Below are positions 1 through 64,000 of a stretch of DNA of 64,000 nucleotides, one piece after another. The DNA is from Elusimicrobiota bacterium (GTDB taxonomy: Bacteria > Elusimicrobiota > Elusimicrobia > UBA1565 > UBA9628), in the NCBI GenBank assembly GCA_016218545.1, contig JACRDQ010000038.1:66986-130985 (forward strand). The letters are read 5' to 3'. Made by a program: the position numbers and the translations under genes. Position 1 is the stretch's first letter. Each line of letters opens with the position of its first letter. The notes under the pieces are model-generated. The model saw nothing but the letters and a program-made list of their open reading frames with translations, did no database searches and was not told the origin of the DNA.

Positions 1-75
1 AGCGGGGCCCATGAAGCCGGGACGAAGCTCTCTGACGCCGTCATCGGCGTCCGCGCGGCGCCGGCCTCGGGCGAC

Positions 76-2670
76 GTGGAGGGGGCCGCGGTCTCCGCGG
101 CGCCCCGGACGGGCTTGCAGCCCGCCCAGCTCAAGAAGATCGACCCGGCCACGCGCCCCTATTCCCCGTGGCGGCTCTCGACCTTCCTCCAGGACCCCGA
201 GAAGTACGCCATGCTCTTCATCTTCGGCGCGGACGACCAGGCTTTCCGCGAGGTGCGGGGCTACGAGCTCCTCGTGGGCGACGCCGTGCACCAGGCCTTC
301 GAATCCGTCTACAAGAGGGTCCAGGCCGGGACCCCGGGCAAGGACATCAAGCTTGACGAGGCCCTCGCGGTCTACGCCAAGGTCTTCGACGAAGGGCACA
401 AGTCCGGCGGCTACACCGAGCGCTCCGGCTGGAAGGCTTCGGAGTACAAGCGCCGCGGCACGGACTACATCAAGACCCGCTTCGGGCGGCTGGCTCCGTT
501 CGAGAGCCAGGGCAAGGTCCTCGCCATCGAGGAGCGCGTGTTCTGGACCATGAAGGACCCGGCCACGGGCAAGTCCTACGACTTCAAGGGCCGCATCGAC
601 CGCCTCATGCTCAAGGGCGACACGGTCTACATCCGCGACTGGAAGACCCACTTCGCGCCCCCGACCCTGACCCAGCTCGAGCGCGACGACTTCCAGCTGG
701 GGCTCTACGCCTTGGGCCTGGTCCGCACCCGGCCGGACCTGGTGAAGGGCCGCAAGCTCGTCATCGCCTGGGACTTCAAGGAGTTCACCCAGGAGATCGT
801 GGTGGACGAGGCCTATCTGGCCCGGACCGAGGCCCAGGTCCTCGACATCCTGCGCCGCATCGAGGTCTTCACCGCCCGCGTCGAGGCGGAGAAGCCCGAG
901 TGGTTGAAGCGCCTCGGCCCCGACTCCAACCCGGCGGGCGCGGCCCGCGCCCGCGCCGCGGTCGACGAGCTGGGGAAGATGCGCGATGGGATGGACGCCA
1001 AGGCCTCGGAGCTGCGCGCCTTGCGGCGCGAGTACAAGAACAAAGAGGAGGGCGTGACGCGCTACGCTCTGAGGATGAAGCAGTCCCAGGTCAAGGGCAA
1101 GCGTTATACCCTCGACGTCGCCAAGACCAAGGAAGAGGCGGCCCTGCCGACCAAGACCGACGACCTCGAAGGCTATGAGGAGGTCGTGCGCATCTTAAAG
1201 GAAGGCGGGGCCTGGGACAGCCTCTCCAGTCTGGACGCGGCCTCGGTCCGGAAGGCCGTGGAAGCCCTGGGCGGCGACGACCACCAGGCTTTCGAGAAGC
1301 TCAAGGCCCTCATCAAGTCCGGGCATCTCAACGAGGTCGAGACCTATCTCAAGAACGCCAAGGCCTCGGGCGGCGGCGTGGTCAGGCCCAAGATCGAGCG
1401 CGACGCGATCGCTCCCGATTCCCAGCCCGGCGTGCTCTCCCCGACCCAGCTCGACGTCTTCCTTCGGGACGAGACCGAGTACGCCGAGCGCTACATCGTG
1501 CGCATGCGCGAGGAAGGCCCCAAGGCCATGGGCACCCTGGCCGGCTCCGTCATCCACGGGACCATGGAGCAGCTCTACGTCTGGATCAAGGGCGGCCGCG
1601 AAGTCGCGGACATCCACTACAACGACCTCATGAAGTTCTTCGACGCCCGGTGGGAAGAGGAGAAGGCCCAGGGCGCGTACGTCCCGGACAAGGGCGTCTC
1701 CGAGGCCGATTACATCAAGGGCTCCAAGGAGTATGTGAAGGCCAAGTGGGACAAGCTCTACCCCTTCGACCTGGGCCGGCCCGTGTTCCTCGAGAAGAGG
1801 ATGTTCTTCACCCTCACGGACCCCAAGACCGGCAGGACCTACAAGTTCCAGGGCATCCCGGACCGTGTCATGATCGAGGGCGACACCGTGGTCATCCGCG
1901 ACTGGAAGTCCCATTATAAGGAGCCGACCGCGGCAGAGGTCAAGGCCAAGGACTACCAGCTCGGCCTCTACGTCCTGGCCCTCAGGCAGCTCTACCCGGA
2001 CCTCATGAAAGGCCGCAAGGCGCGGCTCGTCTGGGACTTCAAGAGCAAGGAGGTCGTCATCGACGTGGACGACCAGTACCTCCAGGGCCTGGAGAAGAGG
2101 CTCTTCGCGGTCCTGCGCAGGATGGACTCCTTCAAGGCCAAGGTCGAGTCCCAGCGCGAGAAATGGGAGGAGGAGCTTGGCCTCGTCACCGTGCCCAGGA
2201 CCAAGAAAGCCGCGGCCGACGCCGTAGACGGCCTGGGCAGGCTGGCGGACAAGATCGTGGCCCTTGAGGACGCTCTGGCCCCCCTCAAGGAGAAGGAGGC
2301 CGCCCTGGAGACCGAGGTCGCCGCCTTCAGCAGCCAGACCGGCTGGGTCCGGGTCCACGGTTCCGAGTACAGTTCCAAGCTGGTCAAGCGCGGCAATGTC
2401 GCGGTCCCGACCAAGGGACGCGAGCGCCAGGCCTACGACCAGGTGACCGCCATCCTCAAGGCCGCCGGGGTCTGGGAAAAGTACTCGAGCCTGGACTACT
2501 CGGCGCTCAGGAAGGCCCTGGCCGACCCCGATCACCCTGACCGGGCCGTGCTCGAGAAGCTCGAGCCGCTCCTCAAGGACATCGACAACGTCAAGGTCAA
2601 GCTCAGCAAGACCCTGAAGAAGGACAAGCCCAGGAAGAAGAAAGCATCAGGCAGGAAAGCCTCGAAGTAG
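76..2670 (+). CDS. Tandem-duplicated PD-(D/E)XK (RecB-like) nuclease-domain protein, about 864 aa. The reading frame is open back to base 1, so the gene may be 5'-partial.
   Basis: Two repeated modules each carry a GDAVHQAFE-like motif, an acidic residue, then hhDWKT/S (YIRDWKTH, VIRDWKSH) and QLGLY. This matches the RecB-family PD-(D/E)XK motifs II-III and QhxxY. Each module is followed by a coiled-coil linker and a repeated 'ILKxxGxWxxxSSLD..RKA' segment. The C-terminus is Lys-rich. No stop codon in frame between position 1 and 76. Confidence 0.55.
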   Translation: MEGAAVSAAPRTGLQPAQLKKIDPATRPYSPWRLSTFLQDPEKYAMLFIFGADDQAFREVRGYELLVGDAVHQAFESVYKRVQAGTPGKDIKLDEALAVYAKVFDEGHKSGGYTERSGWKASEYKRRGTDYIKTRFGRLAPFESQGKVLAIEERVFWTMKDPATGKSYDFKGRIDRLMLKGDTVYIRDWKTHFAPPTLTQLERDDFQLGLYALGLVRTRPDLVKGRKLVIAWDFKEFTQEIVVDEAYLARTEAQVLDILRRIEVFTARVEAEKPEWLKRLGPDSNPAGAARARAAVDELGKMRDGMDAKASELRALRREYKNKEEGVTRYALRMKQSQVKGKRYTLDVAKTKEEAALPTKTDDLEGYEEVVRILKEGGAWDSLSSLDAASVRKAVEALGGDDHQAFEKLKALIKSGHLNEVETYLKNAKASGGGVVRPKIERDAIAPDSQPGVLSPTQLDVFLRDETEYAERYIVRMREEGPKAMGTLAGSVIHGTMEQLYVWIKGGREVADIHYNDLMKFFDARWEEEKAQGAYVPDKGVSEADYIKGSKEYVKAKWDKLYPFDLGRPVFLEKRMFFTLTDPKTGRTYKFQGIPDRVMIEGDTVVIRDWKSHYKEPTAAEVKAKDYQLGLYVLALRQLYPDLMKGRKARLVWDFKSKEVVIDVDDQYLQGLEKRLFAVLRRMDSFKAKVESQREKWEEELGLVTVPRTKKAAADAVDGLGRLADKIVALEDALAPLKEKEAALETEVAAFSSQTGWVRVHGSEYSSKLVKRGNVAVPTKGRERQAYDQVTAILKAAGVWEKYSSLDYSALRKALADPDHPDRAVLEKLEPLLKDIDNVKVKLSKTLKKDKPRKKKASGRKASK

Positions 2671-2691
2671 GCGCGGGCGCGTCGCAGTCAT

Positions 2692-2721
2692 CCCCGGATC
2701 CCTGTTGACCAGGCTCCGGGG
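2692..2721 (+). terminator. Candidate stem-loop after the nuclease gene (CCCCGGA ... TCCGGGG, 16-nt loop)
   Basis: A 7-bp inverted repeat lies 22 nt after the stop codon at 2670 and is followed by gctgcgtttcggg. No strong U-tract. Confidence 0.25.
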
Positions 2722-2801
2722 ATGCTGCGTTTCGGGTGGGCAAGGCTGTTTCATGACTCTCGTCATACTTTCCCCTGGCGTTTGTGGTCTACTATAAAGG
2801 A

Positions 2802-3707
2802 ATGGTGCCAAGACCCTGGTCCCTGCTCCTCATCCTCGGCCTTGCCGGGTGCGGGAAGGATGAGGCCATTCCCACGGTCATCCTCTCGGACAAGGCTGTA
2901 GTGGAGAAGCCCGCCTTGCCTAGGGGAGAGGAACTGCGCTTCTCCGCGCCGGCCAGGCTCTCTCCCAAGAAGGCTTACAGCGAATACCAGGCGCTCTTCA
3001 GTCATGTGGCCAGGAGCCTGGGCAAGCGCGGTCACACCGTGACCCGCGAGACCTACGCGGAGAGCCTTTCCCTGCTGGAGCACCGCGAGATCGACGTTGC
3101 CTATCTCTGCGCCGCCAGTTATGTGATCGGCAAGTCCAAGTTCGGGGCCGAGATCCTTGCCGTGCCCGTGGTCAAAGGCAGGGCAGCGGACGCCTCCTGC
3201 CTCATCGTCCATAAGGAAAGTCCGGTCATGCGCTGGGAAGACCTCAAAGGGAGGTCCTTCGCGTTCACCGACCCCGACTCCAACGCAGGGTGGCTCGTGC
3301 CCGTGGACTTGCTCGCCTCCAAGGGCGTCTCCCCCCAGGTCTTCTTTTCCAAGACCATCTACACGCGCGCCCATGACAACTCGGTCAAGGCCGTGGCGAG
3401 CGGCCTGGTGGACGCCGCGGCCATTCATTGCAACGTGCTCGACGAGGTCCTAGAGGAGGCTCCATCGGCGGCGTCCCGGGTGCGGGTGGTCTGGAAGTCG
3501 GCGCATTTCGCCATGCCGCCCATCGCGGTCCATCCCGGGCTCGACCCTGCCTTGAAGGCGCGCCTGCGCGAGGCCTTCCTCGCCCTGCATCGGGCCCCGG
3601 AAGGCGCCAGGCTCCTGCGCAAGGCCGGAATCGAGCGCTTCACGGTGATAGACGACTCCGCCTACGAACCGATCCGCAGGATGCGCGCTGCCGTGGACCG
3701 GAGATGA
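2802..3707 (+). CDS. PhnD-like (phosphonate-type) ABC substrate-binding lipoprotein, with no cognate permease or ATPase nearby; a likely sensory co-receptor
   Basis: Start at the second Met. It is preceded by an aaagga RBS and gives the lipoprotein signal MVPRPWSLLLILGLAGCG. The body resembles the PhnD/SsuA periplasmic-binding fold (VAYLCAASYV, FAFTDPDSNAGW, RVVWKS). The stop overlaps the start of the downstream kinase gene. Confidence 0.65.
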   Translation: MVPRPWSLLLILGLAGCGKDEAIPTVILSDKAVVEKPALPRGEELRFSAPARLSPKKAYSEYQALFSHVARSLGKRGHTVTRETYAESLSLLEHREIDVAYLCAASYVIGKSKFGAEILAVPVVKGRAADASCLIVHKESPVMRWEDLKGRSFAFTDPDSNAGWLVPVDLLASKGVSPQVFFSKTIYTRAHDNSVKAVASGLVDAAAIHCNVLDEVLEEAPSAASRVRVVWKSAHFAMPPIAVHPGLDPALKARLREAFLALHRAPEGARLLRKAGIERFTVIDDSAYEPIRRMRAAVDRR

Positions 3708-5131
3708 TGGCTGCGCGGCGCGCAGGGGGGCTGAGCATCAGGGGCAGGCTCCTCCTGGGGTCCGCCGGGGTCATCCTGCTCTTCGGAGGTCTTGTGCTGG
3801 CAGGGCTCTACCGGGCTATGCTCGGCTTGTTCATGGAGGAGCTGGTCCGCAGGGGGTACGCCATCGCGGACACCCTGCTGGAGCCGTCCCAGAATCTCCT
3901 CCTGACGGAGGACTCCTTCGCGCTCCAGCAGGTCCTCCAGTCCTCGCTCAGCCGCCACCATGACGTGCGCTACGCGTTCGTGGCTGATGCCGAAGGCAGG
4001 GTCGTGTCTCATACGTTCATGGGAGGCTTCCCCAAAGGGCTTGACCGGGCGGTGCTGCTGGACCCCGGAGAGGCATCCCGCTCCCGTCCCGTGCGCACCG
4101 AGGAGGGCTTGATCTACGACGTGGGCGTGCCCTTGCAGGGCCTGGGGAGCATCCATGTGGGGATGCGGTCCGCCGAGGTCGCCCGCCGCGTCGTCAGGGA
4201 CACCATGGGCTGGGGCAGCACCGCCGCAGGGGCGCTCATGCTGGGCGCGGTGGTCATCTGGTGGCTGACCGGCCGCCTGGCCGCGCGCCTGAAGGATCTG
4301 GTGGGAGCGGCGGAGGAGGTGGGCGCGGGCAGGCTCGACGCGGTCGTGCAGGACCGCGGGGAGGACGAGGTGGGGCGCCTGGCCAGGGCCTTCAATGCCA
4401 TGACGCGGGACCTCAAGGAATACCAGGCCCGGGCCCTGAGGGCCGGGAAGCTCGCCGCCATCGGCGAGCTCGCCTCTTGCGTGGCCCATGAGATCAACAA
4501 CCCCCTCAATACGATGGGGGTTTGCGCCCAGGCCCTTCTTGAGCGGGCATCGAGCCCGGAGCTGCGCGCGTCCGCCGAGTTCTCCGACTTCCCGGAATAT
4601 CTCAAGACCATCGACAGCGAGGTGAGCCGCTGCAAAAGGATCACGTCCGAGCTCCTGCTCTTCGGACATCCGCGCGAGCCCCGCCTGGAGCCCGTGGACC
4701 TCAATGAGCTCGTCTCGGAGTCCCTCGGACTGCTCGAGCACAGGCTCCGGGGCGCGGAGGCGGCGGTGGAGACGGTCCTGGCCCCGGGGTTGCCGAGGCT
4801 CCATGCCGACTCGGACCAGCTCAAGCAGGTCCTCCTCAATCTCGTGGGAAACGCCCTCGATCACATCAGACCCGGCGGTCAGGTCCGGATCGCGACGGCC
4901 AAGCATGGCCGGGAGCTGGCCTTGAGCGTCACCGACGACGGGCCGGGCATCCCGCCCGAGCATCGCGACAAGGTCTTCGACCTCTTCTTCACCACGAAGA
5001 AGGCCGGCGCGGGCTCGGGGCTCGGCTTGGCGATCTGCCAGAGGATCGTCGACAGCCACGGGGGCCGCATCGCGGTCGAGAGCCGGCCGGGCCGGGGCGC
5101 TGTCTTCACCGTTTCCCTTCCCATCCGCTGA
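3704..5131 (+). CDS. Sensor histidine kinase with TM, HAMP, HisKA and HATPase domains
   Basis: The ATG at 3704 overlaps the upstream stop codon (gagATGAtgg). There is a TM region and a HAMP-like segment. The H-box is ELASCVAHEINNPLN. The ATPase N, G1 and G2 boxes are present (NLVGNALDHI, DDGPGIP, GSGLGLAICQ). The longer ORF given in the track (from 3428) is an out-of-context upstream extension. Confidence 0.8.
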   Translation: MMAARRAGGLSIRGRLLLGSAGVILLFGGLVLAGLYRAMLGLFMEELVRRGYAIADTLLEPSQNLLLTEDSFALQQVLQSSLSRHHDVRYAFVADAEGRVVSHTFMGGFPKGLDRAVLLDPGEASRSRPVRTEEGLIYDVGVPLQGLGSIHVGMRSAEVARRVVRDTMGWGSTAAGALMLGAVVIWWLTGRLAARLKDLVGAAEEVGAGRLDAVVQDRGEDEVGRLARAFNAMTRDLKEYQARALRAGKLAAIGELASCVAHEINNPLNTMGVCAQALLERASSPELRASAEFSDFPEYLKTIDSEVSRCKRITSELLLFGHPREPRLEPVDLNELVSESLGLLEHRLRGAEAAVETVLAPGLPRLHADSDQLKQVLLNLVGNALDHIRPGGQVRIATAKHGRELALSVTDDGPGIPPEHRDKVFDLFFTTKKAGAGSGLGLAICQRIVDSHGGRIAVESRPGRGAVFTVSLPIR

Positions 5132-5262
5132 GGGGCGTTCCGCCCAAGTCGGATTCAAGTCATCTTCTTTCCTTGAGGGCCGTCATTCTTATCATCCATG
5201 GCGTTTGGGACAATGTGCTCAATCGGAGCGGCGCCGGGAAGGCCGCTGGGATGGGAGGAGCG

Positions 5263-6165
5263 ATGAACGTGATGTCGACGCGCATGAGGATGTCAGGCTC
5301 GATCGTCATTTTGGGATTGGCGCTGGGGGTCGTGCCGGTGGCCTTCGGCGCGGAGGCTCCGGCTGCCGCCGGGACCGAGAAGTGCCAGTCATGCCACGCG
5401 GACGTCGCCAAGGCGTTCGGGTCGACCAAGCACGGCAAGGCCGCCTACTACGGCGTGCAGGGAGCCGGCTGCGTGTCGTGCCACGGCGAAAGCGAGAAGC
5501 ACGCGGGCTCCGGGGATAAGGCGGACGCCTTCAACCCCGCGAAGGCCGACCCCGAGAAGGTCAACGAGACCTGCCTGGAGTGCCACAGCAAGACCAAGGC
5601 CCTGATGTTCTGGAATGGGAGCGCCCACTCGAACAACGAGCTCGGCTGCGTCGCCTGCCATTCGGTCCACGGCGGGAAGGACAAGCTCCTCAAGGCCGCG
5701 GACGACAAGGCCGTGTGCTTCACCTGCCACAAGAACGTCCGGGCCGCGATGTTCGCCCGCTCCAAGCATCCGATGCGGGATTCCTCCAATCCCAAGGGCG
5801 AGGGCAAGATGACGTGCGCCTCCTGCCACAACCCGCACGGCTCCGAGTCCGAGAAGCTCATCAGCGCGAAGTCCGTCAACGACAAGTGCTATGAGTGCCA
5901 CACGGAGAAGAAGGCCCCGCTCCTCTGGGAGCACTCCCCGGTCAAGGAGGACTGCCTCACCTGCCACGCCGCTCACGGCGCGGCCAATGACAAGCTCCTC
6001 ACGGTCCGCCCTCCCAGGCTCTGCCAGTCGTGCCACATGCAGGGGCGCCACCAGAGCGGCACCTTGGACGTCAACTCCGTGTACGCGATCGGCAGGTCCT
6101 GCTTGAACTGCCATCCGATGGTGCACGGCTCCAACAGCCCGTCGGGCCCCGTCCTTCAGCGGTGA
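5263..6165 (+). CDS. Periplasmic decaheme c-type cytochrome of the MtrA/MtoA/PioA family
   Basis: Ten CXXCH motifs are present: CQSCH, CVSCH, CLECH, CVACH, CFTCH, CASCH, CYECH, CLTCH, CQSCH and CLNCH. The mature part is about 300 aa, which is MtrA/MtoA size. An N-terminal signal peptide is present (MNVMSTRMRMSGSIVILGLALGVVPVAFGA). The start could equally be 5248. Confidence 0.85.
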   Translation: MNVMSTRMRMSGSIVILGLALGVVPVAFGAEAPAAAGTEKCQSCHADVAKAFGSTKHGKAAYYGVQGAGCVSCHGESEKHAGSGDKADAFNPAKADPEKVNETCLECHSKTKALMFWNGSAHSNNELGCVACHSVHGGKDKLLKAADDKAVCFTCHKNVRAAMFARSKHPMRDSSNPKGEGKMTCASCHNPHGSESEKLISAKSVNDKCYECHTEKKAPLLWEHSPVKEDCLTCHAAHGAANDKLLTVRPPRLCQSCHMQGRHQSGTLDVNSVYAIGRSCLNCHPMVHGSNSPSGPVLQR

Positions 6166-6217
6166 CCGGGGTCGACGCTGAAAGATCATGACCTATAGAA
6201 AAGGAAGGGTGGATACC

Positions 6218-8656
6218 ATGGAGGCTACAATGAGAGGTAAGGGCATGAGCCGCAAGACATTCCTTGGGGCCCTGCTGGCCGTCGCGCTCGCCACGGGTGC
6301 CCAGGCGGCCAATGACGTCATGGACGGCAAGCTCACGGTCGCAGTCGACGCCCAGGTGGGCGTCCAGGCACGGCAGACCGACGACTCCGTCGAGAAGTTC
6401 AACGAGTACCGCGACGTCCAGACGGGCTTCTTCCTCGACGACTTCCGCTTCTCCGCCGATGGGACCGATAGCCCGTACTATGTCGGGTTCAGGGCAAGGC
6501 ATGCGCTCCGGGCCGACGAGACCTATAAGCTCGGTTTCGGCCGGCACGGGCAATACGGCGTGCGCTTCTCCTATGACAGCCTGCCGCACAACTTCGCGCA
6601 AGGCAAGCTGCTCTACAGCGGCGTGGGGACCGGGGACCTGGTCATCGCGGACCAGCTCCAGGCGGACCTGCAGGCTCTCGAGCAGACCGAGAACGACCGC
6701 GACGCCGCGGCCAACAAGGTCAATCCCCTCGTGGACGTCACGGGTGAGGACGCCCTGACCAAGGGCATCGTGGACGGCCTCTACTCGACCAGGGACTTCA
6801 CGGTCCTCAAGCTCAAGAGGGAGAAGGCCAGCCTGGCCTTCGACTACGACGTCGCCAACGACGTCAAGACCTGGATGAAGGTCTCCCACGAGAAGCGCGA
6901 CGGGGCCAGGACCATCAATGCCGGCTCCTACGAGCGGTGGGATCAGGGCGCTGCCGGCTTGACCCACCTCAAGGACCTCTTCACCATCTCGGGCGCGGAG
7001 CTGGCTGAGCCGGTGGACTACAGGACCATCGTGTTCGCGGTCGGAGCCGGCGTCTATAAGAAGGCTTGGCTCGCGGACGCGGAATACTCGTTCACGGACT
7101 TCAACAACGACTACTCGGCCTTGCGCTGGGACAATGCCCTGAGGAGCACGGACGAGATCGGCAGGACCGCGGCGGCGGGCGGGGCCACGCTCGGCAACAA
7201 CTACAACAGGGGCCGGTTCGTCCGGGGCCAGCTCGGCCTTCCGCCGGACAGCCAGTCCCACCAGGTGAACTTCAACGGCTCGGTGGAGCTTCCCCTGCAC
7301 AGCAGGTTCGCGGCCAGCCTGGGTTACGGACTGATCGAGCAGAACCAGGCCTTCAACCCGTTCTCGCTCAACACGGCGATCTCTCCCAGGGCCGGCCTGG
7401 ACGTGACCAACCCGGCCGCGCTCCCGGAGAGCGGTCTCCACGGCGCGGTCACGACCCTGACCCAGAGCTACGTGCTCTCGAGCAAGCCGATCGAGAGCCT
7501 TTCTCTCGCGGCGAAGTACCGCTTCTACAAGTACAAGAACGACACCAGGAGGATCTCGCTGCCCGGCTACGCGGCCTGGGGAGAGAGCGATTGGCGCACC
7601 GTCAGGAGCGACGCGGGCACGGCCGTGCAGAACGACACGCTCGGGTTCACGAAGCACACTGTGGACTTCTCGGCCGACTACAAGGTCGCCAAGCCCCTGA
7701 CCGTGGGCGTGGAGACCGGCGTCGAGTACTGGGATCGCGACGAGGTTCGGGTGGACAAGACCAAGGAGTTCAGCGTGGGCGGCAGCTTCATCTACAGGCC
7801 CGCGGACTTCGCGAGCTTCAAGGCCGCCTACAAGTTCGCCAAGCGCACGGACACGGGCTATATCGAGGGAGCGGTCAAGAAGAACCCGGAGGCCGCCGGC
7901 TTGCGGAACTTCGACTGGGCCGAGCGCACGCGCAACAAGGCCGACGGCAGGCTCCTGCTCTACCCGTCCGACTCCGTTTCCGTGGGCTTCTCCGGCCAGT
8001 TCCAGCGCGACCAGTTCGCCAAGGACACCCGGTTCGGGCTCAAGTCGGTCGAGGCGTCGAACGGGTCCGTGGACGTCTCCTACAGCCCGTCCGAGACGCT
8101 GAACATGTTCGCGAGCTATACCCGGGAGCACCGGCGGAGCAAGATCAAGAATGGGGCCAAGGACGATGCCTTCAACGCGGCCGGGCCTCTAGACGACAGC
8201 TTCACGACCAGCAACTTCAATCCGTACAACGAGTGGAACAGCAACATCTCCGAGGACGTGGACACCCTGGGGTTCGGGGCCAACGTGGCGGTCATCCCGG
8301 AGAAGCTCGAGCTCGACGCGAGCTACAACTTCTCCCACTCGAGGACCGACACCTATACATATAATCCGAACGGCCAGGCGAAGCTCGGCAACGGCGAGGC
8401 CAAGGACTGGCCGCTCGTCAAGAACAGCCTGCACGAGATCAAGGCCGACCTGGGGTACAAGTTCACCAAGAGCATCAAGGCAGGGACTCGCTACATGTAC
8501 GAGGGGTTCCACCTGACGGACTTCGCTTGGGAGAACCTCCAGCCTTACATGCCCGGCTACAGCGCGGAGAACTCGACCCGCTATCTCTTCGCGGACGCGA
8601 CCTACCGGAATTACGACTCGCACGTCGGGATGGTGTACCTGAACTATTCGTTCTGA
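6218..8656 (+). CDS. MtrB/PioB/MtoB-family outer-membrane beta-barrel, about 810 aa. It would be the porin partner of the upstream decaheme cytochrome.
   Basis: The gene follows the decaheme gene after about 50 nt. Signal peptide ...FLGALLAVALATGAQA. The body is Tyr/Gly/Asp-rich with alternating amphipathic strands and ends in ...YLNYSF, the C-terminal Phe typical of outer-membrane proteins. The size matches PioB/MtoB. Start is ambiguous between 6188, 6218 and 6230. Confidence 0.6.
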   Translation: MEATMRGKGMSRKTFLGALLAVALATGAQAANDVMDGKLTVAVDAQVGVQARQTDDSVEKFNEYRDVQTGFFLDDFRFSADGTDSPYYVGFRARHALRADETYKLGFGRHGQYGVRFSYDSLPHNFAQGKLLYSGVGTGDLVIADQLQADLQALEQTENDRDAAANKVNPLVDVTGEDALTKGIVDGLYSTRDFTVLKLKREKASLAFDYDVANDVKTWMKVSHEKRDGARTINAGSYERWDQGAAGLTHLKDLFTISGAELAEPVDYRTIVFAVGAGVYKKAWLADAEYSFTDFNNDYSALRWDNALRSTDEIGRTAAAGGATLGNNYNRGRFVRGQLGLPPDSQSHQVNFNGSVELPLHSRFAASLGYGLIEQNQAFNPFSLNTAISPRAGLDVTNPAALPESGLHGAVTTLTQSYVLSSKPIESLSLAAKYRFYKYKNDTRRISLPGYAAWGESDWRTVRSDAGTAVQNDTLGFTKHTVDFSADYKVAKPLTVGVETGVEYWDRDEVRVDKTKEFSVGGSFIYRPADFASFKAAYKFAKRTDTGYIEGAVKKNPEAAGLRNFDWAERTRNKADGRLLLYPSDSVSVGFSGQFQRDQFAKDTRFGLKSVEASNGSVDVSYSPSETLNMFASYTREHRRSKIKNGAKDDAFNAAGPLDDSFTTSNFNPYNEWNSNISEDVDTLGFGANVAVIPEKLELDASYNFSHSRTDTYTYNPNGQAKLGNGEAKDWPLVKNSLHEIKADLGYKFTKSIKAGTRYMYEGFHLTDFAWENLQPYMPGYSAENSTRYLFADATYRNYDSHVGMVYLNYSF

Positions 8657-8826
8657 GCCCGCCCAGGCGGGCAGATTCGCCGGTGCGGCCTGGGGCTCGC
8701 GAGAGCGGGCCCCAGGCTCCGGGGTCCCCCAGGAGCGCCCGTCTTCCGAATCCGGAAGAGCCGGCTCCTCTCTTTTCCAGCCGCGGCCGGACTCGGGATT
8801 TGCCGTCCGGCCTCTGAACGGGTATA

Positions 8827-10191
8827 GTGTCCATGGATGAAGAGCGCGGGTGGTACGGCGTGAGGAAGCTCTCGGTCCTCGTCGTCGACGACGAGGAGGG
8901 CTTCTGCCGCTGCCTCGGCAAGGAGTTCGGCCGCAAGGGCTACGCTGTCTCAGCCGCGCATGACGGCAAGGCCGCCTTGGAGGCCCTCGCGAAGGCCCAG
9001 GCGGACGTCATGCTGCTCGACGTCGTCCTTCCCCGGTTGAGCGGCACGGAGGTCCTCAAGAGGGTCCGGCGGGACCATCCGCGCACCCAGGTCATCATGC
9101 TGACCGGAAACGCCACGGTCGAGACCGCCATCGAGTCCATGAAGCAGGGCGCCTTCGACTACCTGACCAAGCCCGTGAACCTCGCGGAGCTCTGCCTGGT
9201 GGTGGAGAGGGCCTTCGAGGCGACGCGGGTCCGCGCGGAGAACGAGGCCTTGCGCTGGGAGCTGGGCCGGAGGACGAGGTTCGACGAGTTCGTGGGCAAG
9301 CACGCCTCCGTCGTGGAGATCAGGAAGATGGTCTCCAGGGTCGCGGAGACCGACTCTCCGGTCCTCATCTGCGGCGAGACCGGCACGGGCAAGGAGCTGG
9401 TGGCCCGGATGCTCCATCACGAGAGCAGGCGGTCCAAGGCCCGCTTCCTCGCGGTCAACTGCGCCGCGTTCCAGGAGAACCTGCTCGAGACCGAGCTTTT
9501 CGGCCACGAGAAGGGCGCGTTCACGGACGCCGGGGCGCGCAAGCCCGGCCTGGTGGAGCTGGCGGACGGCGGGACCCTTTTCCTCGATGAGATCGGGAAC
9601 ATGAGCCCCGCGGTCCAGGCCAAGGTCCTGCGCCTGCTCGACGCCGGGGAGTACCGCAGGGTGGGCGGCACCGACGACCTGAAGAGCGCCTGCCGCGTGG
9701 TCAGCGCCACCAACCAGGACCTCGGCAAGGCCATCAAGGACGGCCGTTTCCGGGAGGACCTCTACTACAGGCTCAACGTCGTGATGATCAAGACCCCGCC
9801 CCTGCGCGAGCGCAGGGAGGACGTGCCCCTGCTCGTGGAGCACTTCCTCGACAAGGTGCATGCCTTGCAGACCCGGGGCCGCAAGACCATGAGCCGTCCT
9901 GCCCTGGACCTGATCCTGGGCCATCCCTGGCCGGGGAACGTCCGGGAGCTCGAGAACGCGGTGGAGCGGGCCGTCATCCTGTCCGAGGGCTCGGTCATCG
10001 AGCCCTCGGCCCTGTGCCTGCCGTGCCTGGAGGCGGGGCGCAGCGTGGGCGACGCTCTGGCCGATGTCGAGAAAGCCCACATCCTCGCTGTGCTCGGCCG
10101 CACCGGGGGGAACAAGAGCCAGGCGGCGGCCATCCTCAAGGTCGACGTCAAGACGGTCTACAACAAGCTCAAGGAATTCGGGATCGCGTAG
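8827..10191 (+). CDS. Sigma54-dependent response regulator of the NtrC family (REC, AAA+ and Fis-type HTH domains)
   Basis: A receiver domain is present (VLVVDDEEGF..., D in LLDVVLP). The Walker A motif is GETGTGKE. GAFTGA-type and ESELFGHEKGAFTDA segments are present. The C-terminal HTH is AAILKVDVKTVYNKLKEFGI. Confidence 0.85.
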   Translation: MSMDEERGWYGVRKLSVLVVDDEEGFCRCLGKEFGRKGYAVSAAHDGKAALEALAKAQADVMLLDVVLPRLSGTEVLKRVRRDHPRTQVIMLTGNATVETAIESMKQGAFDYLTKPVNLAELCLVVERAFEATRVRAENEALRWELGRRTRFDEFVGKHASVVEIRKMVSRVAETDSPVLICGETGTGKELVARMLHHESRRSKARFLAVNCAAFQENLLETELFGHEKGAFTDAGARKPGLVELADGGTLFLDEIGNMSPAVQAKVLRLLDAGEYRRVGGTDDLKSACRVVSATNQDLGKAIKDGRFREDLYYRLNVVMIKTPPLRERREDVPLLVEHFLDKVHALQTRGRKTMSRPALDLILGHPWPGNVRELENAVERAVILSEGSVIEPSALCLPCLEAGRSVGDALADVEKAHILAVLGRTGGNKSQAAAILKVDVKTVYNKLKEFGIA

Positions 10192-10223
10192 GGAATATTT
10201 CCACTGTCCGTGGAAATATTCCC
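10191..10223. promoter_or_regulatory. Perfect 14-bp inverted repeat GGGAATATTTCCAC-N5-GTGGAAATATTCCC. It is a candidate enhancer (UAS) for the adjacent sigma54 activator and/or a terminator.
   Basis: Read directly. It begins at the stop codon of the NtrC-like gene. It lies about 100-130 bp upstream of the candidate -24/-12 promoter at 10323-10338. Confidence 0.45.
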
Positions 10224-10322
10224 GGCCGCTTGGGCGCGCCAGCGCCGGGCCTCCCCTTCGTTCCGCCGGTTTCTCGTCGGAGACCGGGCCAGCCCGGTCT
10301 CCCCGGTCTTCGGTCATCCCAT

Positions 10323-10338
10323 TGGCAGGATTGATGCC
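10323..10338 (+). promoter_or_regulatory. Candidate sigma54 (-24/-12) promoter TGGCAG-gattg-ATGC upstream of the FNR-like gene
   Basis: The sequence ttGGcaggattgaTGCca has GG and GC spaced exactly as in the TGGCAC-N5-TTGC consensus. A GGAGG RBS lies at 10355-10359 and the ATG is at 10371. Confidence 0.35.
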
Positions 10339-10370
10339 AGTATCGAAGATGACCGGAGGCATCATCAACC

Positions 10371-11138
10371 ATGGGATACGACAGGACTGCCGCGCCTAAA
10401 TTCGTCTGCCCTCAGCCCGCTTCAGCCGGCTGCGCGGCCTGCACCTGCGAGAAGCGCTGTTTCCTCGGCCTTCTGGACCCGGACCAGCGCCGACGCTTCA
10501 GGGCCGAGAGGATCCACCGGCTCTACCGGTCCAGGCAGATCATCTTCAGCCCAGGGGACGCGCCGCAGGGCCTCATGATCCTCTGCCGCGGCTCGGTCCG
10601 GATCGCCTTCACCACGGAGCAGGGCCGCCAGGTCACGGTGGGCTACGCTTCCTGCGGGGAACTGCTGGGCGAGGCGGCCTATGTGGCAGGCAAGCCGCAC
10701 GCCTTCACGGCCGAGGCTCTGGGGGACTCCTTCGTGAGCTTCCTTCCCAAGGCCCTCTCGGACGAGCTCCTGGCGGAATCTCCCAAGCTGGCCCGCCGCG
10801 TGGCCGAGGACTCCTGCGGAAGGTACTGCGCGACCGCCAAGCTCGCGTCCAACTGGATCCTCAAGTCCGCCGACGCCAAGCTGGCCGAGTTCCTCCTTTC
10901 GGATGAGGCTGGAGCGGTCCCGGACATGCCCTGCAAGCCCCATCAGCGCCTGAGCCGGAAAAGCCTTTCCGAGCACGTGGGACTTGCGCCTGAGACCGTG
11001 ATCCGGAGGCTCAGCGACTTCAAGAGGCGCGGCCTGGTCCGGTTCGCGGGCAAGGCCGTGGAGATCGTTGACCGCGGAGCGCTCGCTGCCGTGGCCTCGG
11101 ACCACGGCCAGGCCGCCGCCTCGGCGATCTGGACCTAG
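10371..11138 (+). CDS. CRP/FNR-family transcription factor with an N-terminal Cys cluster (FNR-like redox sensor)
   Basis: The N-terminus is CPQPASAGCAACTCEKRC, with five Cys in a C-x7-C-x2-C-x-C-x3-C arrangement. A cNMP-binding beta-roll follows (IIFSPGDAPQGLMILCRGSVRI). The C-terminal HTH is SRKSLSEHVGLAPETVIRRLSDF. Confidence 0.8.
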   Translation: MGYDRTAAPKFVCPQPASAGCAACTCEKRCFLGLLDPDQRRRFRAERIHRLYRSRQIIFSPGDAPQGLMILCRGSVRIAFTTEQGRQVTVGYASCGELLGEAAYVAGKPHAFTAEALGDSFVSFLPKALSDELLAESPKLARRVAEDSCGRYCATAKLASNWILKSADAKLAEFLLSDEAGAVPDMPCKPHQRLSRKSLSEHVGLAPETVIRRLSDFKRRGLVRFAGKAVEIVDRGALAAVASDHGQAAASAIWT

Positions 11139-11259
11139 CGGGGCCTTTTGAGCCGGCTCAGCCTCTCCAGAACCTCGGTCCAGGCCGGCCGGACTCCCTC
11201 GTCCTGGAACCTCAAGCACCCGGTCTGCGTGAAGCGCGGCAGCAAGGTGCCGGACTTAT

Positions 11260-11300
11260 CCACAAACTCTTCTTACGAGGAGTTTGTGGCTGACTTTCTG
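11260..11300. terminator. Bidirectional rho-independent terminator candidate between the convergent FNR-like and PLD genes
   Basis: CCACAAACTC-(10-nt loop)-GAGTTTGTGG is a perfect 10-bp stem. It is followed by ctgactttctg and sits in a locally AT-richer patch. Confidence 0.45.
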
Positions 11301-11373
11301 CGGGCGTCTTGGCCGGGGTGGCGGTGGCAGGGTCCTCAGGGACCCTTTGGCCCGTCCTCGCCAAGCCATCCCG

Positions 11374-14300
11374 CTATCGGGAGGCTCCCACGGGGACGGC
11401 GGGGCTCGCGGATTCCAGCGGCGAGCCTGAATCGTTGTGAGGGGGCGCCCGGGCCGCGATGCCGCGGGGCTTGGGCTTGCGCTTGGGGGGCGCCGGCTTC
11501 CAGCCCTGGAGCCAGAGGCGCTGGAAGTAGACGGTGTAGCCCGCCAGGGTGGCGTCGTCGTCGAAGAAGTTGGCGTTCTCGAAGGAGTTGTTCTCGGCGT
11601 TGGGGGAGTAGTTGAAGGAGCCGGTCTCGAGGAACTTCCCGTCGACCATCATGAGCTTGTTGTGCATCTTCTCGAACATGGGGTCGCCGTCTTCCCCGCG
11701 CGGGCCCTGGATGAGGCGGGTGTCGAAGCCGTGCCAGGCGAACCAGTCGTCGATCTTGGAGACCTTGGACTGGGAGTAGTCCATCACGATGCGGATGGCG
11801 ACCTCGGGCCGGTTGTTCTTGACCTCGAGGAGGGCGTCCGCGATGGCCTGGGAATAGAAGCTGAACATCGCGATCTCGATGGAGACCTTGGCGGCCTTGA
11901 TGGCCCGGATGAGGGCGGCCTCGATCGCGCCCTGCGGGGAGAAGAGCTGGCGCGGGAAGGCCTCATTGCCCAGCTTGATGGGCTGGTCCGTGTCCTGGGG
12001 CGGGGGAGGGTACTCGGGCCTGCGCAAGTGCGTGCCCGAGGCCTCGCCGGCGTCCTGGGCCTCCTGCATGGACCGCAGGGTCCGGGCCAGGATCTCGTCG
12101 AGCTTGGCCATGTCGATGTCCTCGGCCAGGCCGCGCATGTACTGGAAATACTTCAGGTGGGCCGCCACCCGGCCCGCGTCCTTGGTGAAGATGAAGTTCT
12201 CGAAGTGGCTCTGCTCGGCCACGTCGGTCAGGTTGTAGGAGCCGAAGCCGACGAGCCCGTCGTCGACCACCATGATCTTGTTGTGCATGACCCCGCTGCG
12301 CTTGCCGCGCAGGATCTTGACGTCGAATCCCTCCTTGATGAGGGCCACGACCTGGGGCTTGGGCTTCCTGGGCTGGTCCTCGTGGTTGATGCCCGAGGTG
12401 TAGACATGGTTGCGGTCGAGCACGAGCTCGACCTTGACCCCGCGGGTCTTGGCCCGGCGCAGGGCCTCGAGGATGGACTCGGAGGTGAACTCGTAGAGGG
12501 CCAGGCGGATGGTCTTCTTGGCCGCGTCGATGGCCTTGATGATGTTGGGGGCGATGGGGTGGTCCGGCAGGAGCGCGTAGGAGGGCAGTTGGGCGCCGTT
12601 GAAATCCACGATGGGCGCGGCCGGGAGGTCCGGGAGGTCCGGCGCCGGCGGGGTGGGCTTGGGCGGCGGAGGGTTGAGGATGTCGTGCAGGAGCTCCTCA
12701 TCCGTGGGGAGGACGGGCAGCTGCGCGGGCTTGGCGAACGCCTGCGCGATCTTGAACATGTGCTCGAAGGCGAAGGAGAAGGCCGCGGCGTCGGTCTTGT
12801 CGTCGAGGAAGTGCGCGTTCTCGTAGTTGTCCACCGAGGCGCGCTTCGTCCAGTTGGCCGAGCCGGTCTCGACGATCCTGCCGTCGAGGATCATGAACTT
12901 GTGGTGCGTCTTCTCCGCCATGGGGAAGTCGCTGTCCGGGTTGGGGCCGGCCAGGGTCTTGACCGCGATGCCCTTGCTCGCCAGCCACTGGACGAACGGG
13001 CCGAAGTACTCCGAGGTGGACTGGCTCTCGTCCATCACCATGCGGACCTTCACCCCGCGCTCATGGGCGCGGACCAGGGCGTCCGTGATCCTGCGCGAGC
13101 GCAGGGCGAACATGGCCACGTCCACGGACTTCTTGGCCGCGTCCAAGCCCTTGACCACCGCGTCCTCGAACGCGGTGCCGTCGGGCATGAAGAGGATGGC
13201 GGGCAGGGCCGTGCCGTTCAAGTCCACGGTCCCGGCCTGGGTCCCGGCCGGGGGCTTGGCCGGGGTCTGCGGCCAGGAGTGCTCCCTGGCCTGGGCGAAG
13301 GGCACGCTGATGCCCAGGAGGTAGTCGTAGTACTCTTTGAGGGCCCAGACCCGGCTCTTCTGCGTGGTGAAGAGGGCGTTCTCGTAGTGGCTGTTCTCTG
13401 AGGTGAAGGAGTAGTTGTAGGAGCCGAACTGCGCGAGCCTGCCGTCGAAGATGGCGAACTTGTTGTGGTTGATGCCGTAGGCCGTCACCCCGCGCAGGAC
13501 GCGCAGGTCGTAGCCGTCGCGGATGAGGCTCCAGAGCTCGTTGGAGCGGCGCATGCGGTAGGCCGCGTCCGGGTCGTTCTTGGGGAAGACGTTGGAGTAA
13601 TCGACGATGAGTTGGATCTTGACCCCGCGGCGCTTGGCCCGGGCCAGGGCGTCCATGACGGCCCGGTTCTTGAACTCGTAGAGGGCCAGGCGGATGGTCT
13701 TGCGGGAGGCCTTGATGGCCTTGACGATCTCGTCTTCGACCGGGACATTGGGCCGCAGGGCCACGGAGGGGAACTCTTTGTTGTTGAAGGTGACCGTGCG
13801 GACCGGATAGTCCGCGCCGCCGCCGTCGTCCGAGTTGGAGGCAGGCTCCTCGGCCTTGGCCCTGCCCCTGCCCGCGGTCTCGTAGTCGAGCCCGGCGGAC
13901 TCGTAGTCGAGCCCTGCGGCCTCGTAGTCGATGGGGCTGGCGGCCAGGTCCGCGCCGGCGACCGCGCCTGCGGCCGCGCTCTCGGCGCCGAGCTTGAAAT
14001 CGAAGCTGCGGTCCGCGTACTCCTTCTGGCCCTGCAGGTCCGCGGCCTTGGGCTCGGCGAAGGGGACCTCGGCCGAGAGGCGCTCGAAGGCGCCGCGTCC
14101 CGCCTCCTCGGAGCCGGCCGCTTCCTGGGTCTTGACCGGGGTCTTGGAGACCGACAGGACGGAGGACGGCAGCGAGGTCTCGGGAGTCGCGAAGCTTCGG
14201 CCTGCCTCCGGTGCCGCGGGGAGGGCGGGCTGGGCCAGGACGGGCAGGCCCGGCTGCGCGGTGTCGGAGAGAGCGGGAGCGGCCACGCTGTTGACGCTCG

Positions 14301-14493
14301 GGGCGAGGAAGCCCGAGCCGCCGGTGAGCCGGTCGAGCCGCAGGTCCATGGCCGGGGCCGACATGGACACCGGGACCGCGGGGATGGCGTTGTTGCCGGA
14401 CGGCAGGCTCACGGCTCGGATCTGCTGGGCCAGCCCCGACGAGGGCGTGGTCCAGAGGATGATGGCGAGCGCCCAGAGCGCTGCGCGAGGCAT
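11374..14493 (-). CDS. Secreted PLD-superfamily protein with four HKD motifs (two complete catalytic units), 1039 aa
   Basis: Signal peptide MPRAALWALAIILWTTPSSGLAQQ, then a Pro/Ala/Leu-rich low-complexity leader. Four HxK(x4)D(x6)GSxN motifs are present: HNKFAIFDG..GSYNYS, HHKFMILDG..GSANWT, HNKIMVVDD..GSYNLT and HNKLMMVDG..GSFNYS. Confidence 0.8.
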   Translation of the reverse strand: MPRAALWALAIILWTTPSSGLAQQIRAVSLPSGNNAIPAVPVSMSAPAMDLRLDRLTGGSGFLAPSVNSVAAPALSDTAQPGLPVLAQPALPAAPEAGRSFATPETSLPSSVLSVSKTPVKTQEAAGSEEAGRGAFERLSAEVPFAEPKAADLQGQKEYADRSFDFKLGAESAAAGAVAGADLAASPIDYEAAGLDYESAGLDYETAGRGRAKAEEPASNSDDGGGADYPVRTVTFNNKEFPSVALRPNVPVEDEIVKAIKASRKTIRLALYEFKNRAVMDALARAKRRGVKIQLIVDYSNVFPKNDPDAAYRMRRSNELWSLIRDGYDLRVLRGVTAYGINHNKFAIFDGRLAQFGSYNYSFTSENSHYENALFTTQKSRVWALKEYYDYLLGISVPFAQAREHSWPQTPAKPPAGTQAGTVDLNGTALPAILFMPDGTAFEDAVVKGLDAAKKSVDVAMFALRSRRITDALVRAHERGVKVRMVMDESQSTSEYFGPFVQWLASKGIAVKTLAGPNPDSDFPMAEKTHHKFMILDGRIVETGSANWTKRASVDNYENAHFLDDKTDAAAFSFAFEHMFKIAQAFAKPAQLPVLPTDEELLHDILNPPPPKPTPPAPDLPDLPAAPIVDFNGAQLPSYALLPDHPIAPNIIKAIDAAKKTIRLALYEFTSESILEALRRAKTRGVKVELVLDRNHVYTSGINHEDQPRKPKPQVVALIKEGFDVKILRGKRSGVMHNKIMVVDDGLVGFGSYNLTDVAEQSHFENFIFTKDAGRVAAHLKYFQYMRGLAEDIDMAKLDEILARTLRSMQEAQDAGEASGTHLRRPEYPPPPQDTDQPIKLGNEAFPRQLFSPQGAIEAALIRAIKAAKVSIEIAMFSFYSQAIADALLEVKNNRPEVAIRIVMDYSQSKVSKIDDWFAWHGFDTRLIQGPRGEDGDPMFEKMHNKLMMVDGKFLETGSFNYSPNAENNSFENANFFDDDATLAGYTVYFQRLWLQGWKPAPPKRKPKPRGIAARAPPHNDSGSPLESASPAVPVGASR

Positions 14494-14670
14494 ACTATAG
14501 GATAGGCCCGAGACGGGGGTCCGGGTGAGGGCATTCAGGCCCAGGAAAGGGGAGGCATCGGGCCCCTCCCGGCCTGGGGCCTAGGGCCTAGTGAGGGTGT
14601 AGCCCCGGGCCGTGACCTCGGTGCAGGTCCTGCGGCATTTGATACCATGAGAGGACGCGAGGAGGCATGA

Positions 14671-15240
14671 ATGGGACTCTTTGATCTGCTGAAGGGACTG
14701 CTGGGCGGCGGGAGCGACAAGGGCAAGGTCGAGCCCGCCTTCATCCAAGGCGAGAGCGGCCAGGTCATCGTGCACCGGCATTCAGGCTTCCGGTTTCCGC
14801 AGGACGTGAGCGAGTATGTGGGCGTGGGCCCCACCCAATACGACGAGAAGGGCCTCGACGTCTCGGTGGGCTATAACCATGCCAAGCTCATGGGCCTGGC
14901 CGTGACCGTCTATGTCTATCCCGATTCCGGGGGGCCTGGGTCCCTGGCCGGACAGTACGAGGGGTGCAAGGCCGAGGTCAGCGGAGCGCACGCGAGCGTC
15001 AAGGTCCTTTCCGAGGAGGTCCTCTCCGGGGCTCCGAACGGGACCCAGACCGAGGGGCGCAAGGCCTTGTTCTCCTTTGAGGACGAGCTCGGTGGCATCA
15101 ATCTCTCCTCCCTGTCGGAGCTCTGGCTCTTCTCCCACAAAGGCTTCTTCATCAAGTTCCGCGCCAGCTACCCGGATTCGATGAAGCCGCACGCGCCGCA
15201 GGCCGTGGTCGGTCTTATTAAGGAACTTAGTTGGCCCTGA
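14671..15240 (+). CDS. Hypothetical protein, 189 aa
   Basis: ORF with a plausible start and no recognisable motifs. It is convergent with the giant CPBP fusion gene. Moderate GC, about 62%. Confidence 0.35.
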   Translation: MGLFDLLKGLLGGGSDKGKVEPAFIQGESGQVIVHRHSGFRFPQDVSEYVGVGPTQYDEKGLDVSVGYNHAKLMGLAVTVYVYPDSGGPGSLAGQYEGCKAEVSGAHASVKVLSEEVLSGAPNGTQTEGRKALFSFEDELGGINLSSLSELWLFSHKGFFIKFRASYPDSMKPHAPQAVVGLIKELSWP

Positions 15241-15286
15241 GTGCCGTCGCCTATCTGCCGCCAGGGCCCGAGGCTCTCAAGTCCTC

Positions 15287-18200
15287 TTACAGCGGACCAG
15301 CGTCTTCAAAAGTGCCTTTTCGTATTTTGTCTTCCTGATCCAGGTAGTCCAACAAGGTCTTGTGAGTCTCTATCCAAGGATGGGCCACCCGCTGTTCGGA
15401 CAAATCTCTTCTGGCAGCGATGTTCGCGATCGTACTTTTCCGCAATCCAGCCCTGAGCAGGCGGCGTAGGAGTGGAGAGTTGTCGCGACCATGCACGTAT
15501 TCTTTTCTCAGACCCGCGAAGAATGCCTCATCCAAACAGCCGAAGACAGCATCGAAATATGCCTTCTTCAGGCCGCACCGGGCGCTCAAGATTTCCAATT
15601 GATTCCATATGTATTCTTCCGCTTTTTCCAATTCCAGCTGGCTCAGGCTTCCCGCGGCGATGCCTTGCAGGGCGGCATGGAGGGTCTGCTTGGCCTTTCT
15701 TTCCGAAGTCTGCCACTCCACGAGTTGTTGGATATGGCCGCTGATGGTATCGCTACGGAGGATCTGGGTCCGTTTGCGTGCATATTCAGGCAGCGGCTTG
15801 GCGTAAGAAAAAGCCAACGCCACGGTTCGGTCCACCCGCCTTCGATTCACTCCTGCCAGCCGCAGAAGCCCCAGATCGAACTCATGAAATGCGTCGTCCC
15901 CATAGGGGCCGATCTTGCCGCCCTTGACCTCGCCTCCCTGGGTGGCGTAGTGAACCAAAGCCGTGGTCAAGGAATGGGTCAGATAACTCGCCTGATTATT
16001 GTCGTTCTCCGCGCTGCCTCGATAGGCGCTTAGCAGAAGGTCGAACACCGCGGGGATGACGAGGATTTTTGAGCCGACGTTCCAAAACCTGAATCCCGCT
16101 TCTTTCAAGGCCCCAGGCATGATCTGTGGATCCAAGCCCAGGGCCCGCCACAAACGCGCCACATCCCTTTTTGTGAATGAGACTTCTCCTATCTTGCGTC
16201 TTAGGGGAACCATCCCCTTGAGCACCGTGTCCCGGCCGGCATAGGTCAACAGCAACTCCGTGTTCTGCGAAATGATCGCATTCTGATGATTCCACAAGAT
16301 GGCCCGCATGATGGTCGCGGGATCTGCCTGTTCCTGCTGGATCCGATCGTACTGCTCCGTTTGTAGCCAGTATCTGATGCGGATAAGATCCGGGGCGGCC
16401 TGATAGCGGAAGAACATCCCCGGATTGATGTCTCGGATGGAGCGGCTATACAGGTTGCGGGTATAGTCGTCCGCGCGCAGGATTTCGGCCATCGCCTCAT
16501 AGGGCAGGCGGCGGGTCAAGTCTTCGGGGAGGTTGAGATAGAAGTTCAGATGTTCGAAATCCAATTGTTCGTCGTTGGAGGAGATCGCCTTGGCGATAGG
16601 TGAGAGGCCGGCGGGCTGGTTCAGCATCCTGTGAGCTTGGCGGAAATCAGGCATCTGCATCAAGCCCTTGATCACATGATCCGACATGCTGCCGCTGACG
16701 CCCGCAGCCTTCATGGATTTGATCGCCGCACCCAGGAGCCGCGACAAGCCCGCGTGAAACCAGAAATCAGCTCGTTGGTCGGCATCGGGAGCGGCCGAAA
16801 GCATGTCCAAAAGGGAATCGGGGGAATCCCGCGGCAAGCCCGCCTTGAACAAAGAGGGACCTAGCTTGAGGAACGCAGCGACGGCCGTTGGAGGATCGTG
16901 ATGTTTCGCCAAATGAAAGACGAGGTAGATGCCGTCGCCGTACAAGCTGCTCCCCCATCGGGCCTTGGCCGAGATCAGGGTATGAAGGGCTGTGGCGCTG
17001 GCCGCGGCATCAGGACGTCGACTGAGCGAGACCAAGGCATCGGACATATGGGGGTCATGAGAGACTACACTCAAGGAAACCATGAGTTCGCGCAGGGCCG
17101 CAGCGTCAGACTTGGGATCAGGCCCGGCGGCCACGGACGAGAGCATGTCGATCGCGGTTTGTTGCGACACGTCGGTAGCGACCCGATACATGGCCGCTAA
17201 AGGCTCAGCGGCGCCGTCGTGAAGGAGTCGCCTCAAATCGATCTGAGGCTGGCCGGCCAATGCGCGCAGAGCCGCCCCTGTTTGGCCGTTATCGAGGCCG
17301 GCTTGTCTAAGGATGGCGGCGACTTGCCCCACGGCCTGGGTTGGGGCGATGTCGCCCAGAACCAGCGGGGCGCCGCCATCCGTGGGCATCATGTCGTTGA
17401 TTGCGGAATCAAGGAAGCGGCTGCTCGCAGCGTCCTCGTTGCCCGTACGGCGGGATTCCGTGACGCGAGCATCGAGCAGCCGGAGAGAATCTACGGCCAC
17501 AGGCGCGTCCGCAGCTTGCGCTTGCTCAGGCGGGACAACGGCTTGACGTCCGCCGCCAGCGTATGGTCTTAGGAGGGCGTAGAGCGTCAGGCTGAAGGCC
17601 AGCGGCAGGCTGACGGCCATGGCGGCGGGCCAGAGCACCAGGGGGCCGAAGACCAGCCCCGCTGCTGCGAGGAGGGCCCATCCGGACACGGGGTTGGCCG
17701 GCCGTTCCTTGCCGAGCATGCTCCTCAGGGACGCCGCCGCGGCGGCGAGCCCCACCGCGGCGATGCCCAGGGTCGCGGCCCTCCCCGCCGGGGCGAAGAG
17801 CAGGCCCGCCATGGCCATGGCGAACCACATGCCGTTGTAGAAGGCGTGGTGCGTGATGGAGCCCGCCAGCCCGTGCTTCTCGAAGACCCATGAGAGCATC
17901 AGGGAGCCCGCGAGCCTCAGGCCGAAGAGGAGGGGGTCGGAGGTCTCGTGCAGGGCCACGAAAACGAGCGAGCTCGCCAGGGCCGCGACCCCGAAGGCGC
18001 CCCGGCTCCAGAACTTCGAGACGACCTTCTTGAGGCCGCCCTGCAGGAACTGCCGGAACAGGAGCTCCTCGAGGACCGGGGCCATGACCGACACGGAGAA
18101 GAGGAGGCTGGCGATCTCGCTGATTCCCATGCCTGGGCCGAACACCGGGCCCTGGTAGTTCGAATGCGGGACGTAGCCCAGGGCGCCTGCGAGGGCCTTG

Positions 18201-18913
18201 GTGCCCATGATGAAGGCCACGGTCAGGAACGCGGTGACGTAGCCGACCTTGGCCGCCTTGGAGAACCCCTGGCCGCGGTGGAGGTCCTCGATGGGGTCTT
18301 TCTCGTTGCTCACGGCCGAGAAGAGGGGGCGGTCGAGTCCAGGTCCGGCCGCGCGCGCAGACGCCTGGCTGCCCTGGACCGGGACGCCGGGCTCGGCGAG
18401 TCCGGGGAGGACGGGCTGGCCGTCGAAAACCGCGGCTAGGCCGCCTGTCAAGGACTCCGACGGAAGGGCCTTGGCCCGTACAGGAAGGACCTCAACGGCC
18501 GCTTCCGCCAGGCCTTTCGCGATGCCTCTCTCGATGCCCGGGACCGGGCTTGCCAGGCCGAGCTGGGATGCCGGGCCAGGCAAGGCTGAAGGGAGTGCCT
18601 GAGGGAGGTCGGGCAGCGGCAGGAGCGGGGCCACGGGCAGGTCCGGTGCCGGGGCCTGGAGGAGCGTTCCGCCTGGCAGGTCCGGCCTGATGGCCGGGGC
18701 TGGGGGCAGGCCAGCCTGGACCTGGAAAGAGGACGGCTGGCCGGCCTGTCCGAGGTCGGCTCGGGCCGTGGTCCTGGGAAGGATGACGGGAAAGGCGGAG
18801 GACGCGGCTCCGGCCGCGGTCACGGCCCTGACCTGGGCCAGGACGGCCGGGGGAAGGACCAGGCCGTGCAGGAGAGCCGCGCATAGCAAGACGGCGGCGG
18901 CTCGCCGGATCAC
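15287..18913 (-). CDS. Giant fusion protein of 1208 aa. It has a signal peptide, an LP-rich leader, a CPBP (CAAX/Abi) intramembrane metalloprotease domain, and a C-terminal domain of about 750 aa with unknown function and anomalously low GC.
   Basis: The CPBP motifs are present: EELLFRQ (the EExxxR motif), FVALHE (the FxxxH motif) and ITHHAFYNG (the HxxxN motif), together with multiple TM helices. The C-terminal domain occupies coordinates 15287 to about 17540. Its GC is about 50-62% against about 70% in the flanks, as counted in 60-nt windows. It has no recognisable motifs. Confidence 0.7.
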   Translation of the reverse strand: MIRRAAAVLLCAALLHGLVLPPAVLAQVRAVTAAGAASSAFPVILPRTTARADLGQAGQPSSFQVQAGLPPAPAIRPDLPGGTLLQAPAPDLPVAPLLPLPDLPQALPSALPGPASQLGLASPVPGIERGIAKGLAEAAVEVLPVRAKALPSESLTGGLAAVFDGQPVLPGLAEPGVPVQGSQASARAAGPGLDRPLFSAVSNEKDPIEDLHRGQGFSKAAKVGYVTAFLTVAFIMGTKALAGALGYVPHSNYQGPVFGPGMGISEIASLLFSVSVMAPVLEELLFRQFLQGGLKKVVSKFWSRGAFGVAALASSLVFVALHETSDPLLFGLRLAGSLMLSWVFEKHGLAGSITHHAFYNGMWFAMAMAGLLFAPAGRAATLGIAAVGLAAAAASLRSMLGKERPANPVSGWALLAAAGLVFGPLVLWPAAMAVSLPLAFSLTLYALLRPYAGGGRQAVVPPEQAQAADAPVAVDSLRLLDARVTESRRTGNEDAASSRFLDSAINDMMPTDGGAPLVLGDIAPTQAVGQVAAILRQAGLDNGQTGAALRALAGQPQIDLRRLLHDGAAEPLAAMYRVATDVSQQTAIDMLSSVAAGPDPKSDAAALRELMVSLSVVSHDPHMSDALVSLSRRPDAAASATALHTLISAKARWGSSLYGDGIYLVFHLAKHHDPPTAVAAFLKLGPSLFKAGLPRDSPDSLLDMLSAAPDADQRADFWFHAGLSRLLGAAIKSMKAAGVSGSMSDHVIKGLMQMPDFRQAHRMLNQPAGLSPIAKAISSNDEQLDFEHLNFYLNLPEDLTRRLPYEAMAEILRADDYTRNLYSRSIRDINPGMFFRYQAAPDLIRIRYWLQTEQYDRIQQEQADPATIMRAILWNHQNAIISQNTELLLTYAGRDTVLKGMVPLRRKIGEVSFTKRDVARLWRALGLDPQIMPGALKEAGFRFWNVGSKILVIPAVFDLLLSAYRGSAENDNNQASYLTHSLTTALVHYATQGGEVKGGKIGPYGDDAFHEFDLGLLRLAGVNRRRVDRTVALAFSYAKPLPEYARKRTQILRSDTISGHIQQLVEWQTSERKAKQTLHAALQGIAAGSLSQLELEKAEEYIWNQLEILSARCGLKKAYFDAVFGCLDEAFFAGLRKEYVHGRDNSPLLRRLLRAGLRKSTIANIAARRDLSEQRVAHPWIETHKTLLDYLDQEDKIRKGTFEDAGPL

Positions 18914-18920
18914 GTTCAGG

Positions 18921-21900
18921 TCACTCCTTCGCGGCCTTCTCGACGGCGTTCTCAGGCAGTCCGGGCATGCGCTTGGGCGCGTTCCAGAAGGCCAGGGCCG
19001 CGATGCCGTAGGCGATGCCGATGGGCACCAGGAGCGCGGGGAAGGCCGTGGTCAGCATCCCGGCTCCGAGGGAGAGCAGGCCGTAGCCCATGGAGGTCGA
19101 GGTGTTGACGAAGGAGCCGGAGGTCCCGAAGACCTTGCCGAGGTCGGACTTCTTGGTGCTCGTCTGCATGTAGGTGTTGAAGGACACGATGGCAGGGCCG
19201 CTGAACATGCCGTAGATCAGCATGGTCAGGAAGAGCGCGGTCTGCACGCTCATGAAGGGGATGAGGCCCGGCATGGTCCAGACGAGGAAGGGCAGCCACA
19301 CGGCCAGGAGGCCCAGGCCGAGGAACTTGATCCAGCCCTTCTGGGTGATGTGGTTGGCGAGCCACATGAGCCCGGCTGCCGCGGCCACCGCGGCCGCTGC
19401 GGCGAGGATGCTGCCGGGCACCAGGCCCGTGTAGACCCAGGTGGCGGCCAGGGCGAGGACTCCGCCCTGGATGAGGCGCTGGGCCGGGAACTTGCCGATC
19501 AAGGGGATGCGGATGTCCGGCAGCTTGACCTGCGAGGAGTTGGCGATGAGGGTGCCGAAGAAGACCGCGCCGGTGAGCTTGCCCAGGAGCATGGCCTTGC
19601 CTGCCTGGCCCACCAGGGTCACGGCCATGAGGGGCAGGGCGAAGTTCTGGAACGGGTAGGTCACCGCGGCCTGGAGCGAGGAGAAGAGGATGGTCGAGAA
19701 CTGGCGCAGGGTCCAGCGCTTGCCCTCGGACGAGAGAGCCTTGGTCTGCTCGGCTCGCTTGGCCAGGACCGCTTCGAGCTCCGCGGCGCGGGCTTCCCAG
19801 CCTTGGGCCTTCTCCGCCTTCACGCGCTCGAGCTCGGCGCGGTCCACAAGGTCTGCCGCCGCGTTCTCCTTGAGGGTGAGCGCGAGCTCCTTCTCGCGCT
19901 CTGAGACCTCGCGGGTGTCGCCGCGCCGCACCGCGCGCACCGTGTCCGTGTTCCAGACCCAGTAGAAGAGGGCCAGGGCGATGGGGATGGGAGAGTGCAG
20001 GAAGGAATAGGCCGCGATCGAGGCTCCGAAGAGGAGGGCTTCCTTCCAGTATTTGCGGAGGAAATCCGGGATCAGGGCCTTGAGCGCGGGCTTGCCGCCC
20101 TGCTTGACCGAGTCGAGCCAGGCCTTGACCCGGGACTTAAGGGTCTGGGGGGTCCCGGCGGCCGCGTTCGTGGGCGGCGTGTCGTTGGGCATGGAGAACC
20201 AGAGGTAGGGGGCCAGGAGCAGGCCGTGCACCCCGGCGGAGATGAGGAAGGCGATCATCGGGTTCCACTTGTCGATGATGGAGCCGATGCCCAGGATCAG
20301 GCCCAGGATCGCCTGCATGGACACGTAGTGGACCGAGCCCAGAGCCATCACGGTGCCCTGGTGCTTGCCCGCCAGCCTCCTTATGTAGGCGTTCTCCGTG
20401 GTCATGATGGCGGAGAGCACCCAGCCGTTGGCGATGGAAGACAGCAGCAGGGTCCAGAAGTTGAGGATGCCGAAGTAGGCGAAGGCAGGCAGCATCAGGG
20501 TCAGGACCGCGCGCACCACCATGTTGATGACCATGGAGTTCCGGGCCGAGAGCTTGTCCGCGAGGTTGCCGTTCAAGGGGCCGGTGGCGATGGCGGCCAG
20601 GGGGCCGAGGGCCATGAGCACGCCGTAGACGGTCCAGCCCACGGCCGGGGCGGCGAGGAAGGGGTAGGCGATGGAGGTCAGGATGAAGCTCGCGATGGAG
20701 AAGGTGCGCGAGATGAAGAGCGCCTTGACCGCGCCTTTGTTGAAGTCCGAGACTGGAGCCGCGGCCGCGCCTTTGAGGATCTCGGTGGAGGCAGGGCCGC
20801 CCTCGGTCGGCCAGACGAAGGTGTTGTCGAGCCTGGGGTCCGCCTTGCCGCCCACGGAGATGGCGAGCGCGCCCTGGGCGGCCTTGAGCATGTTGCGGTC
20901 CGTCACGCGGGAGCCGAAGAACTGGTCGCCCACGATGAGCAGCTTGGAGACCGGGGTTTCCTTGCCGTTGAAGCGTCCCAGCCAGCCTGCGAGCTTGGAG
21001 AAGAGCTTGCCCCTGATCCCCATGCCGGCCAGGTCGCGCATCCTGCCGATGTAGCCCAGGTGGGTCCTCAGCCATTCGACTCCGATGGCCTTGTCGACCT
21101 TGGAGAGCGAGATGTAAGGAGGGAGGGTCGGGTCCTTGGCCATGCGGCCGATGACCTCGACGTCCACGCCCCGCGCCTTGAGCTCGGCCTGCATGAGCTC
21201 GGCCGCGGCCCTGACCTCGGCCTCGGCCGTCCCGACTGGAAGGGGCCGGAAGTAGCCGTCCTTGGAGAGCTCCTCCTCCCTGCCGTTGAAGATCACGCTG
21301 CCGTACTTCTCCTTCACGGCCTGGCCCGCGGCCTTGATGGCGTCGGTCTCCGAGGCCTGCCAGGAGACGGACACGTCGCGCACGAGGCTGGGCTCGGCCT
21401 TGGCGTCATAGAGGACGGCGCGGGTGCCTTTGGAGGAGACGACGCCCAGGACTCCCTTTTGCTCCGGCGTCATGCCGGATAAAGACTGGAGGATGGTGAC
21501 CTCCTTGGGGTTCTCGGAGGCGTCCGGCCGGTCCGTGAGGATGACGGGCTGGATGCCCGCGTCAGCCGCGGTCTTGAGGGCTTCTGCGGTCTCGGGCGCG
21601 ATGGGCTTGGTCCAGGGAGCCAGGGTGTCGTCGTAGTCGAAGATGGCCAGGGAGGGCTTGTTCTGGGAGAGCTTGGCCAAGATCTGCTGCGCGTGGCCGG
21701 GGCTTACGGGCCGCAGGCTCAGGATCACGCCCCGGCCGGCCAGGGCGCGGAGGGCCTGACGGTGGACCTCGTAGTCCGAGGCTCCGCCCCGGGGATTGGA
21801 GTCCGCGATGCGGCGCAGGGACGCTTCGGTCTCGGCGCCGGGCTGGGAAGCGATGGAGTCCACGGCCTTCTTGCGGTCGTTCTCCGCCTTGGCGGAGTCC

Positions 21901-22526
21901 ACGGCCACGGCCTCGAGCTCCGGGACCGAGACGGTCCGGGGTTGGCTCGCGGCCAGGGAGCCCTGGCTGGCGTCGGCAGGGGAGAAGACCGGGGCAGGGC
22001 CGGAGACGTCGCCCACGGCAGCGGTCTTGCCTGAGAAGAGGTCGGAGAGGACGGTCTGGCGCTCGCCCGCGTCCTTGGCTTGCGTGAGCTTCTCGACGCC
22101 CTGGTCGAGGACCTCGCGGGTCGAGGCAGGCAGGCCGTCCTGGGCCTGGGGCGCCGCGGTGAGGCCCATGACCGGGAGCGGCAGAGCGGGGACCTCGGCG
22201 AAAGGCGCGGCTACGGGGGCTGAGAACGGGACCGCGCTGTCCGGAGCGCCGGAAGGGAGGACCGAGCCGACGGAAGGGGTGACGGCAGGAGAGCCCAGGG
22301 TGGGCAGTCCAAGGCCGGAGGGGAGGCTGGGATTGAACTGCAGGGGGAGATTGCCGATCCGGGAGGGGACCACGCCGATGGGCACGGCCACAGGAGCCTT
22401 GCCCGTCTGTCCGGCGGAGATGGTCTGGCCGAAGGCGCGATAGCCCTCGAAGCCCGGAGACAAAGCGATGAGCGCGGCGCTGAGGATGCCGGCCGTGACC
22501 CGTTTCATGAATCCCCCTTGCGTCAT
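18921..22526 (-). CDS. Giant fusion protein of 1201 aa. It has a signal peptide, an LP-rich leader, a HAD-superfamily phosphatase domain, and a 12-TM MFS transporter domain carrying an internal coiled-coil insertion.
   Basis: HAD motif I is FDYDDTL and motif IV is IVGDQFFGSRVTD. Two blocks of 6 TM helices are present with MFS-like loops (LNGNLADKLSARNS..., ...FSGPAIVSFNTYMQT). GGGGGA RBS + ATG at 22526, with a TACAAT -10 box about 25 nt upstream. Confidence 0.65.
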   Translation of the reverse strand: MTQGGFMKRVTAGILSAALIALSPGFEGYRAFGQTISAGQTGKAPVAVPIGVVPSRIGNLPLQFNPSLPSGLGLPTLGSPAVTPSVGSVLPSGAPDSAVPFSAPVAAPFAEVPALPLPVMGLTAAPQAQDGLPASTREVLDQGVEKLTQAKDAGERQTVLSDLFSGKTAAVGDVSGPAPVFSPADASQGSLAASQPRTVSVPELEAVAVDSAKAENDRKKAVDSIASQPGAETEASLRRIADSNPRGGASDYEVHRQALRALAGRGVILSLRPVSPGHAQQILAKLSQNKPSLAIFDYDDTLAPWTKPIAPETAEALKTAADAGIQPVILTDRPDASENPKEVTILQSLSGMTPEQKGVLGVVSSKGTRAVLYDAKAEPSLVRDVSVSWQASETDAIKAAGQAVKEKYGSVIFNGREEELSKDGYFRPLPVGTAEAEVRAAAELMQAELKARGVDVEVIGRMAKDPTLPPYISLSKVDKAIGVEWLRTHLGYIGRMRDLAGMGIRGKLFSKLAGWLGRFNGKETPVSKLLIVGDQFFGSRVTDRNMLKAAQGALAISVGGKADPRLDNTFVWPTEGGPASTEILKGAAAAPVSDFNKGAVKALFISRTFSIASFILTSIAYPFLAAPAVGWTVYGVLMALGPLAAIATGPLNGNLADKLSARNSMVINMVVRAVLTLMLPAFAYFGILNFWTLLLSSIANGWVLSAIMTTENAYIRRLAGKHQGTVMALGSVHYVSMQAILGLILGIGSIIDKWNPMIAFLISAGVHGLLLAPYLWFSMPNDTPPTNAAAGTPQTLKSRVKAWLDSVKQGGKPALKALIPDFLRKYWKEALLFGASIAAYSFLHSPIPIALALFYWVWNTDTVRAVRRGDTREVSEREKELALTLKENAAADLVDRAELERVKAEKAQGWEARAAELEAVLAKRAEQTKALSSEGKRWTLRQFSTILFSSLQAAVTYPFQNFALPLMAVTLVGQAGKAMLLGKLTGAVFFGTLIANSSQVKLPDIRIPLIGKFPAQRLIQGGVLALAATWVYTGLVPGSILAAAAAVAAAAGLMWLANHITQKGWIKFLGLGLLAVWLPFLVWTMPGLIPFMSVQTALFLTMLIYGMFSGPAIVSFNTYMQTSTKKSDLGKVFGTSGSFVNTSTSMGYGLLSLGAGMLTTAFPALLVPIGIAYGIAALAFWNAPKRMPGLPENAVEKAAKE

Positions 22527-22574
22527 GCCTATATTGTATAGGACGACCCATGGAAGGGGGTTGGGCCTTCGGGG

Positions 22575-22595
22575 TTGTTCGGAGCGGTTATTGGA
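22575..22595 (-). terminator. Candidate terminator hairpin GGACCCAG-gcgct-CTGGGTCC after the gene for the lipoprotein with HEAT repeats
   Basis: An 8-bp perfect stem lies about 25 nt downstream of the stop at 22621. No clear U-tract. Confidence 0.3.
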
Positions 22596-22620
22596 CCCAG
22601 GCGCTCTGGGTCCAGGCGGC

Positions 22621-25600
22621 CTACTTGGGTAGCTGCGCTGCCGCGTAGGCTGCCGCGGCTCGGACGGAGGGAGACGGGTCGGTCGTGGAGAGCTTGGACA
22701 GGACTCCTCTGAACCGCTTCTTGCTCTCCGAGAGCGCGCCTTGCACGGCGAACATCGCGGCGCAGCCCGCTCCCCGGACTTCGGGAGCGCGGTCTTTCAG
22801 GCAACGGGCAAGGAGCGCTACGGTCTCCGGGTCCCAGGAAAGGGCTGAGGCTTTGCAGGCCGCGGAACGCACGCGGCGCTCCGGAGACGAGAGCGCGGAG
22901 GCCACGGCTTGCAAGGCTCCAGGGCCCATGCGGCCAAGGCCGCTGGCAGCAGCGTCCCTCCTCTTGGCGTCCTTGGCCTTGAGATGGGAGGTCAGGAAAG
23001 AGGAGTCCTCGGGCCTGCCCACGGCTCCAAGGGAGGCCAGGCCTGCGTCGGCCACGTCCGGGTCCGGGTCCGCGGAAACGACCTTCAAAAGCTCGGCTGC
23101 CCGGTCTCGGAGCCGCCTTGCGGACTCGAGCTCGGCCTTCAGGCCTGAGGAGCGCTCCGGCTGGGCTTCGAGCAGGTCCAGGAACAGGGTCAGCGCTTCC
23201 TTGGGAAGGGGCTCGTTGGGGCCTGGGAAGCGGTGGACCAGGAGGCCGCGCTCGTCCGCGGTGAGCTGGCCCGCGAGCGACAGGGCGGACATCACGTCCG
23301 CGGCCCTCTTCCAGCCCATGCGCTTGATGAGCTCTTCGGCGGCGTCTGAGGAGACCGCGACCTCGAAGAAGCGGAGCCTGCCCGGCTCATCCCCCTGCTC
23401 CTGGCTGAAGAGGTGGCCCAGGGCTCCGGCCGCTTCCCTGCGCACGCGCCAATCCTCGTCCTTGAGCGCGGCCTCCAGCATAGGAAGAGCGTCTTGCGCC
23501 TTGGCGTACCTGGCGCTCTGGAGGATGAGGCTCCGGAGGGTGCCGCCGGTCTTGTCGAAGCTCCCCTTCGCCCAATCCAGGACCTGGGGACCGAAGCCCG
23601 CGAGCAGGACCCTCAGCCAGAGGTACTCGTCGAAGCGCTCCGCTGACAGGGCGGCCTCGAGGTGCGCAAGGTCCTGATCAGGGGTGCGGAAGAGCTCGGC
23701 TAAGGCCATCCTCGGGACGCCGCTCTCGAGGCTGAACGAGGAGGTCACGTGGAGGAGCCCGGCCACGCGCTCCGCTCCGGTTTTCTGGAGCGCGGCTTCG
23801 AACATGCGGCTGAGTTCCGCTCTCTCTTTCTCCACCGCTGCTGCGTGGTCTATGGCCGGCCAGTCCGCTGAGGCCAGGGTGAGCTTGGGGTCCAGGATGA
23901 GCCCGGACCTGGACACGACCGCGCCCCAGGGGCTCAGGGCCAGGCCGTGCGCCCGGGTCTCGGCAGGGAGCGCGGAGAGGCCCAGCCTGTTGTCCTTGCC
24001 CTCGACCGAGGCCAAGCCGTAGCCTGGAGCAGCCCGCTTGTGGAAGCCTGTGCCGAACTCGGGCAGGAGGAGCTTGTTGCGGTCTCCGGTGACCGCGGCC
24101 AGGCCGTGGCCGTTGGCGTCTCCCCGTCCCGTGCCCCAGTCCGCGCGGGCGGTGTTGTCGTCGCCGTGGAGCTCCCAGAAGCCCGCGCCGTAGTCCCAGC
24201 CGAACGCCGGTCCCACGCCCCAATTGACGAGAGCGTTCGAGCTGCCTGCCACGCTCAGGACCCCGACCGCCGCGTGGATGCCCGAGCCCTGAGCGTAGCG
24301 CCTGGCCTTGAGGCGGTTCCGGTCTCCGCGGACGAAGAGCGCTCCGATGCCGTGCCAGTAGCCGCTGCCCTGGCCGAAATAGTTGGCGACGATGCTCCCG
24401 TCCTCGGTCGCCACATGGGCCAGCCCGGCGCCCCCGCCTGCGAAGGCTCGGCGGCCGTAAGCCGCGCCTTGGCACATGCTGAGCGCTGCTTGAGCCTCCC
24501 TCGGGTCCGGATAGCGCAGTCCGCACTGGAGGTCCGCCCTCGCGCCTTGGTGGCGGAAGACTCCCGCGCCCTGGGTGAACCCGTAGCCCTGGGCTGAGAG
24601 GTCCGCCTCGAACGACGCGTCCTCTCCTTTGGACCAGAGCACCCCTGCTCCGAAGGCTCCGGCGGCCTGGCTGAAGCGGCCGCCTCGGAGCACGTTCGCT
24701 TTCCCCTCGATGGTGAGCCCGCCCACGCCGAAGAGCCCGGAGCCCAGGGAGAAGTCTCCGCCCGAGAGCTTCTTGGCGCCCGCGGGGTTGGGAAGGAAGA
24801 GCAGGCCCACGCCGAAGATGCCGCTGCCTCCGGTGGGTCCTCCGCTTGGGTCCTGGACCGTCACGTCCTCAGCCAGGTCGATGACCACCTTGACCTCGCC
24901 CTCTCCTGCGGCGGCGACCGGGCCCTGGTAGACGCTCTTCCTGCCGAGGTGGATGAGGAGAGCCACGCCCTTGAGCTCGCCTGCGGTGAAGGTGCGCTCT
25001 CCGGGGCCGACCAGGAGGGCCTCTCCGAAGGGGAGCTTCCAGCGCTTCTCCGCCACGCTGGACCTGGCCGCCGCCTTGCGCAGGGCAGGCAGGTGGGAGC
25101 CGGACACCGCGCAGAGCAGGAAGCTCCCGGCCTCGAGCAGCTGGCTGAGGCGGAACCGCGCCATGGCGGCGTAGACCGCGGGCTCGGAGCGCGGCCCGTT
25201 CTCGCTGGTGACCGCGGCCTTGACCTCCTGGAGGGCGGCGAGCCTCTCGGGTCCTGTCAGGGAGTCCGCCGCCTCCAGCACCGCGGCGCGCGCGATGTCC
25301 ATGTCCCAGAGGATGCGCGCGATGGCCACGCGGAGGTCCGGGGCCAGGCCCAGGCTCTCCGGCGCCATGGAGTGGCGGAACTCCCTGGCCAGGGTCCCGG
25401 CCGGGGCGCCCAGGACCTGCCGGCCCACGCCGAGGAGTCCGCAGGCGTCCTCGGAGCGGCGCAAGCCCTCCTTCCAGCGGCCGGCCGAGGCAGGCAGGGA
25501 GAGCGGGTCCTTGAGGAGCCCTTCGGCTTCGGGCAGGGCCATGGCCGTGTCCCAGCGGGAAGGACGGAGGTCGAGGTCCGAAGCCGAGGCTTCCGCGGCC

Positions 25601-25713
25601 TTGGCCGCGGCCGAGAGCGCTGCGGTGACCGGGCGGGGCTTGGGCCGGGCGGTCTCGCCGCAGAGGGCGAGGGAGGGGAGGAGGAGCGTCAGGCAGAGAG
25701 CGGCCCGGCGCAT
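22621..25713 (-). CDS. Large lipoprotein of about 1030 aa with a central Gly-rich repeat region (beta-helix-like) and C-terminal HEAT/PBS-lyase-type repeats
   Basis: The internal Met at 25713 gives a lipobox LLLPSLALCGE. The longer ORF from 26022 is an Arg-rich extension that overlaps tolB and is not used. Repeats of the form xGxGxFG / YAQGSG are present. The C-terminus shows ...PEVRGAGCAAMFA..., ...PSVRAAAAYAAAQL (HEAT-like). The gene starts 11 nt after the tolB stop. Confidence 0.55.
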   Translation of the reverse strand: MRRAALCLTLLLPSLALCGETARPKPRPVTAALSAAAKAAEASASDLDLRPSRWDTAMALPEAEGLLKDPLSLPASAGRWKEGLRRSEDACGLLGVGRQVLGAPAGTLAREFRHSMAPESLGLAPDLRVAIARILWDMDIARAAVLEAADSLTGPERLAALQEVKAAVTSENGPRSEPAVYAAMARFRLSQLLEAGSFLLCAVSGSHLPALRKAAARSSVAEKRWKLPFGEALLVGPGERTFTAGELKGVALLIHLGRKSVYQGPVAAAGEGEVKVVIDLAEDVTVQDPSGGPTGGSGIFGVGLLFLPNPAGAKKLSGGDFSLGSGLFGVGGLTIEGKANVLRGGRFSQAAGAFGAGVLWSKGEDASFEADLSAQGYGFTQGAGVFRHQGARADLQCGLRYPDPREAQAALSMCQGAAYGRRAFAGGGAGLAHVATEDGSIVANYFGQGSGYWHGIGALFVRGDRNRLKARRYAQGSGIHAAVGVLSVAGSSNALVNWGVGPAFGWDYGAGFWELHGDDNTARADWGTGRGDANGHGLAAVTGDRNKLLLPEFGTGFHKRAAPGYGLASVEGKDNRLGLSALPAETRAHGLALSPWGAVVSRSGLILDPKLTLASADWPAIDHAAAVEKERAELSRMFEAALQKTGAERVAGLLHVTSSFSLESGVPRMALAELFRTPDQDLAHLEAALSAERFDEYLWLRVLLAGFGPQVLDWAKGSFDKTGGTLRSLILQSARYAKAQDALPMLEAALKDEDWRVRREAAGALGHLFSQEQGDEPGRLRFFEVAVSSDAAEELIKRMGWKRAADVMSALSLAGQLTADERGLLVHRFPGPNEPLPKEALTLFLDLLEAQPERSSGLKAELESARRLRDRAAELLKVVSADPDPDVADAGLASLGAVGRPEDSSFLTSHLKAKDAKRRDAAASGLGRMGPGALQAVASALSSPERRVRSAACKASALSWDPETVALLARCLKDRAPEVRGAGCAAMFAVQGALSESKKRFRGVLSKLSTTDPSPSVRAAAAYAAAQLPK

Positions 25714-25724
25714 GGGACGCCCCG

Positions 25725-27023
25725 CTAGCGCGACCAGTCCGGGGTCGAGCTGGCTCCCGGAGCGTCGAGGAGCCGGTGCGGGGCCGAGCCGTCCGCGTCC
25801 ATGACGTAGACCTCGGGCCTTCCGCCGCGCGTGGTCACGAAGGTCAGGAAGCGGCCGTCGGGCGACCAGGAGGGGTCCTCGTTGGACCCTTCGCCGTGGG
25901 TGAGCTGGCGGACCTGGTTGCCGGTGACGTCCACGAGGAAGATGTCGATGGGGTCCTTGGGCCGGCTGCGGCCGGCGAAGGCGATCCACTCGCCGGTCGG
26001 AGACCACGAGGGGGAGTCGCACCAGTTCATGCGCGTGAGCTTCTTGGCGCGCTGGGTGGTCATGTCCAGGATGTAGACCTGCGGGTTGCCGGAGCGGTCG
26101 GACACGAAGGCGACTTGGCTTGCGTCCGGGGAGAAGGTCGGCGAGGTGTCCACCCCGGTGTGGTTGGTGAGCCTCGTGATGGAGCCGTCCGCGATGCCTT
26201 TGACGTAGATGTTCGGATGCTTCTGGCGCGAGAGGGTCATGAGCATCTGGTTGCCGTCGGGGGAGAAGCCGCCCGCCACGTTGAGGCCCTGCTCGTTGGA
26301 AAGGACCCGGGACTTGCCGGTCGCCAGGTCCAGCAGGAAGAGGTCGGGGTTGCCGTCCCTGTAGGAGGTGTAAGCCACGGTCTTGCGGTCAGGGCTCAGG
26401 CGCGGCAGCAGCGAGATGGCGCGGTGGTTCGTCAGGCGGCGGAGGTTGGCGCCGTCGTAGTCGGCCAGGTAGATCTCCTTGTTCCCGGTCTGACGGTTGG
26501 CGAAGGCGAGCTGGGAGTGCGCGATGCCGATCTTGCCGGTCAGGGCTTTGACGAGGTCGTCGGAGACGCGGTGCGCCAGGGAACGCCAGAACTGGGCGTC
26601 CTGCTGGTAGTAGCGGTCGAAGACCTGCTCTCCGGAGTTGAGGTCGGTCAGGGAGACCGTGAGGCTCACCTTCGGAGCCGCGCTGCCGGCTCCGGGGGCC
26701 GCGGCCTTGGCCGTCAGGATCCACCCGGCGCCGCGCAGCTTCCACTCCCGGCTGACCGCGGAGACCTGGCCGCCGTCGGGCGTGGGGCCGTCCTCGACGA
26801 TCCTGAAGTAGCGCGAGAACATGAGGTCCGCGCGGATGACCTCGCGCGTCTGCTGGGCCATGGCAGCGTCCTGGACCGAGCCCGGGTCATTGGCCGTGAA
26901 GGGGGGCAGCCCCAGGGGCAGGGCCTGGCCCGCCGAGGAGCCGGCGAGGCTGATGTAGACGTCCGCGGCCGAGGCCGGGACCGCGAGCAGGCCGGCGCAG
27001 AGCAGGGAGGCCAGGCCCGTCAT
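25725..27023 (-). CDS. tolB: TolB periplasmic beta-propeller protein
   Basis: The N-terminal TolB domain is followed by repeated SPDG blades (FSPDGNQML, FSPDASQVAFVSDRSGNPQVYI, WSPDGRFLTFVTTRGGRPEVYVMDADGS). Confidence 0.85.
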   Translation of the reverse strand: MTGLASLLCAGLLAVPASAADVYISLAGSSAGQALPLGLPPFTANDPGSVQDAAMAQQTREVIRADLMFSRYFRIVEDGPTPDGGQVSAVSREWKLRGAGWILTAKAAAPGAGSAAPKVSLTVSLTDLNSGEQVFDRYYQQDAQFWRSLAHRVSDDLVKALTGKIGIAHSQLAFANRQTGNKEIYLADYDGANLRRLTNHRAISLLPRLSPDRKTVAYTSYRDGNPDLFLLDLATGKSRVLSNEQGLNVAGGFSPDGNQMLMTLSRQKHPNIYVKGIADGSITRLTNHTGVDTSPTFSPDASQVAFVSDRSGNPQVYILDMTTQRAKKLTRMNWCDSPSWSPTGEWIAFAGRSRPKDPIDIFLVDVTGNQVRQLTHGEGSNEDPSWSPDGRFLTFVTTRGGRPEVYVMDADGSAPHRLLDAPGASSTPDWSR

Positions 27024-27835
27024 GAGCGGCCCTTGCGCTGGGGCCGCTCGGCGGGAAGCTTGCGCAGGTGCTCGGCCGCGGCCTTGGCCTCGGGGCTCTT
27101 GGGGAAGTCCAGGGGGATGGATTCGAGGTACTGCTTGGCCTCCGAGATGTTCCTCCTGAGCCGGATGAGGCAGAGCGCGTACATGAGGCGCGTGGACGGC
27201 GTCATCTTGCTGTTGGGGAAGCGCTCCAGGGCGGTCGCGAACTGCCGGCCCGCGGCCTCCCAGCGGCCCATCCCGAAGTAGGCCTCGCCGAGGTTGTAGA
27301 CCGCGACGTCGATGAGCGAGCCCGTGGGAAAGCGCGCCGCGTACTCCTCGAAGCCCTTGGCGGCGAGCTCGTAGTCCTTCTTGGCGAGCCGCACCTCGGC
27401 GGTGAGGAAGAGCTCGGTGGGGGAGGTGCCGGCGCCGACCTGGGCCACCTTGCGCTCCATCTTCTGCATGTCCTTCTTCTGCTGCTCGACGTCCTCCTTG
27501 AGGGACTCGCCCAGGGCGGAGACCTTCGTGGAGATGCCGGTGCCGACGTTGGCGACGCCGGAGCTCACGTCGTCGATCTTGGAGCCGAGGCGCTCCATGT
27601 CGCCGCGCAGGTCCTTGACGGTCTCGGTGAAGACGCCGAGGTCGGTGTGGAGCTGCTTCATCTCGACGATCATGTCGGCCTGGTTGGTCTGCATGGAGCC
27701 GATCGTCTTCTTGAGCTCGAGGACCTGGAACTTGAGCTCGTCGGCCTGGTTCTCAAGCGAGATCACGTCCCGCTGGGTCGCGACGCATCCGGTGAGGAAG
27801 GAGACCGCGGCCGCCAGGAAGAGGGCGCGCCTCAT
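27020..27835 (-). CDS. cpoB: CpoB/YbgF Tol-Pal-associated TPR/coiled-coil protein
   Basis: Begins at the internal Met MRRALFLAAAVSFLTGC. A coiled-coil region is followed by TPR repeats (AVYNLGEAYFGMGRWEAAGRQF). The 472-aa ORF in the track is a fusion artefact with the pal frame. Confidence 0.7.
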   Translation of the reverse strand: MRRALFLAAAVSFLTGCVATQRDVISLENQADELKFQVLELKKTIGSMQTNQADMIVEMKQLHTDLGVFTETVKDLRGDMERLGSKIDDVSSGVANVGTGISTKVSALGESLKEDVEQQKKDMQKMERKVAQVGAGTSPTELFLTAEVRLAKKDYELAAKGFEEYAARFPTGSLIDVAVYNLGEAYFGMGRWEAAGRQFATALERFPNSKMTPSTRLMYALCLIRLRRNISEAKQYLESIPLDFPKSPEAKAAAEHLRKLPAERPQRKGRS

Positions 27836-28389
27836 CGGTTCTCTCCGGCCTTGGCCGCGCGCCTGCGAACCTGGGTCTCGCCCCGGCGGTTCTTGGACCA
27901 GCAGTCCTCGGAGGACTCGTCGCAGACCGGCGACTCCTCGCCGTAGGAGATGGTGGCCAGGGACCCGCCGGACACGCCCAGACGGATGTAGTACTCGCGC
28001 ACGCCCTTGGCCCGGTTCTGGCCCAGGGAAAGGTTGTATTCGATGGTGCCGCGCTGGTCGCAGTGTCCCGCCACGAGCACCTCGAGCTCCGGGTGCTCCT
28101 TGATATACTCCGCGTTCTTCTTGAGGGCCTCGAGGGAAGCGTCCGTGAGGGCGTAGCTGTCGTAGTCGAAGTAGACGACGGCGAGCTCCGGGGTGGACAC
28201 GAACTCGGTGCCGCGGATGCTGGCCTCGGTCACGTCCACGCCCGGGGTGTAGGCCGGAGACTCCAGCCCGGAGCCCGCCCCGGCCGCATCGCCGGACTTG
28301 GAGCCTTTCTTGCGCTTGGCCGTGGAGCAGGAGCAGAGCCCTCCGCAGACGACCGCCAAGGCCAGACCGATGGTGAGAATCCGCTTCAT
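27832..28389 (-). CDS. pal: Peptidoglycan-associated lipoprotein Pal (OmpA-like)
   Basis: The lipobox is LAVVCGGLCSCS. The OmpA-C domain is present (VLVAGHCDQRGTIEYNLSLGQNRAKGVREYY). The stop overlaps the cpoB start (ATGA). Confidence 0.85.
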   Translation of the reverse strand: MKRILTIGLALAVVCGGLCSCSTAKRKKGSKSGDAAGAGSGLESPAYTPGVDVTEASIRGTEFVSTPELAVVYFDYDSYALTDASLEALKKNAEYIKEHPELEVLVAGHCDQRGTIEYNLSLGQNRAKGVREYYIRLGVSGGSLATISYGEESPVCDESSEDCWSKNRRGETQVRRRAAKAGENR

Positions 28390-28541
28390 ATGAGTCGACC
28401 TCCAGGAAATTGCGCCTTACGCGCGAATTAGGCGACATATGATAGCAAAATCTTGGAAGAGCCTTGGGTCCTTGGACCTAGGCCCGGCTGGGCCCTCCGT
28501 CGCTGTCCGCCGGGGATCTCCGCGGCTAGACTTATAGATAG

Positions 28542-29855
28542 ATGAACATCATGCTGGCCGCGGCGGTCCTGGCCCTGAACCTCGTCTGCGTCCGCATGGC
28601 ATCTGCGGACGAGGGACGCTGGGCGCAGGCCATGGCCGCGGCCGCAGGGGCGGCGGCCCTGCCCGGGTCATTCGACGGCATCCGGATCCCGGGCGGAGCG
28701 GCCCCCATGCTCCCCTTGCCGCGGTTGCCGGTCTTCCGGGCCGCTCCTCCGGCGGGGACCGTTCCGACGGAGGTCGCGTTCAACGGGATCACGCTTCCCC
28801 GGAGCGCGTTCACCAGCAGGGAGTCGCTCAGCGGGCACCTCGTCCGGGCCATCGACGCCGCGAAAGGCAGCCTCAAGCTCCTGCTCTACGACCTCAGCCT
28901 CGAGGACGTGGCCGCCGCGCTCCAGCGCGCCGCTTCGCGCTCTCCGTCGGTCGAGATCATGGTCGTGCTCGACCAGGGACACGTCTTCCCCAGGCGGGGC
29001 CGCAAGGCCAATGCCGTCATCACCAGGCTCCTGGCCGACCCCCGGATCCAGGCCAGGATCGTGGCGGGCTTAGGCGACTTCGGCCTCATGCACAACAAGA
29101 TCGCCGTGTTCGACGGGGTCCTGGTCAAGACGGGCTCGTTCAACTGGACGAAGTCCGCGGAGAAGTCGAACTACGAGAACGCGGTCTTCTTCGACGACGC
29201 CGAGCGCGTGGCGGCCTTCAGCGCCTATTTCGACTGGGTCTGGGCCTTGTCCGGCCCTCCCGACGCGCCCCGGCCTCCGCCCACGGTCGAGGGCGCCCCG
29301 CCCGAGGACGCCTCCCCCGGCGTGGAGTTCCACGGCGCCCGCCTGCCCGCCGCGGCCTTCTCGCCCAAGGGCGGCACGGCCGGCCGCCTGCTCGACGCCA
29401 TCGCTATCTCGAGGGAGTCCATCGACGTCGCGATGTTCAGCTTCACGAGCAAGACGCTCGCCGAGGCCCTGGCCGAGCGCAAGGCCGCGGGCGTGCGCGT
29501 GCGGGTGGTCCTGGACCGCAAGCAGTCGCGCAACGCCAACAGCGTGCTGGCCTACCTCCGCTCGCGGGGCGTCGACGTCGCGGTCATGGACGGCAAGACC
29601 AAGGCGGGCGTCCAGCACAGCAAGTACGCGGTCTTCGACGGCGCGGTCGTCGAGACGGGCTCTTACAACTGGACGGTCAACGGCGAGTCCTACAGCTTCG
29701 AGAACGCGGCCTTCCTCTCCGACCCGGGCTGCGTGGCGGGCTTCCAGGCGGACTTCGAGACGCTCTGGAGCCTGGGCCGCAAGGAGCTCCCGGCCTCCCT
29801 GGCTGCCTCGGATGGTCCTCAAGAGGACCCGTCTGAAGGCGCCGGAACCGACTAG
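28542..29855 (+). CDS. Secreted PLD-superfamily protein with two HKD motifs
   Basis: A signal peptide is present, together with an LPLPRLP leader. The two motifs are HNKIAVFDGVLVKTGSFNWT and HSKYAVFDGAVVETGSYNWT. Confidence 0.8.
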   Translation: MNIMLAAAVLALNLVCVRMASADEGRWAQAMAAAAGAAALPGSFDGIRIPGGAAPMLPLPRLPVFRAAPPAGTVPTEVAFNGITLPRSAFTSRESLSGHLVRAIDAAKGSLKLLLYDLSLEDVAAALQRAASRSPSVEIMVVLDQGHVFPRRGRKANAVITRLLADPRIQARIVAGLGDFGLMHNKIAVFDGVLVKTGSFNWTKSAEKSNYENAVFFDDAERVAAFSAYFDWVWALSGPPDAPRPPPTVEGAPPEDASPGVEFHGARLPAAAFSPKGGTAGRLLDAIAISRESIDVAMFSFTSKTLAEALAERKAAGVRVRVVLDRKQSRNANSVLAYLRSRGVDVAVMDGKTKAGVQHSKYAVFDGAVVETGSYNWTVNGESYSFENAAFLSDPGCVAGFQADFETLWSLGRKELPASLAASDGPQEDPSEGAGTD

Positions 29856-30268
29856 GCCGGCTCTTCCGGCTTGCCGGTCTCGAGGCTCCCGTCGCTCTTC
29901 TCCCCCGAGAGCATCGCCTTGACGGTCTTCCTGAAGGCGTCGAGGTGGATGGGCTTGGGCAGGAAGCGGGAATCGGTGGAGTCCGTGATCTCCGCCATGA
30001 TGGTCTCGGGCGAGGCCTCGCCGCTCATGAAGAGAATGGGGGTCGTCCTGCTGGCCTCGTTGCGGCGCAGGGACTCGTAGAGGTGCGCGCCCGTGGTCTG
30101 CGGCATGTGGTAGTCGAGGATCACGAGGTCGGGCTTGAGCTGACGGACCTTCTTCATCCCCTCCACCGGGTCTCCGGCGGAGTCGGCCTCATGGCCGTCG
30201 TGCCGGAGGACCTCCAGCAGGAGGGAAACGATCTCGAAATCGTCGTCGATGATGAGGATCTTGGCCAC
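29852..30268 (-). CDS. Stand-alone CheY-like receiver protein
   Basis: The receiver signature is MAKILIIDDD...DLVILDYHMP...FLPKP, with conserved D/D/K residues. Confidence 0.8.
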   Translation of the reverse strand: MAKILIIDDDFEIVSLLLEVLRHDGHEADSAGDPVEGMKKVRQLKPDLVILDYHMPQTTGAHLYESLRRNEASRTTPILFMSGEASPETIMAEITDSTDSRFLPKPIHLDAFRKTVKAMLSGEKSDGSLETGKPEEPA

Positions 30269-30280
30269 GAGTGGTGCGTA

Positions 30281-31303
30281 TTATACTAACCCGGCAGGAC
30301 GAAGGGAAGCGTCTGTATGGGATGAGGCGCGGTTCCAGATGAGGGCCAGGGGGCGGCCCGAGGAGAGGACCGTGGAGAGCTCGCGTGGGGCTGCCCCGCG
30401 GGACGCGCCCTTCTTCTTGGCGGCTTTCATGCGGAACATCCGGGTGTCGGCCTCGTTGATGAAGTCCGAGACGGACTGGTCGTGTCCGAGGGTCGCGACG
30501 CCGAAGCTGAAATCGAGCCCGTCGAGTTCGGGGTTGGCGCGGGCCCCTGCCACGATCCTCTCGGCCACGCGGCGCGCTTTCTCCGCGGGCAGGCCGGGCA
30601 GGAGGATGACGAACTCGTCGCCGCCGTAGCGGTAGGCCGAGTCCACGCCCCGCCGCACCTTCTCCATGATCGCGCCTGCGAAGACCTTGAGGACGCGGTC
30701 GCCTTCGAGGTGGCCCTTGAGGTCGTTGAGTGCCTTGAACCCGTCGAGGTCGATGACCACGATGGAGAGCTTGTAGCGCTGGCGTCTGGCGCGGCCCGCT
30801 TCCTGGACGATCCGTTCCTGGAAATGGCGCTGGTTGTGCAGACCGGTCAGGTTGTCCGTGATGGAGAGCTCGCGCAGGCGCCGCTCGAGCTCGATGCGGT
30901 CCGTGATGTCCTTGGAGATCCCCAGGGTCCCGATGACGCGGCCTGAACGGTCCTTGAGCAGGGAGGCCGACATGCTCACGTGGATGAGCCCGCCCGCCTT
31001 GGTCTTGAGGGCCATCTCGTAGTTGGCGACGCTGCCCTGCTTCCTCAGGACGCCCATGATGGCCTTGGCCTCGGTCAGGCCTCCGGCATAAAAGGAATGG
31101 GCGGGCTGGCCCATGGCCTCCCGCGCCGGGACTCCCAGCATCCTCTCCGCCCCGGGGCTGAAATAGATGATGCGGCCGTTGGTGTCCGTGGTGCAGATGG
31201 CGTCGGAGGTGGAGGTGACGATGGCCTCGAGGTATTCCTTGGCGCGCACGAAATCCGCGGACAAGTGGACCAGGGGCGTCGGCTCCATGTCGCGGATCGG
31301 CAT
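30281..31303 (-). CDS. PAS-GGDEF diguanylate cyclase
   Basis: A PAS fold is at the N-terminus. The GGDEF domain has active site RYGGDEF and the upstream DNLTGLHNQRHF motif. Confidence 0.85.
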   Translation of the reverse strand: MPIRDMEPTPLVHLSADFVRAKEYLEAIVTSTSDAICTTDTNGRIIYFSPGAERMLGVPAREAMGQPAHSFYAGGLTEAKAIMGVLRKQGSVANYEMALKTKAGGLIHVSMSASLLKDRSGRVIGTLGISKDITDRIELERRLRELSITDNLTGLHNQRHFQERIVQEAGRARRQRYKLSIVVIDLDGFKALNDLKGHLEGDRVLKVFAGAIMEKVRRGVDSAYRYGGDEFVILLPGLPAEKARRVAERIVAGARANPELDGLDFSFGVATLGHDQSVSDFINEADTRMFRMKAAKKKGASRGAAPRELSTVLSSGRPLALIWNRASSHTDASLRPAGLV

Positions 31304-31382
31304 ACAGAGAGTTTAACGGTCGGGGGGGAGGGAGGCCAGGGGCCTAGGGCCTTGGCACCCCGTAGGTCCTTTGACCCTGTAT

Positions 31383-31475
31383 GGGGTCAGACCCTGACAT
31401 TGGAAAATCTGACATTGACGTTGGGATGTCGAGCGTGTCCCAATGTCAGATTTTCCAATGTCAGGGTCTGACCCC
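31383..31475. repeat. 93-bp perfect palindrome (35-bp arms, 23-nt spacer) containing four TGACATTG half-sites. It would serve as a terminator for the upstream receiver gene and/or an operator upstream of the PAS-GGDEF gene.
   Basis: Left arm GGGGTCAGACCCTGACATTGGAAAATCTGACATTG (31383-31417) is the exact reverse complement of 31441-31475. Each arm carries a direct repeat CTGACATTG..(N6)..CTGACATTG. Confidence 0.9.
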
Positions 31476-31488
31476 TATCTACGGCGAC

Positions 31489-31872
31489 CTATTTCTTTCG
31501 GTGCTCTTCGAGGGCGAAGATGTGCTCGATCTTCGCCTTGAGGTCCTCGACGCTCACGGGCTTGGCCAGGTAGTCCACCGCGCCGAAGAGGAGCGCGTCG
31601 TTGACCGTGGCCGCGTCGGCCAGGGCGCTGACGATGAGGATGGGGATGTGGCCGGTCTTGGCGTTGGTGCGGATCTCCCGGGTCAGGCTGATGCCGTCCA
31701 CCCCGGGCATCATGACGTCCATGAGGATGAGGTCGGGCAGGTGTTCCGTGAGGCTCGCCCGGGCGGATTCGGCGTCTTCGACGGTGGCGATCTTGTACCC
31801 GAAGATGGGCAGCCCCTGTTCGTAGAAGTCCCGCATGGACGGGTCGTCGTCGATGGCGAGGATCGTCTTCAC
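31489..31872 (-). CDS. Stand-alone CheY-like receiver protein (GTG start)
   Basis: The protein reads VKTILAIDDDPSMRD...LILMDVMMPGVDG...YLAKP. A GGAGGG RBS precedes the GTG at 31872. The longer ORF in the track is an out-of-context extension. Confidence 0.7.
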   Translation of the reverse strand: MKTILAIDDDPSMRDFYEQGLPIFGYKIATVEDAESARASLTEHLPDLILMDVMMPGVDGISLTREIRTNAKTGHIPILIVSALADAATVNDALLFGAVDYLAKPVSVEDLKAKIEHIFALEEHRKK

Positions 31873-32360
31873 GAGCCCTCCGTGATCCAAGAGTCCAGGC
31901 TGAGCGGGGTCCGCGGCCGCAGGAGGAGCCAGAGGCAGCATCCAGCCAGGGCGGCGTCCAGGAAGATGGTCTGGCCGGGGGCCAGGTGCAGGCCAAAGCC
32001 GAAGCAGCCGCAGTCGGCCAGTTCGAAGCCCCGGCTGAAGGTGGAGAGCAGGGCCGTGATGAACGCGCTGAAAAGGGCCAGGCCGGCCGCGGCGGACCAG
32101 CGGGTGAGCCAGCCGAAGACGAGGGCGAAGCCCGCGAGGACCTCGGCCCACGGCAGGAGGGTCGCCAAGGGCGGGACCAGGGCCTGGGGCAGGAGGGCGT
32201 AGGCCTCGATGGCCGCGGCGAACTCCTGCGCAGGGGCCGATGCCTTGGCCGCGCCGGAGAAGGCCAGGGTCGCGCCCACGAGGACCCGGGCAGTCAGGCC
32301 CAGCCAGTCGGTCCAGGGCCGGCCTTGAGGCAGAGGAGGGGGGGAGAGTCTGCGGGTCAT
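31869..32360 (-). CDS. DoxX/MauE-like polytopic membrane protein (probable thiol-oxidoreductase partner of the upstream DsbA-like protein)
   Basis: Begins at internal Met MTRRLSPP. It is about 160 aa with 4 TM helices and a CGCFG motif (ELADCGCFGFG). There is an ATGA overlap with the DsbA-like gene. Confidence 0.5.
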   Translation of the reverse strand: MTRRLSPPPLPQGRPWTDWLGLTARVLVGATLAFSGAAKASAPAQEFAAAIEAYALLPQALVPPLATLLPWAEVLAGFALVFGWLTRWSAAAGLALFSAFITALLSTFSRGFELADCGCFGFGLHLAPGQTIFLDAALAGCCLWLLLRPRTPLSLDSWITEGS

Positions 32361-33004
32361 CGGTCCTTGCGCTTCCTCTCGATCCACATGGAGCCCAGGG
32401 TGGAGAGCTGGCGCGAGCCCACGAAGCGCCTGCCGGCCACGAAGAAGGTCGGAGTGGCGGAGACGTTCCTGGACTTGGCTTCGGCCATGTCCAAGACCAC
32501 GGCCGCGTCCACGGCCGGGTCCTGGATGCAGGCTTCGAAGGTCTTGGCGTCCAGGCTCAGGTCCGCGGCGTACTTGAGGAACCAGGACTTGGGCGGCGCT
32601 CCGTTCCCGCGAGGGACCCATTCACCCTGCCGTTCGAAGAGCCGGTCATGGTACTGCCAGAAGGCGCCTTGGCGGCCGGCGCACTCCGCGGCCGCTGCCG
32701 CGGCCCTGGCCGAGTGGTGCATCCGTTCCAGGGGGAAGTGCTTGAACTGCAGGCGGACGTCCTTGCCGTAGGCGGCAAGCATGGACTTCACGGTCCCGTG
32801 CGCCGCGCTGCAGGCCGGGCACTCGAAATCCGAGAACTCGACGATGAGGATGGAGGCTCCCGGGTCGCCGGTCTGCCTGTAAGGCGGGGGCTCGGAGGAA
32901 GCGGATTTGACGGTCTTGGACGCGGCCAGCACGCAAAGGGCCGAGACGGCCGCGATCGCGGCTCCGCTCAGCAGGGTGCGCCCCTTTCTGGAGGCCGGCA
33001 GCAT
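32357..33004 (-). CDS. DsbA-like thioredoxin-fold thiol:disulfide oxidoreductase (CPAC active site), possibly leaderless
   Basis: Start at Met14 (MLPASRKG...), because the first 13 codons of the track ORF lie inside the 57-bp hairpin at 33035-33091. A signal peptide is present and the active site is FECPACSA. The start codon is immediately preceded by the -10 sequence TTATAAT. Confidence 0.65.
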   Translation of the reverse strand: MLPASRKGRTLLSGAAIAAVSALCVLAASKTVKSASSEPPPYRQTGDPGASILIVEFSDFECPACSAAHGTVKSMLAAYGKDVRLQFKHFPLERMHHSARAAAAAAECAGRQGAFWQYHDRLFERQGEWVPRGNGAPPKSWFLKYAADLSLDAKTFEACIQDPAVDAAVVLDMAEAKSRNVSATPTFFVAGRRFVGSRQLSTLGSMWIERKRKDR

Positions 33005-33010
33005 GCCGCT

Positions 33011-33039
33011 ATTATAACAGTTGATGACGCCGGTGTCAG
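33011..33039 (-). promoter_or_regulatory. Sigma70-like promoter CTGACA-N17-TATAAT (extended TGtTATAAT) placed for a leaderless DsbA-like transcript
   Basis: On the minus strand the sequence reads CCTGACACCGGCGTCATCAACTGTTATAATAGCGGCATG. The -10 ends 6 nt before the ATG. The -35 lies within the right arm of the 57-bp palindrome. Confidence 0.4.
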
Positions 33040-33091
33040 GCATTCGAAAGATCCGAAAACCTTTGGTTTTCGGATCTTTCGAATGCCTGAC
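33035..33091. repeat. 57-bp perfect hairpin (27-bp arms, 3-nt loop). It would serve as a terminator for the subtilisin gene and overlaps the -35 of the DsbA-like promoter.
   Basis: GTCAGGCATTCGAAAGATCCGAAAACC-ttt-GGTTTTCGGATCTTTCGAATGCCTGAC, read directly. It lies immediately downstream, on the minus strand, of the S8 protease stop at 33100. Confidence 0.9.
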
Positions 33092-33099
33092 GCCAGCAA

Positions 33100-34329
33100 T
33101 CAGCGGACCAGCTTGGCCGCGTCCACGAGGCCGGCGCCCTGCTCTTCCGCGGGAACGTCCGGGAAGGGGGTCGCGCCGGCCTTGAACAGGGCTCGGACCT
33201 TCTCCGGCCCGTCTGCGGCCTTGGCAGCCACGGCCAGGGCGGCGAGCCCGGCTGCGTGAGGGCAGGCCATGGAGGTGCCGGAGAGCGACCGGTAGAGCCC
33301 GCCCGGGAAGGTGGATGGGATGGCCACGCCCGGGGCGATGAAGTCGACTTCAGGCCCCCGGCTGGAGAAGTACGCGACCTTGTCTCCCGCGTCCGAGGCC
33401 GCGATGGCGATGGCCTGCGGGTAGGCGGCGGGGTATCCCACCGCTCCCCCGGAGTTCCCGGCCGCGGCCACGAGGATGAGGCCCGCCTTGGCCATGGCTT
33501 CCACCGCCGCCTGGAGCGCCTCGTTGCCCCGGGAGGCGCCGAGGCTCATGTTGACGACCTGCATCTTGTTCGTCACCGTCCATTCCATGCCCGCGATGAC
33601 GTCGCTGAAATTGCCGCTGCCGTCCTTGTCGAGCACCTTGACCCCGTAGAGGGCCGCCTCCGGGGCGACGCCGACCACGCCGGCCGCGTCGTCTCGGGCC
33701 GCGATGGTGCCGGATACGTGGGTGCCGTGTCCGTTGTCGTCCTTGAAGTTCTTCGGGTCCTCCTTGTCGATGGCGCTCCAGCCCCCGGCCACCGCCCCCT
33801 TGAGGTCCGGGTGGTCGAAGTCGATCCCGGTGTCGATGACCGCCACCTTGACGCCCTTGCCCTTGGTGACGGACCAGGAGGCCGGAGCGTTGACGCGGAT
33901 GACGCCCCACGGCGCGTCCTGCCCGGCGGTCGGGGCGGGTGCCGCAGGGGAGGTCTCCAGCCTTCCTTTGAGGAACTCCGTCATGGCCGGCCAGGGGACC
34001 TCGTTGACCGCGGCAGGGGCTCCTTTGAGCCAATCGATGCGCGGGTCGTCCACGACGTTGAGGACGTCGCCCCGGGACTTGAGCCTGGCCTCGGCGGACT
34101 GCAGGAGGCTTGAGCCCGCGCGGATGACCACCGCGTTGATGAGGCGCAACTCCCGCACCACGACCCCTCCTGACTGCGAGGCGATGGCGACGCGCGCGCT
34201 GGGCGCGACGCTCCCCTTGAAGACCACGATGCGCTGGGAGGCCGACCCCATGGCATCGGCGGCGAGAGCGGGTCCGCGGAACCCCATGAAAACGGCTGCG
34301 ACGACGAGCCAGCGTGCGGCTCGTACCAT
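33100..34329 (-). CDS. Secreted subtilisin-like serine protease (peptidase S8) with an N-terminal propeptide
   Basis: The catalytic triad motifs are VAVIDTGID (Asp), HGTHVSGTIAA (His) and GTSMACPHAAGLAAL (Ser). A signal peptide is present (MVRAARWLVVAAVFMGFRGPALA). Confidence 0.9.
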   Translation of the reverse strand: MVRAARWLVVAAVFMGFRGPALAADAMGSASQRIVVFKGSVAPSARVAIASQSGGVVVRELRLINAVVIRAGSSLLQSAEARLKSRGDVLNVVDDPRIDWLKGAPAAVNEVPWPAMTEFLKGRLETSPAAPAPTAGQDAPWGVIRVNAPASWSVTKGKGVKVAVIDTGIDFDHPDLKGAVAGGWSAIDKEDPKNFKDDNGHGTHVSGTIAARDDAAGVVGVAPEAALYGVKVLDKDGSGNFSDVIAGMEWTVTNKMQVVNMSLGASRGNEALQAAVEAMAKAGLILVAAAGNSGGAVGYPAAYPQAIAIAASDAGDKVAYFSSRGPEVDFIAPGVAIPSTFPGGLYRSLSGTSMACPHAAGLAALAVAAKAADGPEKVRALFKAGATPFPDVPAEEQGAGLVDAAKLVR

Positions 34330-34451
34330 AGAAACCTCCTGTGTGACCCGCGCTCGGGCGCGGGGGAGACTCGGCGCTACATGGATGATGGCCGAGAGTA
34401 TAGCACAAAAGGAGGGAAGAAAGACCTACACGCGGCTAGGTCTTTTGGCCC

Positions 34452-35123
34452 CTAGAAGAGCCCCAGGAAGCGGTCTTCGTACTCCTCGAAGAGGCCGTAC
34501 TCGCGCAGCTTGTCCCCAAGCCGTTCCCTGGCCGCCGGGTCGGCCGAGGCCGCGGCGAAGAGCCCCGAGATCTCGCGCCGCCGGGCCTCGGCGGCCTTGC
34601 CTTCCGGGTCGAAGAGGCCGCGGCGCTCGAGGTCGCGGACGTGGACCGGGAAGGACCGCGCCGCCTCCTCGAGGGTCAGCTTCATGAGCGCCAGGGCCCA
34701 CCCCTTGTCCGGGCAGCGCAGCACCGCGGCGTGCGGGTCCTCGGAGCGCTCGACCTCGGCCAGGACGCGCTCGAGGACCGCGGGCAGCCTCTCGGAGACC
34801 ACGGTGGCGGCGAAGCCATCGTTCTTGAAGTTGTACTCGAGGACCCTGAGGAGGTCGCGGTAGGCGGCGTTCACCCAGCCCTCGAACTCGGCGGCCGTGT
34901 CGCCGAAGCCCTGGAACCGCTCCTTGAAGGAATCGGGCGTCACGATCTGCGGCCTCTCGGACACGACCGAGCCGCGGCGCACGCGCGTGCGGCCGGGCGC
35001 GTCCTCCAGAGGCGAGACCAGCCTGTAGGAGATGCGGGTGGCGCCGAAGGTCGAGAGCAGCCTGCGCGGGGAGCGCAGGACCTCGGTCCGCCGCAGGAGG
35101 GACTGGATGGCCGAGGGGTCCAT
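34452..35123 (-). CDS. Hypothetical protein, 223 aa
   Basis: ORF with an ATG start, divergent from the radical SAM gene. No recognisable motifs. Confidence 0.35.
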   Translation of the reverse strand: MDPSAIQSLLRRTEVLRSPRRLLSTFGATRISYRLVSPLEDAPGRTRVRRGSVVSERPQIVTPDSFKERFQGFGDTAAEFEGWVNAAYRDLLRVLEYNFKNDGFAATVVSERLPAVLERVLAEVERSEDPHAAVLRCPDKGWALALMKLTLEEAARSFPVHVRDLERRGLFDPEGKAAEARRREISGLFAAASADPAARERLGDKLREYGLFEEYEDRFLGLF

Positions 35124-35162
35124 GGGTTTGGTATGATGTGCTCCGACGGAGGATTATACAAC

Positions 35163-36137
35163 ATGGGCGTGGACCTTAGATTCGTGGCGACGGGGGCCAA
35201 GAGGGTCGTGGACTCGCGGCCTTTCTACGTGCAGATGATGGTGACGGACGACTGCAACCTCCGCTGCGCTTATTGCGACGAATACAACGCCGGCTCCCCG
35301 CTGCCTCCCCTCTCCGAGCTCATGGCGCGCGTCGACAAGCTCGACGCTCTGGGCGCGCTGGTCTACGACCTGCTCGGGGGCGAGCCCCTCCTGCACCCCG
35401 GCGTCGCCGAGCTCGTGGGCCGCGTCAAGTCCAAGCGGGGCGGTTCCAACCTCTGCACCATCATCACCAACGGGTTCCTCCTGACGCGCGACAACATCCG
35501 CGCCCTCAACGACGCTGGCCTGGATTTCATGCAGGTCTCGGTGGACTCGGTCGCGCCCACCGCGGCGTCGCAGAAATCCCTCAAGACCGTCATGCCGCGC
35601 CTGCGCCTGCTGGCGGAGGAGGCGAAGTTCACGGTGGAGGTCCAGACCGTGCTCTGCGAGTCCACCGCGGACTCCTACGACGAGTTCCGCTCCCTGATGA
35701 AGGACCTCCCCTTCTCCTTCGGGTTCTCGGTCCAGCACGGCCCCGGGGGCCGCATCGCCATCCAGGGGAAGAAGTACCTCGACCTCCTCGGGCGCTACGG
35801 CGTCTTCGAAGGCGTCAACTTCTACGGCAGGCACATCGAAGAGATGCTCCAGGGGGACTTCTCCCGGCCCTGGAAGTGCCTGGCCGGGTTCAAGTTCCTC
35901 TACGTGAACGCCGCGGGCGAGGTCCAGTGGTGCGGCCAGCAGCGGGCCGAGAAGCGGCCCTTGGCCGCGCTGGCCCCCGCGGACCTCAGGACCAACGACC
36001 GGCACAAGCCTTGCGAGCCCGGCTGCTCGCTCGGCTGCGTGCGCCTGGTCTCCCACACCCTGGGCCAGCCCGTGAAGACCTTCGGCGCGAGCGTGCGCCT
36101 CCTGCTGGCCGCGGTCCTGCCGAAGAAGAAGGAGTAG
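35163..36137 (+). CDS. Radical SAM enzyme with a C-terminal Cys-rich (SPASM/twitch-like) region; possible peptide or protein maturase
   Basis: The CxxxCxxC cluster is TDDCNLRCAYCDE, located about 30 residues from the N-terminus. The glycine-rich SAM motif is LLGGEPLL. Further Cys residues sit in the C-terminal third (WKCLAGF..., VQWCGQQ, KPCEPGCSLGC). The upstream 170 codons of the track ORF are rejected. Confidence 0.7.
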   Translation: MGVDLRFVATGAKRVVDSRPFYVQMMVTDDCNLRCAYCDEYNAGSPLPPLSELMARVDKLDALGALVYDLLGGEPLLHPGVAELVGRVKSKRGGSNLCTIITNGFLLTRDNIRALNDAGLDFMQVSVDSVAPTAASQKSLKTVMPRLRLLAEEAKFTVEVQTVLCESTADSYDEFRSLMKDLPFSFGFSVQHGPGGRIAIQGKKYLDLLGRYGVFEGVNFYGRHIEEMLQGDFSRPWKCLAGFKFLYVNAAGEVQWCGQQRAEKRPLAALAPADLRTNDRHKPCEPGCSLGCVRLVSHTLGQPVKTFGASVRLLLAAVLPKKKE

Positions 36138-36250
36138 TCTCCGGGGCGGCGGTCCCGGCCCGCGGAAGAATCCTCGTCCATCCGGGCGCGTTCTGTGGTA
36201 TGATAGACCTAGTCGCAGACTAGGCCCAAAGGCCCAGGAGGTACCCCTCG

Positions 36251-37159
36251 ATGAGAAGAGCCGCACTCGTCATCCCGGCCGCAGTCATGGCGTTCGCCCT
36301 GCTGGCGGCCACGGTCCGCGCCGAAGCCCCTGCGTTGGATTTCGACCAGGGCGTCAACGCCTCGGACGTCCTGAAGGCGGCCAAGGCGGCGGCGGCTGAC
36401 TCGAAGGTCGGCAAGGACGTGGTCGTCCGGCCGCTCTACCGCCGCTACGACCGCGACTGCGTCAACTTCACGATCGGCGCCGACGACGCGCCTCAGACCG
36501 AGGCCGTGTGGCTGCGCAGCACCGAGTGGGTGCAGGAGTGCCACCCGACGGGTCCCAACGGCGCTCAGACCTGCTATGACCGGCCGGGCTATACCTACAG
36601 GGAGCGCGCCTCCGTGGCCATCCGCGACCGCGGCCGGCTCTTCCCGTGGGAGTACGACAGCTTCGACGTCTGCCTCGAGGGCCCGTGGCTCAACATCTGG
36701 TCCCGCGAGACCGCCTACGAGTACAAGACCGTGCGGGGCGGGACGTACAACGGCGGCTTCGTGCTCTCCCCGGTCAAGAAGCTCCGCATGAAGCCCGACC
36801 CCGCCGGCATCCGCGTCCAGGCTCTGAGCCCGCAGCTGGCCGCGCTCTTCCGCGACAAGTGGGCCTCCTACTACGCGGGCGAGACCGTCGTGCTCTCGCT
36901 CAAGCTGCGCAAGTCCGTGCCGGGCTGGTTCGACGCGACTTTGCTCGAGCGTGAGCTCTCGTTCGCCGCCGCCGAGACCTACGGGGTGGACTTCATGGCC
37001 TTCGCCGGCGAGTTCTCGCAGAAGCTCGAGGCGGGCAAGCCCTACTACGTCGAGTACTCCTTCAAGAGGCTCAGCAAGATCTCGACGGACAAGCTCCAGA
37101 AGGCGGGGGAGTCCGACAAGGTCGTCTATCAGCCGGCCGCCGCGGCCCTGGGCCGTTAG
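36251..37159 (+). CDS. Secreted hypothetical protein, 302 aa, with 4 Cys
   Basis: The signal peptide is MRRAALVIPAAVMAFALLAATVRAEA. There is no homology recognisable by eye. Confidence 0.4.
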   Translation: MRRAALVIPAAVMAFALLAATVRAEAPALDFDQGVNASDVLKAAKAAAADSKVGKDVVVRPLYRRYDRDCVNFTIGADDAPQTEAVWLRSTEWVQECHPTGPNGAQTCYDRPGYTYRERASVAIRDRGRLFPWEYDSFDVCLEGPWLNIWSRETAYEYKTVRGGTYNGGFVLSPVKKLRMKPDPAGIRVQALSPQLAALFRDKWASYYAGETVVLSLKLRKSVPGWFDATLLERELSFAAAETYGVDFMAFAGEFSQKLEAGKPYYVEYSFKRLSKISTDKLQKAGESDKVVYQPAAAALGR

Positions 37160-37229
37160 CTCCGGCGGGAAGGCCGCAAAACGAAAGGCCCCTCCGGGCC
37201 GAGCCCGGAGGGGCCTTCCCGTCCCCGCC

Positions 37230-37553
37230 TCAGAGCAGGGGCGCGAAGAAGGTCCCGAGCCGGATGCTGATGATCTTGGTCTTCTCTCCGAGGTCCCTGC
37301 AGTAGGCGATGCTCACCAGGTCCGCCATGGGGGGCAGTCCGCCCGTGAGCCCGGCCTCGTATTGCCTGACCGCGATCAGGTAGCGCCGCGTGGCCACGCA
37401 CTCGTTCCAGAGCCCGCCGCCCCTGACCTTGGCCACGCAGAAGGAAAGCTCTTCCTTAGGTAGGTCCTTGGCCGGGTCGAGGGACGAGGCGGCCAGGGCC
37501 GCGGCCGGCAGGAGCAAGGCTGAGACCAGGAAGATCGAGAGGAATCGGTTCAT
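37230..37553 (-). CDS. Small secreted 3-Cys protein (about 107 aa). Paralog of the 40168-40452 gene. Divergently paired with TPR-STK #1.
   Basis: Start at internal Met MNRFLSIFLVSALLLPAAALA (signal peptide), preceded by a GGAGGTG RBS. The shared pattern with the paralog is F-C-x-x-K-V...GG...E-C...(about 22)...C. Confidence 0.5.
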   Translation of the reverse strand: MNRFLSIFLVSALLLPAAALAASSLDPAKDLPKEELSFCVAKVRGGGLWNECVATRRYLIAVRQYEAGLTGGLPPMADLVSIAYCRDLGEKTKIISIRLGTFFAPLL

Positions 37554-37576
37554 GATGCCACCTCCGTCGTTCCACA

Positions 37577-37624
37577 CCAGTATAACAGGGGTTTCTTGAC
37601 TTTTCAAGGGTGAGGGGATACACT
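37577..37624. promoter_or_regulatory. Back-to-back promoter module, copy 1. On the minus strand it gives an extended -10 TGTTATACT for the small gene. On the plus strand it gives TTGACT-N17-TACACT for TPR-STK #1.
   Basis: CCAGTATAACAGG at 37577-37589. TTGACT at 37596-37601 and TACACT at 37619-37624, with an exact 17-nt spacer. ATG at 37641. Near-identical modules occur at 40491-40539 and 42940-42968. Confidence 0.6.
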
Positions 37625-37640
37625 TCTCGTAGAGGCCCCT

Positions 37641-40100
37641 ATGACCACCCCGCTGCCGCTCGTCCTCGCCGCTCTCATCGGACTCTCCGGCCCGTGCGCG
37701 GCGCAGGGCGGGTCTTCTCCGGGTCCGGGCGACATCCCCGAGGACGTCCTGGAGTTGGTCGGCGGAGACGTCCCGGCGGAGACCACGGTCGAGCTCCCGG
37801 AGGAGGCCAAGGACCTCCCTCCTGAGCAGGACGTGACCTTCGATCCGAAGGAGAGGGAATCCTGGCAGGGCTGGGTGGCCTTCGAGACCTCGGCCAAGGA
37901 GAAGCTCAAGCGCCTGGAGTCTTTGAGCGACGAAGAGCTCTCCGGCCTGGAAGCCGAGATCATCAGGTTCACGGGCCAGGGCGTCAAGGACAAGGTCCTT
38001 TCCGGAGCGATCAACAAGCTCAACGAGCGCATCATCCAGCTGAGGAACACGCGGGCGCAGGAGGTCGCCGCCAAGCCGCCGACGACCCAGGCGGAGGCGG
38101 AGCAGCGCAACCGGCTGGACCGCGTCAGCGGGATGTTCGGCGAGATGTACAAGGGCATGGCCGTCCAGGAGATGAGGACGGACCCCCAGAGCCCTGAAGG
38201 CTTCTCCAGGTACGGTTTTGCGCTCGTCATGGAGGGGAAATACCGGCAGGCCGCGCCGGTGCTCGAGCGCGCCGTGCGGCTGGGGGCCAAGGACAGCCGG
38301 ACCTTCTCATCCTACGGCACCGCGGCCTTCCACCTCGGCGACTTCGCCCTGGCGCGCAGCGCAGCCGGCCGCGCGTTGAAGATCGACCCGCAGAACGACG
38401 CGGCCTTCGCGGTGATGCGGCTCTCCGAGGGCAAGAACCCGGCGGTGACCCTGCCCTCGGTCCTGACCGGAGGAGGGAGCGGGGAGGGGGTCTTCTCCGC
38501 GGCCGCCGGGAACGAGGCCGTGTCCGGAGCTCCTTCGGTGCAGGCCGGGGCTCAGCCGGCAGCGGCCGGCCGGGCTCCCATGGTCCTGAGGTCCCCGGAA
38601 GCGGGAAAGTCCTCCGCGTTCGCCAAGGAGGCTGCCGCGGCCCTGGCGGTCAAGGATTATCTCAGGGCCATCGAATCCGCGACCAGGGCCATCGAGGCCA
38701 ACGACGGCAATGCCCAGGCATGGAACTACCGCGCCATCGCGAACAGCAAGCTCGGCCGCTACGATGCCGCGGTCAGGGACGCGAGCCACGCCCTGGCCCT
38801 GGCGCCCAAGAATCCCGCGGCTCTCCACACCCGGTCCTGGGCCTTGAACAAGCTGGGCCGCTTCCAGGAGGGGCTGACGGACGCCGATGAGGTCCTGGCG
38901 CGGGAGCCGGACAACGCCTTCGCCCTGCAGAACCGCGCCTTCTCCCTGGCCGGGCTCGGGGACCGCAGGGGCATGCTCGCCGCGCTCAAGCGCGCGGCCG
39001 AGATCGAAAAGCGCTTCCAGGCCCGCTACGAGAAGGCCGTCCAGGTCCCCGAGAACGCGGACGTGCTCTTCCTCTTCGACCAGGACCCCGGGCTCAAGCC
39101 CGGGACCGCCCCTGAGGCCGAGGCCGGAGCCAAGGCCGGGCGGGGCCTCCTCATCCCGATCCTGGCCGGGGCCGGATTCCTGGCCGCCCTGGCCGCGGCG
39201 CTCTCCCTGGCCCGGTGGTGGAAGACCTCCTCTTCGGGCCTCGGCGCGTCCGGGAACGGCGGGGGCGCGGTCCTGCGGGCCAGGGGCGAGGCCGGTGCGT
39301 TCTGGAAGAAATACAAGCTGGTGCGCGAGGTCGGCAACGGCGGCATGGGCGTGGTCTACGAGGCCGAGGACACCTCCCTGGGACGGCGCGTGGCGATCAA
39401 GAAGATGCGCGACGAGATCCGGCTCGACCGCAAGGAGCGCGAGCGCTTCCTCCAGGAGGCCCGGACCGTGGCCTCGCTCCGGCACCCGAACATCGTGGAG
39501 ATCTACTCCATCGTCGAGGACGCAGGAGAGGTCTACCTCGTCTTCGAGTTTGCGGAAGGCAAGACCCTCCACGAGGTCCTCTCCGACGGCGCTCCGCTCC
39601 CCTTCGACGCGGCCCTGCGCGTGCTCAAGGACGCGTGCGAGGCCGTGGACTGCGCCCATCGCGCCAGGATCGTTCACCGGGACATCAAGCCCTCGAACAT
39701 CATGGTCACGGACAGCGGGCCGGCCAAGGTCATGGATTTCGGGGTGGCGCGGCAGGCCAAGGACGCGGCCACCAGGAGCACCGCGACCTCGGTGGCGGGC
39801 ACGCCTCCGTACATGGCTCCCGAGTCCGAGCAGGGCACGGTCGGGCCCCGGGGGGACGTCTACGGCCTGGCCGTGGTGTTCTACGAGATGCTGACCGGAA
39901 AGCTGCCTTTCGCCGGGACCGGGGCCGGCATGCTGCTCAACAAGATGAACCGCAAGTTCGACGCGCTCTCCCAGGCTGCGCCGGGCCTGCCCGCGGGCAT
40001 CGACGCGGTGATGTCGCGGGCCCTGGCTCCGGAGCCTGGCGAGAGGTTCAAGACCGCGGGAGAGTTCCTCGCCGCGGTCCAAGGGCTCAAGGCGTCCTGA
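37641..40100 (+). CDS. Receptor-type Ser/Thr protein kinase #1: signal peptide, extracytoplasmic TPR domain, TM helix, cytoplasmic Hanks-type kinase domain
   Basis: TPR repeats are present (AWNYRAIANSKLGRYDAAVRDASHALALAP...). The TM helix is LLIPILAGAGFLAALAAALSLA. Kinase motifs: VGNGGMGVVYEA, AIKKM, HRDIKPSN, DFGVAR, PPYMAPE. Confidence 0.85.
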   Translation: MTTPLPLVLAALIGLSGPCAAQGGSSPGPGDIPEDVLELVGGDVPAETTVELPEEAKDLPPEQDVTFDPKERESWQGWVAFETSAKEKLKRLESLSDEELSGLEAEIIRFTGQGVKDKVLSGAINKLNERIIQLRNTRAQEVAAKPPTTQAEAEQRNRLDRVSGMFGEMYKGMAVQEMRTDPQSPEGFSRYGFALVMEGKYRQAAPVLERAVRLGAKDSRTFSSYGTAAFHLGDFALARSAAGRALKIDPQNDAAFAVMRLSEGKNPAVTLPSVLTGGGSGEGVFSAAAGNEAVSGAPSVQAGAQPAAAGRAPMVLRSPEAGKSSAFAKEAAAALAVKDYLRAIESATRAIEANDGNAQAWNYRAIANSKLGRYDAAVRDASHALALAPKNPAALHTRSWALNKLGRFQEGLTDADEVLAREPDNAFALQNRAFSLAGLGDRRGMLAALKRAAEIEKRFQARYEKAVQVPENADVLFLFDQDPGLKPGTAPEAEAGAKAGRGLLIPILAGAGFLAALAAALSLARWWKTSSSGLGASGNGGGAVLRARGEAGAFWKKYKLVREVGNGGMGVVYEAEDTSLGRRVAIKKMRDEIRLDRKERERFLQEARTVASLRHPNIVEIYSIVEDAGEVYLVFEFAEGKTLHEVLSDGAPLPFDAALRVLKDACEAVDCAHRARIVHRDIKPSNIMVTDSGPAKVMDFGVARQAKDAATRSTATSVAGTPPYMAPESEQGTVGPRGDVYGLAVVFYEMLTGKLPFAGTGAGMLLNKMNRKFDALSQAAPGLPAGIDAVMSRALAPEPGERFKTAGEFLAAVQGLKAS

Positions 40101-40167
40101 CCGGGCTCGAGACAAAGAGGAAGCCCCCGGCGCGAGCCGGGGGCTTCCTCTTCGGCGCGGACCCGGG

Positions 40168-40452
40168 CTAGTTCTTCAGCACGATCTTCATCAAGGCTTG
40201 GCGGGCCTTGCCCGACTCAGCCTCGTTCTGGCAGAAGTCCCACCTGAAACCCTTGGGGAGGTTGCCTTGGTCGAGCAGGAAGCGCTCCGTGTCCATGCAT
40301 GCCTCGATGAGCGTCTGCTTCTTCGCGGCGTCTCCTCCGGCGAGGCGCTCTGCGACCTTGGGACAGAAGGTGTTTCCCGGCTCCCTTTGGCCCTGGGCGT
40401 AGACGATGCCGACGGTCACGGTCGTCAAAATGAGCGCGATGAGTTTTCTCAT
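40168..40452 (-). CDS. Small secreted 3-Cys protein (94 aa). Paralog of 37230-37553. Divergently paired with TPR-STK #2.
   Basis: The signal peptide is MRKLIALILTTVTVGIVYAQG. Cys residues are at FCPKV, EACMD and DFCQN. GGAGAGGAGGG RBS. Confidence 0.5.
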   Translation of the reverse strand: MRKLIALILTTVTVGIVYAQGQREPGNTFCPKVAERLAGGDAAKKQTLIEACMDTERFLLDQGNLPKGFRWDFCQNEAESGKARQALMKIVLKN

Positions 40453-40490
40453 AATCCCTCCTCTCCCAAGCAGGGAGTCAGCATTTCAAT

Positions 40491-40539
40491 CCCAGTATAA
40501 CAGGACCTCCTTGACAAATCAAGGGGGGGGCTGTACACT
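40491..40539. promoter_or_regulatory. Back-to-back promoter module, copy 2 (CCCAGTATAACAGG; TTGACA-N17-TACACT)
   Basis: TTGACA at 40511-40516 and TACACT at 40534-40539. ATG at 40555. The same architecture as copy 1. Confidence 0.6.
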
Positions 40540-40554
40540 AGGGATGGAGCGACC

Positions 40555-42906
40555 ATGAACCGCCTGAAGGCCTCGGCGCTTGCGCTGGCCTTGACCTCCT
40601 CTCTCTGGCTTCCCTCGGTCGTCCTCGTCGCCGAGGAGGACGCCGCGGGCGAGGATGAAGGCGACGTGGTGCGCGCGGTCCGCATCCGCGAGCTCATCTG
40701 GGGCGAGGTGCAGATCGAGGGCGACGTGACGCAGTACGTCACCCAGCTGCGCACGGAAATCAAGAGTTTGGAGGACAAGCAGCTCCGCGAGGACCTCCTG
40801 GTCGAGCTCGGCAAGAAGTTCGGCATGCCCGGCGACACCAGCCCCAGGCCCGAGGGAGGGGGGCCCAAGCCGGGCGAGTCAGGGTTCTCCGAGACCGTGG
40901 TGCTGGGGCTCAGGCGGAACATGCTGCCCGAATGGCGGCAGAACTCGCCCAACAACCCGGTGGCCTGGGCGGAGAACGGCTACCTCGACTGCTCGCTCCA
41001 GAACTACCGGGCCTGCCTGGCGAACCTCGGCCGGGCCATCGACCTCGGCATCAAGGACCCCAAGGCCTACGCGACCTACGGGAGCGCGGCCCACAATCTC
41101 GGCGACTACAAACTCGCCTTGAAGGCGGCCTCCGCGGCCTTGAAGCTCGACCCCGGGCACGAGGGCGCGCACGCGGTCTACAAACTCTCCGAGGGCAGGG
41201 TCTCCACGGTCGAGCTCCCGTCCTCCCTGCACGGCGACATCTTCGGAGGAGCTCCGGCCCTCCCGGCCGAGCCGGCCGCGGTGGACGCGCCTCCGCCGGC
41301 GCAGGCCGCGGGGGCCGTGGTGCCCGGGCGCGAGGCGGGCCCGGCTCCGGTCGTGCCCCAGGAGACCCAGCGCCGCATGACCGCGGCCGAGGTCGAGCGC
41401 TCCGCGGTCTTCACCCGCCAGGCCGCGGCGTCGCTGGCCGTGCGCGACTACGTGCAGGCCCACGAGGCGGCCAGCCGCGCCATCCAGATCAACCTTCGCA
41501 ACGCGCAGGCCTGGAACTACCGAGCCATCGCGAACAACAAGCTGGACCGCTACCAGGACGCGGTCTACGACGCGAGCTTCGCCTTGAACCTCGCTCCCGG
41601 GAACGCGGCGGCGCTCCAGAGCCGTTCGTGGGCCCACAACAAGTCCGGCAAATACCAGGAGGCGCTGGCGGACGCCAACTTCACCCTGGAGCGCGAGCCC
41701 GGCAACGCCTTCGCCTTCCAGAACCGGGCCTTCGCTCAGGCCGGGCTCAAGGACCGCGTGGGCATGCTGGAGTCCCTCAAGCGCTCCGCCGAGCTCGACC
41801 CCAGGTTCAAGCAGCGCTACGACGCGGCGCTCCAGGCGCCCGCGAGCGGCGACATCCTCTACCTCTTCGACGAGGAGTCCTCGGCCGGCAAGGCGGCTCC
41901 TCCGGCCTCGCCCGAGCGCATGCGCAAGCGCTTCCTCACCCTCTCGGCCGCGGTCGTCTCAGGGGGCCTGCTCATGGCCTTGGGCCTGCTGCACATCGTG
42001 TCCTCCGCCTGGAGGGAGAAGGTCCGCTCCACGGTCCGCCGGGTGCTCGGCGTGCCCACGCCCTCCTCCGGCCCCTCGGACCCGGCGACCGGGTCTCCTG
42101 CGAGCGGGGGCTTCTGGGGGCAGTACCGCCTCATCCGGGAGGTGGGCTTGGGAGGCATGGGCGTGGTCTACGAGGCGGTGGACACCGCACTCGACCGCCG
42201 GGTGGCCATCAAGAAGATGCGCGACGAGATCCGTCTCGACCGCAGGGAGCGCGAGCGCTTCCTCCAGGAGGCGCGGACCGTGGCCTCGCTCAAGCACCCC
42301 AACATCGTGGAGATCTTCTCGATCGTGGAGGACGGCGGGGACGTCTACCTCGTCTTCGAGTTCGCGGACGGCCGCACGCTATCAGCCCTGCTCGAGGAGG
42401 CCGGGAAGCTCCCCTTCGAGAAGGCCAAGGCCGTGCTCAAGGACGCGTGCGAGGCCGTGGACTGCGCCCACCGGCACAAGGTCGTGCACCGGGACATCAA
42501 GCCCTCGAACATCATGGTGACCGAGAGCGGAGCCGTGAAGGTCATGGACTTCGGTGTGGCGCGGCAGGCCAAGGAAGCGGCCACCAAGGTGATGACGAAC
42601 ACCGTGGCGGGCACCCCGCCTTACATGGCGCCTGAGGCGGAGCAGGGGACGGTCGGGCCCCAGTCGGACGTCTACGGGCTCGGGGTCGTGTTCTATGAGC
42701 TCCTCAGCGGGGAACTCCCGTTCGCAGGGCACGGGGCGGGCATGCTCCTCAACAAGCTCAACGGCAAGTTCATTCCCCTGTCCCAGGCGGCGTCCGGCCT
42801 GCCGACAGGCATCGACGCTGTGATGGCCCGGGTCCTGTCTCCGGACCCTGCCAAGCGCTATAAGAGCCCTACGGAGTTCTTCCAAGCTGTCCAAGGCCTT
42901 TCCTGA
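40555..42906 (+). CDS. Receptor-type TPR Ser/Thr protein kinase #2
   Basis: Same architecture as #1. The kinase domain is about 85% identical by eye (IKKMRDEIRLDRRERERFLQEARTVASLKHPNIVEIFSIVEDGGDVYLVFEFADG...). Confidence 0.85.
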   Translation: MNRLKASALALALTSSLWLPSVVLVAEEDAAGEDEGDVVRAVRIRELIWGEVQIEGDVTQYVTQLRTEIKSLEDKQLREDLLVELGKKFGMPGDTSPRPEGGGPKPGESGFSETVVLGLRRNMLPEWRQNSPNNPVAWAENGYLDCSLQNYRACLANLGRAIDLGIKDPKAYATYGSAAHNLGDYKLALKAASAALKLDPGHEGAHAVYKLSEGRVSTVELPSSLHGDIFGGAPALPAEPAAVDAPPPAQAAGAVVPGREAGPAPVVPQETQRRMTAAEVERSAVFTRQAAASLAVRDYVQAHEAASRAIQINLRNAQAWNYRAIANNKLDRYQDAVYDASFALNLAPGNAAALQSRSWAHNKSGKYQEALADANFTLEREPGNAFAFQNRAFAQAGLKDRVGMLESLKRSAELDPRFKQRYDAALQAPASGDILYLFDEESSAGKAAPPASPERMRKRFLTLSAAVVSGGLLMALGLLHIVSSAWREKVRSTVRRVLGVPTPSSGPSDPATGSPASGGFWGQYRLIREVGLGGMGVVYEAVDTALDRRVAIKKMRDEIRLDRRERERFLQEARTVASLKHPNIVEIFSIVEDGGDVYLVFEFADGRTLSALLEEAGKLPFEKAKAVLKDACEAVDCAHRHKVVHRDIKPSNIMVTESGAVKVMDFGVARQAKEAATKVMTNTVAGTPPYMAPEAEQGTVGPQSDVYGLGVVFYELLSGELPFAGHGAGMLLNKLNGKFIPLSQAASGLPTGIDAVMARVLSPDPAKRYKSPTEFFQAVQGLS

Positions 42907-42939
42907 ACCCTAATTTTCGGTAAAGAATGTTGTTCCAGC

Positions 42940-42968
42940 TTGACAAACCAGCCACCTCCCTATACACT
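42940..42968 (+). promoter_or_regulatory. Promoter copy 3, TTGACA-N17-TACACT, upstream of TPR-STK #3
   Basis: TTGACA at 42940-42945 and TACACT at 42963-42968. ATG at 43018. There is no divergent small gene here. Confidence 0.55.
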
Positions 42969-43017
42969 TATCACAGGGCGTGACCCGAGTTTTTGCCGGG
43001 TAGGAAGAGGAACTGCC

Positions 43018-45831
43018 ATGAACTTGAGAAATGCTTCGTTTTGCATGATTTTCATCGTTTGCCAGGCAGCGACGTTTAGCCTGGCCCAGGAAACTGCGTC
43101 CAAACAGGAGAGCGCGTCTCCCCAGAGTCTTCAGCTTGCCATGGAAGCCGCCTTCCCTCCTGCTCCGCACCGGGTGGTGGAAAGTCCGGATGGAGACACG
43201 GCGGCGGCCCTCCTGGCTACGGCTCCGAGCGGGGCCACCCTGGCCGAGGCCAACTTGCAGGTCCAACAGGCGAACAAGAAGGAGGGCAGGCGAGGGCGCA
43301 ACCCGGATCTGCCGCAGGTCATCGACGGCTTCTTCAAGAGAGGCACCTACGCGGAATTCGACAACATCCTCCAGAATTCCGACGATACAGGGGTCAAGTT
43401 CGGGATCTGGCAGCTGGTGCGCGGGTCCTACGGCTTCGCCAAGACCGAGAACGCGGTCAAGGACGGGGAGCTGGAGAAGGGCTCTGCCGAGTATGAGGGC
43501 GCGATCACCAGAGTCCATGGGCAATTCCGCACAGGGCTTGACGCTATCGACGGCAAACCCGTGCCCCAACTCGAAGGGACGCAGGGGCATGGCGGGGTGG
43601 ACAGGCGCAGGAGCCCGGAGTCTCGTCACGAGTACGGCCAGGCGCTGGGCAAGCTCCCGGACGGCCTTCAGCCGAGCAGTGAGTCTCTGGGAGCAGTGAC
43701 CACCAAGGACAAGAATGGGACGGACCAGATCGCCGGCTCCATCGAGGCGGCCAAGGCCTTGGTGGACACGACCGTGTCCGGAGTCCGCCAGGCGCTCGAG
43801 ACCAAGCTCGACTACGTGTTCGTGAGGGTCTGCGGAGGCCTTCCCAGCGCAGGGCAGGCGTGCGGCGGCAGTGAGACGCCCAAGCCCCCCACGCCTCCTG
43901 TCCCCGGCCCCGGCCCTGTTCCTGACCCGGTCCCCACCCCCACTCCTGGCCCTGTCGAGGATGGCCAGGGACAGCTCGACCAGGGGAACCCCCGGCAGGC
44001 TGCCGAGACCTTCGACCGGGCCATCGAGCGCGATCCATGGGACGTGCGAGCCATCGCGGGCAGGGCCCAGGCCAGCTATATGATGGGCGACTACCGCTTG
44101 GCGACAGGATTCTCCAAGGCCGCGCTGTCGCACGAGCCGGGCAACCAGGCCGCCTTCGCCACCTTGCGGCTTTCCGAGAACCGCTCTCCGAAGGCGTCGG
44201 CCTCCGCCGCGAGCGCTGCCGCGGCTGCTGGAGGAGGGAACGCCGAGCTTTTCGCCGCGAGCGCGGTCACCGGGGCGGGCGCTTCCTCGGGCTTCAAGCT
44301 GGATGCGACCCGGCCTGAGGCGGTCCAATCAGCGGCCCAGGTCAAGCTTGCCGAGAAGGCCCTGCGGGTCGGGGATTTCGCCGCTGCGCGGTCCTACTCG
44401 ACCCGCGCCCTGGAGCTCAACCCGAAGAACGGGCAAGCCCTCTTCTACCGCTCCGTGGTCAATGCCAATGGCCGCGACTATGCCGGTGCCCTGGCGGATG
44501 CCGAGGCCGGGCTCGCCCTGGTGCCGAACAATGCAGCGCTTCTCAATTCCAAGGCCTTCGCCCTCAACCGGATGGGAAAGTACAAGGACGCCTTGGCCGC
44601 TTCCGAGGCCGCCCTGCTCGTCAACCCCAGGGACGCCTCGGCCCTGGCCAACCGCGCCTACGCGGTGGGCGGGCTGGGGGACAGGGCCGCCATGCTTGAG
44701 AACCTGCGCGCCGCGGCCTCCATCGACCCGAGGTTCCAGTCCAGCCTCGAGTCCGCCCTGCAGATGCCCGATGACTCGGACCTGCTCTTCCTCTTCCCCG
44801 GCGAGGCCGGGCCGGCCCACGCCCGTTCGGGCGCGGTGCCCGAGCGCGGCAAGAGCCGGAGCCTGCGCACCCTCGGCTTGGCCGTGGTGGGCGTGCTGCT
44901 CGCGGCCGGTCTCTTCGCCTTCGCCACCGGAGGCCGCAGGGACGCGGCCCTCCCGGCCGCGGCCGGCAACGTCCCGGCCCCGGCCGACGGGCCCGTCCCG
45001 CAGCAGGGCGTGAGCACCCTGCTGCGCAACCAGTACGAGATCATCCGCCAGATCGGGGCCGGAGGCATGGGCGTGGTCTTCGAGGGCCTCGACCGCGCCC
45101 TCAGGCGCAAGGTGGCCATCAAGAAGATGCGCGAGGAGATCCGGCTCAACGCCAAGGAGCGGGAGCGCTTCCTCACCGAGGCCAAGACCGTGGCCTCCCT
45201 GCACCACCCCAACGTGGTCGACATCTACTCCATCGTGGAGGACGACGACGTCTACCTGGTCTTCGAGCACGTCTCCGGCGCCACGCTCCACGAGCGCATC
45301 CACCGCGACGGGCCCCTGCCCCTGGCCGAGGCCGTGGCCGTGTTCCAGGGCATCGCCGCGGCCCTGGACGCGGCTCATGGCCGCGGCATCATCCACCGCG
45401 ACCTCAAGCCCTCCAACGTCATGATCGACGAGGAGGGCAGCGCGAAGGTGATGGACTTCGGGGTGGCCCGGGTCGCCAAGGACGCGGCGGGCAGGTACTC
45501 GATGACCAACACCGTGATGGGGACGCCGCCCTACATGGCGCCGGAGCAGGAGACCGGGGTCGTGCGCAAGGAGGGAGACGTCTACTCCATGGCGATCTGC
45601 CTCTACGAGACCCTGACCGGGCAGCAGCCCTTCGCGGGCATGGGCGCGGGCATGCTCCTCAACAAGATGAACGCGTCCTTCGCTCCGGCGACCAAGACGA
45701 ATCCTGTCCTGCCCCAAGGCATCGACGCTGTCTTCTCCAAGGCGTTCGCGGCCGACCCGGATAAGCGCTACGCCTCGGCGGGCGAGTTCATGAAGGCCGT
45801 AGAAGCCGCGGCCGGGGTCCCGAAGGCGTGA
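43018..45831 (+). CDS. Receptor-type TPR Ser/Thr protein kinase #3
   Basis: Signal peptide MNLRNASFCMIFIVCQAATFSLAQE. A longer extracytoplasmic region with a Pro-rich stretch and TPRs is followed by a TM helix and a kinase domain (IGAGGMGVVFEG, HRDLKPSN, DFGVAR, PPYMAPE). The 42940 TTG start given in the track is rejected. Confidence 0.8.
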   Translation: MNLRNASFCMIFIVCQAATFSLAQETASKQESASPQSLQLAMEAAFPPAPHRVVESPDGDTAAALLATAPSGATLAEANLQVQQANKKEGRRGRNPDLPQVIDGFFKRGTYAEFDNILQNSDDTGVKFGIWQLVRGSYGFAKTENAVKDGELEKGSAEYEGAITRVHGQFRTGLDAIDGKPVPQLEGTQGHGGVDRRRSPESRHEYGQALGKLPDGLQPSSESLGAVTTKDKNGTDQIAGSIEAAKALVDTTVSGVRQALETKLDYVFVRVCGGLPSAGQACGGSETPKPPTPPVPGPGPVPDPVPTPTPGPVEDGQGQLDQGNPRQAAETFDRAIERDPWDVRAIAGRAQASYMMGDYRLATGFSKAALSHEPGNQAAFATLRLSENRSPKASASAASAAAAAGGGNAELFAASAVTGAGASSGFKLDATRPEAVQSAAQVKLAEKALRVGDFAAARSYSTRALELNPKNGQALFYRSVVNANGRDYAGALADAEAGLALVPNNAALLNSKAFALNRMGKYKDALAASEAALLVNPRDASALANRAYAVGGLGDRAAMLENLRAAASIDPRFQSSLESALQMPDDSDLLFLFPGEAGPAHARSGAVPERGKSRSLRTLGLAVVGVLLAAGLFAFATGGRRDAALPAAAGNVPAPADGPVPQQGVSTLLRNQYEIIRQIGAGGMGVVFEGLDRALRRKVAIKKMREEIRLNAKERERFLTEAKTVASLHHPNVVDIYSIVEDDDVYLVFEHVSGATLHERIHRDGPLPLAEAVAVFQGIAAALDAAHGRGIIHRDLKPSNVMIDEEGSAKVMDFGVARVAKDAAGRYSMTNTVMGTPPYMAPEQETGVVRKEGDVYSMAICLYETLTGQQPFAGMGAGMLLNKMNASFAPATKTNPVLPQGIDAVFSKAFAADPDKRYASAGEFMKAVEAAAGVPKA

Positions 45832-45885
45832 ACAGGTTCGGGGCCTGGGGGAAGGGAGGGGCGCAGATTTTGTACAATAGCAGTA

Positions 45886-45935
45886 GGAAATCCTGATGAA
45901 AAGGATTTCCTTCCTGAACGCTCTGCGTTCAGGAA
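45886..45935 (+). terminator. Two adjacent hairpins between the STK #3 gene and ssrA
   Basis: GGAAATCCT-gatgaaa-AGGATTTCC (45886-45910) and TTCCTGAACG-ctctg-CGTTCAGGAA (45911-45935). No U-tract. Confidence 0.35.
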
Positions 45936-45942
45936 GGCATAT

Positions 45943-46293
45943 GGGGGTGAATAGGTTCGACAGCTGCCTCTAGGTCGTTGGCAGCAGGCCCTGGTTGGTC
46001 AGCGCCAGGATAAAAGCCGACCAAAACAACAAAAGCCAACTCACAGTTGGCCTGGGCCACCGCCTAATAAGCGCGTAGCCTACGCCGGTCCCTGACACCT
46101 GCTGGGGGAGCGCCGGCGTCATGAGCAGGCTGGACGGCCGCACCGCGCGTTTCGTCGGGGCGGACGTCGAGAACAAAACGGAACAACTCGGGAGCACCTG
46201 TCCGCCGGTTTTCCCGGGTCGTGCCGGCGGACTAAGCCTGTAGCGGCCGCGGCGGGAGACGGTTGGACTCGAGTGCGATTCTCGACACCTCCA
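45943..46293 (+). ncRNA. ssrA: tmRNA (transfer-messenger RNA, ssrA). Predicted tag ORF GCC AAC TCA CAG TTG GCC TGG GCC ACC GCC TAA TAA (ANSQLAWATA**).
   Basis: The 5' end is GGGGGUGAAUAGGUUCGACAG. The 3' end is GGACUCGAGUGCGAUUCUCGACACCUCCA. The acceptor stem GGGGGUG pairs with CACCUCC and includes a G3:U70 wobble. A 5-bp T-stem (UCGAG/CUCGA) with a 7-nt loop abuts the acceptor strand. The discriminator is A and CCA is not encoded. The A-rich tract ACCAAAACAACAAAA precedes the resume codon, and there is a double stop UAAUAA. Total length is about 351 nt. Confidence 0.85.
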
Positions 46294-46297
46294 AGAT

Positions 46298-46336
46298 TTC
46301 CGCGGGAGCCCGAAAGGGCTCCCGCGGAGCTATTTG
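46298..46336 (+). terminator. Rho-independent terminator of ssrA (GNRA-looped hairpin followed by a T-rich tract)
   Basis: TTCCGCGGGAGCCC-gaaa-GGGCTCCCGCGGAG then CTATTTG, starting 5 nt after the tmRNA discriminator. Confidence 0.6.
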
Positions 46337-46351
46337 ATACAATGAACATCG

Positions 46352-47668
46352 GTGTTTGACTACCGCTTCGTCACCCTGCTCGGCGCGACCCTGGTCTTCG
46401 CCCCGCTGTCGGTCCTCTTCATCTTCATCTCCGGCATGGGTCCGGGCCTCTTCCCTCTCTACGGGCTCATCTTCCTCTGGTGCGACTACCGCAGGGAGGC
46501 CGAGGCGCACGTCATCTTCCTCTTCATGGTGACCACCGCCGGGGTCGTGCTCGCGGCCTCCGCCGCAGCGCAGCGGAACGTGCTCGGAGCCGAGATCCTC
46601 GGGATGTGGATCCTGGTATGGGCCCTGGGCCTCCATCACCGGCGGGGCGCCGATGTCCTGCACGAGGCCCGGGAGGAGATGGCCAAGCTGGCCGGGTCCC
46701 TGCGGGACGACGAGTCCGAGTTGACGCGACTCAACGCCTATCAGGCGAGCGCCGCGGTCCAGATCGGCCTGCGCCAGGACCTCACCGAGAGCGCGCGCAG
46801 CCTGGGCTCGACGCTCGACGGCCGCGAGGTCCACGTCCGATTGAACGGCATCCTCTGCGCGCGCTTTGCGGGCAGCAGGGTGCGCATCCAGGCCTGGGCT
46901 TCGGGGGACCCCCTGCTCGAGTTGGCGATGAAGGCCGGGACCGTGGCCCTGGTCAAGGACACGGCCACGGACGCGCGCTTTTCCTCGGGCGGGGCGGGCT
47001 TCCGCTCCGGGATGGCGGCCCCGCTGAAGGTCATGCGCCAGTCCGCGGGCTTCGTCAAGGTCGAGTCGGACCAGGCCGGCGCGTTCGGCACGCAGGAGGT
47101 CCAGTCCCTGGACCTCATCACCACCATGGCGTCCCTGAGCCTGGAGAACATCCGGCTCTACGAGACCGTGCAGGAGCAGGCCACGCACGATCCGCTGACC
47201 GGGCTCTTCAGCCACCGGGCCTTCCAGGCCAGGCTGCACGAGGAGCTCCTCCGCGCCGGACGCAGCCAGACCCCGGTGTCCTTCATCCTCTGCGACGTGG
47301 ACCACTTCAAGACCTACAACGACCGCTACGGCCACCAGGCCGGAGACTCCCTGCTCAGGTCCGTGGCGTCCATGCTCGCGTCCTTCGCCCGGCCGGTGGA
47401 CTTCCCGGCCCGCTACGGCGGAGAGGAGTTCTGCCTCGTGCTGCCGAGCGTCCCGCTCGCCGAGGCCCTGGACCTGGCCGAGCGCCTGCGCGCCCGCGTC
47501 GAGGCCGAATCTTTCGTTTTCCAGGGCGTCAAGACCGGGGCCACGATGAGCCTGGGCGTGTCCGCTTTCCCCCAGGACGCCACCACCGCCAGCCAGATCG
47601 TGCGCGTGGCCGATGAGCGGCTCTACCGCGCCAAAGCCGGGGGCCGCAACAGGGTGGCGGGGGTCTGA
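46352..47668 (+). CDS. Membrane GAF-GGDEF diguanylate cyclase #1 (GTG start)
   Basis: It has 3-4 N-terminal TM helices, a GAF-like region and a GGDEF domain with RYGGEEF and DPLTGLFSHRAF. Its stop overlaps the start of the next GGDEF gene. Confidence 0.75.
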   Translation: MFDYRFVTLLGATLVFAPLSVLFIFISGMGPGLFPLYGLIFLWCDYRREAEAHVIFLFMVTTAGVVLAASAAAQRNVLGAEILGMWILVWALGLHHRRGADVLHEAREEMAKLAGSLRDDESELTRLNAYQASAAVQIGLRQDLTESARSLGSTLDGREVHVRLNGILCARFAGSRVRIQAWASGDPLLELAMKAGTVALVKDTATDARFSSGGAGFRSGMAAPLKVMRQSAGFVKVESDQAGAFGTQEVQSLDLITTMASLSLENIRLYETVQEQATHDPLTGLFSHRAFQARLHEELLRAGRSQTPVSFILCDVDHFKTYNDRYGHQAGDSLLRSVASMLASFARPVDFPARYGGEEFCLVLPSVPLAEALDLAERLRARVEAESFVFQGVKTGATMSLGVSAFPQDATTASQIVRVADERLYRAKAGGRNRVAGV

Positions 47669-48945
47669 TGCTGGAGCTCGCCTTCCTTTCCTTGGCTCCG
47701 GCCGCGGGCCTGCTGGCCGCCTATCCCCGCCGGGTCTCGGGCGCGGTCTTCGCGGCCGCGGTCGCCCTGGCGGGTTCGGCCGCCGCTTTCGTCCTCTACG
47801 CGCCCGGCGACCGGCCCCTCGCACTCGGGGTCGGGCTCTGGAGCGTGGCGGGCTCGCTCTACGCCATCCACCTCTCCCGCAGGGAGCTGCGCGAGCACGG
47901 CCACGTCAGGGACAAGGTCGCCCAGCTCCGGGCCCGCCGCGTGGACACGGCCAAGGCCGTGGCCGAGGCCCGGTCCCGCAGCGAGGAGACCCAGCGCAAC
48001 CACAAGGAATCCACCGCCCTCTACGCCATGGTCAAGGGCCTCTCCGCGGCCATCTCCTGGGACGAGATCAAGCCGAGGCTCGAGGCCGCGGTGGACCAGT
48101 ATCTCGGGGTGTCGGGCTTCGCCCTGTACGTGGCCGGGATGCGCGGCGAGGACGATTTCCAGCCCCTGGCCGGCCGCAACCTGGCGGGCTCGCCCGGGAG
48201 CGCCTGGGCGACCCTGGGCCGCCGCCTGCAGGAGGCGGCCCTGAGCCCCTGGCAGGCCCACATCCTCGACCGGCCGGAGAAGGCCCTGTGCGTCCCGGTG
48301 CTCGACAACGCCGAGCTCCTCGGCGTCCTCTACCTGCGCCTGCCCGACGCCGCGGACCCTCGCGCCCTGCTGGGCAAGGCCTCCGCTTTCGCCGGAGAGG
48401 TGGCGTTCGCCTTCCGCAGGGTGAAGCTCTTCCAGGAGATGGAGCGGCTCTCCCAGATCGACGGCCTCACCGGCGTCCACCGCCGCGGGAGCTTCGACGA
48501 GCGCCTCCGCGACGAGACCGTGCGCTCCAGGACCTTCAAGACGACCTTCTGTCTGCTCATCCTCGACATCGACCATTTCAAGAGCCTCAATGACCGCTAC
48601 GGCCACCCCTTCGGCGACCAGGTCCTCCGGCGCATCGGCGAGGTCCTCAACCACTCCTTCTACGAGACAGATTTCGTCGCGCGCTACGGCGGAGAGGAGT
48701 TCGCGGTCATCCTGCCCCGGGCCCAATACGACGGGGCCCGCCGCAAAGCGGAGGCCGTGCGCACCGCCATCGAGTCCGAGTCGTTTGCGATCGCCCTGGA
48801 TACGGTCCGGGTGACGGTCTCGATCGGCGTGGCGCACTTTCCGAGGGACGCGGCGACCCCTGAGGAGCTCGTCTCCCAGGCGGACCAAGCGCTCTACCGG
48901 GCCAAGAGCCTGGGGCGCAATAGGGTGGTGGAGTTCACACGATGA
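47668..48945 (+). CDS. Membrane GAF-GGDEF diguanylate cyclase #2 (paralog)
   Basis: Same architecture as #1, with RYGGEEF and IDGLTGVHRRGSF. There is an ATGA overlap with sppA. Confidence 0.75.
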   Translation: MLELAFLSLAPAAGLLAAYPRRVSGAVFAAAVALAGSAAAFVLYAPGDRPLALGVGLWSVAGSLYAIHLSRRELREHGHVRDKVAQLRARRVDTAKAVAEARSRSEETQRNHKESTALYAMVKGLSAAISWDEIKPRLEAAVDQYLGVSGFALYVAGMRGEDDFQPLAGRNLAGSPGSAWATLGRRLQEAALSPWQAHILDRPEKALCVPVLDNAELLGVLYLRLPDAADPRALLGKASAFAGEVAFAFRRVKLFQEMERLSQIDGLTGVHRRGSFDERLRDETVRSRTFKTTFCLLILDIDHFKSLNDRYGHPFGDQVLRRIGEVLNHSFYETDFVARYGGEEFAVILPRAQYDGARRKAEAVRTAIESESFAIALDTVRVTVSIGVAHFPRDAATPEELVSQADQALYRAKSLGRNRVVEFTR

Positions 48946-49979
48946 CCGAGAATAACGACTCAGGACCGCAGCCGCAACACCCGGAGCACCCGACGGATCA
49001 TCACGTCGCCGGCTCCAGGCGCGTCAAAAGGCGCCTCATGCTCGCCGTCGTCGGGCTCTACGTCCTGTCCCTGGCCGCGGCCGCCGTGGTCGCGGTCCGG
49101 GCGCCGCTGGGCAAGAAGGGCGCCAAGGACGGGGATGATTCCGTGCTCGGGCTCACCTCCAAGGAGACGGTGGGCTGGGTCTCCATCCACGGCGCCATCT
49201 ACAACGACGGTCCCCGCACCTGGGACCGGGGCGCCTACCAGTGGGCGCGCCGCATCCGCCTGATGGCCGAGACCAAGGGGGTCAAGGCCATCGTCCTCGA
49301 CATCAACTCCCCGGGCGGGAGCGTGGGCGCTGTCCAGGAGCTCTACAGCCAGATCAAGCGCGTGCGCAAGGAGTTCAACATCCCCGTCGTGGCGCTCTTC
49401 GGAGACATCGCGGCCTCGGGCGGGTACTACATCGCGGCGGCCTGCGACCGCATCGTCGCCCACCCCGGGTCGCTGACGGGCTCGATCGGCGTCATCTTCA
49501 GCGTCGACAACGTGGAGGGCCTCTTCAGCAAGATCGGCTACAAGAGCGAGCCCATCAAGTCCGGCCAGCACAAGGACATCGGGTCCTGGTCCCGGACCAT
49601 GACCAAGGAGGAGCGCGAGATCCTCCAGAGCATCATCATGGACGCCTACGACCAGTTCCTCACCGCCATCAGCACGGGCAGGAACATGCCCATGGAGAAG
49701 CTCCGGCCCCTGGCCGACGGCAGGATCTACACCGGCAACCAGGCCCTGGAGGCGGGGCTCGTGGACGTCATCGGCGACGCCGAAGACGCGGTGGAGCTGG
49801 CGGCCAAGCTCGGCCACATCGTGGGCAAGCCCAAGGTCAAGCGCGAGCCCGACACCCGGCAGATGTTCATGGACCTCTTCGAGTCGCGCGCCGGAGCCGG
49901 CGTCAAGAGTCCGATCGAGTGGCTGACCGGCCTCGGGGTCCGGGCCGGGCTCGAGTACCGCTGGACGGGCGGGCTATGA
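48942..49979 (+). CDS. sppA: Signal peptide peptidase SppA (S49, 36K type)
   Basis: TM anchor is present. The S49 core is IVLDINSPGGSVGA...GDIAASGGYYIAAACDRIVAHPGSLTGSIGV. Confidence 0.8.
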   Translation: MTENNDSGPQPQHPEHPTDHHVAGSRRVKRRLMLAVVGLYVLSLAAAAVVAVRAPLGKKGAKDGDDSVLGLTSKETVGWVSIHGAIYNDGPRTWDRGAYQWARRIRLMAETKGVKAIVLDINSPGGSVGAVQELYSQIKRVRKEFNIPVVALFGDIAASGGYYIAAACDRIVAHPGSLTGSIGVIFSVDNVEGLFSKIGYKSEPIKSGQHKDIGSWSRTMTKEEREILQSIIMDAYDQFLTAISTGRNMPMEKLRPLADGRIYTGNQALEAGLVDVIGDAEDAVELAAKLGHIVGKPKVKREPDTRQMFMDLFESRAGAGVKSPIEWLTGLGVRAGLEYRWTGGL

Positions 49980-50557
49980 TGAGCGCGGCCGAGGTCGTCT
50001 TCGACTACTTCGAGGACCATACCCGGAGCGCGGACAGCGTCAGGCACTCCCGGCCCGCGGCCCTGGGCCTGCTGTGCTTCGCGCTCACCGGGGTGAGCGT
50101 CTTCATGGCCCAGGCCGTCCTGGGCAGGCTCGCCCCGTTCTCGCTCTCCGTGACCTCCATGGTCCTCATGGCCATCTGGGAGATCGTGCTGGGCCTGGCC
50201 TTCACGGCCATGCTCCACCTCGTCATGGAGTTCGAGGGCATCCAGGGCAGCGCGGCCTCCCTTTTCGCGCTCATGGGTCTGGCGAGCCTGGTGTGGGCAC
50301 TGACCGTGCCCCTGGCCCTGATCCTGAGGCTCGTGGCCCCGGGCAACGGCTGGCTGGCCACGGCGGCCTTCACCCTGGTGGGGCTGCTCAGCCTGGGCTA
50401 CAAGGCGCGGAGCATCCAGGACAACTACCAGGTGGGCGCGGCCCGGGCGTGGATCACCCTCTTCGTGCCCTACGCCGCCGTGGTCGTGGCGGCCCTGCTG
50501 GTCTTCGCCGTGGCCATGGTGACCATGTTCCGGCAGATCCTCCAGTGGGTGTCATGA
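49976..50557 (+). CDS. Polytopic membrane protein (Yip1-like, 5 TM)
   Basis: The ATG overlaps the sppA stop. It is hydrophobic throughout. The domain assignment is tentative. Confidence 0.4.
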   Translation: MMSAAEVVFDYFEDHTRSADSVRHSRPAALGLLCFALTGVSVFMAQAVLGRLAPFSLSVTSMVLMAIWEIVLGLAFTAMLHLVMEFEGIQGSAASLFALMGLASLVWALTVPLALILRLVAPGNGWLATAAFTLVGLLSLGYKARSIQDNYQVGAARAWITLFVPYAAVVVAALLVFAVAMVTMFRQILQWVS

Positions 50558-51288
50558 GGGAACCTCTCCCCAAGACCTTCCAGGGACTCCCCGTGGTCAG
50601 CGCCGGGGTCATGCGCCTGCTCGACCGCGCCGCGACCGAGCGCTTCAAGATCGCGGAGCTCGCGCTCATGGAGAACGCGGGCAAGGGCGTGGCCCTGCGC
50701 GCCCTCGAGTTCCTCCAAGGGCCCCTGGCCAAGGCTCCGGACCAGGCCTCGGTGGTGGTCTGCTGCGGCCGGGGAGCCAACGGCGGCGACGGCCTCGTGG
50801 CCGCGCGCTTCCTCAAGGAGGCCGGGGCCAAGGTGCGCGTCTTCATCTGCCCTGCCAAGGACGGCGGCTATCCGGTCTCGGTGGCGGCCAACCTCGAGCG
50901 GCTCAAGGCCGCAGGCGTCTCGGCCGAGCCCGTGGAGACGACCGAGCCCCTGGCCGCGGCGCTCAAGGACGCGCACCTGCTGCTCGACGCCCTTCTGGGG
51001 ACCGGGGCCAGCGGCAAGCCCACCGGCACGATCCGGCAGATCATCCAGGCCGTGACGCGCTCCAAGGTCCCTGTCCTGGCCGTGGACGTGCCCTCCGGCA
51101 TCCATCCCGACACCGGCTACCACAGCGGCGTGTACGTGACCGCCGCGGTGACGCTGACCCTCGGCCTGGCCAAGAGGGGCCTGGTGGCCCCGCACGCCAA
51201 GAAGTACGTGGGCGGCCTGGAGGTCCTCGATATCGGCTACCCGCCGGAGCTCATCCGGGAGGTGGCTCGTGCCCAGGAGATCCCTTAG
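50554..51288 (+). CDS. nnrE: NAD(P)H-hydrate epimerase (YjeF N-terminal domain protein)
   Basis: The diagnostic segment is VVVCCGRGANGGDGLVAARFL...LLDALLGTGASGKP...VLAVDVPSG. The ATG overlaps the upstream stop. Confidence 0.65.
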   Translation: MREPLPKTFQGLPVVSAGVMRLLDRAATERFKIAELALMENAGKGVALRALEFLQGPLAKAPDQASVVVCCGRGANGGDGLVAARFLKEAGAKVRVFICPAKDGGYPVSVAANLERLKAAGVSAEPVETTEPLAAALKDAHLLLDALLGTGASGKPTGTIRQIIQAVTRSKVPVLAVDVPSGIHPDTGYHSGVYVTAAVTLTLGLAKRGLVAPHAKKYVGGLEVLDIGYPPELIREVARAQEIP

Positions 51289-51943
51289 AGCGCCAAGGCC
51301 CTCCCAGGTTTCTTTAGGCGCTCTTAGCCTCCTTCTGGCCGCGGGCCTGCTCGCCGCCTGCGGCAAGTCCCCTGCCCCGGCCGGAGACGGCAAGACCCCC
51401 TTCAAGCCCCGACCGGGCGCGCGCTTCGCGGTCTTGAAGACCTCCAAGGGCACGATCAAGGCCATGCTCTACGCCAGGGAGGTCCCGGCCACGGTCGCCG
51501 TGTTCACCGGGTTGGCCGAGGGGACCAGGGTCTGGACCGACCCGAAGACCGGCAGGAAGGTCTCGGGAAAGCGCTACTACGACGGCTTGACCTTCCACCG
51601 CGTCGTCCCCGGCTTCATGATCCAGACCGGAGACCCCACGGCCAAGGGCGGCGGTGGGGCGGGCTTCACCTTCAAGGACGAGTTCCGCAAGGACCTCAAG
51701 TTCGACCGGCCCGGCATGCTGGGCATGGCCAACTGGGGTCCTGACACCGGCAACGGGCAGTTCTTCATCACCCTGGCCTCCAGACCGGACCTCAACGGCA
51801 TGCATACCGTCTTCGGCGAGGTCATCAGCGGGCTCTCGGCGGCCCATGCCATCGCCGAGGTCCCGCGGGACGAGTTCGACAGCAAGGACAAGCCCTTAAA
51901 GCCCGTGTACCTGGAGTCGGTGACGGTCAAGGACAAGCCATGA
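51269..51943 (+). CDS. Cyclophilin-type peptidyl-prolyl cis-trans isomerase, lipoprotein
   Basis: The lipobox is LLAACG. The cyclophilin core is GLTFHRVVPGFMIQTGDP...MANWGPDTGNGQFFITL. Confidence 0.8.
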   Translation: MPRRSLRAPRPSQVSLGALSLLLAAGLLAACGKSPAPAGDGKTPFKPRPGARFAVLKTSKGTIKAMLYAREVPATVAVFTGLAEGTRVWTDPKTGRKVSGKRYYDGLTFHRVVPGFMIQTGDPTAKGGGGAGFTFKDEFRKDLKFDRPGMLGMANWGPDTGNGQFFITLASRPDLNGMHTVFGEVISGLSAAHAIAEVPRDEFDSKDKPLKPVYLESVTVKDKP

Positions 51944-52536
51944 TCAAGACCCTGCGCTTTTGTTTCCCCGCGTCCCTCCTGCTCCCGTTCTGCGGCTGCC
52001 TGGGGGTGGAGAGCTACACCCTGACCCTGGATTGGGGCGCCCTGCAGGGGGAGTTCGTCTACCACGACATCGTCTCCACCGAGTCCGCGGAGGGCAAGGT
52101 CGCGGAGGATTTCGCGGAGCTCAAGAAGATGCTGGCTGAACCGAACATCCCGTTCGAGATTTCCGAGACCTCCGGCGTCCTGAAGGTCACGGACAAGGAG
52201 CTGTTCCGGGAGGGGGATGCCCTCTCCGGCCGGGTCCGCTTCCAGCTCCTCTGCGCGTCATGGGGGTGCGCCAAGGAGGCGGTGCTGAGGGCGATTCTCG
52301 ATGAGTCGTGCTCGGCCGGAAACGGCGAGGTCTTCCTCGTGCTGGACCGGAAGGGGAGTCTGCGGACCGACGGCAGCGTGCTCGACACCAAGAAGAGCCG
52401 CGTCGTGGTCTGGCCGGAGGACGCCAAGGTCTTCACCCTGACCGTGAAGAGCGCCGACTCCTCGTGCCGCGGCAAGTGCCGTTCTCTCCTCCATCTCTGG
52501 CTCAAGGACCCTGCGGGGGCAGGTTCGTTGCATTGA
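51940..52536 (+). CDS. Hypothetical lipoprotein, 198 aa
   Basis: The lipobox is LPFCGC. Start overlaps the upstream stop. No other motifs. Confidence 0.4.
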   Translation: MIKTLRFCFPASLLLPFCGCLGVESYTLTLDWGALQGEFVYHDIVSTESAEGKVAEDFAELKKMLAEPNIPFEISETSGVLKVTDKELFREGDALSGRVRFQLLCASWGCAKEAVLRAILDESCSAGNGEVFLVLDRKGSLRTDGSVLDTKKSRVVVWPEDAKVFTLTVKSADSSCRGKCRSLLHLWLKDPAGAGSLH

Positions 52537-52570
52537 CCCATAGAAGAAGGGACGATTTGGAGGTCTAGTC

Positions 52571-53932
52571 ATGCAGGTTCTCTGCCTCAATTGCGGAAGC
52601 TCCTCTTTGAAGTACCGCCTCTACGACTGGGACAAGAAGGAGACCAAGGCGACCGGTCTGGTGGAGCGCGTGACGGTCGGGGGCTCCTACATCGTGCATC
52701 AGGTCCCCGGCAGGGACGACCTCAAGATCGCGCAGGAGTGCCCTGACCACAAGGTGGCCATCAAGCTCATCATGGACACCCTGGTCCATAAGGAGCACGG
52801 CGTCCTCGACGACGTCAAGAACATCACGGCCGTGGGGCACCGGGTCGTGCACGGGGGAGAGAAGTTCGCCAAGTCGGTCCGGATCGATCGTGAGACCCTC
52901 GACACCTTCCGCAAGCTCTCGGACCTGGCCCCCCTCCACAATCCGCCGAACATCCTCGGCATCGAAGCCGCGCAGGCGCTGATGCCCAAGATCCCGCACA
53001 CCGCCATCATGGATACGGCCTGGCACCAGACCATGCCCAGGCAGGCCTTCATGTACGCCCTGCCCTACACCTGGTACGAGAAGTACGGGGTGCGCCGGTA
53101 CGGCTTCCACGGCACCTCGTTCCTCTTCAACGCCAAGCGCGCCGCGGTCCTCCTCAAGAAGGACCCCTTCAAGTGCAACCTCATCATCGCGCACATCGGC
53201 AACGGCGCTTCCATCAACGCGGTCAAGGACGGCGTCTCCTTCGACACCAGCATGGGCCTGACCCCGCTCGAGGGCCTGGTCATGGGGACCAGGGCCGGGG
53301 ACCACGACGCGGCCATCGACTTCTACATCATGGGCAAGGAGAATCTCGGCCCCCGCGAGCTCGACAGCATGCTCAACAAGAAGTCGGGCGTGCTGGGCAT
53401 CACCGGCAAACTCACGGACCGCCGGGACGTCGAGGAGGCCGCGGCCAAGGGCGACGAGCGGGCCAAGCTCGCCATCGAGGTGGAGTCCTACCGCGTCCGC
53501 AAGTACGTGGGCGCCTACGCCGCGGCCATCGGCGGCGTCGACGCCGTGGTCTTCACGGCCGGGGTCGGCGAGATGGGCGACGTCCTGCGCGGCCGCGCCA
53601 TGGAGGGCCTCGAGTACATGGGGGTCAAGCTCGACCCGGAGAGGAACAAGGCCGCCAAGACCCGCAACGCCGAGTGCGAGATCTCGGCCAGGGACTCGAA
53701 GGTGAAGGTCTTCGTCATCCCCACCGACGAGGAGCGCGTCTTCATCGAGGACACCGTGGCCCTCTGCGAGGACAGGTACGACATCCACACCAAGTTCACC
53801 TACAGGTTCCAGAACCCGGCCTACCGCAACACCCTGCGCGACCTCGCGTTCGCCAAGGAGCTGGTCAAGAAGCCCTGGCTCCTGGAGACGGCCTGCCTGC
53901 CCCCGCCCGAGACGGCGAAGGTCAAGGTCTAG
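52571..53932 (+). CDS. ackA: Acetate kinase with a C-terminal extension of about 50 aa
   Basis: The N-terminus is MQVLCLNCGSSSLKYRLYD. Acetokinase motifs are spread throughout (RVVHGGEKF, GFHGTSF, IIAHIGNGAS). The AGGtctAGtcATG RBS. No pta is adjacent. Confidence 0.8.
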   Translation: MQVLCLNCGSSSLKYRLYDWDKKETKATGLVERVTVGGSYIVHQVPGRDDLKIAQECPDHKVAIKLIMDTLVHKEHGVLDDVKNITAVGHRVVHGGEKFAKSVRIDRETLDTFRKLSDLAPLHNPPNILGIEAAQALMPKIPHTAIMDTAWHQTMPRQAFMYALPYTWYEKYGVRRYGFHGTSFLFNAKRAAVLLKKDPFKCNLIIAHIGNGASINAVKDGVSFDTSMGLTPLEGLVMGTRAGDHDAAIDFYIMGKENLGPRELDSMLNKKSGVLGITGKLTDRRDVEEAAAKGDERAKLAIEVESYRVRKYVGAYAAAIGGVDAVVFTAGVGEMGDVLRGRAMEGLEYMGVKLDPERNKAAKTRNAECEISARDSKVKVFVIPTDEERVFIEDTVALCEDRYDIHTKFTYRFQNPAYRNTLRDLAFAKELVKKPWLLETACLPPPETAKVKV

Positions 53933-54001
53933 CCTCCTGCTCGTGTCCTAGAGCTCTTCGCAAGAGCTTGCAGGAATCATCGCCAGGCTGAGCCGGGCCG
54001 G

Positions 54002-54991
54002 TCAGTCGCTGGAAGGCCTGCCGCCGCGGGACGCCGTCGGCCGCAGCTTCCTGTTCAGCAGTTCGGGGAGAATATGGTCGGCGATCGTCTGCGCAAAAAG
54101 CCGCCGGCCAGCCGCGTTTGGATGTCCATCTCCTGGGATCTGATAGGCGCTCCGACGATAAGCTTTGAGGGACAGGCCGCTGCCCATCATCCCCCATTTC
54201 AAGCCCTCCGGCAGGACGTCCTTGATGTCGTGGCGCGGGGCCCAAGGAGGGAAAGTCTCCTCATAGAAGTTGAAAAACCATATGCTCGTGCCGTTCTTTC
54301 GCTGATCGGCGAGCAACTGTCGCGCCCCCGCCCTCAATCCCGCGTCACCCTCGGGCGAGAACCTGAAGAAGGAGAGCAGCTTGAACACTTCGACCTGATA
54401 ATAGTTGATGAGCCAGCGGCCCAGGGGGTGGGCGAGCATCGACGTCAGGAACGGAGACGCCTTGATCTGGAGGACTCGGTAGTTCATGTCCCACGGCAGC
54501 GTCCGCGGTTGTCCGAAGATGACGACATCCGGGCCGTATCGGCGGCCGTATCTCGCATAGGTCTTGAAGTTCGAAAGGGTGTAGTTGCCGGGCAAGCCGA
54601 AATTGAAGACCTCGACTTTCCCGCCGGGCAGTCTTTCCTGAAGTATCCTCTCGAGGTTCTCGGCCAGGGAGTCTCCCGCCGGGGCGCCGATCCCGAAGAC
54701 GTTGGAATCGCCGAACAGCTGCACCCGGACCACGGAGGGATGGGAGCGCTCGACGGGGTGCTCCCTCCCGCGAAAACCCAAAGAGTTCATGACGATCTCA
54801 AGCGGTCGTTCATCGTCAAGGTTGGTTTTTTGCAGATACCTATAATGTCTGCGAAAGCGGCAGACCTCCTGGTCGGAGCAGTCGAAAGAGTCGAATCTCT
54901 CCGCCACGTGCCATTGCCACCTTTTGACCGGCGCGAGGAGCCAGATGACGAGGATGCCGATGGAGATGAACACGATCCGTCGGAGGACCAT
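54002..54991 (-). CDS. SGNH/GDSL-family hydrolase, membrane-anchored
   Basis: An N-terminal TM helix is present. Block I is FGDSNVFG and block V is GDGHPN. Confidence 0.55.
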   Translation of the reverse strand: MVLRRIVFISIGILVIWLLAPVKRWQWHVAERFDSFDCSDQEVCRFRRHYRYLQKTNLDDERPLEIVMNSLGFRGREHPVERSHPSVVRVQLFGDSNVFGIGAPAGDSLAENLERILQERLPGGKVEVFNFGLPGNYTLSNFKTYARYGRRYGPDVVIFGQPRTLPWDMNYRVLQIKASPFLTSMLAHPLGRWLINYYQVEVFKLLSFFRFSPEGDAGLRAGARQLLADQRKNGTSIWFFNFYEETFPPWAPRHDIKDVLPEGLKWGMMGSGLSLKAYRRSAYQIPGDGHPNAAGRRLFAQTIADHILPELLNRKLRPTASRGGRPSSD

Positions 54992-55099
54992 GCCCTATGA
55001 TACCATGAGTCCGCGACGCCCTGCACGACTGACCGCCTCGGGCCCGACATGCGTCGCAGCCGAGTATGACGCACCCTCCGTATTGTTATAATCCGGTCC

Positions 55100-56143
55100 A
55101 TGAAGGCAAGAATCGCTCTCGTCGTGCTCTCCTGCGTCCTGAGCCTCGCGACCGGCTGGGTCCTCAGCCGGGGCGGGACCGCGGAAAGCAAGAGCCCGGG
55201 CCGCAAGGTCCTCATCGGCTTCTCCATGGACACGCTCAAGGAGGAGCGCTGGCAGCACGACCGCGATTACCTGGTCGCCAAGGCCAGGGAGCTCGGGGCC
55301 GACGTCCTGGTGCAGGCCGCCAACTCCGACGACACCCGGCAGATCGCGGACGTCCAGGCCCTGCTCTCGCGCAAGGTCGACGTGCTCATCATCGCCCCGC
55401 ACAACGGCGCGGCCATGGCCAAGGCCGTGGACATGGCCCACGAGGCCGGGGTCCCCGTGATCTCCTACGACCGGCTCATCACGGGGAGCGACCCGGACCT
55501 CTACATCTCCCACGACGCCGTCAAGGTCGGGGCGGAGCAGGCGCGCTTCATCACCGCCAAGGTCAAGCCCGGCCGCCCCATGCGGATCATCCGCATCTTC
55601 GGCGCCAAGACGGACAACAACGCTCACCTCCTCAAGCGCGGGCAGGACGAGGTCCTCGCGCCCTGCCTGGAGAAGGGGAGCGTGAGGATCGTGCACGAGG
55701 ACTGGGCCGAGAACTGGAAGCCCGAGAACGCCAAGAAGATCGTCAACGCGGCCATCACGCGCTTCGGCGGCGGCTTCGACGCCGTGATCGCGGCCAACGA
55801 CGGCACGGCCGGGGGCGCCATCCAAGCCCTGACCGAGGAGGGCCTGGCCGGCAAGGTCATCGTGACCGGCCAGGATGCCGAGCTCTCCGCCTGCCAGCGG
55901 GTGGCGCGGGGCGCACAGGCCATGACCATCTACAAGTCCATCTCGGCCCTGGCCGGCCGCACCGCCCAGACCGCGGTGGCCATGGCGACGGGCAGGCCCG
56001 TCATCGCGGGCGCAAGCGTAGACAACGGCAAGATCCAGGTGCCCGCCGTCCTGCTCGACGTGGTCACGGTCACCAAGGACAACATCGAGGAGACCGTGGT
56101 CAAGGACGGCTTCCACAAGCGCGAAGAGGTCTTCGGCCGCTGA
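55100..56143 (+). CDS. xylF: Sugar (D-xylose-type) ABC transporter substrate-binding protein
   Basis: Signal peptide is present. It has a periplasmic-binding-protein type I fold with XylF-like segments (VDVLIIAPHNGAA, VISYDRLI, DAVIAANDGTAGGAIQAL). Confidence 0.75.
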   Translation: MKARIALVVLSCVLSLATGWVLSRGGTAESKSPGRKVLIGFSMDTLKEERWQHDRDYLVAKARELGADVLVQAANSDDTRQIADVQALLSRKVDVLIIAPHNGAAMAKAVDMAHEAGVPVISYDRLITGSDPDLYISHDAVKVGAEQARFITAKVKPGRPMRIIRIFGAKTDNNAHLLKRGQDEVLAPCLEKGSVRIVHEDWAENWKPENAKKIVNAAITRFGGGFDAVIAANDGTAGGAIQALTEEGLAGKVIVTGQDAELSACQRVARGAQAMTIYKSISALAGRTAQTAVAMATGRPVIAGASVDNGKIQVPAVLLDVVTVTKDNIEETVVKDGFHKREEVFGR

Positions 56144-57678
56144 TGGCGCCCCCGAGGCTCTCGGCACGGTCCATCACCAAGAGGTTCCCCGGGGTCACGG
56201 CTCTGAGGGAGGTGAGCTTCGATCTCAAGGCCGGCGAGATCCACGCCCTCTGCGGCGAGAACGGGGCGGGCAAGTCCACGCTCATCAAGGTCCTCTCCGG
56301 CATCCACCCGGCGGGGTCCTACGAGGGAGAGCTCGGCATCGACGGCGCCCCGGCCGCCTTCGAGTCCGTGGCCGACGCCGAGGCGGCCGGCATCGCGGTC
56401 ATCTACCAGGAGCTGGCCCTGGTCCCGGAGATGACCGTGGCCGAGAACATCTTCCTGGGGGCCGAGCCGGTCTCGGGCCTGCTCATCGACTGGGACCGGG
56501 TCTACCGCGACTCCAAGGCCCTGCTTGAGCGCTTCGGGCTCGAGCTGGACTGCTCGGCGCCGACCAAGTCCCTGGGCATGGGGCGCCGCCAGCTCATCGA
56601 GATCCTCAAGGCCCTGCGCAAGGAGACCCGCATCCTCATCCTCGACGAGCCCACGGCGGCGTTGAGCGAGGCCGAGGTGGCCTCGCTCCTGGACATCCTG
56701 CGCGACCTGAGGAGCCGCGGCATCTCCTGCGTCTACATCTCCCACCGCCTCGACGAGGTCTTCGCCCTGGCGGACCGGGTCACGGTCCTGCGGGACGGCT
56801 CGAGCGTGACCACCCTCGACGTCGCGGCCGCGGACAAGGCCTCGGTCATCCGGCACATGGTGGGCCGCGAGATCACGGACCTCTACCCCAGGCGCGCCCC
56901 GGCCCCGGGCGAGACCCTGCTCCGGGTCGAGGACTTGAGCGTCTCGGGCCCGGAGGGGGAGGGCGCGCTGGAGGGTGTGAGCTTCTCGGCTGCCGCGGGC
57001 GAGGTCCTCGGCATCGGCGGGCTCATGGGCTCGGGCCGCAGCGAGCTCCTCATGCACATCTTCGGCGCCTGGGGCCGCCGCACGGCCGGGACGGTGGAGC
57101 TCTCGGGCCGGCCCCTCGCGGCCGGGCCGCGGGCCTGCCTCGACCGGGGCCTGGCCCTGGTGACCGAGGACCGCAAGCGCTGCGGCCTCTTCCTGGACCA
57201 GGAGGTGGGCTTCAACCTCTCGCTCTCGGCCGTGGGCGGCTTGACCCGCCACGGCCTCATCGACGAGCAGGCCGAGCACCGGGCCAACGAGAGCGCGGCC
57301 GCCTCCCTGCGGGTGAAGGCCCCCAGCCTTGAGACCAGGGTGGGGACCCTCTCGGGCGGCAACCAGCAGAAGGTCGTCATCGGCAAGGCGCTCATGACCT
57401 CCCCCAGGGTGGTATTCCTCGACGAGCCCACCCGGGGCATCGACGTGGGCGCCAAGATCGAGGTCTACGAGATCGTCAACCGGCTCACCGCCGAGGGCAA
57501 GGCCGTGGTCCTCGTCTCCAGCGAGCTCCCCGAGCTCATGGGCATGAGCGACCGCATCGTGATGCTGCACGAGGGCAGAGTGGGCGGCGTCTTCAAGAGG
57601 GGCGAGGCGGACCAGGAGCGTCTCCTGGCCGCGGCCATGGGACACGCGGGCTCGCCCGCGCAGGGGGGGAAGGGATGA
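56143..57678 (+). CDS. xylG: Sugar ABC transporter ATP-binding protein (duplicated ABC domains)
   Basis: The ATG overlaps the xylF stop. Walker A is GENGAGKST. The ABC signature LSGGNQQKV and a second NBD are present. Confidence 0.8.
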   Translation: MAPPRLSARSITKRFPGVTALREVSFDLKAGEIHALCGENGAGKSTLIKVLSGIHPAGSYEGELGIDGAPAAFESVADAEAAGIAVIYQELALVPEMTVAENIFLGAEPVSGLLIDWDRVYRDSKALLERFGLELDCSAPTKSLGMGRRQLIEILKALRKETRILILDEPTAALSEAEVASLLDILRDLRSRGISCVYISHRLDEVFALADRVTVLRDGSSVTTLDVAAADKASVIRHMVGREITDLYPRRAPAPGETLLRVEDLSVSGPEGEGALEGVSFSAAAGEVLGIGGLMGSGRSELLMHIFGAWGRRTAGTVELSGRPLAAGPRACLDRGLALVTEDRKRCGLFLDQEVGFNLSLSAVGGLTRHGLIDEQAEHRANESAAASLRVKAPSLETRVGTLSGGNQQKVVIGKALMTSPRVVFLDEPTRGIDVGAKIEVYEIVNRLTAEGKAVVLVSSELPELMGMSDRIVMLHEGRVGGVFKRGEADQERLLAAAMGHAGSPAQGGKG

Positions 57679-58802
57679 ACGGAAAGGTCGAATTGAGGGA
57701 TTTCTCCCTGCTCATCGCCCTGGTCCTCATCGGCGGCTTCTTCGCGCTCATGTCGCCGCAGTTCCTGAGCGCCAGGAACATGGCCATGCTGACCATCGAG
57801 CTCTCCATCACCGCGGTCCTGGCCCTGGGGATGCTCCTCGTCATCCTTCCCGGGCACATCGACCTCTCGGTCGGCAGCGGGGTGGGCCTGGTCGGCGGCA
57901 TCGCGAGCGTCCTGGTCTTCCAGGCGCAGTGGCCGGCCGCCCCGGCCATGGGCCTGGCCCTGGCCGTGGGCGCCCTGCTCTGGCTCCTCATGGGCTTCGT
58001 CATCGTGCGGGAGAAGATGCCCGCCTTCATCATCACCCTGGGCGGCCTCCTCGTGTTCAAGGGCGCCTTCTGGCTGGTCATCAGGAACGCCACGGTGCCG
58101 GTGGCCCCGGGCGGCGAGACCAACCTCTACGCGGCGCTGACCACCTACTACCTGCCGCCCTGGGCCGGGGGCCTGCTCATGCTGGCTTGCTTCGCCGGCC
58201 TGGCAGGGGCCAAGGTGCGCTCGAACCTGCGGCGCAAGGCCTTCGGCTTCGAGGCCGAGGACTGGGAGATGGCCTTCCTCAAGCTCTTCGTCACTGGCCA
58301 GCTCATGCTCCTCTTCACCGTGGTGATGAACCAGTTCCGCGGCATCCCGCTCACCGCCGTCATCCTGGGGGCCGTGGCCCTGGCCGTGACCGTGGTGACC
58401 GAGCACACGCCCTTCGGCCGCTACCTCTACGCCATCGGCGGCAACGAGGAGGCGGCCGTCATCTCGGGCGTGCCCGTCAACCGCGTCATCATCGCGGCCT
58501 ACGGCATCCTGGGCGCCATCGTGGCCCTGACCGGCTTCATGCAGACCGCCTACTCCGGAGCCTCGACCACGACGGTGGGCGACCTTATGGAGCTCGACGC
58601 CATCGCGGCCTGCGTCATCGGCGGCACCAGCCTCAAGGGAGGCAGGGGCTCGACTTCGGGCGTGCTCTTCGGGGCGCTCATCATGGCCGTGCTCTTGAAC
58701 GGGATGACCCTCCTGGCCGTCTCGCCGGAGTTCAAGTTCATCGCCCGCGGCGCGGTCCTGGCCCTGGCGGTGTGGATGGACGTGCGCCTCTCCCGGGACT
58801 GA
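57675..58802 (+). CDS. xylH: Sugar ABC transporter permease
   Basis: The start overlaps the xylG stop. It is 10-TM hydrophobic, with branched-chain/monosaccharide permease-like loops (IGGTSLKGGRGS). Confidence 0.75.
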   Translation: MNGKVELRDFSLLIALVLIGGFFALMSPQFLSARNMAMLTIELSITAVLALGMLLVILPGHIDLSVGSGVGLVGGIASVLVFQAQWPAAPAMGLALAVGALLWLLMGFVIVREKMPAFIITLGGLLVFKGAFWLVIRNATVPVAPGGETNLYAALTTYYLPPWAGGLLMLACFAGLAGAKVRSNLRRKAFGFEAEDWEMAFLKLFVTGQLMLLFTVVMNQFRGIPLTAVILGAVALAVTVVTEHTPFGRYLYAIGGNEEAAVISGVPVNRVIIAAYGILGAIVALTGFMQTAYSGASTTTVGDLMELDAIAACVIGGTSLKGGRGSTSGVLFGALIMAVLLNGMTLLAVSPEFKFIARGAVLALAVWMDVRLSRD

Positions 58803-58902
58803 AAGTCCGGCCGAGCCGCCGCGCTTCTCCAGTCTGAACTAGAGAGGGTATGCCAGCCAGGCATGGAAGCCTGACCGCTGTCTTGACGGCGGATCGAATC
58901 CG

Positions 58903-61074
58903 TCAGCGGTCGACCCGCGCCGGGAGAGGCCCGGCTTCAAGGCGATAGACCTGGACCCAGGAACGGTCATTCGGCAGGTCGTGCGCGTGGTTGAAGATCA
59001 ACTCCGCCTTGCGCTTGAGCAAGTCCTCATACGTTCGCCTGGGCTCCGGGCCCAGACCCTCCAGCCATCGCTGGTAATGCTCCGAGCCCGCGTTGACCAA
59101 CAGATGCGTGATGCCTGTCCGGCTGAGACCGGCCAGAAGCTCGTCCGCGTCCGCGGAAGAGGCGGCCAGGTCCGCCGCCGGATTGACGTCGAACATCGAG
59201 GCGGTGACGAACTTCCGCTCGCAATAGAATCCGCGTTCCTCTCCGATGAACAGGACGGTCGCGTCCCGAGGGAGGTTCTCATTGACGAAGCGCGCTCCCG
59301 CGTAGTACGGCGCCTTGTATGACGGGTGCTCATGGAGCAAGTAGTCGGTTTTGGCGGCGCGGCTGAAAGTGACCTTCCATGTGCCGGGCTGCGCCAGCAT
59401 CAAGAAGGCCCTGGTCATCGAGATCGTGATGGCGCAGTAGAAGACCCCGGCGGTCAGGAGCCGAAGGGGACGCGGCAGGTCGATGAGCCAGATCGCGCTG
59501 GCCACGAGGATGCAATAGATCGGAACGGCCGGAAGGACGAATCTGGACAGGGTGCTGTGGAGCGCCCAGGCCAGCCAGATGCCGGCCAGGAGCATCAGCA
59601 GGGCACGGTGCCGCGTCGACCTCCACCGGGCCAGGAGGAGCCACGGCAATCCGATCTCCAGCACCGGGCCGACATAGCCGTCCATGGCGTGCGCGGCGGG
59701 ATCCCATAGGCCGGCGATCAGCTCCTTGAAGCCGGGCCACGTGGTGAAGGCGAGGACGATGTCCCGGGCATGAGCGTCCGCCTTCAACCCGGCCACGTCC
59801 GCGGAGACGCTGGCGTTGAAGAGCGCGCCGAGGAACGGGTAGGTGGGATCATGATAGAAGAACCAGTTCTTGATGAGCCACGGACTGGACGCCAATGCGG
59901 CGCTTCCAAAGAAGATTCCAAGCTCCTTGCCCAGGGCTCTCAGCTCGAATCTTTCCGTCCGCAGGCGCCTGTAGGCCAGGGGCAAGGCCAAGACCGGCAC
60001 ATAGAGGCCCGCGTTGTACTTCGCGCCGAAGGCCGATCCCGCAAGCAAGCCCGACAAGAGCAGCAGGCCCGCATCGCCGGCATGATCGTCCCGCTGCGCC
60101 ACCTCGACATTGAGAAGGCCGGCAAGGAGGAGATAGAACGTCATGGACAACTCGACCTTCGCCACCGAGCTCGCGAAACAGACCAGCGGGGCCGAATAGA
60201 ACAACAGGGCAGCCAGGAGCGCCACCCTCCGGTCCCCGAACTTCCTGCACCATGAGTAGATCGCCGCCGCGATCGAAACCCCGAACCCGTAGTGGATCAG
60301 TTTCGCTAGCGTCTCCGTGCCCAAGGCGAGTCCCAGCCCGTAGAGCATCTCGGTCCCGAAAGGGACGCCCGAGTAGACCATGTTCGGGGTCGGTACGATC
60401 CGGTGATGGAGCAGATAGAGCTTGGGCAGCGCCAGGTGGTAGACGAGACTGTCGTAGAAGTATTCCGGACCCAGAGCGAAGATGAGATTCAGTAGGACGA
60501 ATGACGCCAACAGGAAGAAGCCGGCCAAGTCCCACGCAGTGACCTCGTTGAGCCGCTCCAAGACATGAACGTCCTTGACCCGGCCGATCATGGCGCGGCC
60601 ATGCAGCATCGTCCCTATCGCGAGCGGGAGGAGGAGCAGAGCGATCATGACCGGCTTCGTCCAGAACCCTCCCAACCCAAGGAACAGAAGGGCCAGGGAA
60701 AGCAGGCCGAAACCCAGTCCCAACGCCCTCAGGTCCCTGCCCCAAGCCTCTCCCTGGTCGATCCTCGCCGAATCGAGGACCATCCGCCCCAGAGCCAGGG
60801 CGGAAGCGAAGATGACGACAGCCCAGGCCATATCATGCAGGTTCGCCGGCAGGGCCTTTGAAGGGAACGAACCCAGCAACCCATAGAAGATCTTGACGAC
60901 CTGGATGTCATCCCCGAAGCGCGTGGTGTAGAAGGAGAACAGGAAGCCCTTGGACCAAGTCAGCATCCAGCCGTACACTCCCGCGAGCACCGCGAGCGTG
61001 AGCGGCAGGGAAAACCTTCGCGCAGGAGGATCGGCGCCTGGAAGAGCAGCCCCAGCCGGGCTTGCGGCTGTCAT
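58903..61074 (-). CDS. GT-C fold polytopic membrane glycosyltransferase (ArnT/PMT-like)
   Basis: It has more than 12 TM helices and a conserved first-loop acidic motif (TRFGDD), followed by a large C-terminal soluble domain. Start chosen at Met27 (MTAASP...) because it forms an ATGA overlap with the upstream caspase-like ORF. Confidence 0.5.
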   Translation of the reverse strand: MTAASPAGAALPGADPPARRFSLPLTLAVLAGVYGWMLTWSKGFLFSFYTTRFGDDIQVVKIFYGLLGSFPSKALPANLHDMAWAVVIFASALALGRMVLDSARIDQGEAWGRDLRALGLGFGLLSLALLFLGLGGFWTKPVMIALLLLPLAIGTMLHGRAMIGRVKDVHVLERLNEVTAWDLAGFFLLASFVLLNLIFALGPEYFYDSLVYHLALPKLYLLHHRIVPTPNMVYSGVPFGTEMLYGLGLALGTETLAKLIHYGFGVSIAAAIYSWCRKFGDRRVALLAALLFYSAPLVCFASSVAKVELSMTFYLLLAGLLNVEVAQRDDHAGDAGLLLLSGLLAGSAFGAKYNAGLYVPVLALPLAYRRLRTERFELRALGKELGIFFGSAALASSPWLIKNWFFYHDPTYPFLGALFNASVSADVAGLKADAHARDIVLAFTTWPGFKELIAGLWDPAAHAMDGYVGPVLEIGLPWLLLARWRSTRHRALLMLLAGIWLAWALHSTLSRFVLPAVPIYCILVASAIWLIDLPRPLRLLTAGVFYCAITISMTRAFLMLAQPGTWKVTFSRAAKTDYLLHEHPSYKAPYYAGARFVNENLPRDATVLFIGEERGFYCERKFVTASMFDVNPAADLAASSADADELLAGLSRTGITHLLVNAGSEHYQRWLEGLGPEPRRTYEDLLKRKAELIFNHAHDLPNDRSWVQVYRLEAGPLPARVDR

Positions 61075-61791
61075 GCCGTCGCCAGGCCGGTTCTTTTCCC
61101 GCCAGCGTTTCTTGCCCATTGATGATGGAAAGGCCAGAAGATCCCTGGCCATGTCGCGGATTCGACCGCCATCTCAGCGACGCGGGCACCGAGACCATTG
61201 GAGGAGTCTCTCTCCACGATGATCTTCTTCGCGCGGCAACCATGCATTATATCACGAAGCAACGGCATCCGAGGCACAGTGCTCTCGGGAAAAGGTCTTC
61301 GGCCGGGATAACCCTGCTTCAGGCGGATCCAGACCTGGCCGGCCTTGGGGCCCAGAGCGTCCCGCGAGGGCGAGATGGCGGGCGTCTGCTCCACGTTGAG
61401 CTTGCGCGCCTCGCGCTCCATGGAGGAGAGGACGAAGTCGTATATCTCCCTGGTCGTCACCCGGCCGTCCTTGTCCGCGTCAGCCCCGCCTCGCAGGGCC
61501 TTGAGGAGGAAGTAGGTCAGCATCCCGTGCTCCGCGTCCGGGAAGTGGGTCGAGAGCTGGTCGGAGCCCGTGGCCGCGAGGACCATGGTGTTCGAGCCCG
61601 CTGCCGCGGCCCGAGAAGCAGGCGTCGAGCAAGACCGTGACGTCCTTGGTCGGGAGGCCGTCGAGGTGGGCGTAGAGCTTCTTCAAGGGGAAGGCGGTCT
61701 CGTCGGTGTAGGCCGGGTCGCCGCTGTAGGGCAGGATGAAGCCTTCGCCGGTCTCGGGGTTGGGCGCGCCGTAGCCCGCGAAGTACACCAT
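61071..61791 (-). pseudogene. Degraded caspase-like (peptidase C14) gene. It is split by a frameshift near 61580-61600. The p20 N-terminal half is missing and the catalytic His position is Tyr.
   Basis: Frame A reads MVYFAGYGAPN...KDVTVLLDACFSGRGSG. That contains the caspase Cys box DACxSG, but the segment corresponding to FYFSGHG reads YFAGYG. Frame B continues MVLAATGSDQLSTHFPDAEHGMLTYFLLKAL..., a typical caspase p10-side segment. It ends with an ATGA overlap onto the GT-C gene. There are no caspase-like residues upstream in any frame. Confidence 0.45.
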
Positions 61792-62126
61792 GACGCGGCT
61801 GTCCCTGAAGGGTTGATGTCCTCCTTCCCCGGAAGGGGCTGAAAGGCCCGGCGCACCCGGGCTTTGCCCTAGCCACCTGACCGCCCTCGGAAAACCAGCC
61901 CTCCACTTCCCTAATCCCGGCCCCCAGGGGGCTTTTCTCATGGTCAACCGCAACCCAAGAACACGCACTGCGGAGAAGGCCGGCGCCGCGCACGCCGAGA
62001 TCCTGGCCCGCCACGGCATCCCCTCGGGCCGCTCGCCGGACCTGGGCTGAGCCGGCCCGTCGCCTTCGCGGCGCGCCCGGCCCATCGCGCTTGACGGGGG
62101 TCGGCCGCGCTGGCTATACTTTCGCC

Positions 62127-62513
62127 ATGAGCCCCCCCGAGAAGGAGAAGGCCAGGGTCCTGGTCATCGACGACGACAAGAACCAGCGGAACATGCTGTC
62201 CTTCGCCCTGCGGGACCGGGGCTACCAGATCGTGGCGGTCGAGTCCGGCGAGCGGGCCCTCCAAGAGGCCGCCTCCGGGACGTTCGACCTGGCCATCTGC
62301 GACATCATGATGCCGGGCCTCGGCGGGGTCGAGACCTTGAAGCGCCTCCGGGAGCTCCAGCCGGGCCTGAAAGTCGTCATGGCCACGGGCTACGCGACCG
62401 CGGAGACGGCCCTCAAGTCCATGAGGCTGGGCGCCGTCAACTACCTGGCCAAGCCCTACGAGCTCAAGGACCTCCTCTCGGTGCTCGAGGCCGCGCTCGC
62501 GCGCGGTCCATGA
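62127..62513 (+). CDS. CheY-like receiver protein
   Basis: The signature is ARVLVIDDDKNQ...DLAICDIMMPGLGG...YLAKP. The stop overlaps the kinase start. Confidence 0.8.
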   Translation: MSPPEKEKARVLVIDDDKNQRNMLSFALRDRGYQIVAVESGERALQEAASGTFDLAICDIMMPGLGGVETLKRLRELQPGLKVVMATGYATAETALKSMRLGAVNYLAKPYELKDLLSVLEAALARGP

Positions 62514-63820
62514 GGCTCGGCCGCAAGAGCTTCCTCCTCTTCCTCGCGGTGGTGCTCCCTCTGGGCTGGCTGATCCACCGCCACACGCTCGAGGCCGTGC
62601 GCGCGGCCATGCTTCGGAACATCTCGGCCCCGGCGAGGTCCGGCGCCGGGCAGGCGGGCCGGTCGGCCGCCATCGGCCTGGCAGCGGCCGACCGCAAGGT
62701 CCTGCGCGAGTACCTCAAGGGCTGCCTGGAGGGGTTCGGGGCGGACTATGCCGCGGCGGTCGACGCGGAGGGACGCGTCGTCGCCAGGACCTCCGGGGAA
62801 TTCCCGCTCGCCTTCGAGGGCGAGTTCCACCGGGGCCCGGCCGCCCCGGTCCAGGGCGTCGCCTCGCGTCAGGTCGCGGCCGGGGGCGCCGGCTACCTGG
62901 AACTGGCCCTCCCCGCGCCGGCCGGCCGCGGGCCGGGCGGCTCCCTGATCCTGGGCTTCTCCCTCAAGGAAGTCGCGGCCACCGAGGCGCGCGTCTCCGA
63001 GAGCTTCCTCGCCTTCGCCGCGGCCGCGGTGGGGGCGGCCGCGGCCGTCTACGGGGTCCTGCTGACCATGCTCAGCAGGCGCGAGGACGAGCTCGTCAGG
63101 AAGGACCGCATACTCCTGCAGTCCGAGAAGCTCTCCGCGCTGGGCAGGCTCGCGGCCGGGATCGCGCACGAGATCAACAACCCGCTCGGAAGCATCCTCG
63201 TCTTCGCCCAGGCCGCGGAGGAGAAGGTTCCCGCGGACCACCCCCTGTCCGAGCCCCTGAAGGCCATCGCGGAGGAGGCCCTGCGCGCCAAGAAGCTGGT
63301 CGCCGACCTCCTCGCATTCTCGCGCCGCGGCGGGCCGGAGCCTGAGTCCTTCCTCCTAGACGAAGCCCTGAAGGCGGCCCTGACCATGGTGGAGGCCCAG
63401 GCGCGGCTCAAGGGCGTCGAGCTCCGGCTCGAGCCCGGGTTCGGCGGGGAGCTCCGAGGTCACCGCGGACAGGTCCAGCAGGCCGTCGTCAACCTCGGCA
63501 ACAACTCCCTCGACGCCATGCCCAAGGGCGGCGCCCTCACGGTGCGCACGAGACGTTCGGCGGACGGCCGGAGCGCGGTCGTGGAGGTGGAGGACACCGG
63601 GTGCGGCATCCCGCCCGAGCTCCATCAGTGGGTCTTCGAGCCTTTCTTCACCACCAAGGAGGTCGGCCAGGGGACGGGGCTCGGGCTGGCGCTCGTCCAC
63701 GAGATCGCTTCCCGCCACGGCGGGTCCGTCGATTTCAAGAGCGCCCCCGGCCGGGGGACGGTCTTCAGGATGACCTTGCCGCTGGCTCCCCCGTCCTCCG
63801 GGGGCGGCGCCTGGGCATAG
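62510..63820 (+). CDS. Sensor histidine kinase
   Basis: N-terminal TM helix. A second hydrophobic segment (FLAFAAAAVGAAAAVYGVLL) follows the sensor region. The H-box is IAHEINNPLGSIL. The HATPase boxes are NLGNNSLDAM, DTGCGIP and GTGLGLALV. Confidence 0.8.
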   Translation: MRLGRKSFLLFLAVVLPLGWLIHRHTLEAVRAAMLRNISAPARSGAGQAGRSAAIGLAAADRKVLREYLKGCLEGFGADYAAAVDAEGRVVARTSGEFPLAFEGEFHRGPAAPVQGVASRQVAAGGAGYLELALPAPAGRGPGGSLILGFSLKEVAATEARVSESFLAFAAAAVGAAAAVYGVLLTMLSRREDELVRKDRILLQSEKLSALGRLAAGIAHEINNPLGSILVFAQAAEEKVPADHPLSEPLKAIAEEALRAKKLVADLLAFSRRGGPEPESFLLDEALKAALTMVEAQARLKGVELRLEPGFGGELRGHRGQVQQAVVNLGNNSLDAMPKGGALTVRTRRSADGRSAVVEVEDTGCGIPPELHQWVFEPFFTTKEVGQGTGLGLALVHEIASRHGGSVDFKSAPGRGTVFRMTLPLAPPSSGGGAWA

Positions 63821-64000
63821 TCTTCCGGCTGGAAGCTCCCTGCCCAAGCGTTGCTCCAAGCGCTCCGCCGGCTCCCGCAGGGGTGTCCCCGCGGGAGCCG
63901 GCGGCAGGGTGCGGCCGCAACTCCCCACAGTGCCATGCCGAAGTCGTCTTCTGGCTGAGCACCTTCCATATGAGCGGGTCGACGCCCTCGACCTTCGAGC

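What the first reader, a model, noticed from the sequence alone, without database searches (positions are those of the whole stretch)
10191..10371. Inverted repeat plus candidate sigma54 promoter between the sigma54 activator gene and the FNR-like gene
A perfect palindrome GGGAATATTTCCAC-N5-GTGGAAATATTCCC lies about 100-130 bp upstream of a TGGCAG-N5-ATGC element with correct -24/-12 GG/GC spacing. That is the usual distance for an enhancer-binding-protein UAS. This would place the FNR-like regulator under control of the adjacent NtrC-family activator, forming a cascade. The palindrome could alternatively be only a terminator. Its stem is AT-rich for this genome and has no U-tract.
Basis: seen in the sequence. 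Interest (0 to 1): 0.5.

Follow-up and report, generated by a model that had tools for sequence, protein, structure and literature searches.

The report
Enhancer sites plus sigma-54 promoter
The palindrome is most likely a pair of binding sites for the neighbouring sigma-54 activator protein, and with a conserved -24/-12 promoter it probably switches on the FNR-like regulator gene; this is an ordinary regulatory layout, seen here in an uncultured Elusimicrobia genome.

Summary
There is a perfect 14-bp-arm inverted repeat at 10191-10223 and a TGGCAG-N5-ATGC element at 10323-10337.

The palindrome is really two copies of a self-palindromic 13-mer, GGGAA-N3-TTCCC, 20 bp apart. The same unit lies within 45 nt of the stop codon of the orthologous NtrC/AtoC-type activator gene in 8 of 11 related loci. 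This holds whether the next gene is FNR-like or mtrA-like. It is absent at that position from 80 paralogue loci.

Each regulatory region carries a correctly oriented GG-N10-GC element 58-140 bp downstream of the units. In five FNR-like promoters, TGGCAG..TGATGC is invariant while the spacers are only 26-42% identical.

The terminator-only rival is weak for this window, which has no U-tract. In some relatives, however, the unit sits at the tip of a real terminator hairpin.

Extra conserved pieces are a palindromic box near -71 and GGTCATC/GATGACC flanking the promoter.

It is a new member of a known kind; AtoC/atoDAEB is the closest analogue. Interest is modest.

The parts
8827..10191 (+). NtrC/AtoC-type enhancer-binding response regulator (receiver, AAA+ sigma-54 interaction domain with a GAFTDA loop, Fis-type HTH). 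The public annotation starts at 8833.
   Evidence: Pfam matches. 100% match to an Elusimicrobia MAG protein. Receiver residues D21/D22/D65/T93/K115 and the GAFTDA loop are seen in the alignment. Best NCBIfam hit is AtoC, below its cut-off.
10191..10203 (.). Enhancer unit 1, GGGAATATTTCCA (GGGAA-N3-TTCCC type). Centre is at -152 from the predicted +1.
10211..10223 (.). Enhancer unit 2, TGGAAATATTCCC. Centre is at -132, 20 bp (about two helical turns) from unit 1. Together the two units form the 14-bp-arm inverted repeat 10191-10223.
   Evidence: The same -152/-132 geometry is found in L004 and L001.
10273..10283 (.). Degenerate copy (CTCGTCGGAGA) of a conserved palindromic box, TCCTCG-N-CGAGGA. 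The box starts at -75 to -77 in six loci. Its binding partner is unknown.
   Evidence: L007 has a similar box at -80. The motif is common in coding DNA, so only its fixed position is informative.
10279..10302 (+). GC-rich hairpin GGAGACCGGGC-CA-GCCCGGTCTCC between the enhancer and the promoter. No U-tract follows and it is not conserved in relatives. It may act as a weak read-through barrier.
   Evidence: RNA fold gives -23.8 kcal/mol, z = -3.05. Not called a terminator.
10312..10318 (.). GGTCATC, left arm of a conserved inverted repeat that brackets the promoter.
   Evidence: (I6).
10323..10337 (+). Sigma-54-type promoter core TGGCAGGATTGATGC (GG at -25/-24, GC at -13/-12).
10348..10354 (.). 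GATGACC, right arm of the bracketing repeat. It includes the predicted transcription start (about 10349) and an invariant ATGA.
10355..10359 (+). Shine-Dalgarno GGAGG, 11 nt before the ATG.
   Evidence: Sequence.
10371..11138 (+). CRP/FNR-family regulator with a Cys-rich N-terminus (C13, C21, C24, C26, C30). This is the proposed target gene.

Best explanation
The 33-bp palindrome right after the activator gene is an upstream activating sequence made of two dyad-symmetric GGGAA-N3-TTCCC sites, 20 bp apart on the same face of the helix.

Proposed mechanism:
- The response regulator encoded at 8827-10191 is phosphorylated by the cluster's histidine kinase (3428-5131), which probably works with the PhnD-like periplasmic binding protein (2784-3707).
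- The activated regulator binds the two sites as dimers and assembles into the active AAA+ ring.
- It contacts sigma-54 RNA polymerase held in a closed complex at TGGCAG-N5-ATGC (10323-10337) by DNA looping.
- ATP hydrolysis opens the promoter, so transcription of the FNR-like gene starts near 10349.

This puts the FNR-like regulator one tier below the two-component system.

Shown here: the sequence elements, their conservation, and their fixed geometry in related loci.

Inferred: which protein binds the units, sigma-54 dependence, the start site, and the signal sensed.
For: 1. The palindrome is non-random and unique in the window.

2. An unbiased survey of all 5-Nn-5 palindromes in 11 related regulatory regions ranks GGGAA-N3-TTCCC first (9 of 11 regions) and TGGCA-N7-TGCCA next (8 of 11). 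Shuffled regions never exceed 5.

3. A unit lies 0-45 nt after the orthologous activator's stop codon in 8 of 11 loci. The same test gives 0 of 80 paralogue loci, and the background rate is about 2e-5 per bp.

4. The units occur in front of three kinds of target. These are the FNR-like gene (window, L004, L003, L001), mtrA-mtrB (L009, L010, L092, L095, L096), and an unknown/Fe-S/molybdopterin oxidoreductase operon (L007).

5. Paired units are 20-23 bp apart. They lie at -152/-132 in the window, L004 and L001, and at -82 to -169 elsewhere.

6. Every one of 10 regions has a forward TGG[CA]-N8-TGC. The per-region chance is 0.04-0.10.

7. Footprinting across the five FNR-like promoters gives these pairwise identities: -24/-12 core 0.92, start region 0.87. 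The units score 0.69-0.74 in the three loci that carry both. Spacers score 0.26-0.42.

8. The activator has an intact receiver, an AAA+ domain and an HTH. Its GAFTDA loop variant is listed as compatible with activation in PMC4641369.

9. The one orthologue with the same synteny but no units (L005) has a changed recognition helix: SVRTLYNRLR instead of DVKTxYNKLK.

10. No sigma-70-like promoter or Rfam RNA family is found in the region.
Against: - There are no transcript or binding data.
- The sigma-54 core match alone is at chance level in this window. Its -12 region (ATGCC) departs from TTGCW.
- No rpoN gene lies within the 64 kb.
- L005 and L094 lack units after the activator gene.
- In L009, L095, L096 and L092 the unit forms the tip of a hairpin followed by a T-run. 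There, a terminator role could explain its position.
- The motif was defined from the same loci used to count it, and the loci share ancestry, so the p-values are inflated.
- A second conserved palindrome near -71 has no assigned binder and could be the true or an additional activator site.
Confidence: 0.7

Rival explanations
1. The palindrome acts only at the RNA level. It would be a 3'-end hairpin that terminates or stabilises the activator mRNA, with no role as a protein-binding enhancer.
For: - It starts at the stop codon and folds strongly (-30.1 kcal/mol, z = -5.0).
- In L009, L095 and L096 the homologous unit caps a long GC stem followed by a T-run and preceded by an A-run. This is the classic shape of an intrinsic terminator. 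L092 is similar.
Against: - There is no U-tract in the window, L004, L001, L006 or L010, and the scan calls no terminator.
- The sequence of the hairpin tip is conserved, while the lower stems differ or are absent. This is the reverse of what a terminator needs.
- Each unit is self-palindromic. In L003 and L092 a single unit occurs.
- The units also follow moaA (L001) and a cytochrome gene (L007), always upstream of a -24/-12 element at a conserved distance.
Confidence: 0.12
2. The units are operators for a different DNA-binding protein, such as the FNR-like protein itself acting on its own gene or a global regulator. The activator would then bind elsewhere, for example at the -71 box.
For: - The binder is inferred from adjacency only.
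- A second conserved palindrome sits at a fixed place near -71 in six to seven loci.
- L005 keeps that box and the promoter but has no units.
Against: - The units occur in five loci whose fetched DNA holds no FNR-like gene, whereas the activator gene is adjacent in 8 loci.
- A better candidate operator for the FNR-like protein exists: ATGAC-N4-GTCAT, in FNR-box format. It has 3 perfect copies in 109 kb of FNR-like loci against 2 in 1.44 Mb of controls.
- The mtrA promoters of L092, L095 and L096 have a unit but no box.
Confidence: 0.13
3. Both elements are chance features with no function, and the FNR-like gene is simply co-transcribed with the activator gene.
For: - The sigma-54 core match is at chance frequency in the window.
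- No proven terminator separates the two genes.
Against: - The palindrome is far beyond chance.
- Both elements are conserved in position and sequence across diverged loci, while the spacers are not.
Confidence: 0.03

Closest known systems
AtoSC / atoDAEB of Escherichia coli (AtoC enhancer)
   Same: - An NtrC-family response-regulator gene is followed, on the same strand, by an intergenic palindrome of two inverted sites that the regulator binds to drive a sigma-54 promoter of the next operon (PMC3118216).
- AtoC is the best NCBIfam hit of this activator (447.5 bits).
   Different: - The score is below the AtoC cut-off of 714, so this protein is not an AtoC orthologue.
- The sites are 13-mers (GGGAA-N3-TTCCC) 20 bp apart, not two 20-bp sites.
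- The target is a regulator gene rather than a catabolic operon.
- A PhnD-like binding protein accompanies the kinase.
- Binding has not been tested.
NtrC enhancer at glnAp2 (enteric bacteria)
   Same: Tandem dyad-symmetric activator sites lie more than 100 bp upstream of a GG-N10-GC promoter, and activation is by looping and ATP hydrolysis (established knowledge, from memory).
   Different: - The recognition sequence differs from the NtrC site (TGCACC-N5-GGTGCA type).
- The spacing is about two helical turns rather than three.
- The target has no link to nitrogen control.
Enhancer-binding-protein regulons predicted in Desulfovibrio vulgaris (PMC4641369)
   Same: - Activators usually lie next to their sigma-54 target operons.
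- Some bind AT-rich palindromes.
- GAFTDA is an accepted loop variant.
   Different: The phylum, the motif and the target genes all differ. No equivalent regulon is described there.
Control of porin-cytochrome genes by CRP/FNR-family regulators (FixK on pioABC in Rhodopseudomonas palustris; CRP on mtr genes in Shewanella). Recalled from memory, not checked here.
   Same: A CRP/FNR-family regulator is encoded beside MtrA/MtrB-type genes. A perfect FNR-format box (ATGAC-N4-GTCAT) lies upstream of the cluster at 2753-2766.
   Different: Here the FNR-like gene itself appears to be sigma-54 dependent. The downstream step from the FNR-like protein to the cluster is only a lead.

Membership tests
Sigma-54 (-24/-12) promoter | GG and GC dinucleotides separated by 10 nt, within TGGCAC-N5-TTGCW | tested here: met
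   TGGCAG-GATTG-ATGC at 10323-10337 has the correct spacing and two departures from the consensus.
Sigma-54 (-24/-12) promoter | The match is better than chance | tested here: inconclusive
   Alone it is not: 44 matches against 51 expected in the window. With conservation it is: the element is invariant in 5 FNR-like promoters, and a forward element is present in 10 of 10 related regions.
Sigma-54 (-24/-12) promoter | The genome encodes sigma-54 (rpoN) | not testable with these tools
   No rpoN homologue lies in the 64-kb window. Related locus L006 encodes a Sigma54_DBD protein next to the orthologous system.
Sigma-54 (-24/-12) promoter | Transcription starts about 12 nt after the GC and depends on rpoN and an activator | not testable with these tools
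   This needs 5'-RACE or dRNA-seq and genetics.
Enhancer (UAS) of an NtrC-family activator | Dyad-symmetric sites, usually two or more, about 80-200 bp upstream of the promoter | tested here: met
   Two GGGAA-N3-TTCCC units lie at -152 and -132. The geometry is the same in L004 and L001, and units lie at -82 to -169 in the other loci.
Enhancer (UAS) of an NtrC-family activator | A cognate activator with an AAA+ sigma-54 interaction domain, a GAFTGA-type loop and a C-terminal HTH | tested here: met
   Sigma54_activat E = 4.6e-67 and HTH_8 E = 7.9e-12. The loop reads GAFTDA, a variant accepted in PMC4641369.
Enhancer (UAS) of an NtrC-family activator | The site co-occurs with orthologues of the activator and not with paralogues | tested here: met
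   8 of 11 orthologue loci against 0 of 80 paralogue loci.
Enhancer (UAS) of an NtrC-family activator | The activator binds the site directly | not testable with these tools
   This needs EMSA, footprinting or DAP-seq.
Intrinsic (Rho-independent) terminator | A GC-rich stem-loop immediately followed by a U-tract | tested here: not met
   The stem is 57% A+T, no T-run follows, and the scan finds none. The feature is met in relatives L009, L095 and L096.
FNR proper (O2-sensing Fe-S CRP/FNR regulator) | cNMP-binding-like fold plus Crp-type HTH | tested here: met
   PF00027 and PF13545 both match.
FNR proper (O2-sensing Fe-S CRP/FNR regulator) | Reaches the curated FNR family score and has the FNR-type N-terminal Cys ligands | tested here: not met
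   NCBIfam Fnr score is 50.1 bits against a cut-off of 228. An N-terminal Cys-rich stretch (5 Cys in residues 13-30) is conserved in homologues, but with a different spacing. The protein is therefore FNR-like, not FNR.

The most novel reading that the evidence does not exclude
A conserved three-part sigma-54 module may be the output of a binding-protein/kinase/activator system that governs respiratory genes across groundwater Elusimicrobia.

- The module has three parts: paired GGGAA-N3-TTCCC sites, a fixed palindromic box near -71, and the -24/-12 core.
- The genes it would govern are of the porin-cytochrome (MtrAB/DmsEF-like) and molybdopterin-oxidoreductase kinds.
- In this genome the signal would pass through a Cys-rich FNR-like intermediary. 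That intermediary would feed back on the sensor/mtrAB operon through a perfect ATGAC-N4-GTCAT box at 2753-2766.
- In some lineages the enhancer unit would double as the tip of the activator gene's own terminator hairpin.
Probability: 0.3. Interest if true: 0.5.

Novelty: new member of a known kind. Interest (0 to 1): 0.3.

Why it matters
It gives a testable cis-regulatory code for an uncharacterised activator family in an uncultured phylum. The code has a site motif, a fixed geometry and a promoter.

It also links that family to genes for outer-membrane electron transfer (a DmsE-family decahaem cytochrome plus an MtrB/PioB porin) and to a redox-type FNR-like regulator.

With the motif in hand, the regulon can be predicted in any Elusimicrobia genome, and the system can be rebuilt in a heterologous host. 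The mechanism itself is textbook, so the value lies in annotation and hypothesis-building rather than in new concepts.

Tried and rejected
- **Genome-contig scan with the whole activator protein.** These loci were used only as negative controls.
- **Metagenome-contig scan with TGGCAG-N3-TGATGC-N11-ATGA.** It filled with chance hits. None had the units, the GTCATC arm or an FNR-like N-terminus.
- **Rfam search of 9900-10700.** No matches.
- **Sigma-70 promoter and terminator scan of 9900-10700.** Nothing found.
- **rpoN search of the window by tblastn.** Nothing found.
- **FNR-type box at the FNR-like gene's own start (ATGACCGGAGGCAT, 10349-10362).** Only the left half is conserved in orthologues, so autoregulation there is not supported.
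- **Genome-wide search for the -71 box.** The motif is common in coding DNA (47 matches against 9 expected). Only its fixed position is informative.
- **Sigma-54 promoter or units upstream of mtrA or the binding-protein gene in the window.** None found.
- **Literature searches for this system in Elusimicrobia or for sigma-54 control of MtrA.** Nothing relevant.
Full report
**Source and gene context.** The window matches an Elusimicrobia metagenome-assembled genome; both flanking proteins are 100% identical to NCBI MAG entries. G+C is about 67%. The genes on the + strand are, in order:
- a PhnD-like periplasmic binding protein (2784-3707);
- a HAMP/sCache histidine kinase (to 5131);
- a DmsE-family decahaem cytochrome (5263-6165);
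- an MtrB/PioB porin (6188-8656);
- an NtrC/AtoC-type response regulator with a sigma-54 interaction domain (8827-10191);
- a CRP/FNR-family protein (10371-11138).

**Checking the observation.**
- The inverted repeat GGGAATATTTCCAC-N5-GTGGAAATATTCCC is exactly at 10191-10223, and its first base is shared with the TAG stop codon.
- No perfect repeat with arms of 14 or more arose in 60 Markov simulations of the window.
- GGAA-N3-TTCC occurs nowhere else in the 64 kb.
- TGGCAG-GATTG-ATGC lies at 10323-10337 with GG-N10-GC spacing, 117 bp from the palindrome centre. GGAGG is at 10355-10359 and the ATG at 10371.
- By itself the sigma-54 core match is not significant: 44 matches with up to 2 mismatches against 51 expected.
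- No sigma-70-like promoter, canonical terminator or Rfam family is found in the region.

**What the palindrome is made of.** Each arm is itself a near-palindrome (I9/I10). The repeat is best read as two copies of a 13-bp dyad, GGGAA-N3-TTCCC, centred at 10197 and 10217, which is 20 bp or about two helical turns apart.

**Related loci fetched.** The FNR-like protein has few close relatives. Their loci, and those of the activator's orthologues (57-71% identity), were fetched.

**Position of the unit in relatives.** A unit with at least 9 of 10 core matches lies 0-45 nt after the activator's stop codon in 8 of 11 orthologue loci:

| Locus | Unit(s) after the stop codon |
|---|---|
| window | 2 units |
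| L004 | GGGAATATTTCCC plus an N2 variant |
| L006 | GGGAAAAATTCCA plus a weaker second unit |
| L009 | GGGAAATATTCCC |
| L010 | GGGAAAGATTCCC plus GGGAGAATCTCCC |
| L092 | TGGAATAATTCCC |
| L095 | GGGAAAATTTCCC |
| L096 | GGGAAAATTTCCC |

The background rate in 1.4 Mb of control DNA is about 2e-5 per bp. None of 80 paralogous activator loci (40-48% identity) has a unit at that position.

**Unbiased motif survey.** A survey of every 5-Nn-5 palindrome across 11 regulatory regions puts GGGAA-N3-TTCCC first (9 of 11) and TGGCA-N7-TGCCA, the -24/-12 core, next (8 of 11). Shuffled regions never exceed 5.

**Independence from the downstream gene.** The gene after the units differs between loci:
- the FNR-like gene in the window, L004 and L003;
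- mtrA-mtrB in L009, L010, L092, L095 and L096.

In L001 the units precede the FNR-like gene although the upstream gene is moaA. In L007 a pair of units (TGGTGAAATTCCA and TGGAAAAATTCCA, 22 bp apart) precedes a third kind of operon.

**The promoter.** All ten full regions contain a forward TGG[CA]-N8-TGC; L009 has two in tandem. The chance per region is 0.04-0.10.
- In front of mtrA the elements are canonical, for example TGGCTGAAATGTTGCC, TGGCGGAAACGTTGCC and TGGATGGGCTGTTGCA.
- In the five FNR-like promoters, TGGCAG..TGATGC is invariant.

**Geometry.** Unit centres lie at -152/-132 (window), -152/-131 (L004) and -153/-133 (L001) from the predicted start, and between -82 and -169 elsewhere.

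**Footprinting.** Pairwise identity across the five FNR-like promoters is shown below.

| Block | Pairwise identity |
|---|---|
| -24/-12 core | 0.92 |
| start region | 0.87 |
| box near -71 | 0.72 |
| GGTCATC | 0.71 |
| units (three loci with both) | 0.69-0.74 |
| spacers | 0.26-0.42 |

**The activator.** It has the receiver active-site residues, an AAA+ domain and a Fis-type HTH. Its sigma-54 contact loop reads GAFTDA, a variant listed as compatible with activation in a Desulfovibrio regulome study (PMC4641369).

The orthologue in L005 has the same synteny as the window but no units. It is also the one with a changed recognition helix, SVRTLYNRLR instead of DVKTxYNKLK. At the corresponding place (about -149) it carries a different 7-N3-7 palindrome, TGCCGGC-CAT-GCCGGCA. 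This is suggestive co-variation, not proof.

**Terminator rival.** As RNA the palindrome folds well (-30.1 kcal/mol, z = -5.0), but it has no U-tract.
- In L009, L095 and L096 the second unit forms the tip of a long GC stem flanked by an A-run and a T-run, which is a convincing intrinsic terminator. L092 is similar.
- A terminator role for the element is therefore real in some relatives and cannot be excluded here.
- However, what is conserved across loci is the sequence of the tip, while the lower stem varies or is missing.
- Single self-palindromic units occur in L003 and L092.
- The units also follow genes other than the activator gene.

These points fit a DNA-binding site that some lineages have built a terminator around. 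They do not fit a plain terminator.

**Other pieces in the interval.**
1. A GC-rich hairpin at 10279-10302 (-23.8 kcal/mol) has no U-tract and is not conserved.
2. A palindromic box, TCCTCG-N-CGAGGA, is degenerate in the window (CTCGTCGGAGA, 10273-10283). It starts at -75 to -77 in the window, L004, L003, L001, L005 and L010, and at -80 in L007. Its binder is unknown. The motif is common in coding DNA, so only its position is informative.
3. GGTCATC (10312-10318) and GATGACC (10348-10354) bracket the promoter in four loci. The invariant ATGA at the predicted start is an ATG.

**A lead beyond the finding.** A perfect FNR-format palindrome, ATGAC-N4-GTCAT, lies at 2753-2766 upstream of the binding-protein gene. 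Its centre is 41.5 bp before the position 7 nt downstream of a TACTAT hexamer.
- A two-mismatch copy lies upstream of mtrA at 5173-5186.
- L001 has two perfect intergenic copies next to respiratory operons.
- In total there are 3 perfect copies in 109 kb of FNR-like loci, against 2 in 1.44 Mb of controls.

This box is a candidate operator for the FNR-like protein. It is untested and is not conserved upstream of the binding-protein gene in other loci.

**Comparison with known systems.** The closest analogue is AtoSC/atoDAEB. There the regulator gene is followed by an inverted palindrome of two sites that AtoC binds to drive a sigma-54 promoter (PMC3118216). AtoC is also the best NCBIfam hit for this activator, but it scores well below the cut-off. 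The NtrC glnAp2 enhancer is the general paradigm (from memory).

**Verdict.** The layout here is therefore ordinary. What is new is the specific motif, its geometry and its targets in an uncultured phylum. The finding is a new member of a known kind, of modest interest.

**Searches that did not help.** These were the genome-contig scan (only paralogues), the metagenome pattern scan (chance hits) and two literature searches.

Noticed in passing
window 2753-2766 and 5173-5186; L001 402-415 and 15440-15453: A perfect FNR-format palindrome, ATGAC-N4-GTCAT, lies upstream of the binding-protein gene in class-II-like geometry to TACTAT (2790-2795). A two-mismatch copy lies upstream of mtrA. L001 has two perfect intergenic copies beside respiratory operons. 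There are 3 perfect copies in 109 kb against 2 in 1.44 Mb of controls. It is a candidate operator of the FNR-like protein.
   Followed up: partly
window 10273-10283; L004 5003, L003 41, L001 7894, L005 8471, L010 7442, L007 3661: A palindromic box (TCCTCG-N-CGAGGA, or ATCTCCGACGGAGAT in L010) starts at a fixed -75 to -80 from the predicted start in seven loci, between the enhancer units and the promoter. Its binder is unknown.
   Followed up: partly
window 10312-10318 and 10348-10354; window 10349-10399: GGTCATC and GATGACC bracket the -24/-12 core in the window, L004, L003 and L001. The invariant ATGA at the predicted start is an ATG. It opens a 16-codon upstream ORF here and 6-7 codons in L004 and L003, and it is the annotated in-frame start in L005.
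   Followed up: partly
window 10279-10302: A GC-rich hairpin (11-bp arms) lies between the enhancer and the promoter. It has no U-tract and is not conserved in relatives.
   Followed up: partly
window 2784-10191 compared with L009, L010, L092, L095 and L096: Gene order differs between lineages. In most Elusimicrobia relatives mtrA-mtrB follow the binding-protein/kinase/activator genes and carry the units plus a canonical sigma-54 promoter. In the window and L005, mtrA-mtrB sit between the kinase and activator genes and have no sigma-54 element of their own.
   Followed up: partly
L005 8391-8407: TGCCGGC-CAT-GCCGGCA lies at about -149, where the other loci carry GGGAA units. This is the locus whose activator has a changed recognition helix.
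   Followed up: partly
L009 about 3630-3645, L092 about 2630-2645, L095 about 2500-2515, L096 about 2625-2640: GG-N10-GC elements (for example GGCCGTTTTGTTGCT) lie upstream of the binding-protein gene, which suggests sigma-54 autoregulation of the sensor operon in that clade. L009 also has two tandem promoter copies before mtrA (7443 and 7466).
   Followed up: no
L006 812-1621: A gene with a Sigma54_DBD domain lies directly upstream of the orthologous binding-protein/kinase/activator genes.
   Followed up: no
window 33035-33091: A perfect inverted repeat with 27-bp arms and a 3-nt loop, 52% A+T, lies between what look like convergent genes. It is unusually long for a terminator.
   Followed up: no
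window 37185-37217 and 40115-40152: Two GC-rich perfect inverted repeats (15-bp and 17-bp arms) lie just after ORFs 36251-37159 and 37641-40100. They are terminator-like.
   Followed up: no
L004 4824-4836; L040 4404-4416: The coding sequence for the activator's HTH motif G-N-K-S (GGGAAYAAATCCC) happens to resemble the enhancer unit. This is probably coincidence.
   Followed up: no

Follow-up and report, generated by a model that had tools for sequence, protein, structure and literature searches.

A predicted exported protein with four HKD domains and its two-domain paralogue in an Elusimicrobia genome: candidate tandem phosphodiesterases of the phospholipase D superfamily

Two genes encoding phospholipase D (PLD) superfamily proteins were identified in a 64-kb stretch of DNA from an uncultured Elusimicrobia bacterium; this stretch is called the window here. 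Gene A (ORF 11374..14493, minus strand, ATG start) encodes a protein of 1039 aa, which is 100% identical with HY924_12905, an NCBI protein from a MAG of an Elusimicrobia bacterium. Its GC3 is 0.96, typical for native genes within the window. Gene B (HY924_12945; ORF 28542..29855, plus strand) encodes a two-domain paralogue of A with 437 aa. The features of both genes are listed in Table 1. A scan around gene A showed no promoter-like sites, and terminator-like sites were at chance level.

Table 1. Features of genes A and B, with positions counted from the first nucleotide of the window.
Gene	Feature	Residues (aa)	DNA	Strand	Remarks
A	Signal peptide	1-22	14428..14493	-	probably cut behind GLA, by signal peptidase I; lipobox cysteine absent
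A	Ala/Pro/Ser/Gly-rich N-terminal region	23-222	13828..14427	-	mostly disordered in prediction
A	D1, odd type	223-405	13279..13827	-	HKD aa 343-360, DNA 13414-13467
A	D2, even type	406-590	12724..13278	-	HKD aa 530-547, DNA 12853-12906
A	Inter-unit linker, acidic, proline-rich	591-627	12613..12723	-	from sequence; pI 4.05
A	D3, odd type	628-795	12109..12612	-	HKD aa 737-754, DNA 12232-12285
A	Acidic linker with two short helices	796-837	11983..12108	-	
A	D4, even type	838-1005	11479..11982	-	HKD aa 944-961, DNA 11611-11664
A	C-terminal tail, variable, disordered	1006-1039 + stop	11374..11478	-	
B	Signal peptide	1-22		+	
B	B1, odd type	76-245	28767-29276	+	HKD 29091-29144
B	B2, even type	263-420	29328-29801	+	HKD 29616-29669

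A strict regular expression for the HKD motif (H.K.{4}D.{4,8}G[ST].N) was run on the six-frame translation of the window. It matched A four times (aa 343, 530, 737 and 944), B twice (aa 184 and 359) and nothing outside the two genes, and all six matches are intact HxK(x)4D(x)6GSxN motifs. Shuffled DNA gave 0.0 strict motifs per window (200 shuffles), and shuffling A's own residues gave 0.0002 motifs per shuffle. The Pfam model PLDc_2 matched four stretches in A (E 1.9e-95, 316.1 bits) and two in B (E 1.5e-46, 158 bits), against a gathering cut-off of 27 bits. By motif and by PLDc_2, A and B are members of the PLD (HKD) superfamily, and the counts in A are far beyond chance. The four strict motifs, the four PLDc_2 stretches and a signal-peptide-like N-terminus confirmed the first-pass annotation of a secreted four-HKD protein at 11374-14493.

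Each HKD motif of A and B lies within a domain of about 170 aa, and these domains belong to two types. Domains of the same type shared 36.1-39.6% identity (D1 and D3 39.6%, D2 and D4 36.1%, B1 and D3 37.7%, B2 and D4 37.3%), compared with 28-33% for cross-type pairs within the window. In the family-wide domain tree the deepest split separated odd from even domains; B1 branched outside D1+D3, and B2 outside D2+D4. These sequence comparisons show that the domain order of A is odd-even-odd-even and that B is one odd-even unit. They also show that A came from a single tandem duplication of the odd-even unit, predating the radiation of the family in Elusimicrobia.

In the predicted structure the domains have the bilobed alpha/beta fold of the superfamily, in which two motifs meet at the lobe interface. 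From superposition and the architecture of B, which are the basis for both the pairing and the His-His geometry, we infer that D1 pairs with D2 and D3 with D4, like the lobes of ordinary bilobed PLD enzymes. One chain of A would then contain two complete active sites, each built from two His/Lys/Asn sets. The four complete domains and their putative odd/even pairing are in line with the earlier proposal that four motifs form two tandem catalytic centres.

Across 67 full-length homologues of A, the residues of all four motifs were either invariant or reached at least 90% conservation. The invariant residues were H343, D350 and G357 in D1, G516, P517, G544, S545 and N547 in D2, H737, K739, D744, G751, S752 and N754 in D3, and H944, K946, G958, S959 and N961 in D4, while K345 of D1 and H530 and K532 of D2 were at least 90% conserved. 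This conservation places both putative sites under selection. D2 also has a conserved GPNPxSDFPxAEK loop immediately ahead of its catalytic His, and the motifs of B were conserved across 15 homologues. The C-terminal tail of A was poorly conserved across homologues, had pLDDT below 50 for aa 1013-1039 and carried no recognisable sorting signal.

The four-domain gene was found in about 60 species-level Elusimicrobia genomes and is essentially absent elsewhere. The architecture is uncommon overall, as had been noted at first, but it is not unique: it forms a family across much of the phylum rather than a one-off, and other four-domain families exist. Our literature search on four-HKD or tandem-PLD proteins and on PLDs or nucleases of Elusimicrobia found nothing relevant, and the fused four-domain Nuc-type architecture is unstudied.

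Both proteins begin with a sequence resembling a Sec signal peptide, MPRAALWALAIILWTTPSSGLA in A and MNIMLAAAVLALNLVCVRMASA in B, with putative cleavage before QQ and DE, respectively; the cleavage sites were assigned by eye and by a heuristic. In A this is a lone short hydrophobic segment followed by a small-x-small cleavage motif. Beyond residue 40, no hydrophobic 19-residue segment was present in either protein (maximum Kyte-Doolittle value 1.31 in A and 1.09 in B). By the same kind of heuristic, 65 of the 67 homologues of A have a signal-peptide-like N-terminus, and nearly all have a cleavable-looking signal peptide with no membrane helix. A gene for a SurA-like periplasmic chaperone lies directly upstream on the same strand in 34 loci related to that of A, which supports export of A-type proteins. 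The best reading of these sequence features is that A is a soluble, Sec-exported protein of periplasmic or extracellular location.

The region behind the signal peptide had been described as an LP-rich leader. Such a region exists, but it covers about 200 residues, is rich in Ala, Ser, Pro, Leu and Gly, and is mostly disordered in the AlphaFold model (pLDDT below 50 for aa 15-132 and 171-220, and 79-86 for aa 141-170). It contains one confidently predicted helix (aa 153-167), in which F164 is invariant across homologues, and three copies of a 7-aa repeat, GLDYExA, at aa ~190-210, corresponding to a 21-bp tandem repeat in DNA 13870-13931. The segment LAQQIRAV of A resembles LAQVRAV of a neighbouring protein, which prompted a test for an N-terminal module common to A and the neighbouring giant exported proteins. 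We rejected such a module, as the BLAST matches were of low complexity only (best E 0.007).

Gene B starts 152 bp from the divergent gene pal (27832..28389, minus strand), which encodes a 185-aa OmpA-domain lipoprotein and is followed by ybgF-like and tolB genes. With its two motifs, B agrees with the first description of a second secreted 2xHKD paralogue at 28542-29855, divergent from pal. A and B bracket the Tol-Pal string in this lineage and its closest relatives. The synteny of B and pal was kept at 57% identity and lost in relatives at ~40% identity. A functional link of B with Tol-Pal at the family level was rejected, as the adjacency is confined to close relatives, and the adjacency to pal is probably non-functional. 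In most genomes the position of the A-type gene is conserved and resembles that of a housekeeping gene, with a block of PPIase, EamA transporter and beta-eliminating lyase genes as conserved neighbours, which is uninformative on nucleic acids, while its downstream gene differs between genomes. On the other side of A, the ORF at 14671-15240 (189 aa, divergent from A, no signal peptide) had no Pfam, NCBIfam or PADLOC match, and among about 70 loci it adjoins the A-type gene only in the two closest relatives.

A profile made from the six domains of A and B was searched against the PDB. The nearest solved relatives were the single-HKD nucleases NucT (2.9e-27), Nuc (5.2e-26) and MitoPLD/Zucchini (3e-25), and weaker matches were found with SpPLD (2e-13), PLD3/4 (1e-8), PssA (2e-4) and Streptomyces PLD (6e-4). 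Among the NCBIfam models, NucT models were the top matches for A and cardiolipin synthase (Cls) models were much weaker; the NucT scores were below the curated cut-offs even when summed over four domains (212.7 vs 297 bits and 187.3 vs 225 bits). Every domain aligned across the full length of Nuc and NucT. In all six domains the HKD motif is invariably followed by GS, not GG, which is the pattern of the nucleases (PMC8004604), and further downstream by an E-N that aligns with the SEN of Nuc. At sequence level each domain looks like a compact Nuc-type domain: it has a single HKD motif, the GS and, downstream, an acidic residue, which in Nuc is E122. The subfamily assignment called for in the first-pass annotation favours the Nuc/NucT/Zucchini nuclease branch for A and B. 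The pI, a measure of bulk charge, was 9.6 for D1, 7.1 for the whole catalytic region of A and 6.0 as the family median. The catalytic region is not globally basic, and at the level of bulk charge a DNA-binding surface is not supported.

Nuc (Salmonella plasmid pKM101, PDB 1BYR/1BYS) and NucT (Helicobacter pylori, PDB 6EHI) are single-HKD endonucleases of the superfamily, in which a one-domain polypeptide homodimerises to give one active site. A differs from them, as its odd and even partners are fused and diverged. Duplication of this unit brings each chain to four domains with two putative sites, and there is an extra ~200-residue disordered N-terminal region; A contains two fused pairs and B one. 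Zucchini/MitoPLD (PLD6; PDB 4GGJ, 4GEL) likewise has a single-HKD Nuc-type domain, with 28-31% identity to individual domains, but is a eukaryotic, membrane-anchored homodimer. It is a ssRNA nuclease in piRNA biogenesis, with cardiolipin hydrolase activity also reported. The Nuc-type branch is thus not purely nucleolytic, as MitoPLD/Zucchini is deposited as a cardiolipin hydrolase. The lysosomal 5'-3' exonucleases PLD3/PLD4 (PDB 8V08, 8Q1K) are distant from A; they are glycosylated type II membrane proteins, and each chain has a single active site. Exported proteins with four HKD-type domains in the chain also occur elsewhere, in Anoxybacter fermentans WP_127015610.1 and in a ~1330-aa metagenomic family (both with a lamin-tail domain, LTD, and four PLDc_2), and in a 1372-aa Elusimicrobia "lamin tail domain-containing protein" (2 PLDc_2 + 2 LTD + 2 PLDc_2). 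These proteins scored 170-240 bits with the family profile, against 550-730 for the A family, carry lamin-tail domains that are absent in A, and have no functional name from their sources. The extracellular nuclease ExeM has a lamin-tail domain too (PMC6085458), so the lamin-tail fusions of these distant families may indirectly support a nuclease, by analogy.

We consider it somewhat more probable than the alternatives together that A is an exported PLD-superfamily phosphodiesterase with two active sites, likely a non-specific nuclease. The main competitor, a possible but rather unlikely one, is an exported phospholipase D or other lipid phosphodiesterase whose two sites hydrolyse phospholipid head groups. 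It might scavenge phosphate from lipids, remodel the outer membrane or attack neighbouring cells. In structure, the whole unit matches best with SpPLD of Serratia plymuthica (PDB 7E0M), a secreted two-HKD PLDc_2 protein of 416 aa and the closest bilobed structure to A, which has been described as a phospholipase D (PMC8004604). The deposition of MitoPLD as a cardiolipin hydrolase, the near-neutral or acidic rather than basic catalytic region and the flanking of the Tol-Pal envelope cluster by A and B in this lineage point the same way. However, SpPLD has one catalytic unit against two in A, shares only 16-21% identity with it, and matched the profile with E 2e-13 against ~1e-26 for the nucleases. 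At the domain level, proven nucleases scored at least 12 orders of magnitude above SpPLD and more than 20 orders above Streptomyces PLD. Moreover, the domains of A are minimal (~170 aa) and lack the extra loops that form a gate or hydrophobic pocket in true lipid PLDs (PMC8004604, PMC5714352), the GS-GS motif pattern is that of nucleases, and the Tol-Pal adjacency is gone in more distant relatives. Nucleic acid rather than lipid is thus the most likely substrate of A on sequence evidence, although this is less certain than the pairing of its domains.

The remaining explanations are all very improbable. A membrane-anchored cardiolipin or phosphatidylserine synthase, with the N-terminus as an uncleaved anchor, would share the fold, but this match is generic to the superfamily. 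Since the synthase profiles were far below their cut-offs on A (cardiolipin synthase TIGR04265 67.8 bits vs 290, ClsB NF008427 55.5 vs 281, PssA NF006946 15.9 vs 314), A is not assigned to the Cls or Pss families and the synthase reading is effectively refuted by profile scores, in agreement with the early argument against cardiolipin synthesis. The single short hydrophobic segment with its cleavage motif is also unlike the N-terminal TM helices of the ClsA type, and unlike a synthase working at the cytoplasmic face, and a ~200-residue disordered spacer with four domains is alien to synthase architecture. A T6SS antibacterial effector of the Tle5 type (PldA/PldB-like), with the ORF at 14671-15240 as its immunity protein, had been raised in the first-pass annotation and is effectively refuted too. 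A does match 7V53, but more weakly than it matches Nuc-type units. The Sec signal peptide is conserved across the A family, whereas T6SS cargo is not known to carry such a signal; Pfam detected no T6SS component such as vgrG or hcp among 25 window proteins; and the supposed immunity gene is divergent, has neither signal peptide nor family match and accompanies A only in the two closest relatives, with the downstream gene of A varying as well. A role in defence, as a DrmC-type nuclease of DISARM or as a related anti-phage PLD, is equally hard to credit. PADLOC DrmC models matched every domain of A (best 4.4e-36), and the NCBIfam model DISARM_DrmC_I (NF038319) scored 147.6 against a cut-off of 133, but this total is reached only by adding up four domains, each of which fits a generic Nuc-like profile. 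Three scanned neighbours of A (14671-15240, 15287-18913 and 18921-22526) had no PADLOC matches, and nothing similar to drmA, drmB or a methylase was found in the Pfam scans of window and related-locus proteins. Besides, A is exported while DrmC acts in the cytoplasm, and the position of the gene in most genomes is housekeeping-like. The NCBI name "DUF1669 domain-containing protein" could suggest a pseudo-PLD, and there is very little chance that A is such a catalytically dead, DUF1669/FAM83-like scaffold: the catalytic residues are complete in all four domains and conserved family-wide, and DUF1669 matches only secondarily and more weakly, through the shared fold.

Returning to the exported, probably nucleolytic phosphodiesterase, its chemistry is best read, by analogy, as metal-independent. 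The ping-pong mechanism of PLD enzymes is established and independent of metal ions. At each site of A, one His would attack the phosphodiester to give a phospho-histidine intermediate, the other His would protonate the leaving group, and water would then free the product. The substrate could be DNA and/or RNA encountered in the periplasm or outside the cell. As a non-specific endonuclease like Nuc or NucT, A might serve in nucleotide or phosphate scavenging or in breakdown of incoming DNA. With two linked units A might bind a polymer with higher avidity or cut it more often, the disordered N-terminal segment of ~200 residues may act as a spacer, and B may be a single-unit version of the same activity.

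A more elaborate version is improbable in our view, though less so than the synthase, effector, defence and scaffold explanations. A rigid four-lobed body is hinted at because the AlphaFold model has a pTM of 0.77 despite ~230 disordered residues, and A would then be a single-chain "dimer of dimers" holding its two units in fixed geometry, so that they contact one nucleic-acid duplex at two points. Both strands might be cut per binding event, or the duplex chopped processively. The conserved N-terminal helix (aa 153-167, with F164) would be a docking or auto-inhibitory element, and A would be a phylum-wide core exoenzyme with which free-living Elusimicrobia feed on environmental DNA/RNA with no need of metal cofactors.

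To our knowledge, active sites of the PLD superfamily are always formed from two HKD motifs. The two motifs come together either in a homodimer, as in Nuc, NucT and Zucchini, or within one chain after a single internal duplication, as in classical PLDs and PLD3/4. The A family is a further step, in which a second duplication would have given two complete, independently conserved centres per exported chain. The chemistry and the fold were already well known, the genes had been deposited publicly, and the results are compatible with what is currently understood. Automatic names such as "DUF1669 domain-containing" and "cardiolipin synthase-like" are misleading for these proteins, and the analysis of the A family corrects them. 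Should A prove to be a nuclease, it would offer a metal-independent enzyme that is tandem by nature and of possible practical use, and a candidate route by which groundwater Elusimicrobia may obtain phosphorus and nucleotides from environmental nucleic acids. The four-domain arrangement has been long retained across a poorly known, largely uncultured phylum.

The PLD-superfamily active-site motif HKD, two of which make one active site, was searched as the strict pattern H.K.{4}D.{4,8}G[ST].N in all six reading frames of the 64-kb window. It occurs four times in gene A (aa 343, 530, 737 and 944), twice in gene B (aa 184 and 359) and nowhere else in those frames; the chance level was 0.0 per window in 200 DNA shuffles and 0.0002 per shuffle of gene A's own residues. 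Pfam detects four PLDc_2 stretches in gene A (1.9e-95) and two in gene B (1.5e-46). The first-pass annotation had described a four-HKD protein and a second, two-HKD paralogue divergent from pal, and the reading frames, the pattern and Pfam bear this out in every particular. Gene A is HY924_12905 and gene B is HY924_12945 of an 'Elusimicrobia bacterium' MAG, both at 100% identity; the contig there is 284 kb long.

Features of the window, with coordinates and strand
Feature	Position	Strand	Remarks
Gene A	11374-14493	minus	1039-aa ORF, ATG start
Gene B	28542-29855	plus	437-aa ORF
189-aa ORF	14671-15240	plus	first-pass immunity candidate; GC3 0.84
1208-aa exported protein	15287-18913	minus	CPBP/Rce1-like intramembrane protease domain, aa 268-362
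1201-aa giant gene	18921-22526	minus	MFS transporter domain only in C-terminal half (aa 603-1135); signal-peptide-like start
HEAT-repeat protein, ~1000-1100 aa	~22621-25700	minus	next to giant MFS gene, after tol-pal cluster
Multihaem c-type cytochrome, directly followed by porin	5173-8656	plus	paired CXXCH, MtrA/NrfB-like
Three consecutive paralogues (819, 783, 963 aa)	37641-45831	plus	signal-peptide-like start, TPR repeats, C-terminal Ser/Thr protein kinase domain
Two tandem GGDEF diguanylate cyclase genes	46352-48945	plus	membrane-associated
Homologue of a gene annotated PAS-GGDEF in related locus L006	30281-31303	minus	beside response regulator just downstream of gene B

About 80 database clusters, of ~950-1050 aa, make up the gene A family; all named ones are from Elusimicrobia/Elusimicrobiota, and scores drop steeply beyond. 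Of the genomes scanned, one per GTDB species, about 60 from Elusimicrobia carry the four-domain gene, two of these being closed or near-closed chromosomes; beyond the phylum there were only weak two-domain matches, in Bdellovibrionales. The gene B family is a smaller set of two-domain proteins, also from Elusimicrobia, and B-like genes are present in several genomes that carry the four-domain gene.

Searched against 1.84 billion representative proteins, a profile built on the window's six domains gave 34,119 matches at E ≤0.001. The four-stretch proteins heading this list are the gene A family, and the best 150 of the 34,119 are mostly two-stretch proteins of ~350-550 aa; two strict motifs were present in 104 of the 145 proteins newly returned (clusters P0104-P0248). 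Because two-stretch proteins dominate these best 150 while other four-HKD chains exist, the architecture is uncommon, as first supposed, but recurrent. WP_127015610.1 of Anoxybacter fermentans (1021 aa) has four HKD motifs like gene A but adds a lamin-tail domain to its four PLDc_2 stretches, a layout shared by a ~1330-aa metagenomic family. A 1372-aa Elusimicrobia 'lamin tail domain-containing protein' has two PLDc_2, two LTD and two PLDc_2 domains, and two further metagenomic families also have four-HKD chains. The extracellular nuclease ExeM has a lamin-tail domain too (PMC6085458). In the full-text literature searched we found neither an account of this architecture nor anything relevant on four-HKD or tandem-PLD proteins, or on nucleases or phospholipase D of Elusimicrobia.

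The domains of gene A (D1-D4) and gene B (B1, B2) fall into an odd type (D1, D3, B1) and an even type (D2, D4, B2). Identities within the window are 39.6% (D1-D3), 32.5% (D1-B1) and 37.7% (B1-D3) for the odd type, 36.1% (D2-D4), 33.8% (D2-B2) and 37.3% (B2-D4) for the even type, and 28-33% between types. A neighbour-joining tree without bootstrap, built from 70 domains of 14 four-domain and seven two-domain proteins, has its deepest split between odd and even, in agreement with the class-mean identity matrix, and places B1 as outgroup to D1 and D3 and B2 as outgroup to D2 and D4. As judged from these relationships, the simplest history would be that two copies of a Nuc-like gene first fused to make an odd-even unit, the state kept in gene B, and that the whole unit was then tandemly duplicated in one lineage before the four-domain family radiated. 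The H, K, D and GSxN sets of all four domains show complete or at least 90% conservation in 67 full-length members, therefore no domain has decayed into a pseudo-site. In P0100, a two-domain protein of 561 aa, the domains group within the D3 and D4 clades and not with B1 and B2; this protein looks like half of a four-domain gene, derived secondarily.

Since gene B is one odd-even unit, we infer that neighbouring domains of gene A make canonical two-lobed catalytic units, D1:D2 and D3:D4. In the two-HKD protein SpPLD of Serratia plymuthica, 6.7 A separate the catalytic histidines where the lobes meet (PMC8004604). In the predicted structure of gene A, pTM is high even with ~230 residues disordered, a hint that the two units keep a defined position relative to each other. 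In the PLD superfamily, a histidine attacks the phosphodiester to give a phospho-histidine and its partner acts as general acid and then activates water, in a metal-free reaction. The sites of gene A would follow this chemistry.

Gene A starts with MPRAALWALAIILWTTPSSGLA, followed after the putative cleavage site by QQ, and gene B with MNIMLAAAVLALNLVCVRMASA, followed by DE. A simple heuristic (hydrophobic 9-mer, then a small-x-small site) finds a signal-peptide-like N-terminus in 65 of 67 gene A family members, and the other two look like mis-called starts. After this N-terminus gene A is free of hydrophobic segments (Kyte-Doolittle at most 1.31), and neither A nor B has a lipobox. The region between signal peptide and D1 (aa 23-222) is rich in Ala, Ser, Pro, Leu and Gly, varies in length across the family and is predicted to be disordered except for a helix at aa 153-167, on which F164 is its only invariant residue. 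It includes three copies of a 21-bp tandem repeat (13870-13931; aa ~190-210) encoding GLDYE(A/S/T)A heptads. A gene for a SurA-like peptidyl-prolyl isomerase is the immediate same-strand upstream neighbour in 34 related loci, which is consistent with folding by a periplasmic route. Nuc and NucT stay in the periplasm (PMC5714352); the gene A product may do so too, or may leave the cell. A Pfam scan of 25 window proteins detected no secretion-system genes.

NucT nuclease models and DrmC head the NCBIfam ranking for gene A. Against all PDB sequences, the six-domain profile matched NucT (2.9e-27), Nuc (5.2e-26) and MitoPLD/Zucchini (3e-25), then SpPLD (2e-13), FAM83B (1e-11) and PLD4 and PLD3 (about 1e-8), and most weakly among those listed PssA (2e-4) and Streptomyces PLD (6e-4). 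All six window domains have GS and not GG after HKD, the nuclease pattern according to the SpPLD structure paper (PMC8004604), and a downstream E-N aligned with the SEN of Nuc. Because of these profile scores and motif details, each domain is classed by sequence as a Nuc-type single-HKD module.

Whether gene A acts on nucleic acid is, in our estimate, about evenly balanced. This substrate is favoured because the nearest counterparts of the domains, by sequence, by size, by economy of loops and by details of the motif, are proven nucleases, because the protein shares export with Nuc and NucT, and because a polymer is where tandem units would be of most use. The main rival, an exported phospholipase or lipid-phosphodiesterase, is rather improbable; it draws on the lipid activity claimed for Nuc-type members (MitoPLD, and SpPLD as named), a catalytic region without overall basic character (pI 7.1; family median 6.0), missed curated NucT cut-offs and uninformative conserved neighbours, all of which count against nucleic acid. 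A lipid synthase is contradicted by scores far under the NCBIfam cut-offs (cardiolipin synthase 67.8 against 290 bits, ClsB 55.5 against 281, phosphatidylserine synthase 15.9 against 314), and genes A and B stand outside the Cls and Pss families, assignment to which would have refuted the first-pass annotation's reading. The features tested also contradict a DISARM nuclease, a dead scaffold (all four catalytic sets are conserved) and the T6SS effector suggested earlier. That annotation's immunity gene is likewise rejected: the 189-aa ORF has no match in Pfam, NCBIfam or PADLOC, lacks a signal peptide, is divergent from gene A and is conserved beside it (~70% identity) only in the two closest relatives, L008 and L009, as a lineage-specific neighbour. 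Apart from these two suggestions, the earlier interpretation was essentially right.

In most of the family the four-domain gene is at a conserved chromosomal position, near a divergent block with DUF971 (40 loci), beta-eliminating lyase (35 loci), hybrid sensor kinase, GlcD/GlcF-like oxidoreductase and GAF-HD genes, and often with an EamA transporter gene downstream (25 loci). Neither the SurA-like gene nor the DUF971/lyase block nor EamA is within the window. Here and in the closest relatives (L008-L010) gene A follows the string pal-ybgF-tolB-HEAT protein-giant MFS protein and gene B is at its divergent upstream end, so both paralogues bracket it; gene B is 152 bp from pal (OmpA-domain lipoprotein), behind which come the ybgF-like and tolB genes. 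In L010 the gene A homologue directly adjoins the MFS gene on its upstream side, and the 189-aa ORF lies between them in L009. The window additionally has the 1208-aa CPBP gene (GC3 0.76 vs 0.96 for gene A; ~840 further residues without any match), which looks like a recent insertion because it is absent at this position in L009 and L010. L006, whose gene B homologue is 57% identical, keeps the giant MFS and HEAT arrangement after tol-pal, and at ~40% identity the B-like genes lie away from tol-pal. One of the latter, in the distant relative L007 (40% identity), is followed 8 bp on, on the same strand, by an RNB exoribonuclease gene (RNase II/R-type), and the pair (8001-11328) is near an integrase-containing element; this single case hints weakly at a nucleic-acid role.

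Elsewhere in the window, the multihaem cytochrome and its MtrB/PioB-type outer-membrane porin (Pfam 2.6e-114) look like a porin-cytochrome module for extracellular electron transfer. Beside the pair, which is flanked by 3428-5131 and 8827-10191, lie genes for a HAMP/sCache sensor kinase and for an NtrC-type response regulator. The tandem GGDEF genes and the PAS-GGDEF homologue make a locally dense c-di-GMP signalling set.

The gene A family is already in the databases, under uninformative or misleading names. Gene A, a putative phosphodiesterase, is a novel architectural form of a familiar type of enzyme, and this form is kept across a phylum that has received little study.

Follow-up and report, generated by a model that had tools for sequence, protein, structure and literature searches.

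Phosphatases and transporters that handle the same metabolite are coupled in e(P4) of H. influenzae or AphA with PnuC, where a periplasmic acid phosphatase of the HAD superfamily supplies an importer, and in the endoplasmic reticulum in G6PT1 (SLC37A4) with glucose-6-phosphatase. Neither e(P4) nor AphA, both class C/B 'DDDD' enzymes, has a C2B cap, and glucose-6-phosphatase is a PAP2 enzyme. The phosphosugar-stress pair of E. coli comprises YigL, a HAD-IIB phosphatase, and SetA, an MFS sugar efflux pump, and a fusion of an MFS protein with an enzyme is known in LplT-Aas. Model bacteria use separate proteins for this task, such as YigL and SetA or e(P4) and PnuC; if a phosphatase is covalently fused to a secondary transporter, metabolism and membrane transport would be linked by substrate channelling in a compact form.

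We analyzed a candidate for such a fusion in an uncultured Elusimicrobiota bacterium, encoded in a DNA stretch of 64,000 nucleotides, here called the window (GCA_016218545.1, contig JACRDQ010000038.1, positions 66,986 to 130,985). The gene occupies 18921..22526 on the minus strand, stop codon included, and encodes 1201 residues from the first ATG without an internal stop. The start codon is probably Met7 (nt 22508), yielding a protein of ~1195 residues, because the second ATG is preceded by AAGGGGGA at a distance of 6 nt and the homologues begin at MKR. The TGA stop codon is followed by a 7-nt spacer (18914..18920), as had been predicted, and by the GTG start (18913) of a downstream CPBP fusion gene, whose Shine-Dalgarno sequence GAAGGAG, 10 nt upstream of the GTG, overlaps the 3′ end of the HAD-MFS gene.

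The uninterrupted frame, the presence of both domains and the recurrence of the fusion in 23 close homologues and 25 Elusimicrobiota genome loci confirm that a HAD phosphatase is fused in frame to an MFS transporter. That an assembly error or a frameshift has made one gene out of two, or that the HAD has decayed, is exceedingly improbable: evidence supporting such an artefact was looked for and none was found, the same uninterrupted architecture occurs in independent MAGs of many studies, and the HAD displays invariant catalytic motifs and confident AF2 models. The original prediction, which would have fallen with an undetected frameshift or catalytically incompetent HAD motifs, therefore stands in these respects, whereas its periplasmic HAD is not supported and its plain 12-TM permease does not hold. 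The family is rare, with 173 matches among 1.84 billion representative proteins, and the fused architecture forms ~60 representative clusters (50% identity) in this library, every named source being an Elusimicrobiota MAG. HAD-MFS is a new architecture made of known folds and confined to an almost uncultured phylum, its members being annotated at present solely as 'MFS transporter' or 'hypothetical protein'.

The HAD domain (residues 291–590; 20757..21656, minus strand, as for all features below) exhibits in the AF2 model (pLDDT 93) a predicted Rossmannoid α/β core and, between motifs II and III, an insert with the β-α-β-α-β-β core of a C2B-type cap. In an alignment of 22 homologues (31–82% identity; the partial sequence P0003, at 90%, was left out) motif I (DYDDTL, residues 297–302; 21621..21638), providing the nucleophile and the general acid/base, is invariant at D297, D299 and T301. 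The same applies to T331, D332 and R333 in motif II (LTDRP), to K479 in motif III (DKxxG) and to G533, D534 and D543 in motif IV (GDQFFGSRVTD, residues 533–543; 20898..20930). Measured against the acidic pair expected for motif IV, (G/S)(D/S)x3-4(D/E), its acidic residues lie 9 apart (8 between) instead of the usual 4–5, corresponding to a 5-residue insertion relative to GDxxND, and in the clade of the window protein motif III is followed by an additional helical hairpin. Of the 12 family members scanned, none reached a Pfam or NCBIfam HAD cut-off (PF08282, 17.8–20.1 versus 20.9; TIGR01484, 15–16 versus 41.8; TIGR00099, 18–20 versus 137), and the sub-threshold matches span motifs I–II only, so that the assignment rests on fold and motifs. 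The HAD-IIB-like phosphatase proposed earlier is retained in its motifs, cap and fold, whereas the HMM subfamily check stayed below every curated cut-off. Judged by sequence and predicted structure, the domain is an intact HAD of the sugar-phosphatase type (Cof/HAD-IIB structural type).

Ahead of the HAD lies a five-helix, HEAT-like subdomain (residues 198–290; 21657..21935) with an invariant Y252-E253-x-H255-R256, forming the amino-terminal part of a mobile cassette. HEAT_2 matches to it were weak and occurred in 2 of 12 family members, and comparison with the HEAT protein encoded upstream revealed no likeness.

The membrane part comprises 16 hydrophobic helices and not the 12 of a plain permease, arranged as six, a short hairpin and eight. 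The MFS N-domain (TM1–TM6, residues 597–778; 20193..20738) is followed by a central region (residues 779–944; 19695..20192) of variable length within the family, consisting of an amphipathic helix, the short hydrophobic hairpin (830–858) and a two-helix coiled coil. This coiled-coil hairpin (residues 876–939; 19710..19901) substantiates the insertion anticipated between the MFS halves: the AF2 model places its two ~30-residue helices, 876–905 and 910–939, in the central loop, where the segment 859–944 contains 18 Lys/Arg and 17 Asp/Glu. The C-domain with its additional helices (eight hydrophobic helices, residues 945–1184; 18975..19694) extends beyond the MFS_1 profile, which stops near 1135, indicating that the final two helices are additions. 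The membrane part has the MFS fold, with 12 core TMs in two six-helix bundles; its MFS_1 score is 46.2 bits over residues 603–1135 (gathering cut-off 33.4) and its Foldseek TM-scores are 0.6–0.74. The best NCBIfam match, the DHA3 H+ antiporter model TIGR00900, reached 29.2 bits against a cut-off of 319.6, and a sequence search of the PDB with a family profile retrieved zero MFS chains at E≤1. Loop 2-3 carries a motif-A-like G653-NLA-D657-K-L-S660-A-R662 (consensus Gx3(D/E)(R/K)xG(R/K)(R/K), cytoplasmic loop 2-3), of which G653 is invariant, S660, A661 and R662 are present in at least 90% of the sequences and D657 is lost in one subclade.

The amino terminus (residues 7–33; 22428..22508) reads as a Sec (SPase I) signal, for which we required a basic n-region, a hydrophobic core of 7–15 residues, a helix breaker and small residues at −3/−1: MKR is followed by VTAGILSAALIAL, SPG and A31-F-G33 ahead of Q34, the h-region VTAGILSAALIALSPGF being uncharged. 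This pattern is present in 152 of the 180 full-length family members, with on average 2.6 Lys/Arg ahead of the h-region and with Gln (103) or Ala (49) after the AxA-like site. A Pro/Ala/Val/Leu-rich low-complexity spacer of about 165 residues ensues (34–197; 21936..22427), nearly charge-free over its first 100 residues and containing one conserved polar helix that ends with L160-x3-F164-x-G166; no second transmembrane segment separates leader and HAD, and a second hydrophobic helix there is not conserved in the family. The short motif at residues 157–168 (TVLSDLFSGKTA; 22023..22058; family consensus LxxLFTGxR) includes the invariant G166 as well as L160 and F164, kept in at least 90% of aligned sequences, and a similar match occurs in 127 of 180 family proteins and also in CPBP, M48-MFS and M50-S8 proteins. 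The leader type shared with the CPBP neighbour is real, and its carriers comprise HAD-MFS, HAD-less MFS, CPBP, M48-MFS, M50-S8, PLD, M28 and PD-(D/E)XK-like proteins. The M28 peptidase and a 4xPLDc protein among them possess no other TM, and their domains are usually extracytoplasmic. Separately, we observed tier-2 relatives that look like a leader and a HAD, either ending there or followed by one C-terminal TM, the latter form resembling a classical type I layout.

The sidedness of the HAD can be read from its attachment to the transporter. In the AF2 model (whole-protein pTM 0.73) the last HAD helix ends at residue 588 and the TM1 helix begins at 597, leaving a linker of 8–9 residues, and an even number of membrane helices separates TM1 from the coiled coil; HAD and coiled coil are thus predicted on one and the same transporter face. 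TM1–TM3 align with MFS_1 from profile position 1. Since this face carries motif A together with almost every Lys/Arg of the loops (family mean ~38 Lys/Arg versus 0.8 on the opposite side, 22 sequences), HAD and coiled coil fall on the canonical cytoplasmic face, the Lys/Arg-rich face being, as read from sequence, presumably the cytoplasmic one. HAD-less paralogs show the same N-in signature, with FNKK ahead of TM1, and leaderless soluble homologues (P0109, P0115) likewise count for a cytoplasmic HAD. The HAD is therefore more likely to point into the cell than into the periplasm, contrary to the periplasmic location first proposed, and only an inverted MFS would allow uptake from the periplasm linked to dephosphorylation.

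On this basis, our best reading, to which we assign a probability of roughly 0.4, has the phosphatase face the cytoplasm, docked where the transporter opens inward, and couple dephosphorylation to transport. A single polytopic inner-membrane protein would join a predicted active, Mg-dependent HAD phosphomonoesterase to TM1 of a canonical MFS, with the HAD, and the central-loop coiled coil on the same face, sitting at the inner mouth. The HAD might dephosphorylate a small phosphorylated metabolite, such as a sugar phosphate or nucleotide-like compound, and hand the uncharged product straight to the MFS, which would export it. In a less likely variant, organophosphates would be imported and hydrolysed on arrival. 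We infer the substrate common to catalysis and transport, the direction of transport and the substrate class.

Against this best reading stand the cleavable-type Sec signal and the uncharged Pro/Ala spacer typical of exported proteins, which, taken at face value, would export the HAD. Its main competitor, which we consider doubtful, accordingly regards the leader as a true signal, with spacer, helical subdomain and HAD exported and the MFS taking up the product. Catalytic domain and coiled coil would then be periplasmic in a dephosphorylate-and-import machine resembling e(P4)/AphA with PnuC or UshA with NupG, acting on impermeant organophosphates, possibly nucleotides set free by the neighbouring nuclease-like proteins of PD-(D/E)XK-like type. 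The canonical n/h/c signal with AxA and Gln, the uncharged early mature region, the soluble M28 and PLD proteins with the same leader, the tier-2 proteins and the leader-bearing hydrolases adjacent in deeper clades agree with an exported HAD. Structural matches also include ISN1 5′-nucleotidases and NupG/YegT nucleoside permeases, but these are no better than many other HAD or MFS proteins. An exported HAD requires TM1 to be N-out and hence an inverted or otherwise non-canonical MFS, placing motif A and ~38 Lys/Arg in periplasmic loops with none left in the cytoplasm; to our knowledge, no inverted MFS has been described. The Sec-like amino terminus is the sole evidence for export and clashes with the positive-inside topology of the MFS, and the same contradiction arises in three other polytopic carriers, CPBP (14 versus 1 Lys/Arg, counted on sequence), M48-MFS and P0083; that four families should all be inverted is unlikely.

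A textbook signal peptide thus stands in conflict with a textbook N-in transporter. The conflict recurs in several unrelated polytopic enzymes of these genomes and constitutes a concrete, testable puzzle of membrane-protein biogenesis; the first TM after the leader module looks N-in in every polytopic carrier. Leader, Pro/Ala spacer and LxxLFTG could, speculatively, form an Elusimicrobiota-specific N-terminal module that is either an exporter, giving the first inverted MFS, or else a new signal-peptide-mimicking membrane tether.

The gene neighbourhood bears on the phospholipid head group suggested initially as a substrate. Two PLD-type genes flank the locus (11374–14493 and 28542–29855), TolB and a TPR/YfiO-like gene lie upstream, and the closest relatives keep the order OmpA–TPR–TolB–HEAT–HAD-MFS with PLDc genes nearby. 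These observations, together with the absence of a conserved membrane-embedded acidic residue, would fit a HAD that dephosphorylates a lipid intermediate or head group (e.g. phosphatidylglycerophosphate or a lyso-/glyco-lipid phosphate) and an MFS that flips or extracts the lipid like LplT, LtaA, MFSD2A or SPNS2, serving envelope lipid homeostasis with the adjacent PLD/cardiolipin-synthase-like and Tol-Pal genes. We nevertheless judge such a lipid function improbable: the synteny does not extend beyond a single shallow clade (identity of at least 67%), with quite different neighbours in other clades, so that the PLD-like and Tol-Pal genes lend the head-group idea weak, clade-restricted support. 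Moreover, Cof-type C2B-capped HADs are typically phosphatases of soluble metabolites, PgpC, Gep4 and the lipins, which are the known lipid phosphatases of the HAD type, fall into other subfamilies, and lipid transporters rank no higher than non-lipid MFS proteins among the structural matches. Deeper clades have leader-bearing hydrolases as neighbours (M28, M48-MFS, M50-S8, PD-(D/E)XK-like), and no stable operon partner pointing to a substrate emerged across the neighbourhoods compared.

Comparison of the homologues indicates that the helical and HAD unit is an optional cassette, because closer MFS paralogs lack it and P0023 carries two copies. The MFS domain of the window protein shares 58–63% identity with the HAD-less leader+MFS paralogs, compared with 34–50% for HAD-bearing proteins of other lineages; F5 proteins retain a degenerate cassette that has lost motif I (hhalign probability 96%), and in L003 an M48 peptidase fills the place of the HAD ahead of the MFS. 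The conserved polar residues of the membrane domain are identical in HAD-bearing and HAD-less paralogs, so the transported substrate need not be the HAD product. All this accords with leader, spacer and MFS as the basic Elusimicrobiota unit and the cassette as an add-on without a shared substrate, either regulating the transporter, in which case a phosphatase or a sensor of phospho-ligands would form a plug or gate together with the coiled coil, or using the MFS simply as a membrane anchor, as for the M48 protease in the sister fusion. We hold this to be unlikely, though slightly less so than the lipid function: the full invariance of all catalytic residues would argue for real turnover over mere binding, and a linker that is short and confidently predicted, along with the pTM of 0.73, points to a fixed placement at the transport path. 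Within one MFS subfamily, the optional cassette provides natural pairs of HAD-bearing and HAD-less paralogs for seeing what the fusion adds.

Among known systems, the Cof-type HAD-IIB sugar phosphatases (BT4131 of B. thetaiotaomicron, E. coli YidA/YbiV/SupH/YigL, PfHAD1) share with the window HAD the Rossmannoid core, the DxDxT, T and K of motifs I–III, a putative acidic motif IV and the C2B-type cap between motifs II and III, and motifs I–II of BT4131 align with it by HMM, although identity is just 13–23%. Unlike them, the window protein possesses the five-helix amino-terminal subdomain with its invariant YEVHR, the insertion in motif IV, the hairpin after motif III and the covalent transporter fusion. 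YigL and SetA are separate and separately regulated in E. coli, and no specific sequence relationship of HAD-MFS to either was found. The partners in e(P4)/AphA–PnuC and G6PT1–glucose-6-phosphatase are likewise separate proteins; G6PT1 is a structural match (TM-score 0.74), but the phosphate-binding Arg pair in TM1 and TM7 of the GlpT/UhpT/G6PT organophosphate:phosphate antiporters is not conserved in HAD-MFS. The POT/PepT family also has helices between its bundles (HA-HB), whereas the HAD-MFS hairpin is short (13 + 12 hydrophobic residues) and is followed by a ~65-residue coiled coil, with two more helices after TM12. Compared with LplT-Aas, the enzyme is N-terminal and a phosphatase. Closest of all, the HAD-less leader+spacer+MFS paralogs (P0169, P0175) have the same leader, spacer motif, MFS subtype, coiled coil and extra helices, and differ by the absence of the ~395-residue helical and HAD cassette; the window protein has this insertion right before the conserved 'FNK' preceding TM1.

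The HAD-MFS protein, which combines a leader, a spacer, a helical subdomain, a HAD phosphatase and an MFS transporter, is encoded at 18921..22526 on the minus strand (1201 codons, stop codon TGA) in a window with a G+C content of 63–73%. Its true start is probably Met7 (nt 22508) rather than the first ATG; this second ATG is preceded by AAGGGGGA, and homologues start at the matching MKR. The original prediction had named two genes separated by an undetected frameshift as one of its two caveats. Since the fused ORF recurs in relatives and in the loci of a GTDB scan, a frameshift, an assembly chimera or two separate genes are excluded. The predicted 7-nt gap to the next gene was likewise borne out, as 7 nt separate the TGA from the GTG at 18913 that opens the gene for a protein of 1208 aa with a CPBP/Rce1-like domain (CPBP fusion; 15287–18913, minus strand). 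The ribosome-binding site of this gene, GAAGGAG, overlaps the last HAD-MFS codons, and the two genes are probably translationally coupled. Neither a second HAD-MFS copy nor a HAD-less paralog (leader, spacer and MFS only) was found in the window.

In an alignment of 22 sequences, 31–82% identical to the window protein, D297, D299 and T301 (DYDDTL), T331-D-R (LTDRP), K479 and G533-D534...D543 were invariant, motif IV being unusual because eight residues separate its two acids. At the level of the alignment, this invariance of all catalytic residues rules out an inactive HAD, the other caveat raised originally. Pfam Hydrolase_3 stayed just below its cut-off (17.8 vs 20.9 bits, residues 295–335 only), Cof/HAD-IIB models of NCBIfam matched the window protein below threshold, and no curated Pfam or NCBIfam HAD model reached its cut-off in 12 family members (the window protein and 11 relatives). 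A PDB sequence search with the family profile recovered only motifs I–II of BT4131/YidA (E 0.02–1). Between motifs II and III the elements run β-α-β-α-β-β, as in a C2B cap, and together with the missed curated models this indicates a HAD of the IIB structural type outside every curated family; the suggested IIB-like character thus held by element order, whereas a subfamily assignment by HMM was not obtained. Five helices ahead of the HAD core form a subdomain in which Y-E-V-H-R is invariant, and this subdomain probably explains why the larger ISN1 nucleotidases rank first in a Foldseek search with the whole model; trehalose-6-phosphate phosphatases, phosphomannomutases and MPGP come lower down the fold-match ranking of the HAD. 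The subdomain showed no similarity to the HEAT-repeat protein encoded upstream.

Sequence comparisons across the family identify the helical and HAD unit as a cassette. A search with the MFS domain only yielded 114 Elusimicrobia proteins, many of them of ~770 aa and composed of leader, spacer and MFS without HAD. These HAD-less paralogs are 58–63% identical to the window MFS domain, compared to 45–50% or 34–37% for HAD-bearing proteins of other lineages, and on one contig a HAD-bearing protein and a HAD-less paralog are encoded ~10 kb apart. The insertion point lies just ahead of a conserved "FNK" before TM1. A 1470-aa paralog (P0023; L004:14002–18414), whose gene lies directly 3' of another HAD-MFS gene (P0011), carries two tandem cassettes before its MFS domain, and leaderless soluble homologues also occur (P0109, P0115). 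Such modularity would suit a cassette that is uncoupled from transport and has a regulatory or anchoring role, a reading that we consider improbable because the catalytic residues are so strictly conserved.

For the transporter domain, Pfam MFS_1 exceeded its gathering score (46.2 vs 33.4 bits, residues 603–1135), and TIGR00900 of NCBIfam matched weakly. The AF2 model of residues 190–1201 (pLDDT 86.7, pTM 0.73) gave Foldseek TM-scores of 0.6–0.74 to POT transporters, NupG, DgoT and G6PT1, so that the modeled structure contains a 12-helix MFS core, with a ranking that singles out no subfamily. Of the complete 12-TM permease initially proposed the core therefore stands, but hydropathy and model together yield more than 12 helices: TM1–6 (residues 603–778), a short hydrophobic hairpin (830–843 and 847–858), a coiled-coil hairpin and eight more helices (945–1184), the last two of which are extra because the MFS_1 profile ends near 1135. 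The count was not based on AF2 alone, whose helix calls merge TM1/TM2 and TM4/TM5 at tight turns. The coiled-coil insertion noted between the MFS halves was recovered as two ~30-residue helices (876–905 and 910–939); its length is variable across the family, and some members lack it. Among 48 MFS domains of this subtype the conserved polar residues were S610, R672, S705, Q738, D752, K977, S1138, N1141, S1145 and Y1148, whereas neither an acidic residue within the membrane nor an Arg pair of the organophosphate-antiporter type is conserved.

The final HAD helix ends at residue 588 and the TM1 helix starts at 597, residues from 603 onward corresponding to the MFS_1 profile from position 1 onward, with motif A in loop 2-3 (G653-x3-D-K-x-S-A-R662). 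Averaged over 22 family members, the HAD-side loops contain ~38 Lys+Arg (loop 2-3, 2.1; loop 4-5, 2.5; after TM6, 9.3; coiled-coil loop, 13.8; three later loops, 4.2, 0.9 and 2.2; carboxy-terminal tail, 3.2), versus 0.8 in total for the opposite-side loops of 2–6 residues each. By the positive-inside rule and the position of motif A, to our knowledge invariable in known MFS proteins, the HAD domain and the coiled coil are placed on the cytoplasmic face, which speaks against the periplasmic HAD of the original prediction.

The amino terminus consists of MKR, a 13–17-residue uncharged core, Pro-Gly, A-x-A/G and then Gln, reading as a textbook cleavable signal in 152 of the 180 full-length family proteins. 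It is followed by 150–280 almost uncharged, Pro/Ala/Val/Leu-rich residues with one conserved polar helix ending in LxxLFTGxR; a conserved second hydrophobic helix was not found in this leader module. A hidden TM between the leader and HAD or TM1 was rejected, as the best 19-residue windows score 0.9–1.8 (KD), are Pro-rich and are not conserved in position. In keeping with the shared leader type noted originally, one such module heads both HAD-MFS (22023–22508) and the CPBP gene (18200–18913), and it also precedes a four-PLDc protein otherwise without TM (13700–14493), all on the minus strand. Across Elusimicrobiota, the Sec-like leader (AxA then Q), the uncharged Pro/Ala-rich spacer of 150–280 aa and the LxxLFTGxR-like motif are carried by many otherwise unrelated envelope and membrane enzymes, namely HAD-MFS, HAD-less MFS, CPBP, PLD, M28 peptidase, PD-(D/E)XK-like, M48-MFS and M50-S8 proteins (for example L003:15097–15800 and L020:18435–19200). 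In every polytopic carrier examined (HAD-MFS, HAD-less MFS, CPBP, M48-MFS and P0083), Lys/Arg residues lie on the N side of the first TM past the module, and the module thus clashes with an N-in first TM. A textbook signal on an N-in transporter implies that one of the two signals is misread, and this topology conflict is the most intriguing aspect of the finding. From the sequences, we weigh the transporter evidence above that of the leader by roughly two to one, since inverting a canonical MFS as well as unrelated families seems less likely than a non-exporting amino-terminal helix; the leaderless soluble homologues P0109 and P0115 point the same way. A periplasmic phosphatase that dephosphorylates a substrate for import, as first proposed, is the main rival and agrees with both the leader and the abundance of hydrolases among neighbouring genes; as it requires an inverted MFS, we hold it somewhat less likely than the cytoplasmic reading.

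As a clue to the substrate, the neighbourhood offered no universal partner but three clade-specific contexts. In the window and its closest relatives, HAD-MFS is preceded in turn by (OmpA), TPR/YfiO-like and TolB genes and by one for a signal-peptide-bearing HEAT-repeat protein, with L001 retaining OmpA-TPR-TolB-HEAT-HAD-MFS. In the window, the TolB and TPR/YfiO-like (CpoB-like) genes (25725–27023 and 27020–28438, minus strand) lie upstream of the HEAT gene (22621–25716, minus strand; ~1030 aa, signal peptide, carboxy-terminal HEAT repeats), situated between tolB and HAD-MFS. The HEAT ORF as listed begins too far upstream and likely starts at the Met of MRRAALCLTLLL. The CPBP fusion directly follows HAD-MFS in the window, but L001, L005 and L009, the nearest relatives examined, lack it there. 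Besides the shared leader and spacer it contains an 8-TM CPBP/Rce1-like protease core (PF02517, residues 268–362) with EExxxR, FxxxH and HxxxN motifs, and its ~750-aa carboxy-terminal domain had no family match. PLD-type genes flank HAD-MFS on both sides in the window and closest relatives, in the window a 1039-aa protein with four PLDc_2 domains, leader and spacer and no other TM (11374–14493, minus strand) and a 437-aa cardiolipin-synthase-like protein with two PLDc_2 domains (28542–29855, plus strand). Large PLDc genes occur again near HAD-MFS in L005 and L009. A lipid-phosphate phosphatase combined with a flippase, to which only this shallow synteny points, is distinctly unlikely. The window also encodes an 822-aa outer-membrane β-barrel of the MtrB/PioB type (6188–8656, plus strand; PF11854, 384 bits), a family associated with extracellular electron transfer.

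In deeper clades, an M28 peptidase, a degenerate-HAD-module protein (family F5; L022:4235–6535, L023:192–4514) and a PD-(D/E)XK-like protein (family F2; L022:6537–9356, L023:4515–7229) precede HAD-MFS. Both families bear the leader; the F5 modules match the cassette with an hhalign probability of 96%, keeping LTDRPD and having lost DxDxT (motif I), and F2 matches PDDEXK_1 weakly. On its other side, HAD-MFS is followed by small ORFs, an M48-MFS fusion two genes downstream (~1640 aa; L003:15097–20025, also L018, L020 and L022) and an M50-S8 double-protease fusion, forming a cluster of giant membrane-enzyme fusions. The M48-MFS protein comprises leader and spacer, ~10 TMs and an M48 peptidase with its HExxH motif, and it ends in an MFS domain. 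In a third clade, an MscS-type channel gene lies one to two genes downstream of HAD-MFS (L002:13745–14797, L004:19433–20473, L010:9076–10134 and L011), and in L010, L011 and L013 a protein of 818 aa that contains a pair of ATP-grasp ligase modules is encoded after HAD-MFS. The leaderless P0109 (347 aa; L032:4001–5044), from an AT-rich organism, has as neighbours a short ORF of hydrophobic character and a protein that clearly matches PDDEXK_1 (46 bits; L032:5414–7036), a second, independent HAD/PD-(D/E)XK adjacency. This recurring link is the sole, weak hint towards nucleotide-related substrates.

Among 5.8 billion proteins, a word-indexed search identified 23 same-length relatives with 34–90% identity, all named ones coming from Elusimicrobia MAGs. 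In an exhaustive HMMER search of 1.84 billion representatives (E ≤ 0.001), the profile of the helical and HAD region matched only 173 proteins, ~60 of them over its entire length, and the majority of these measured 1000–1350 aa. Scanning one genome per GTDB species gave 25 loci, all from Elusimicrobiota or unclassified MAGs, and the named members of a more distant tier of homologues were likewise Elusimicrobiota. Full-text literature searches returned no description of the fusion or its family, and database annotation of the fusion, the HAD family, the MFS subtype and the amino-terminal module is generic only. The fusion, the divergent HAD family, the amino-terminal module and the MFS subtype with its coiled coil and extra helices are thus undescribed in the searchable literature.

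We tentatively favour, with a probability of about 40%, a phosphatase that faces the cytoplasm and sits at the inner opening of the MFS, where dephosphorylation of a small phosphometabolite would be coupled to transport of the product. The HAD and MFS folds and the principle of enzyme–transporter coupling are already known, and YigL and SetA of E. coli come nearest in function, but as separate proteins, whereas phosphatase and transporter domains are fused in HAD-MFS.
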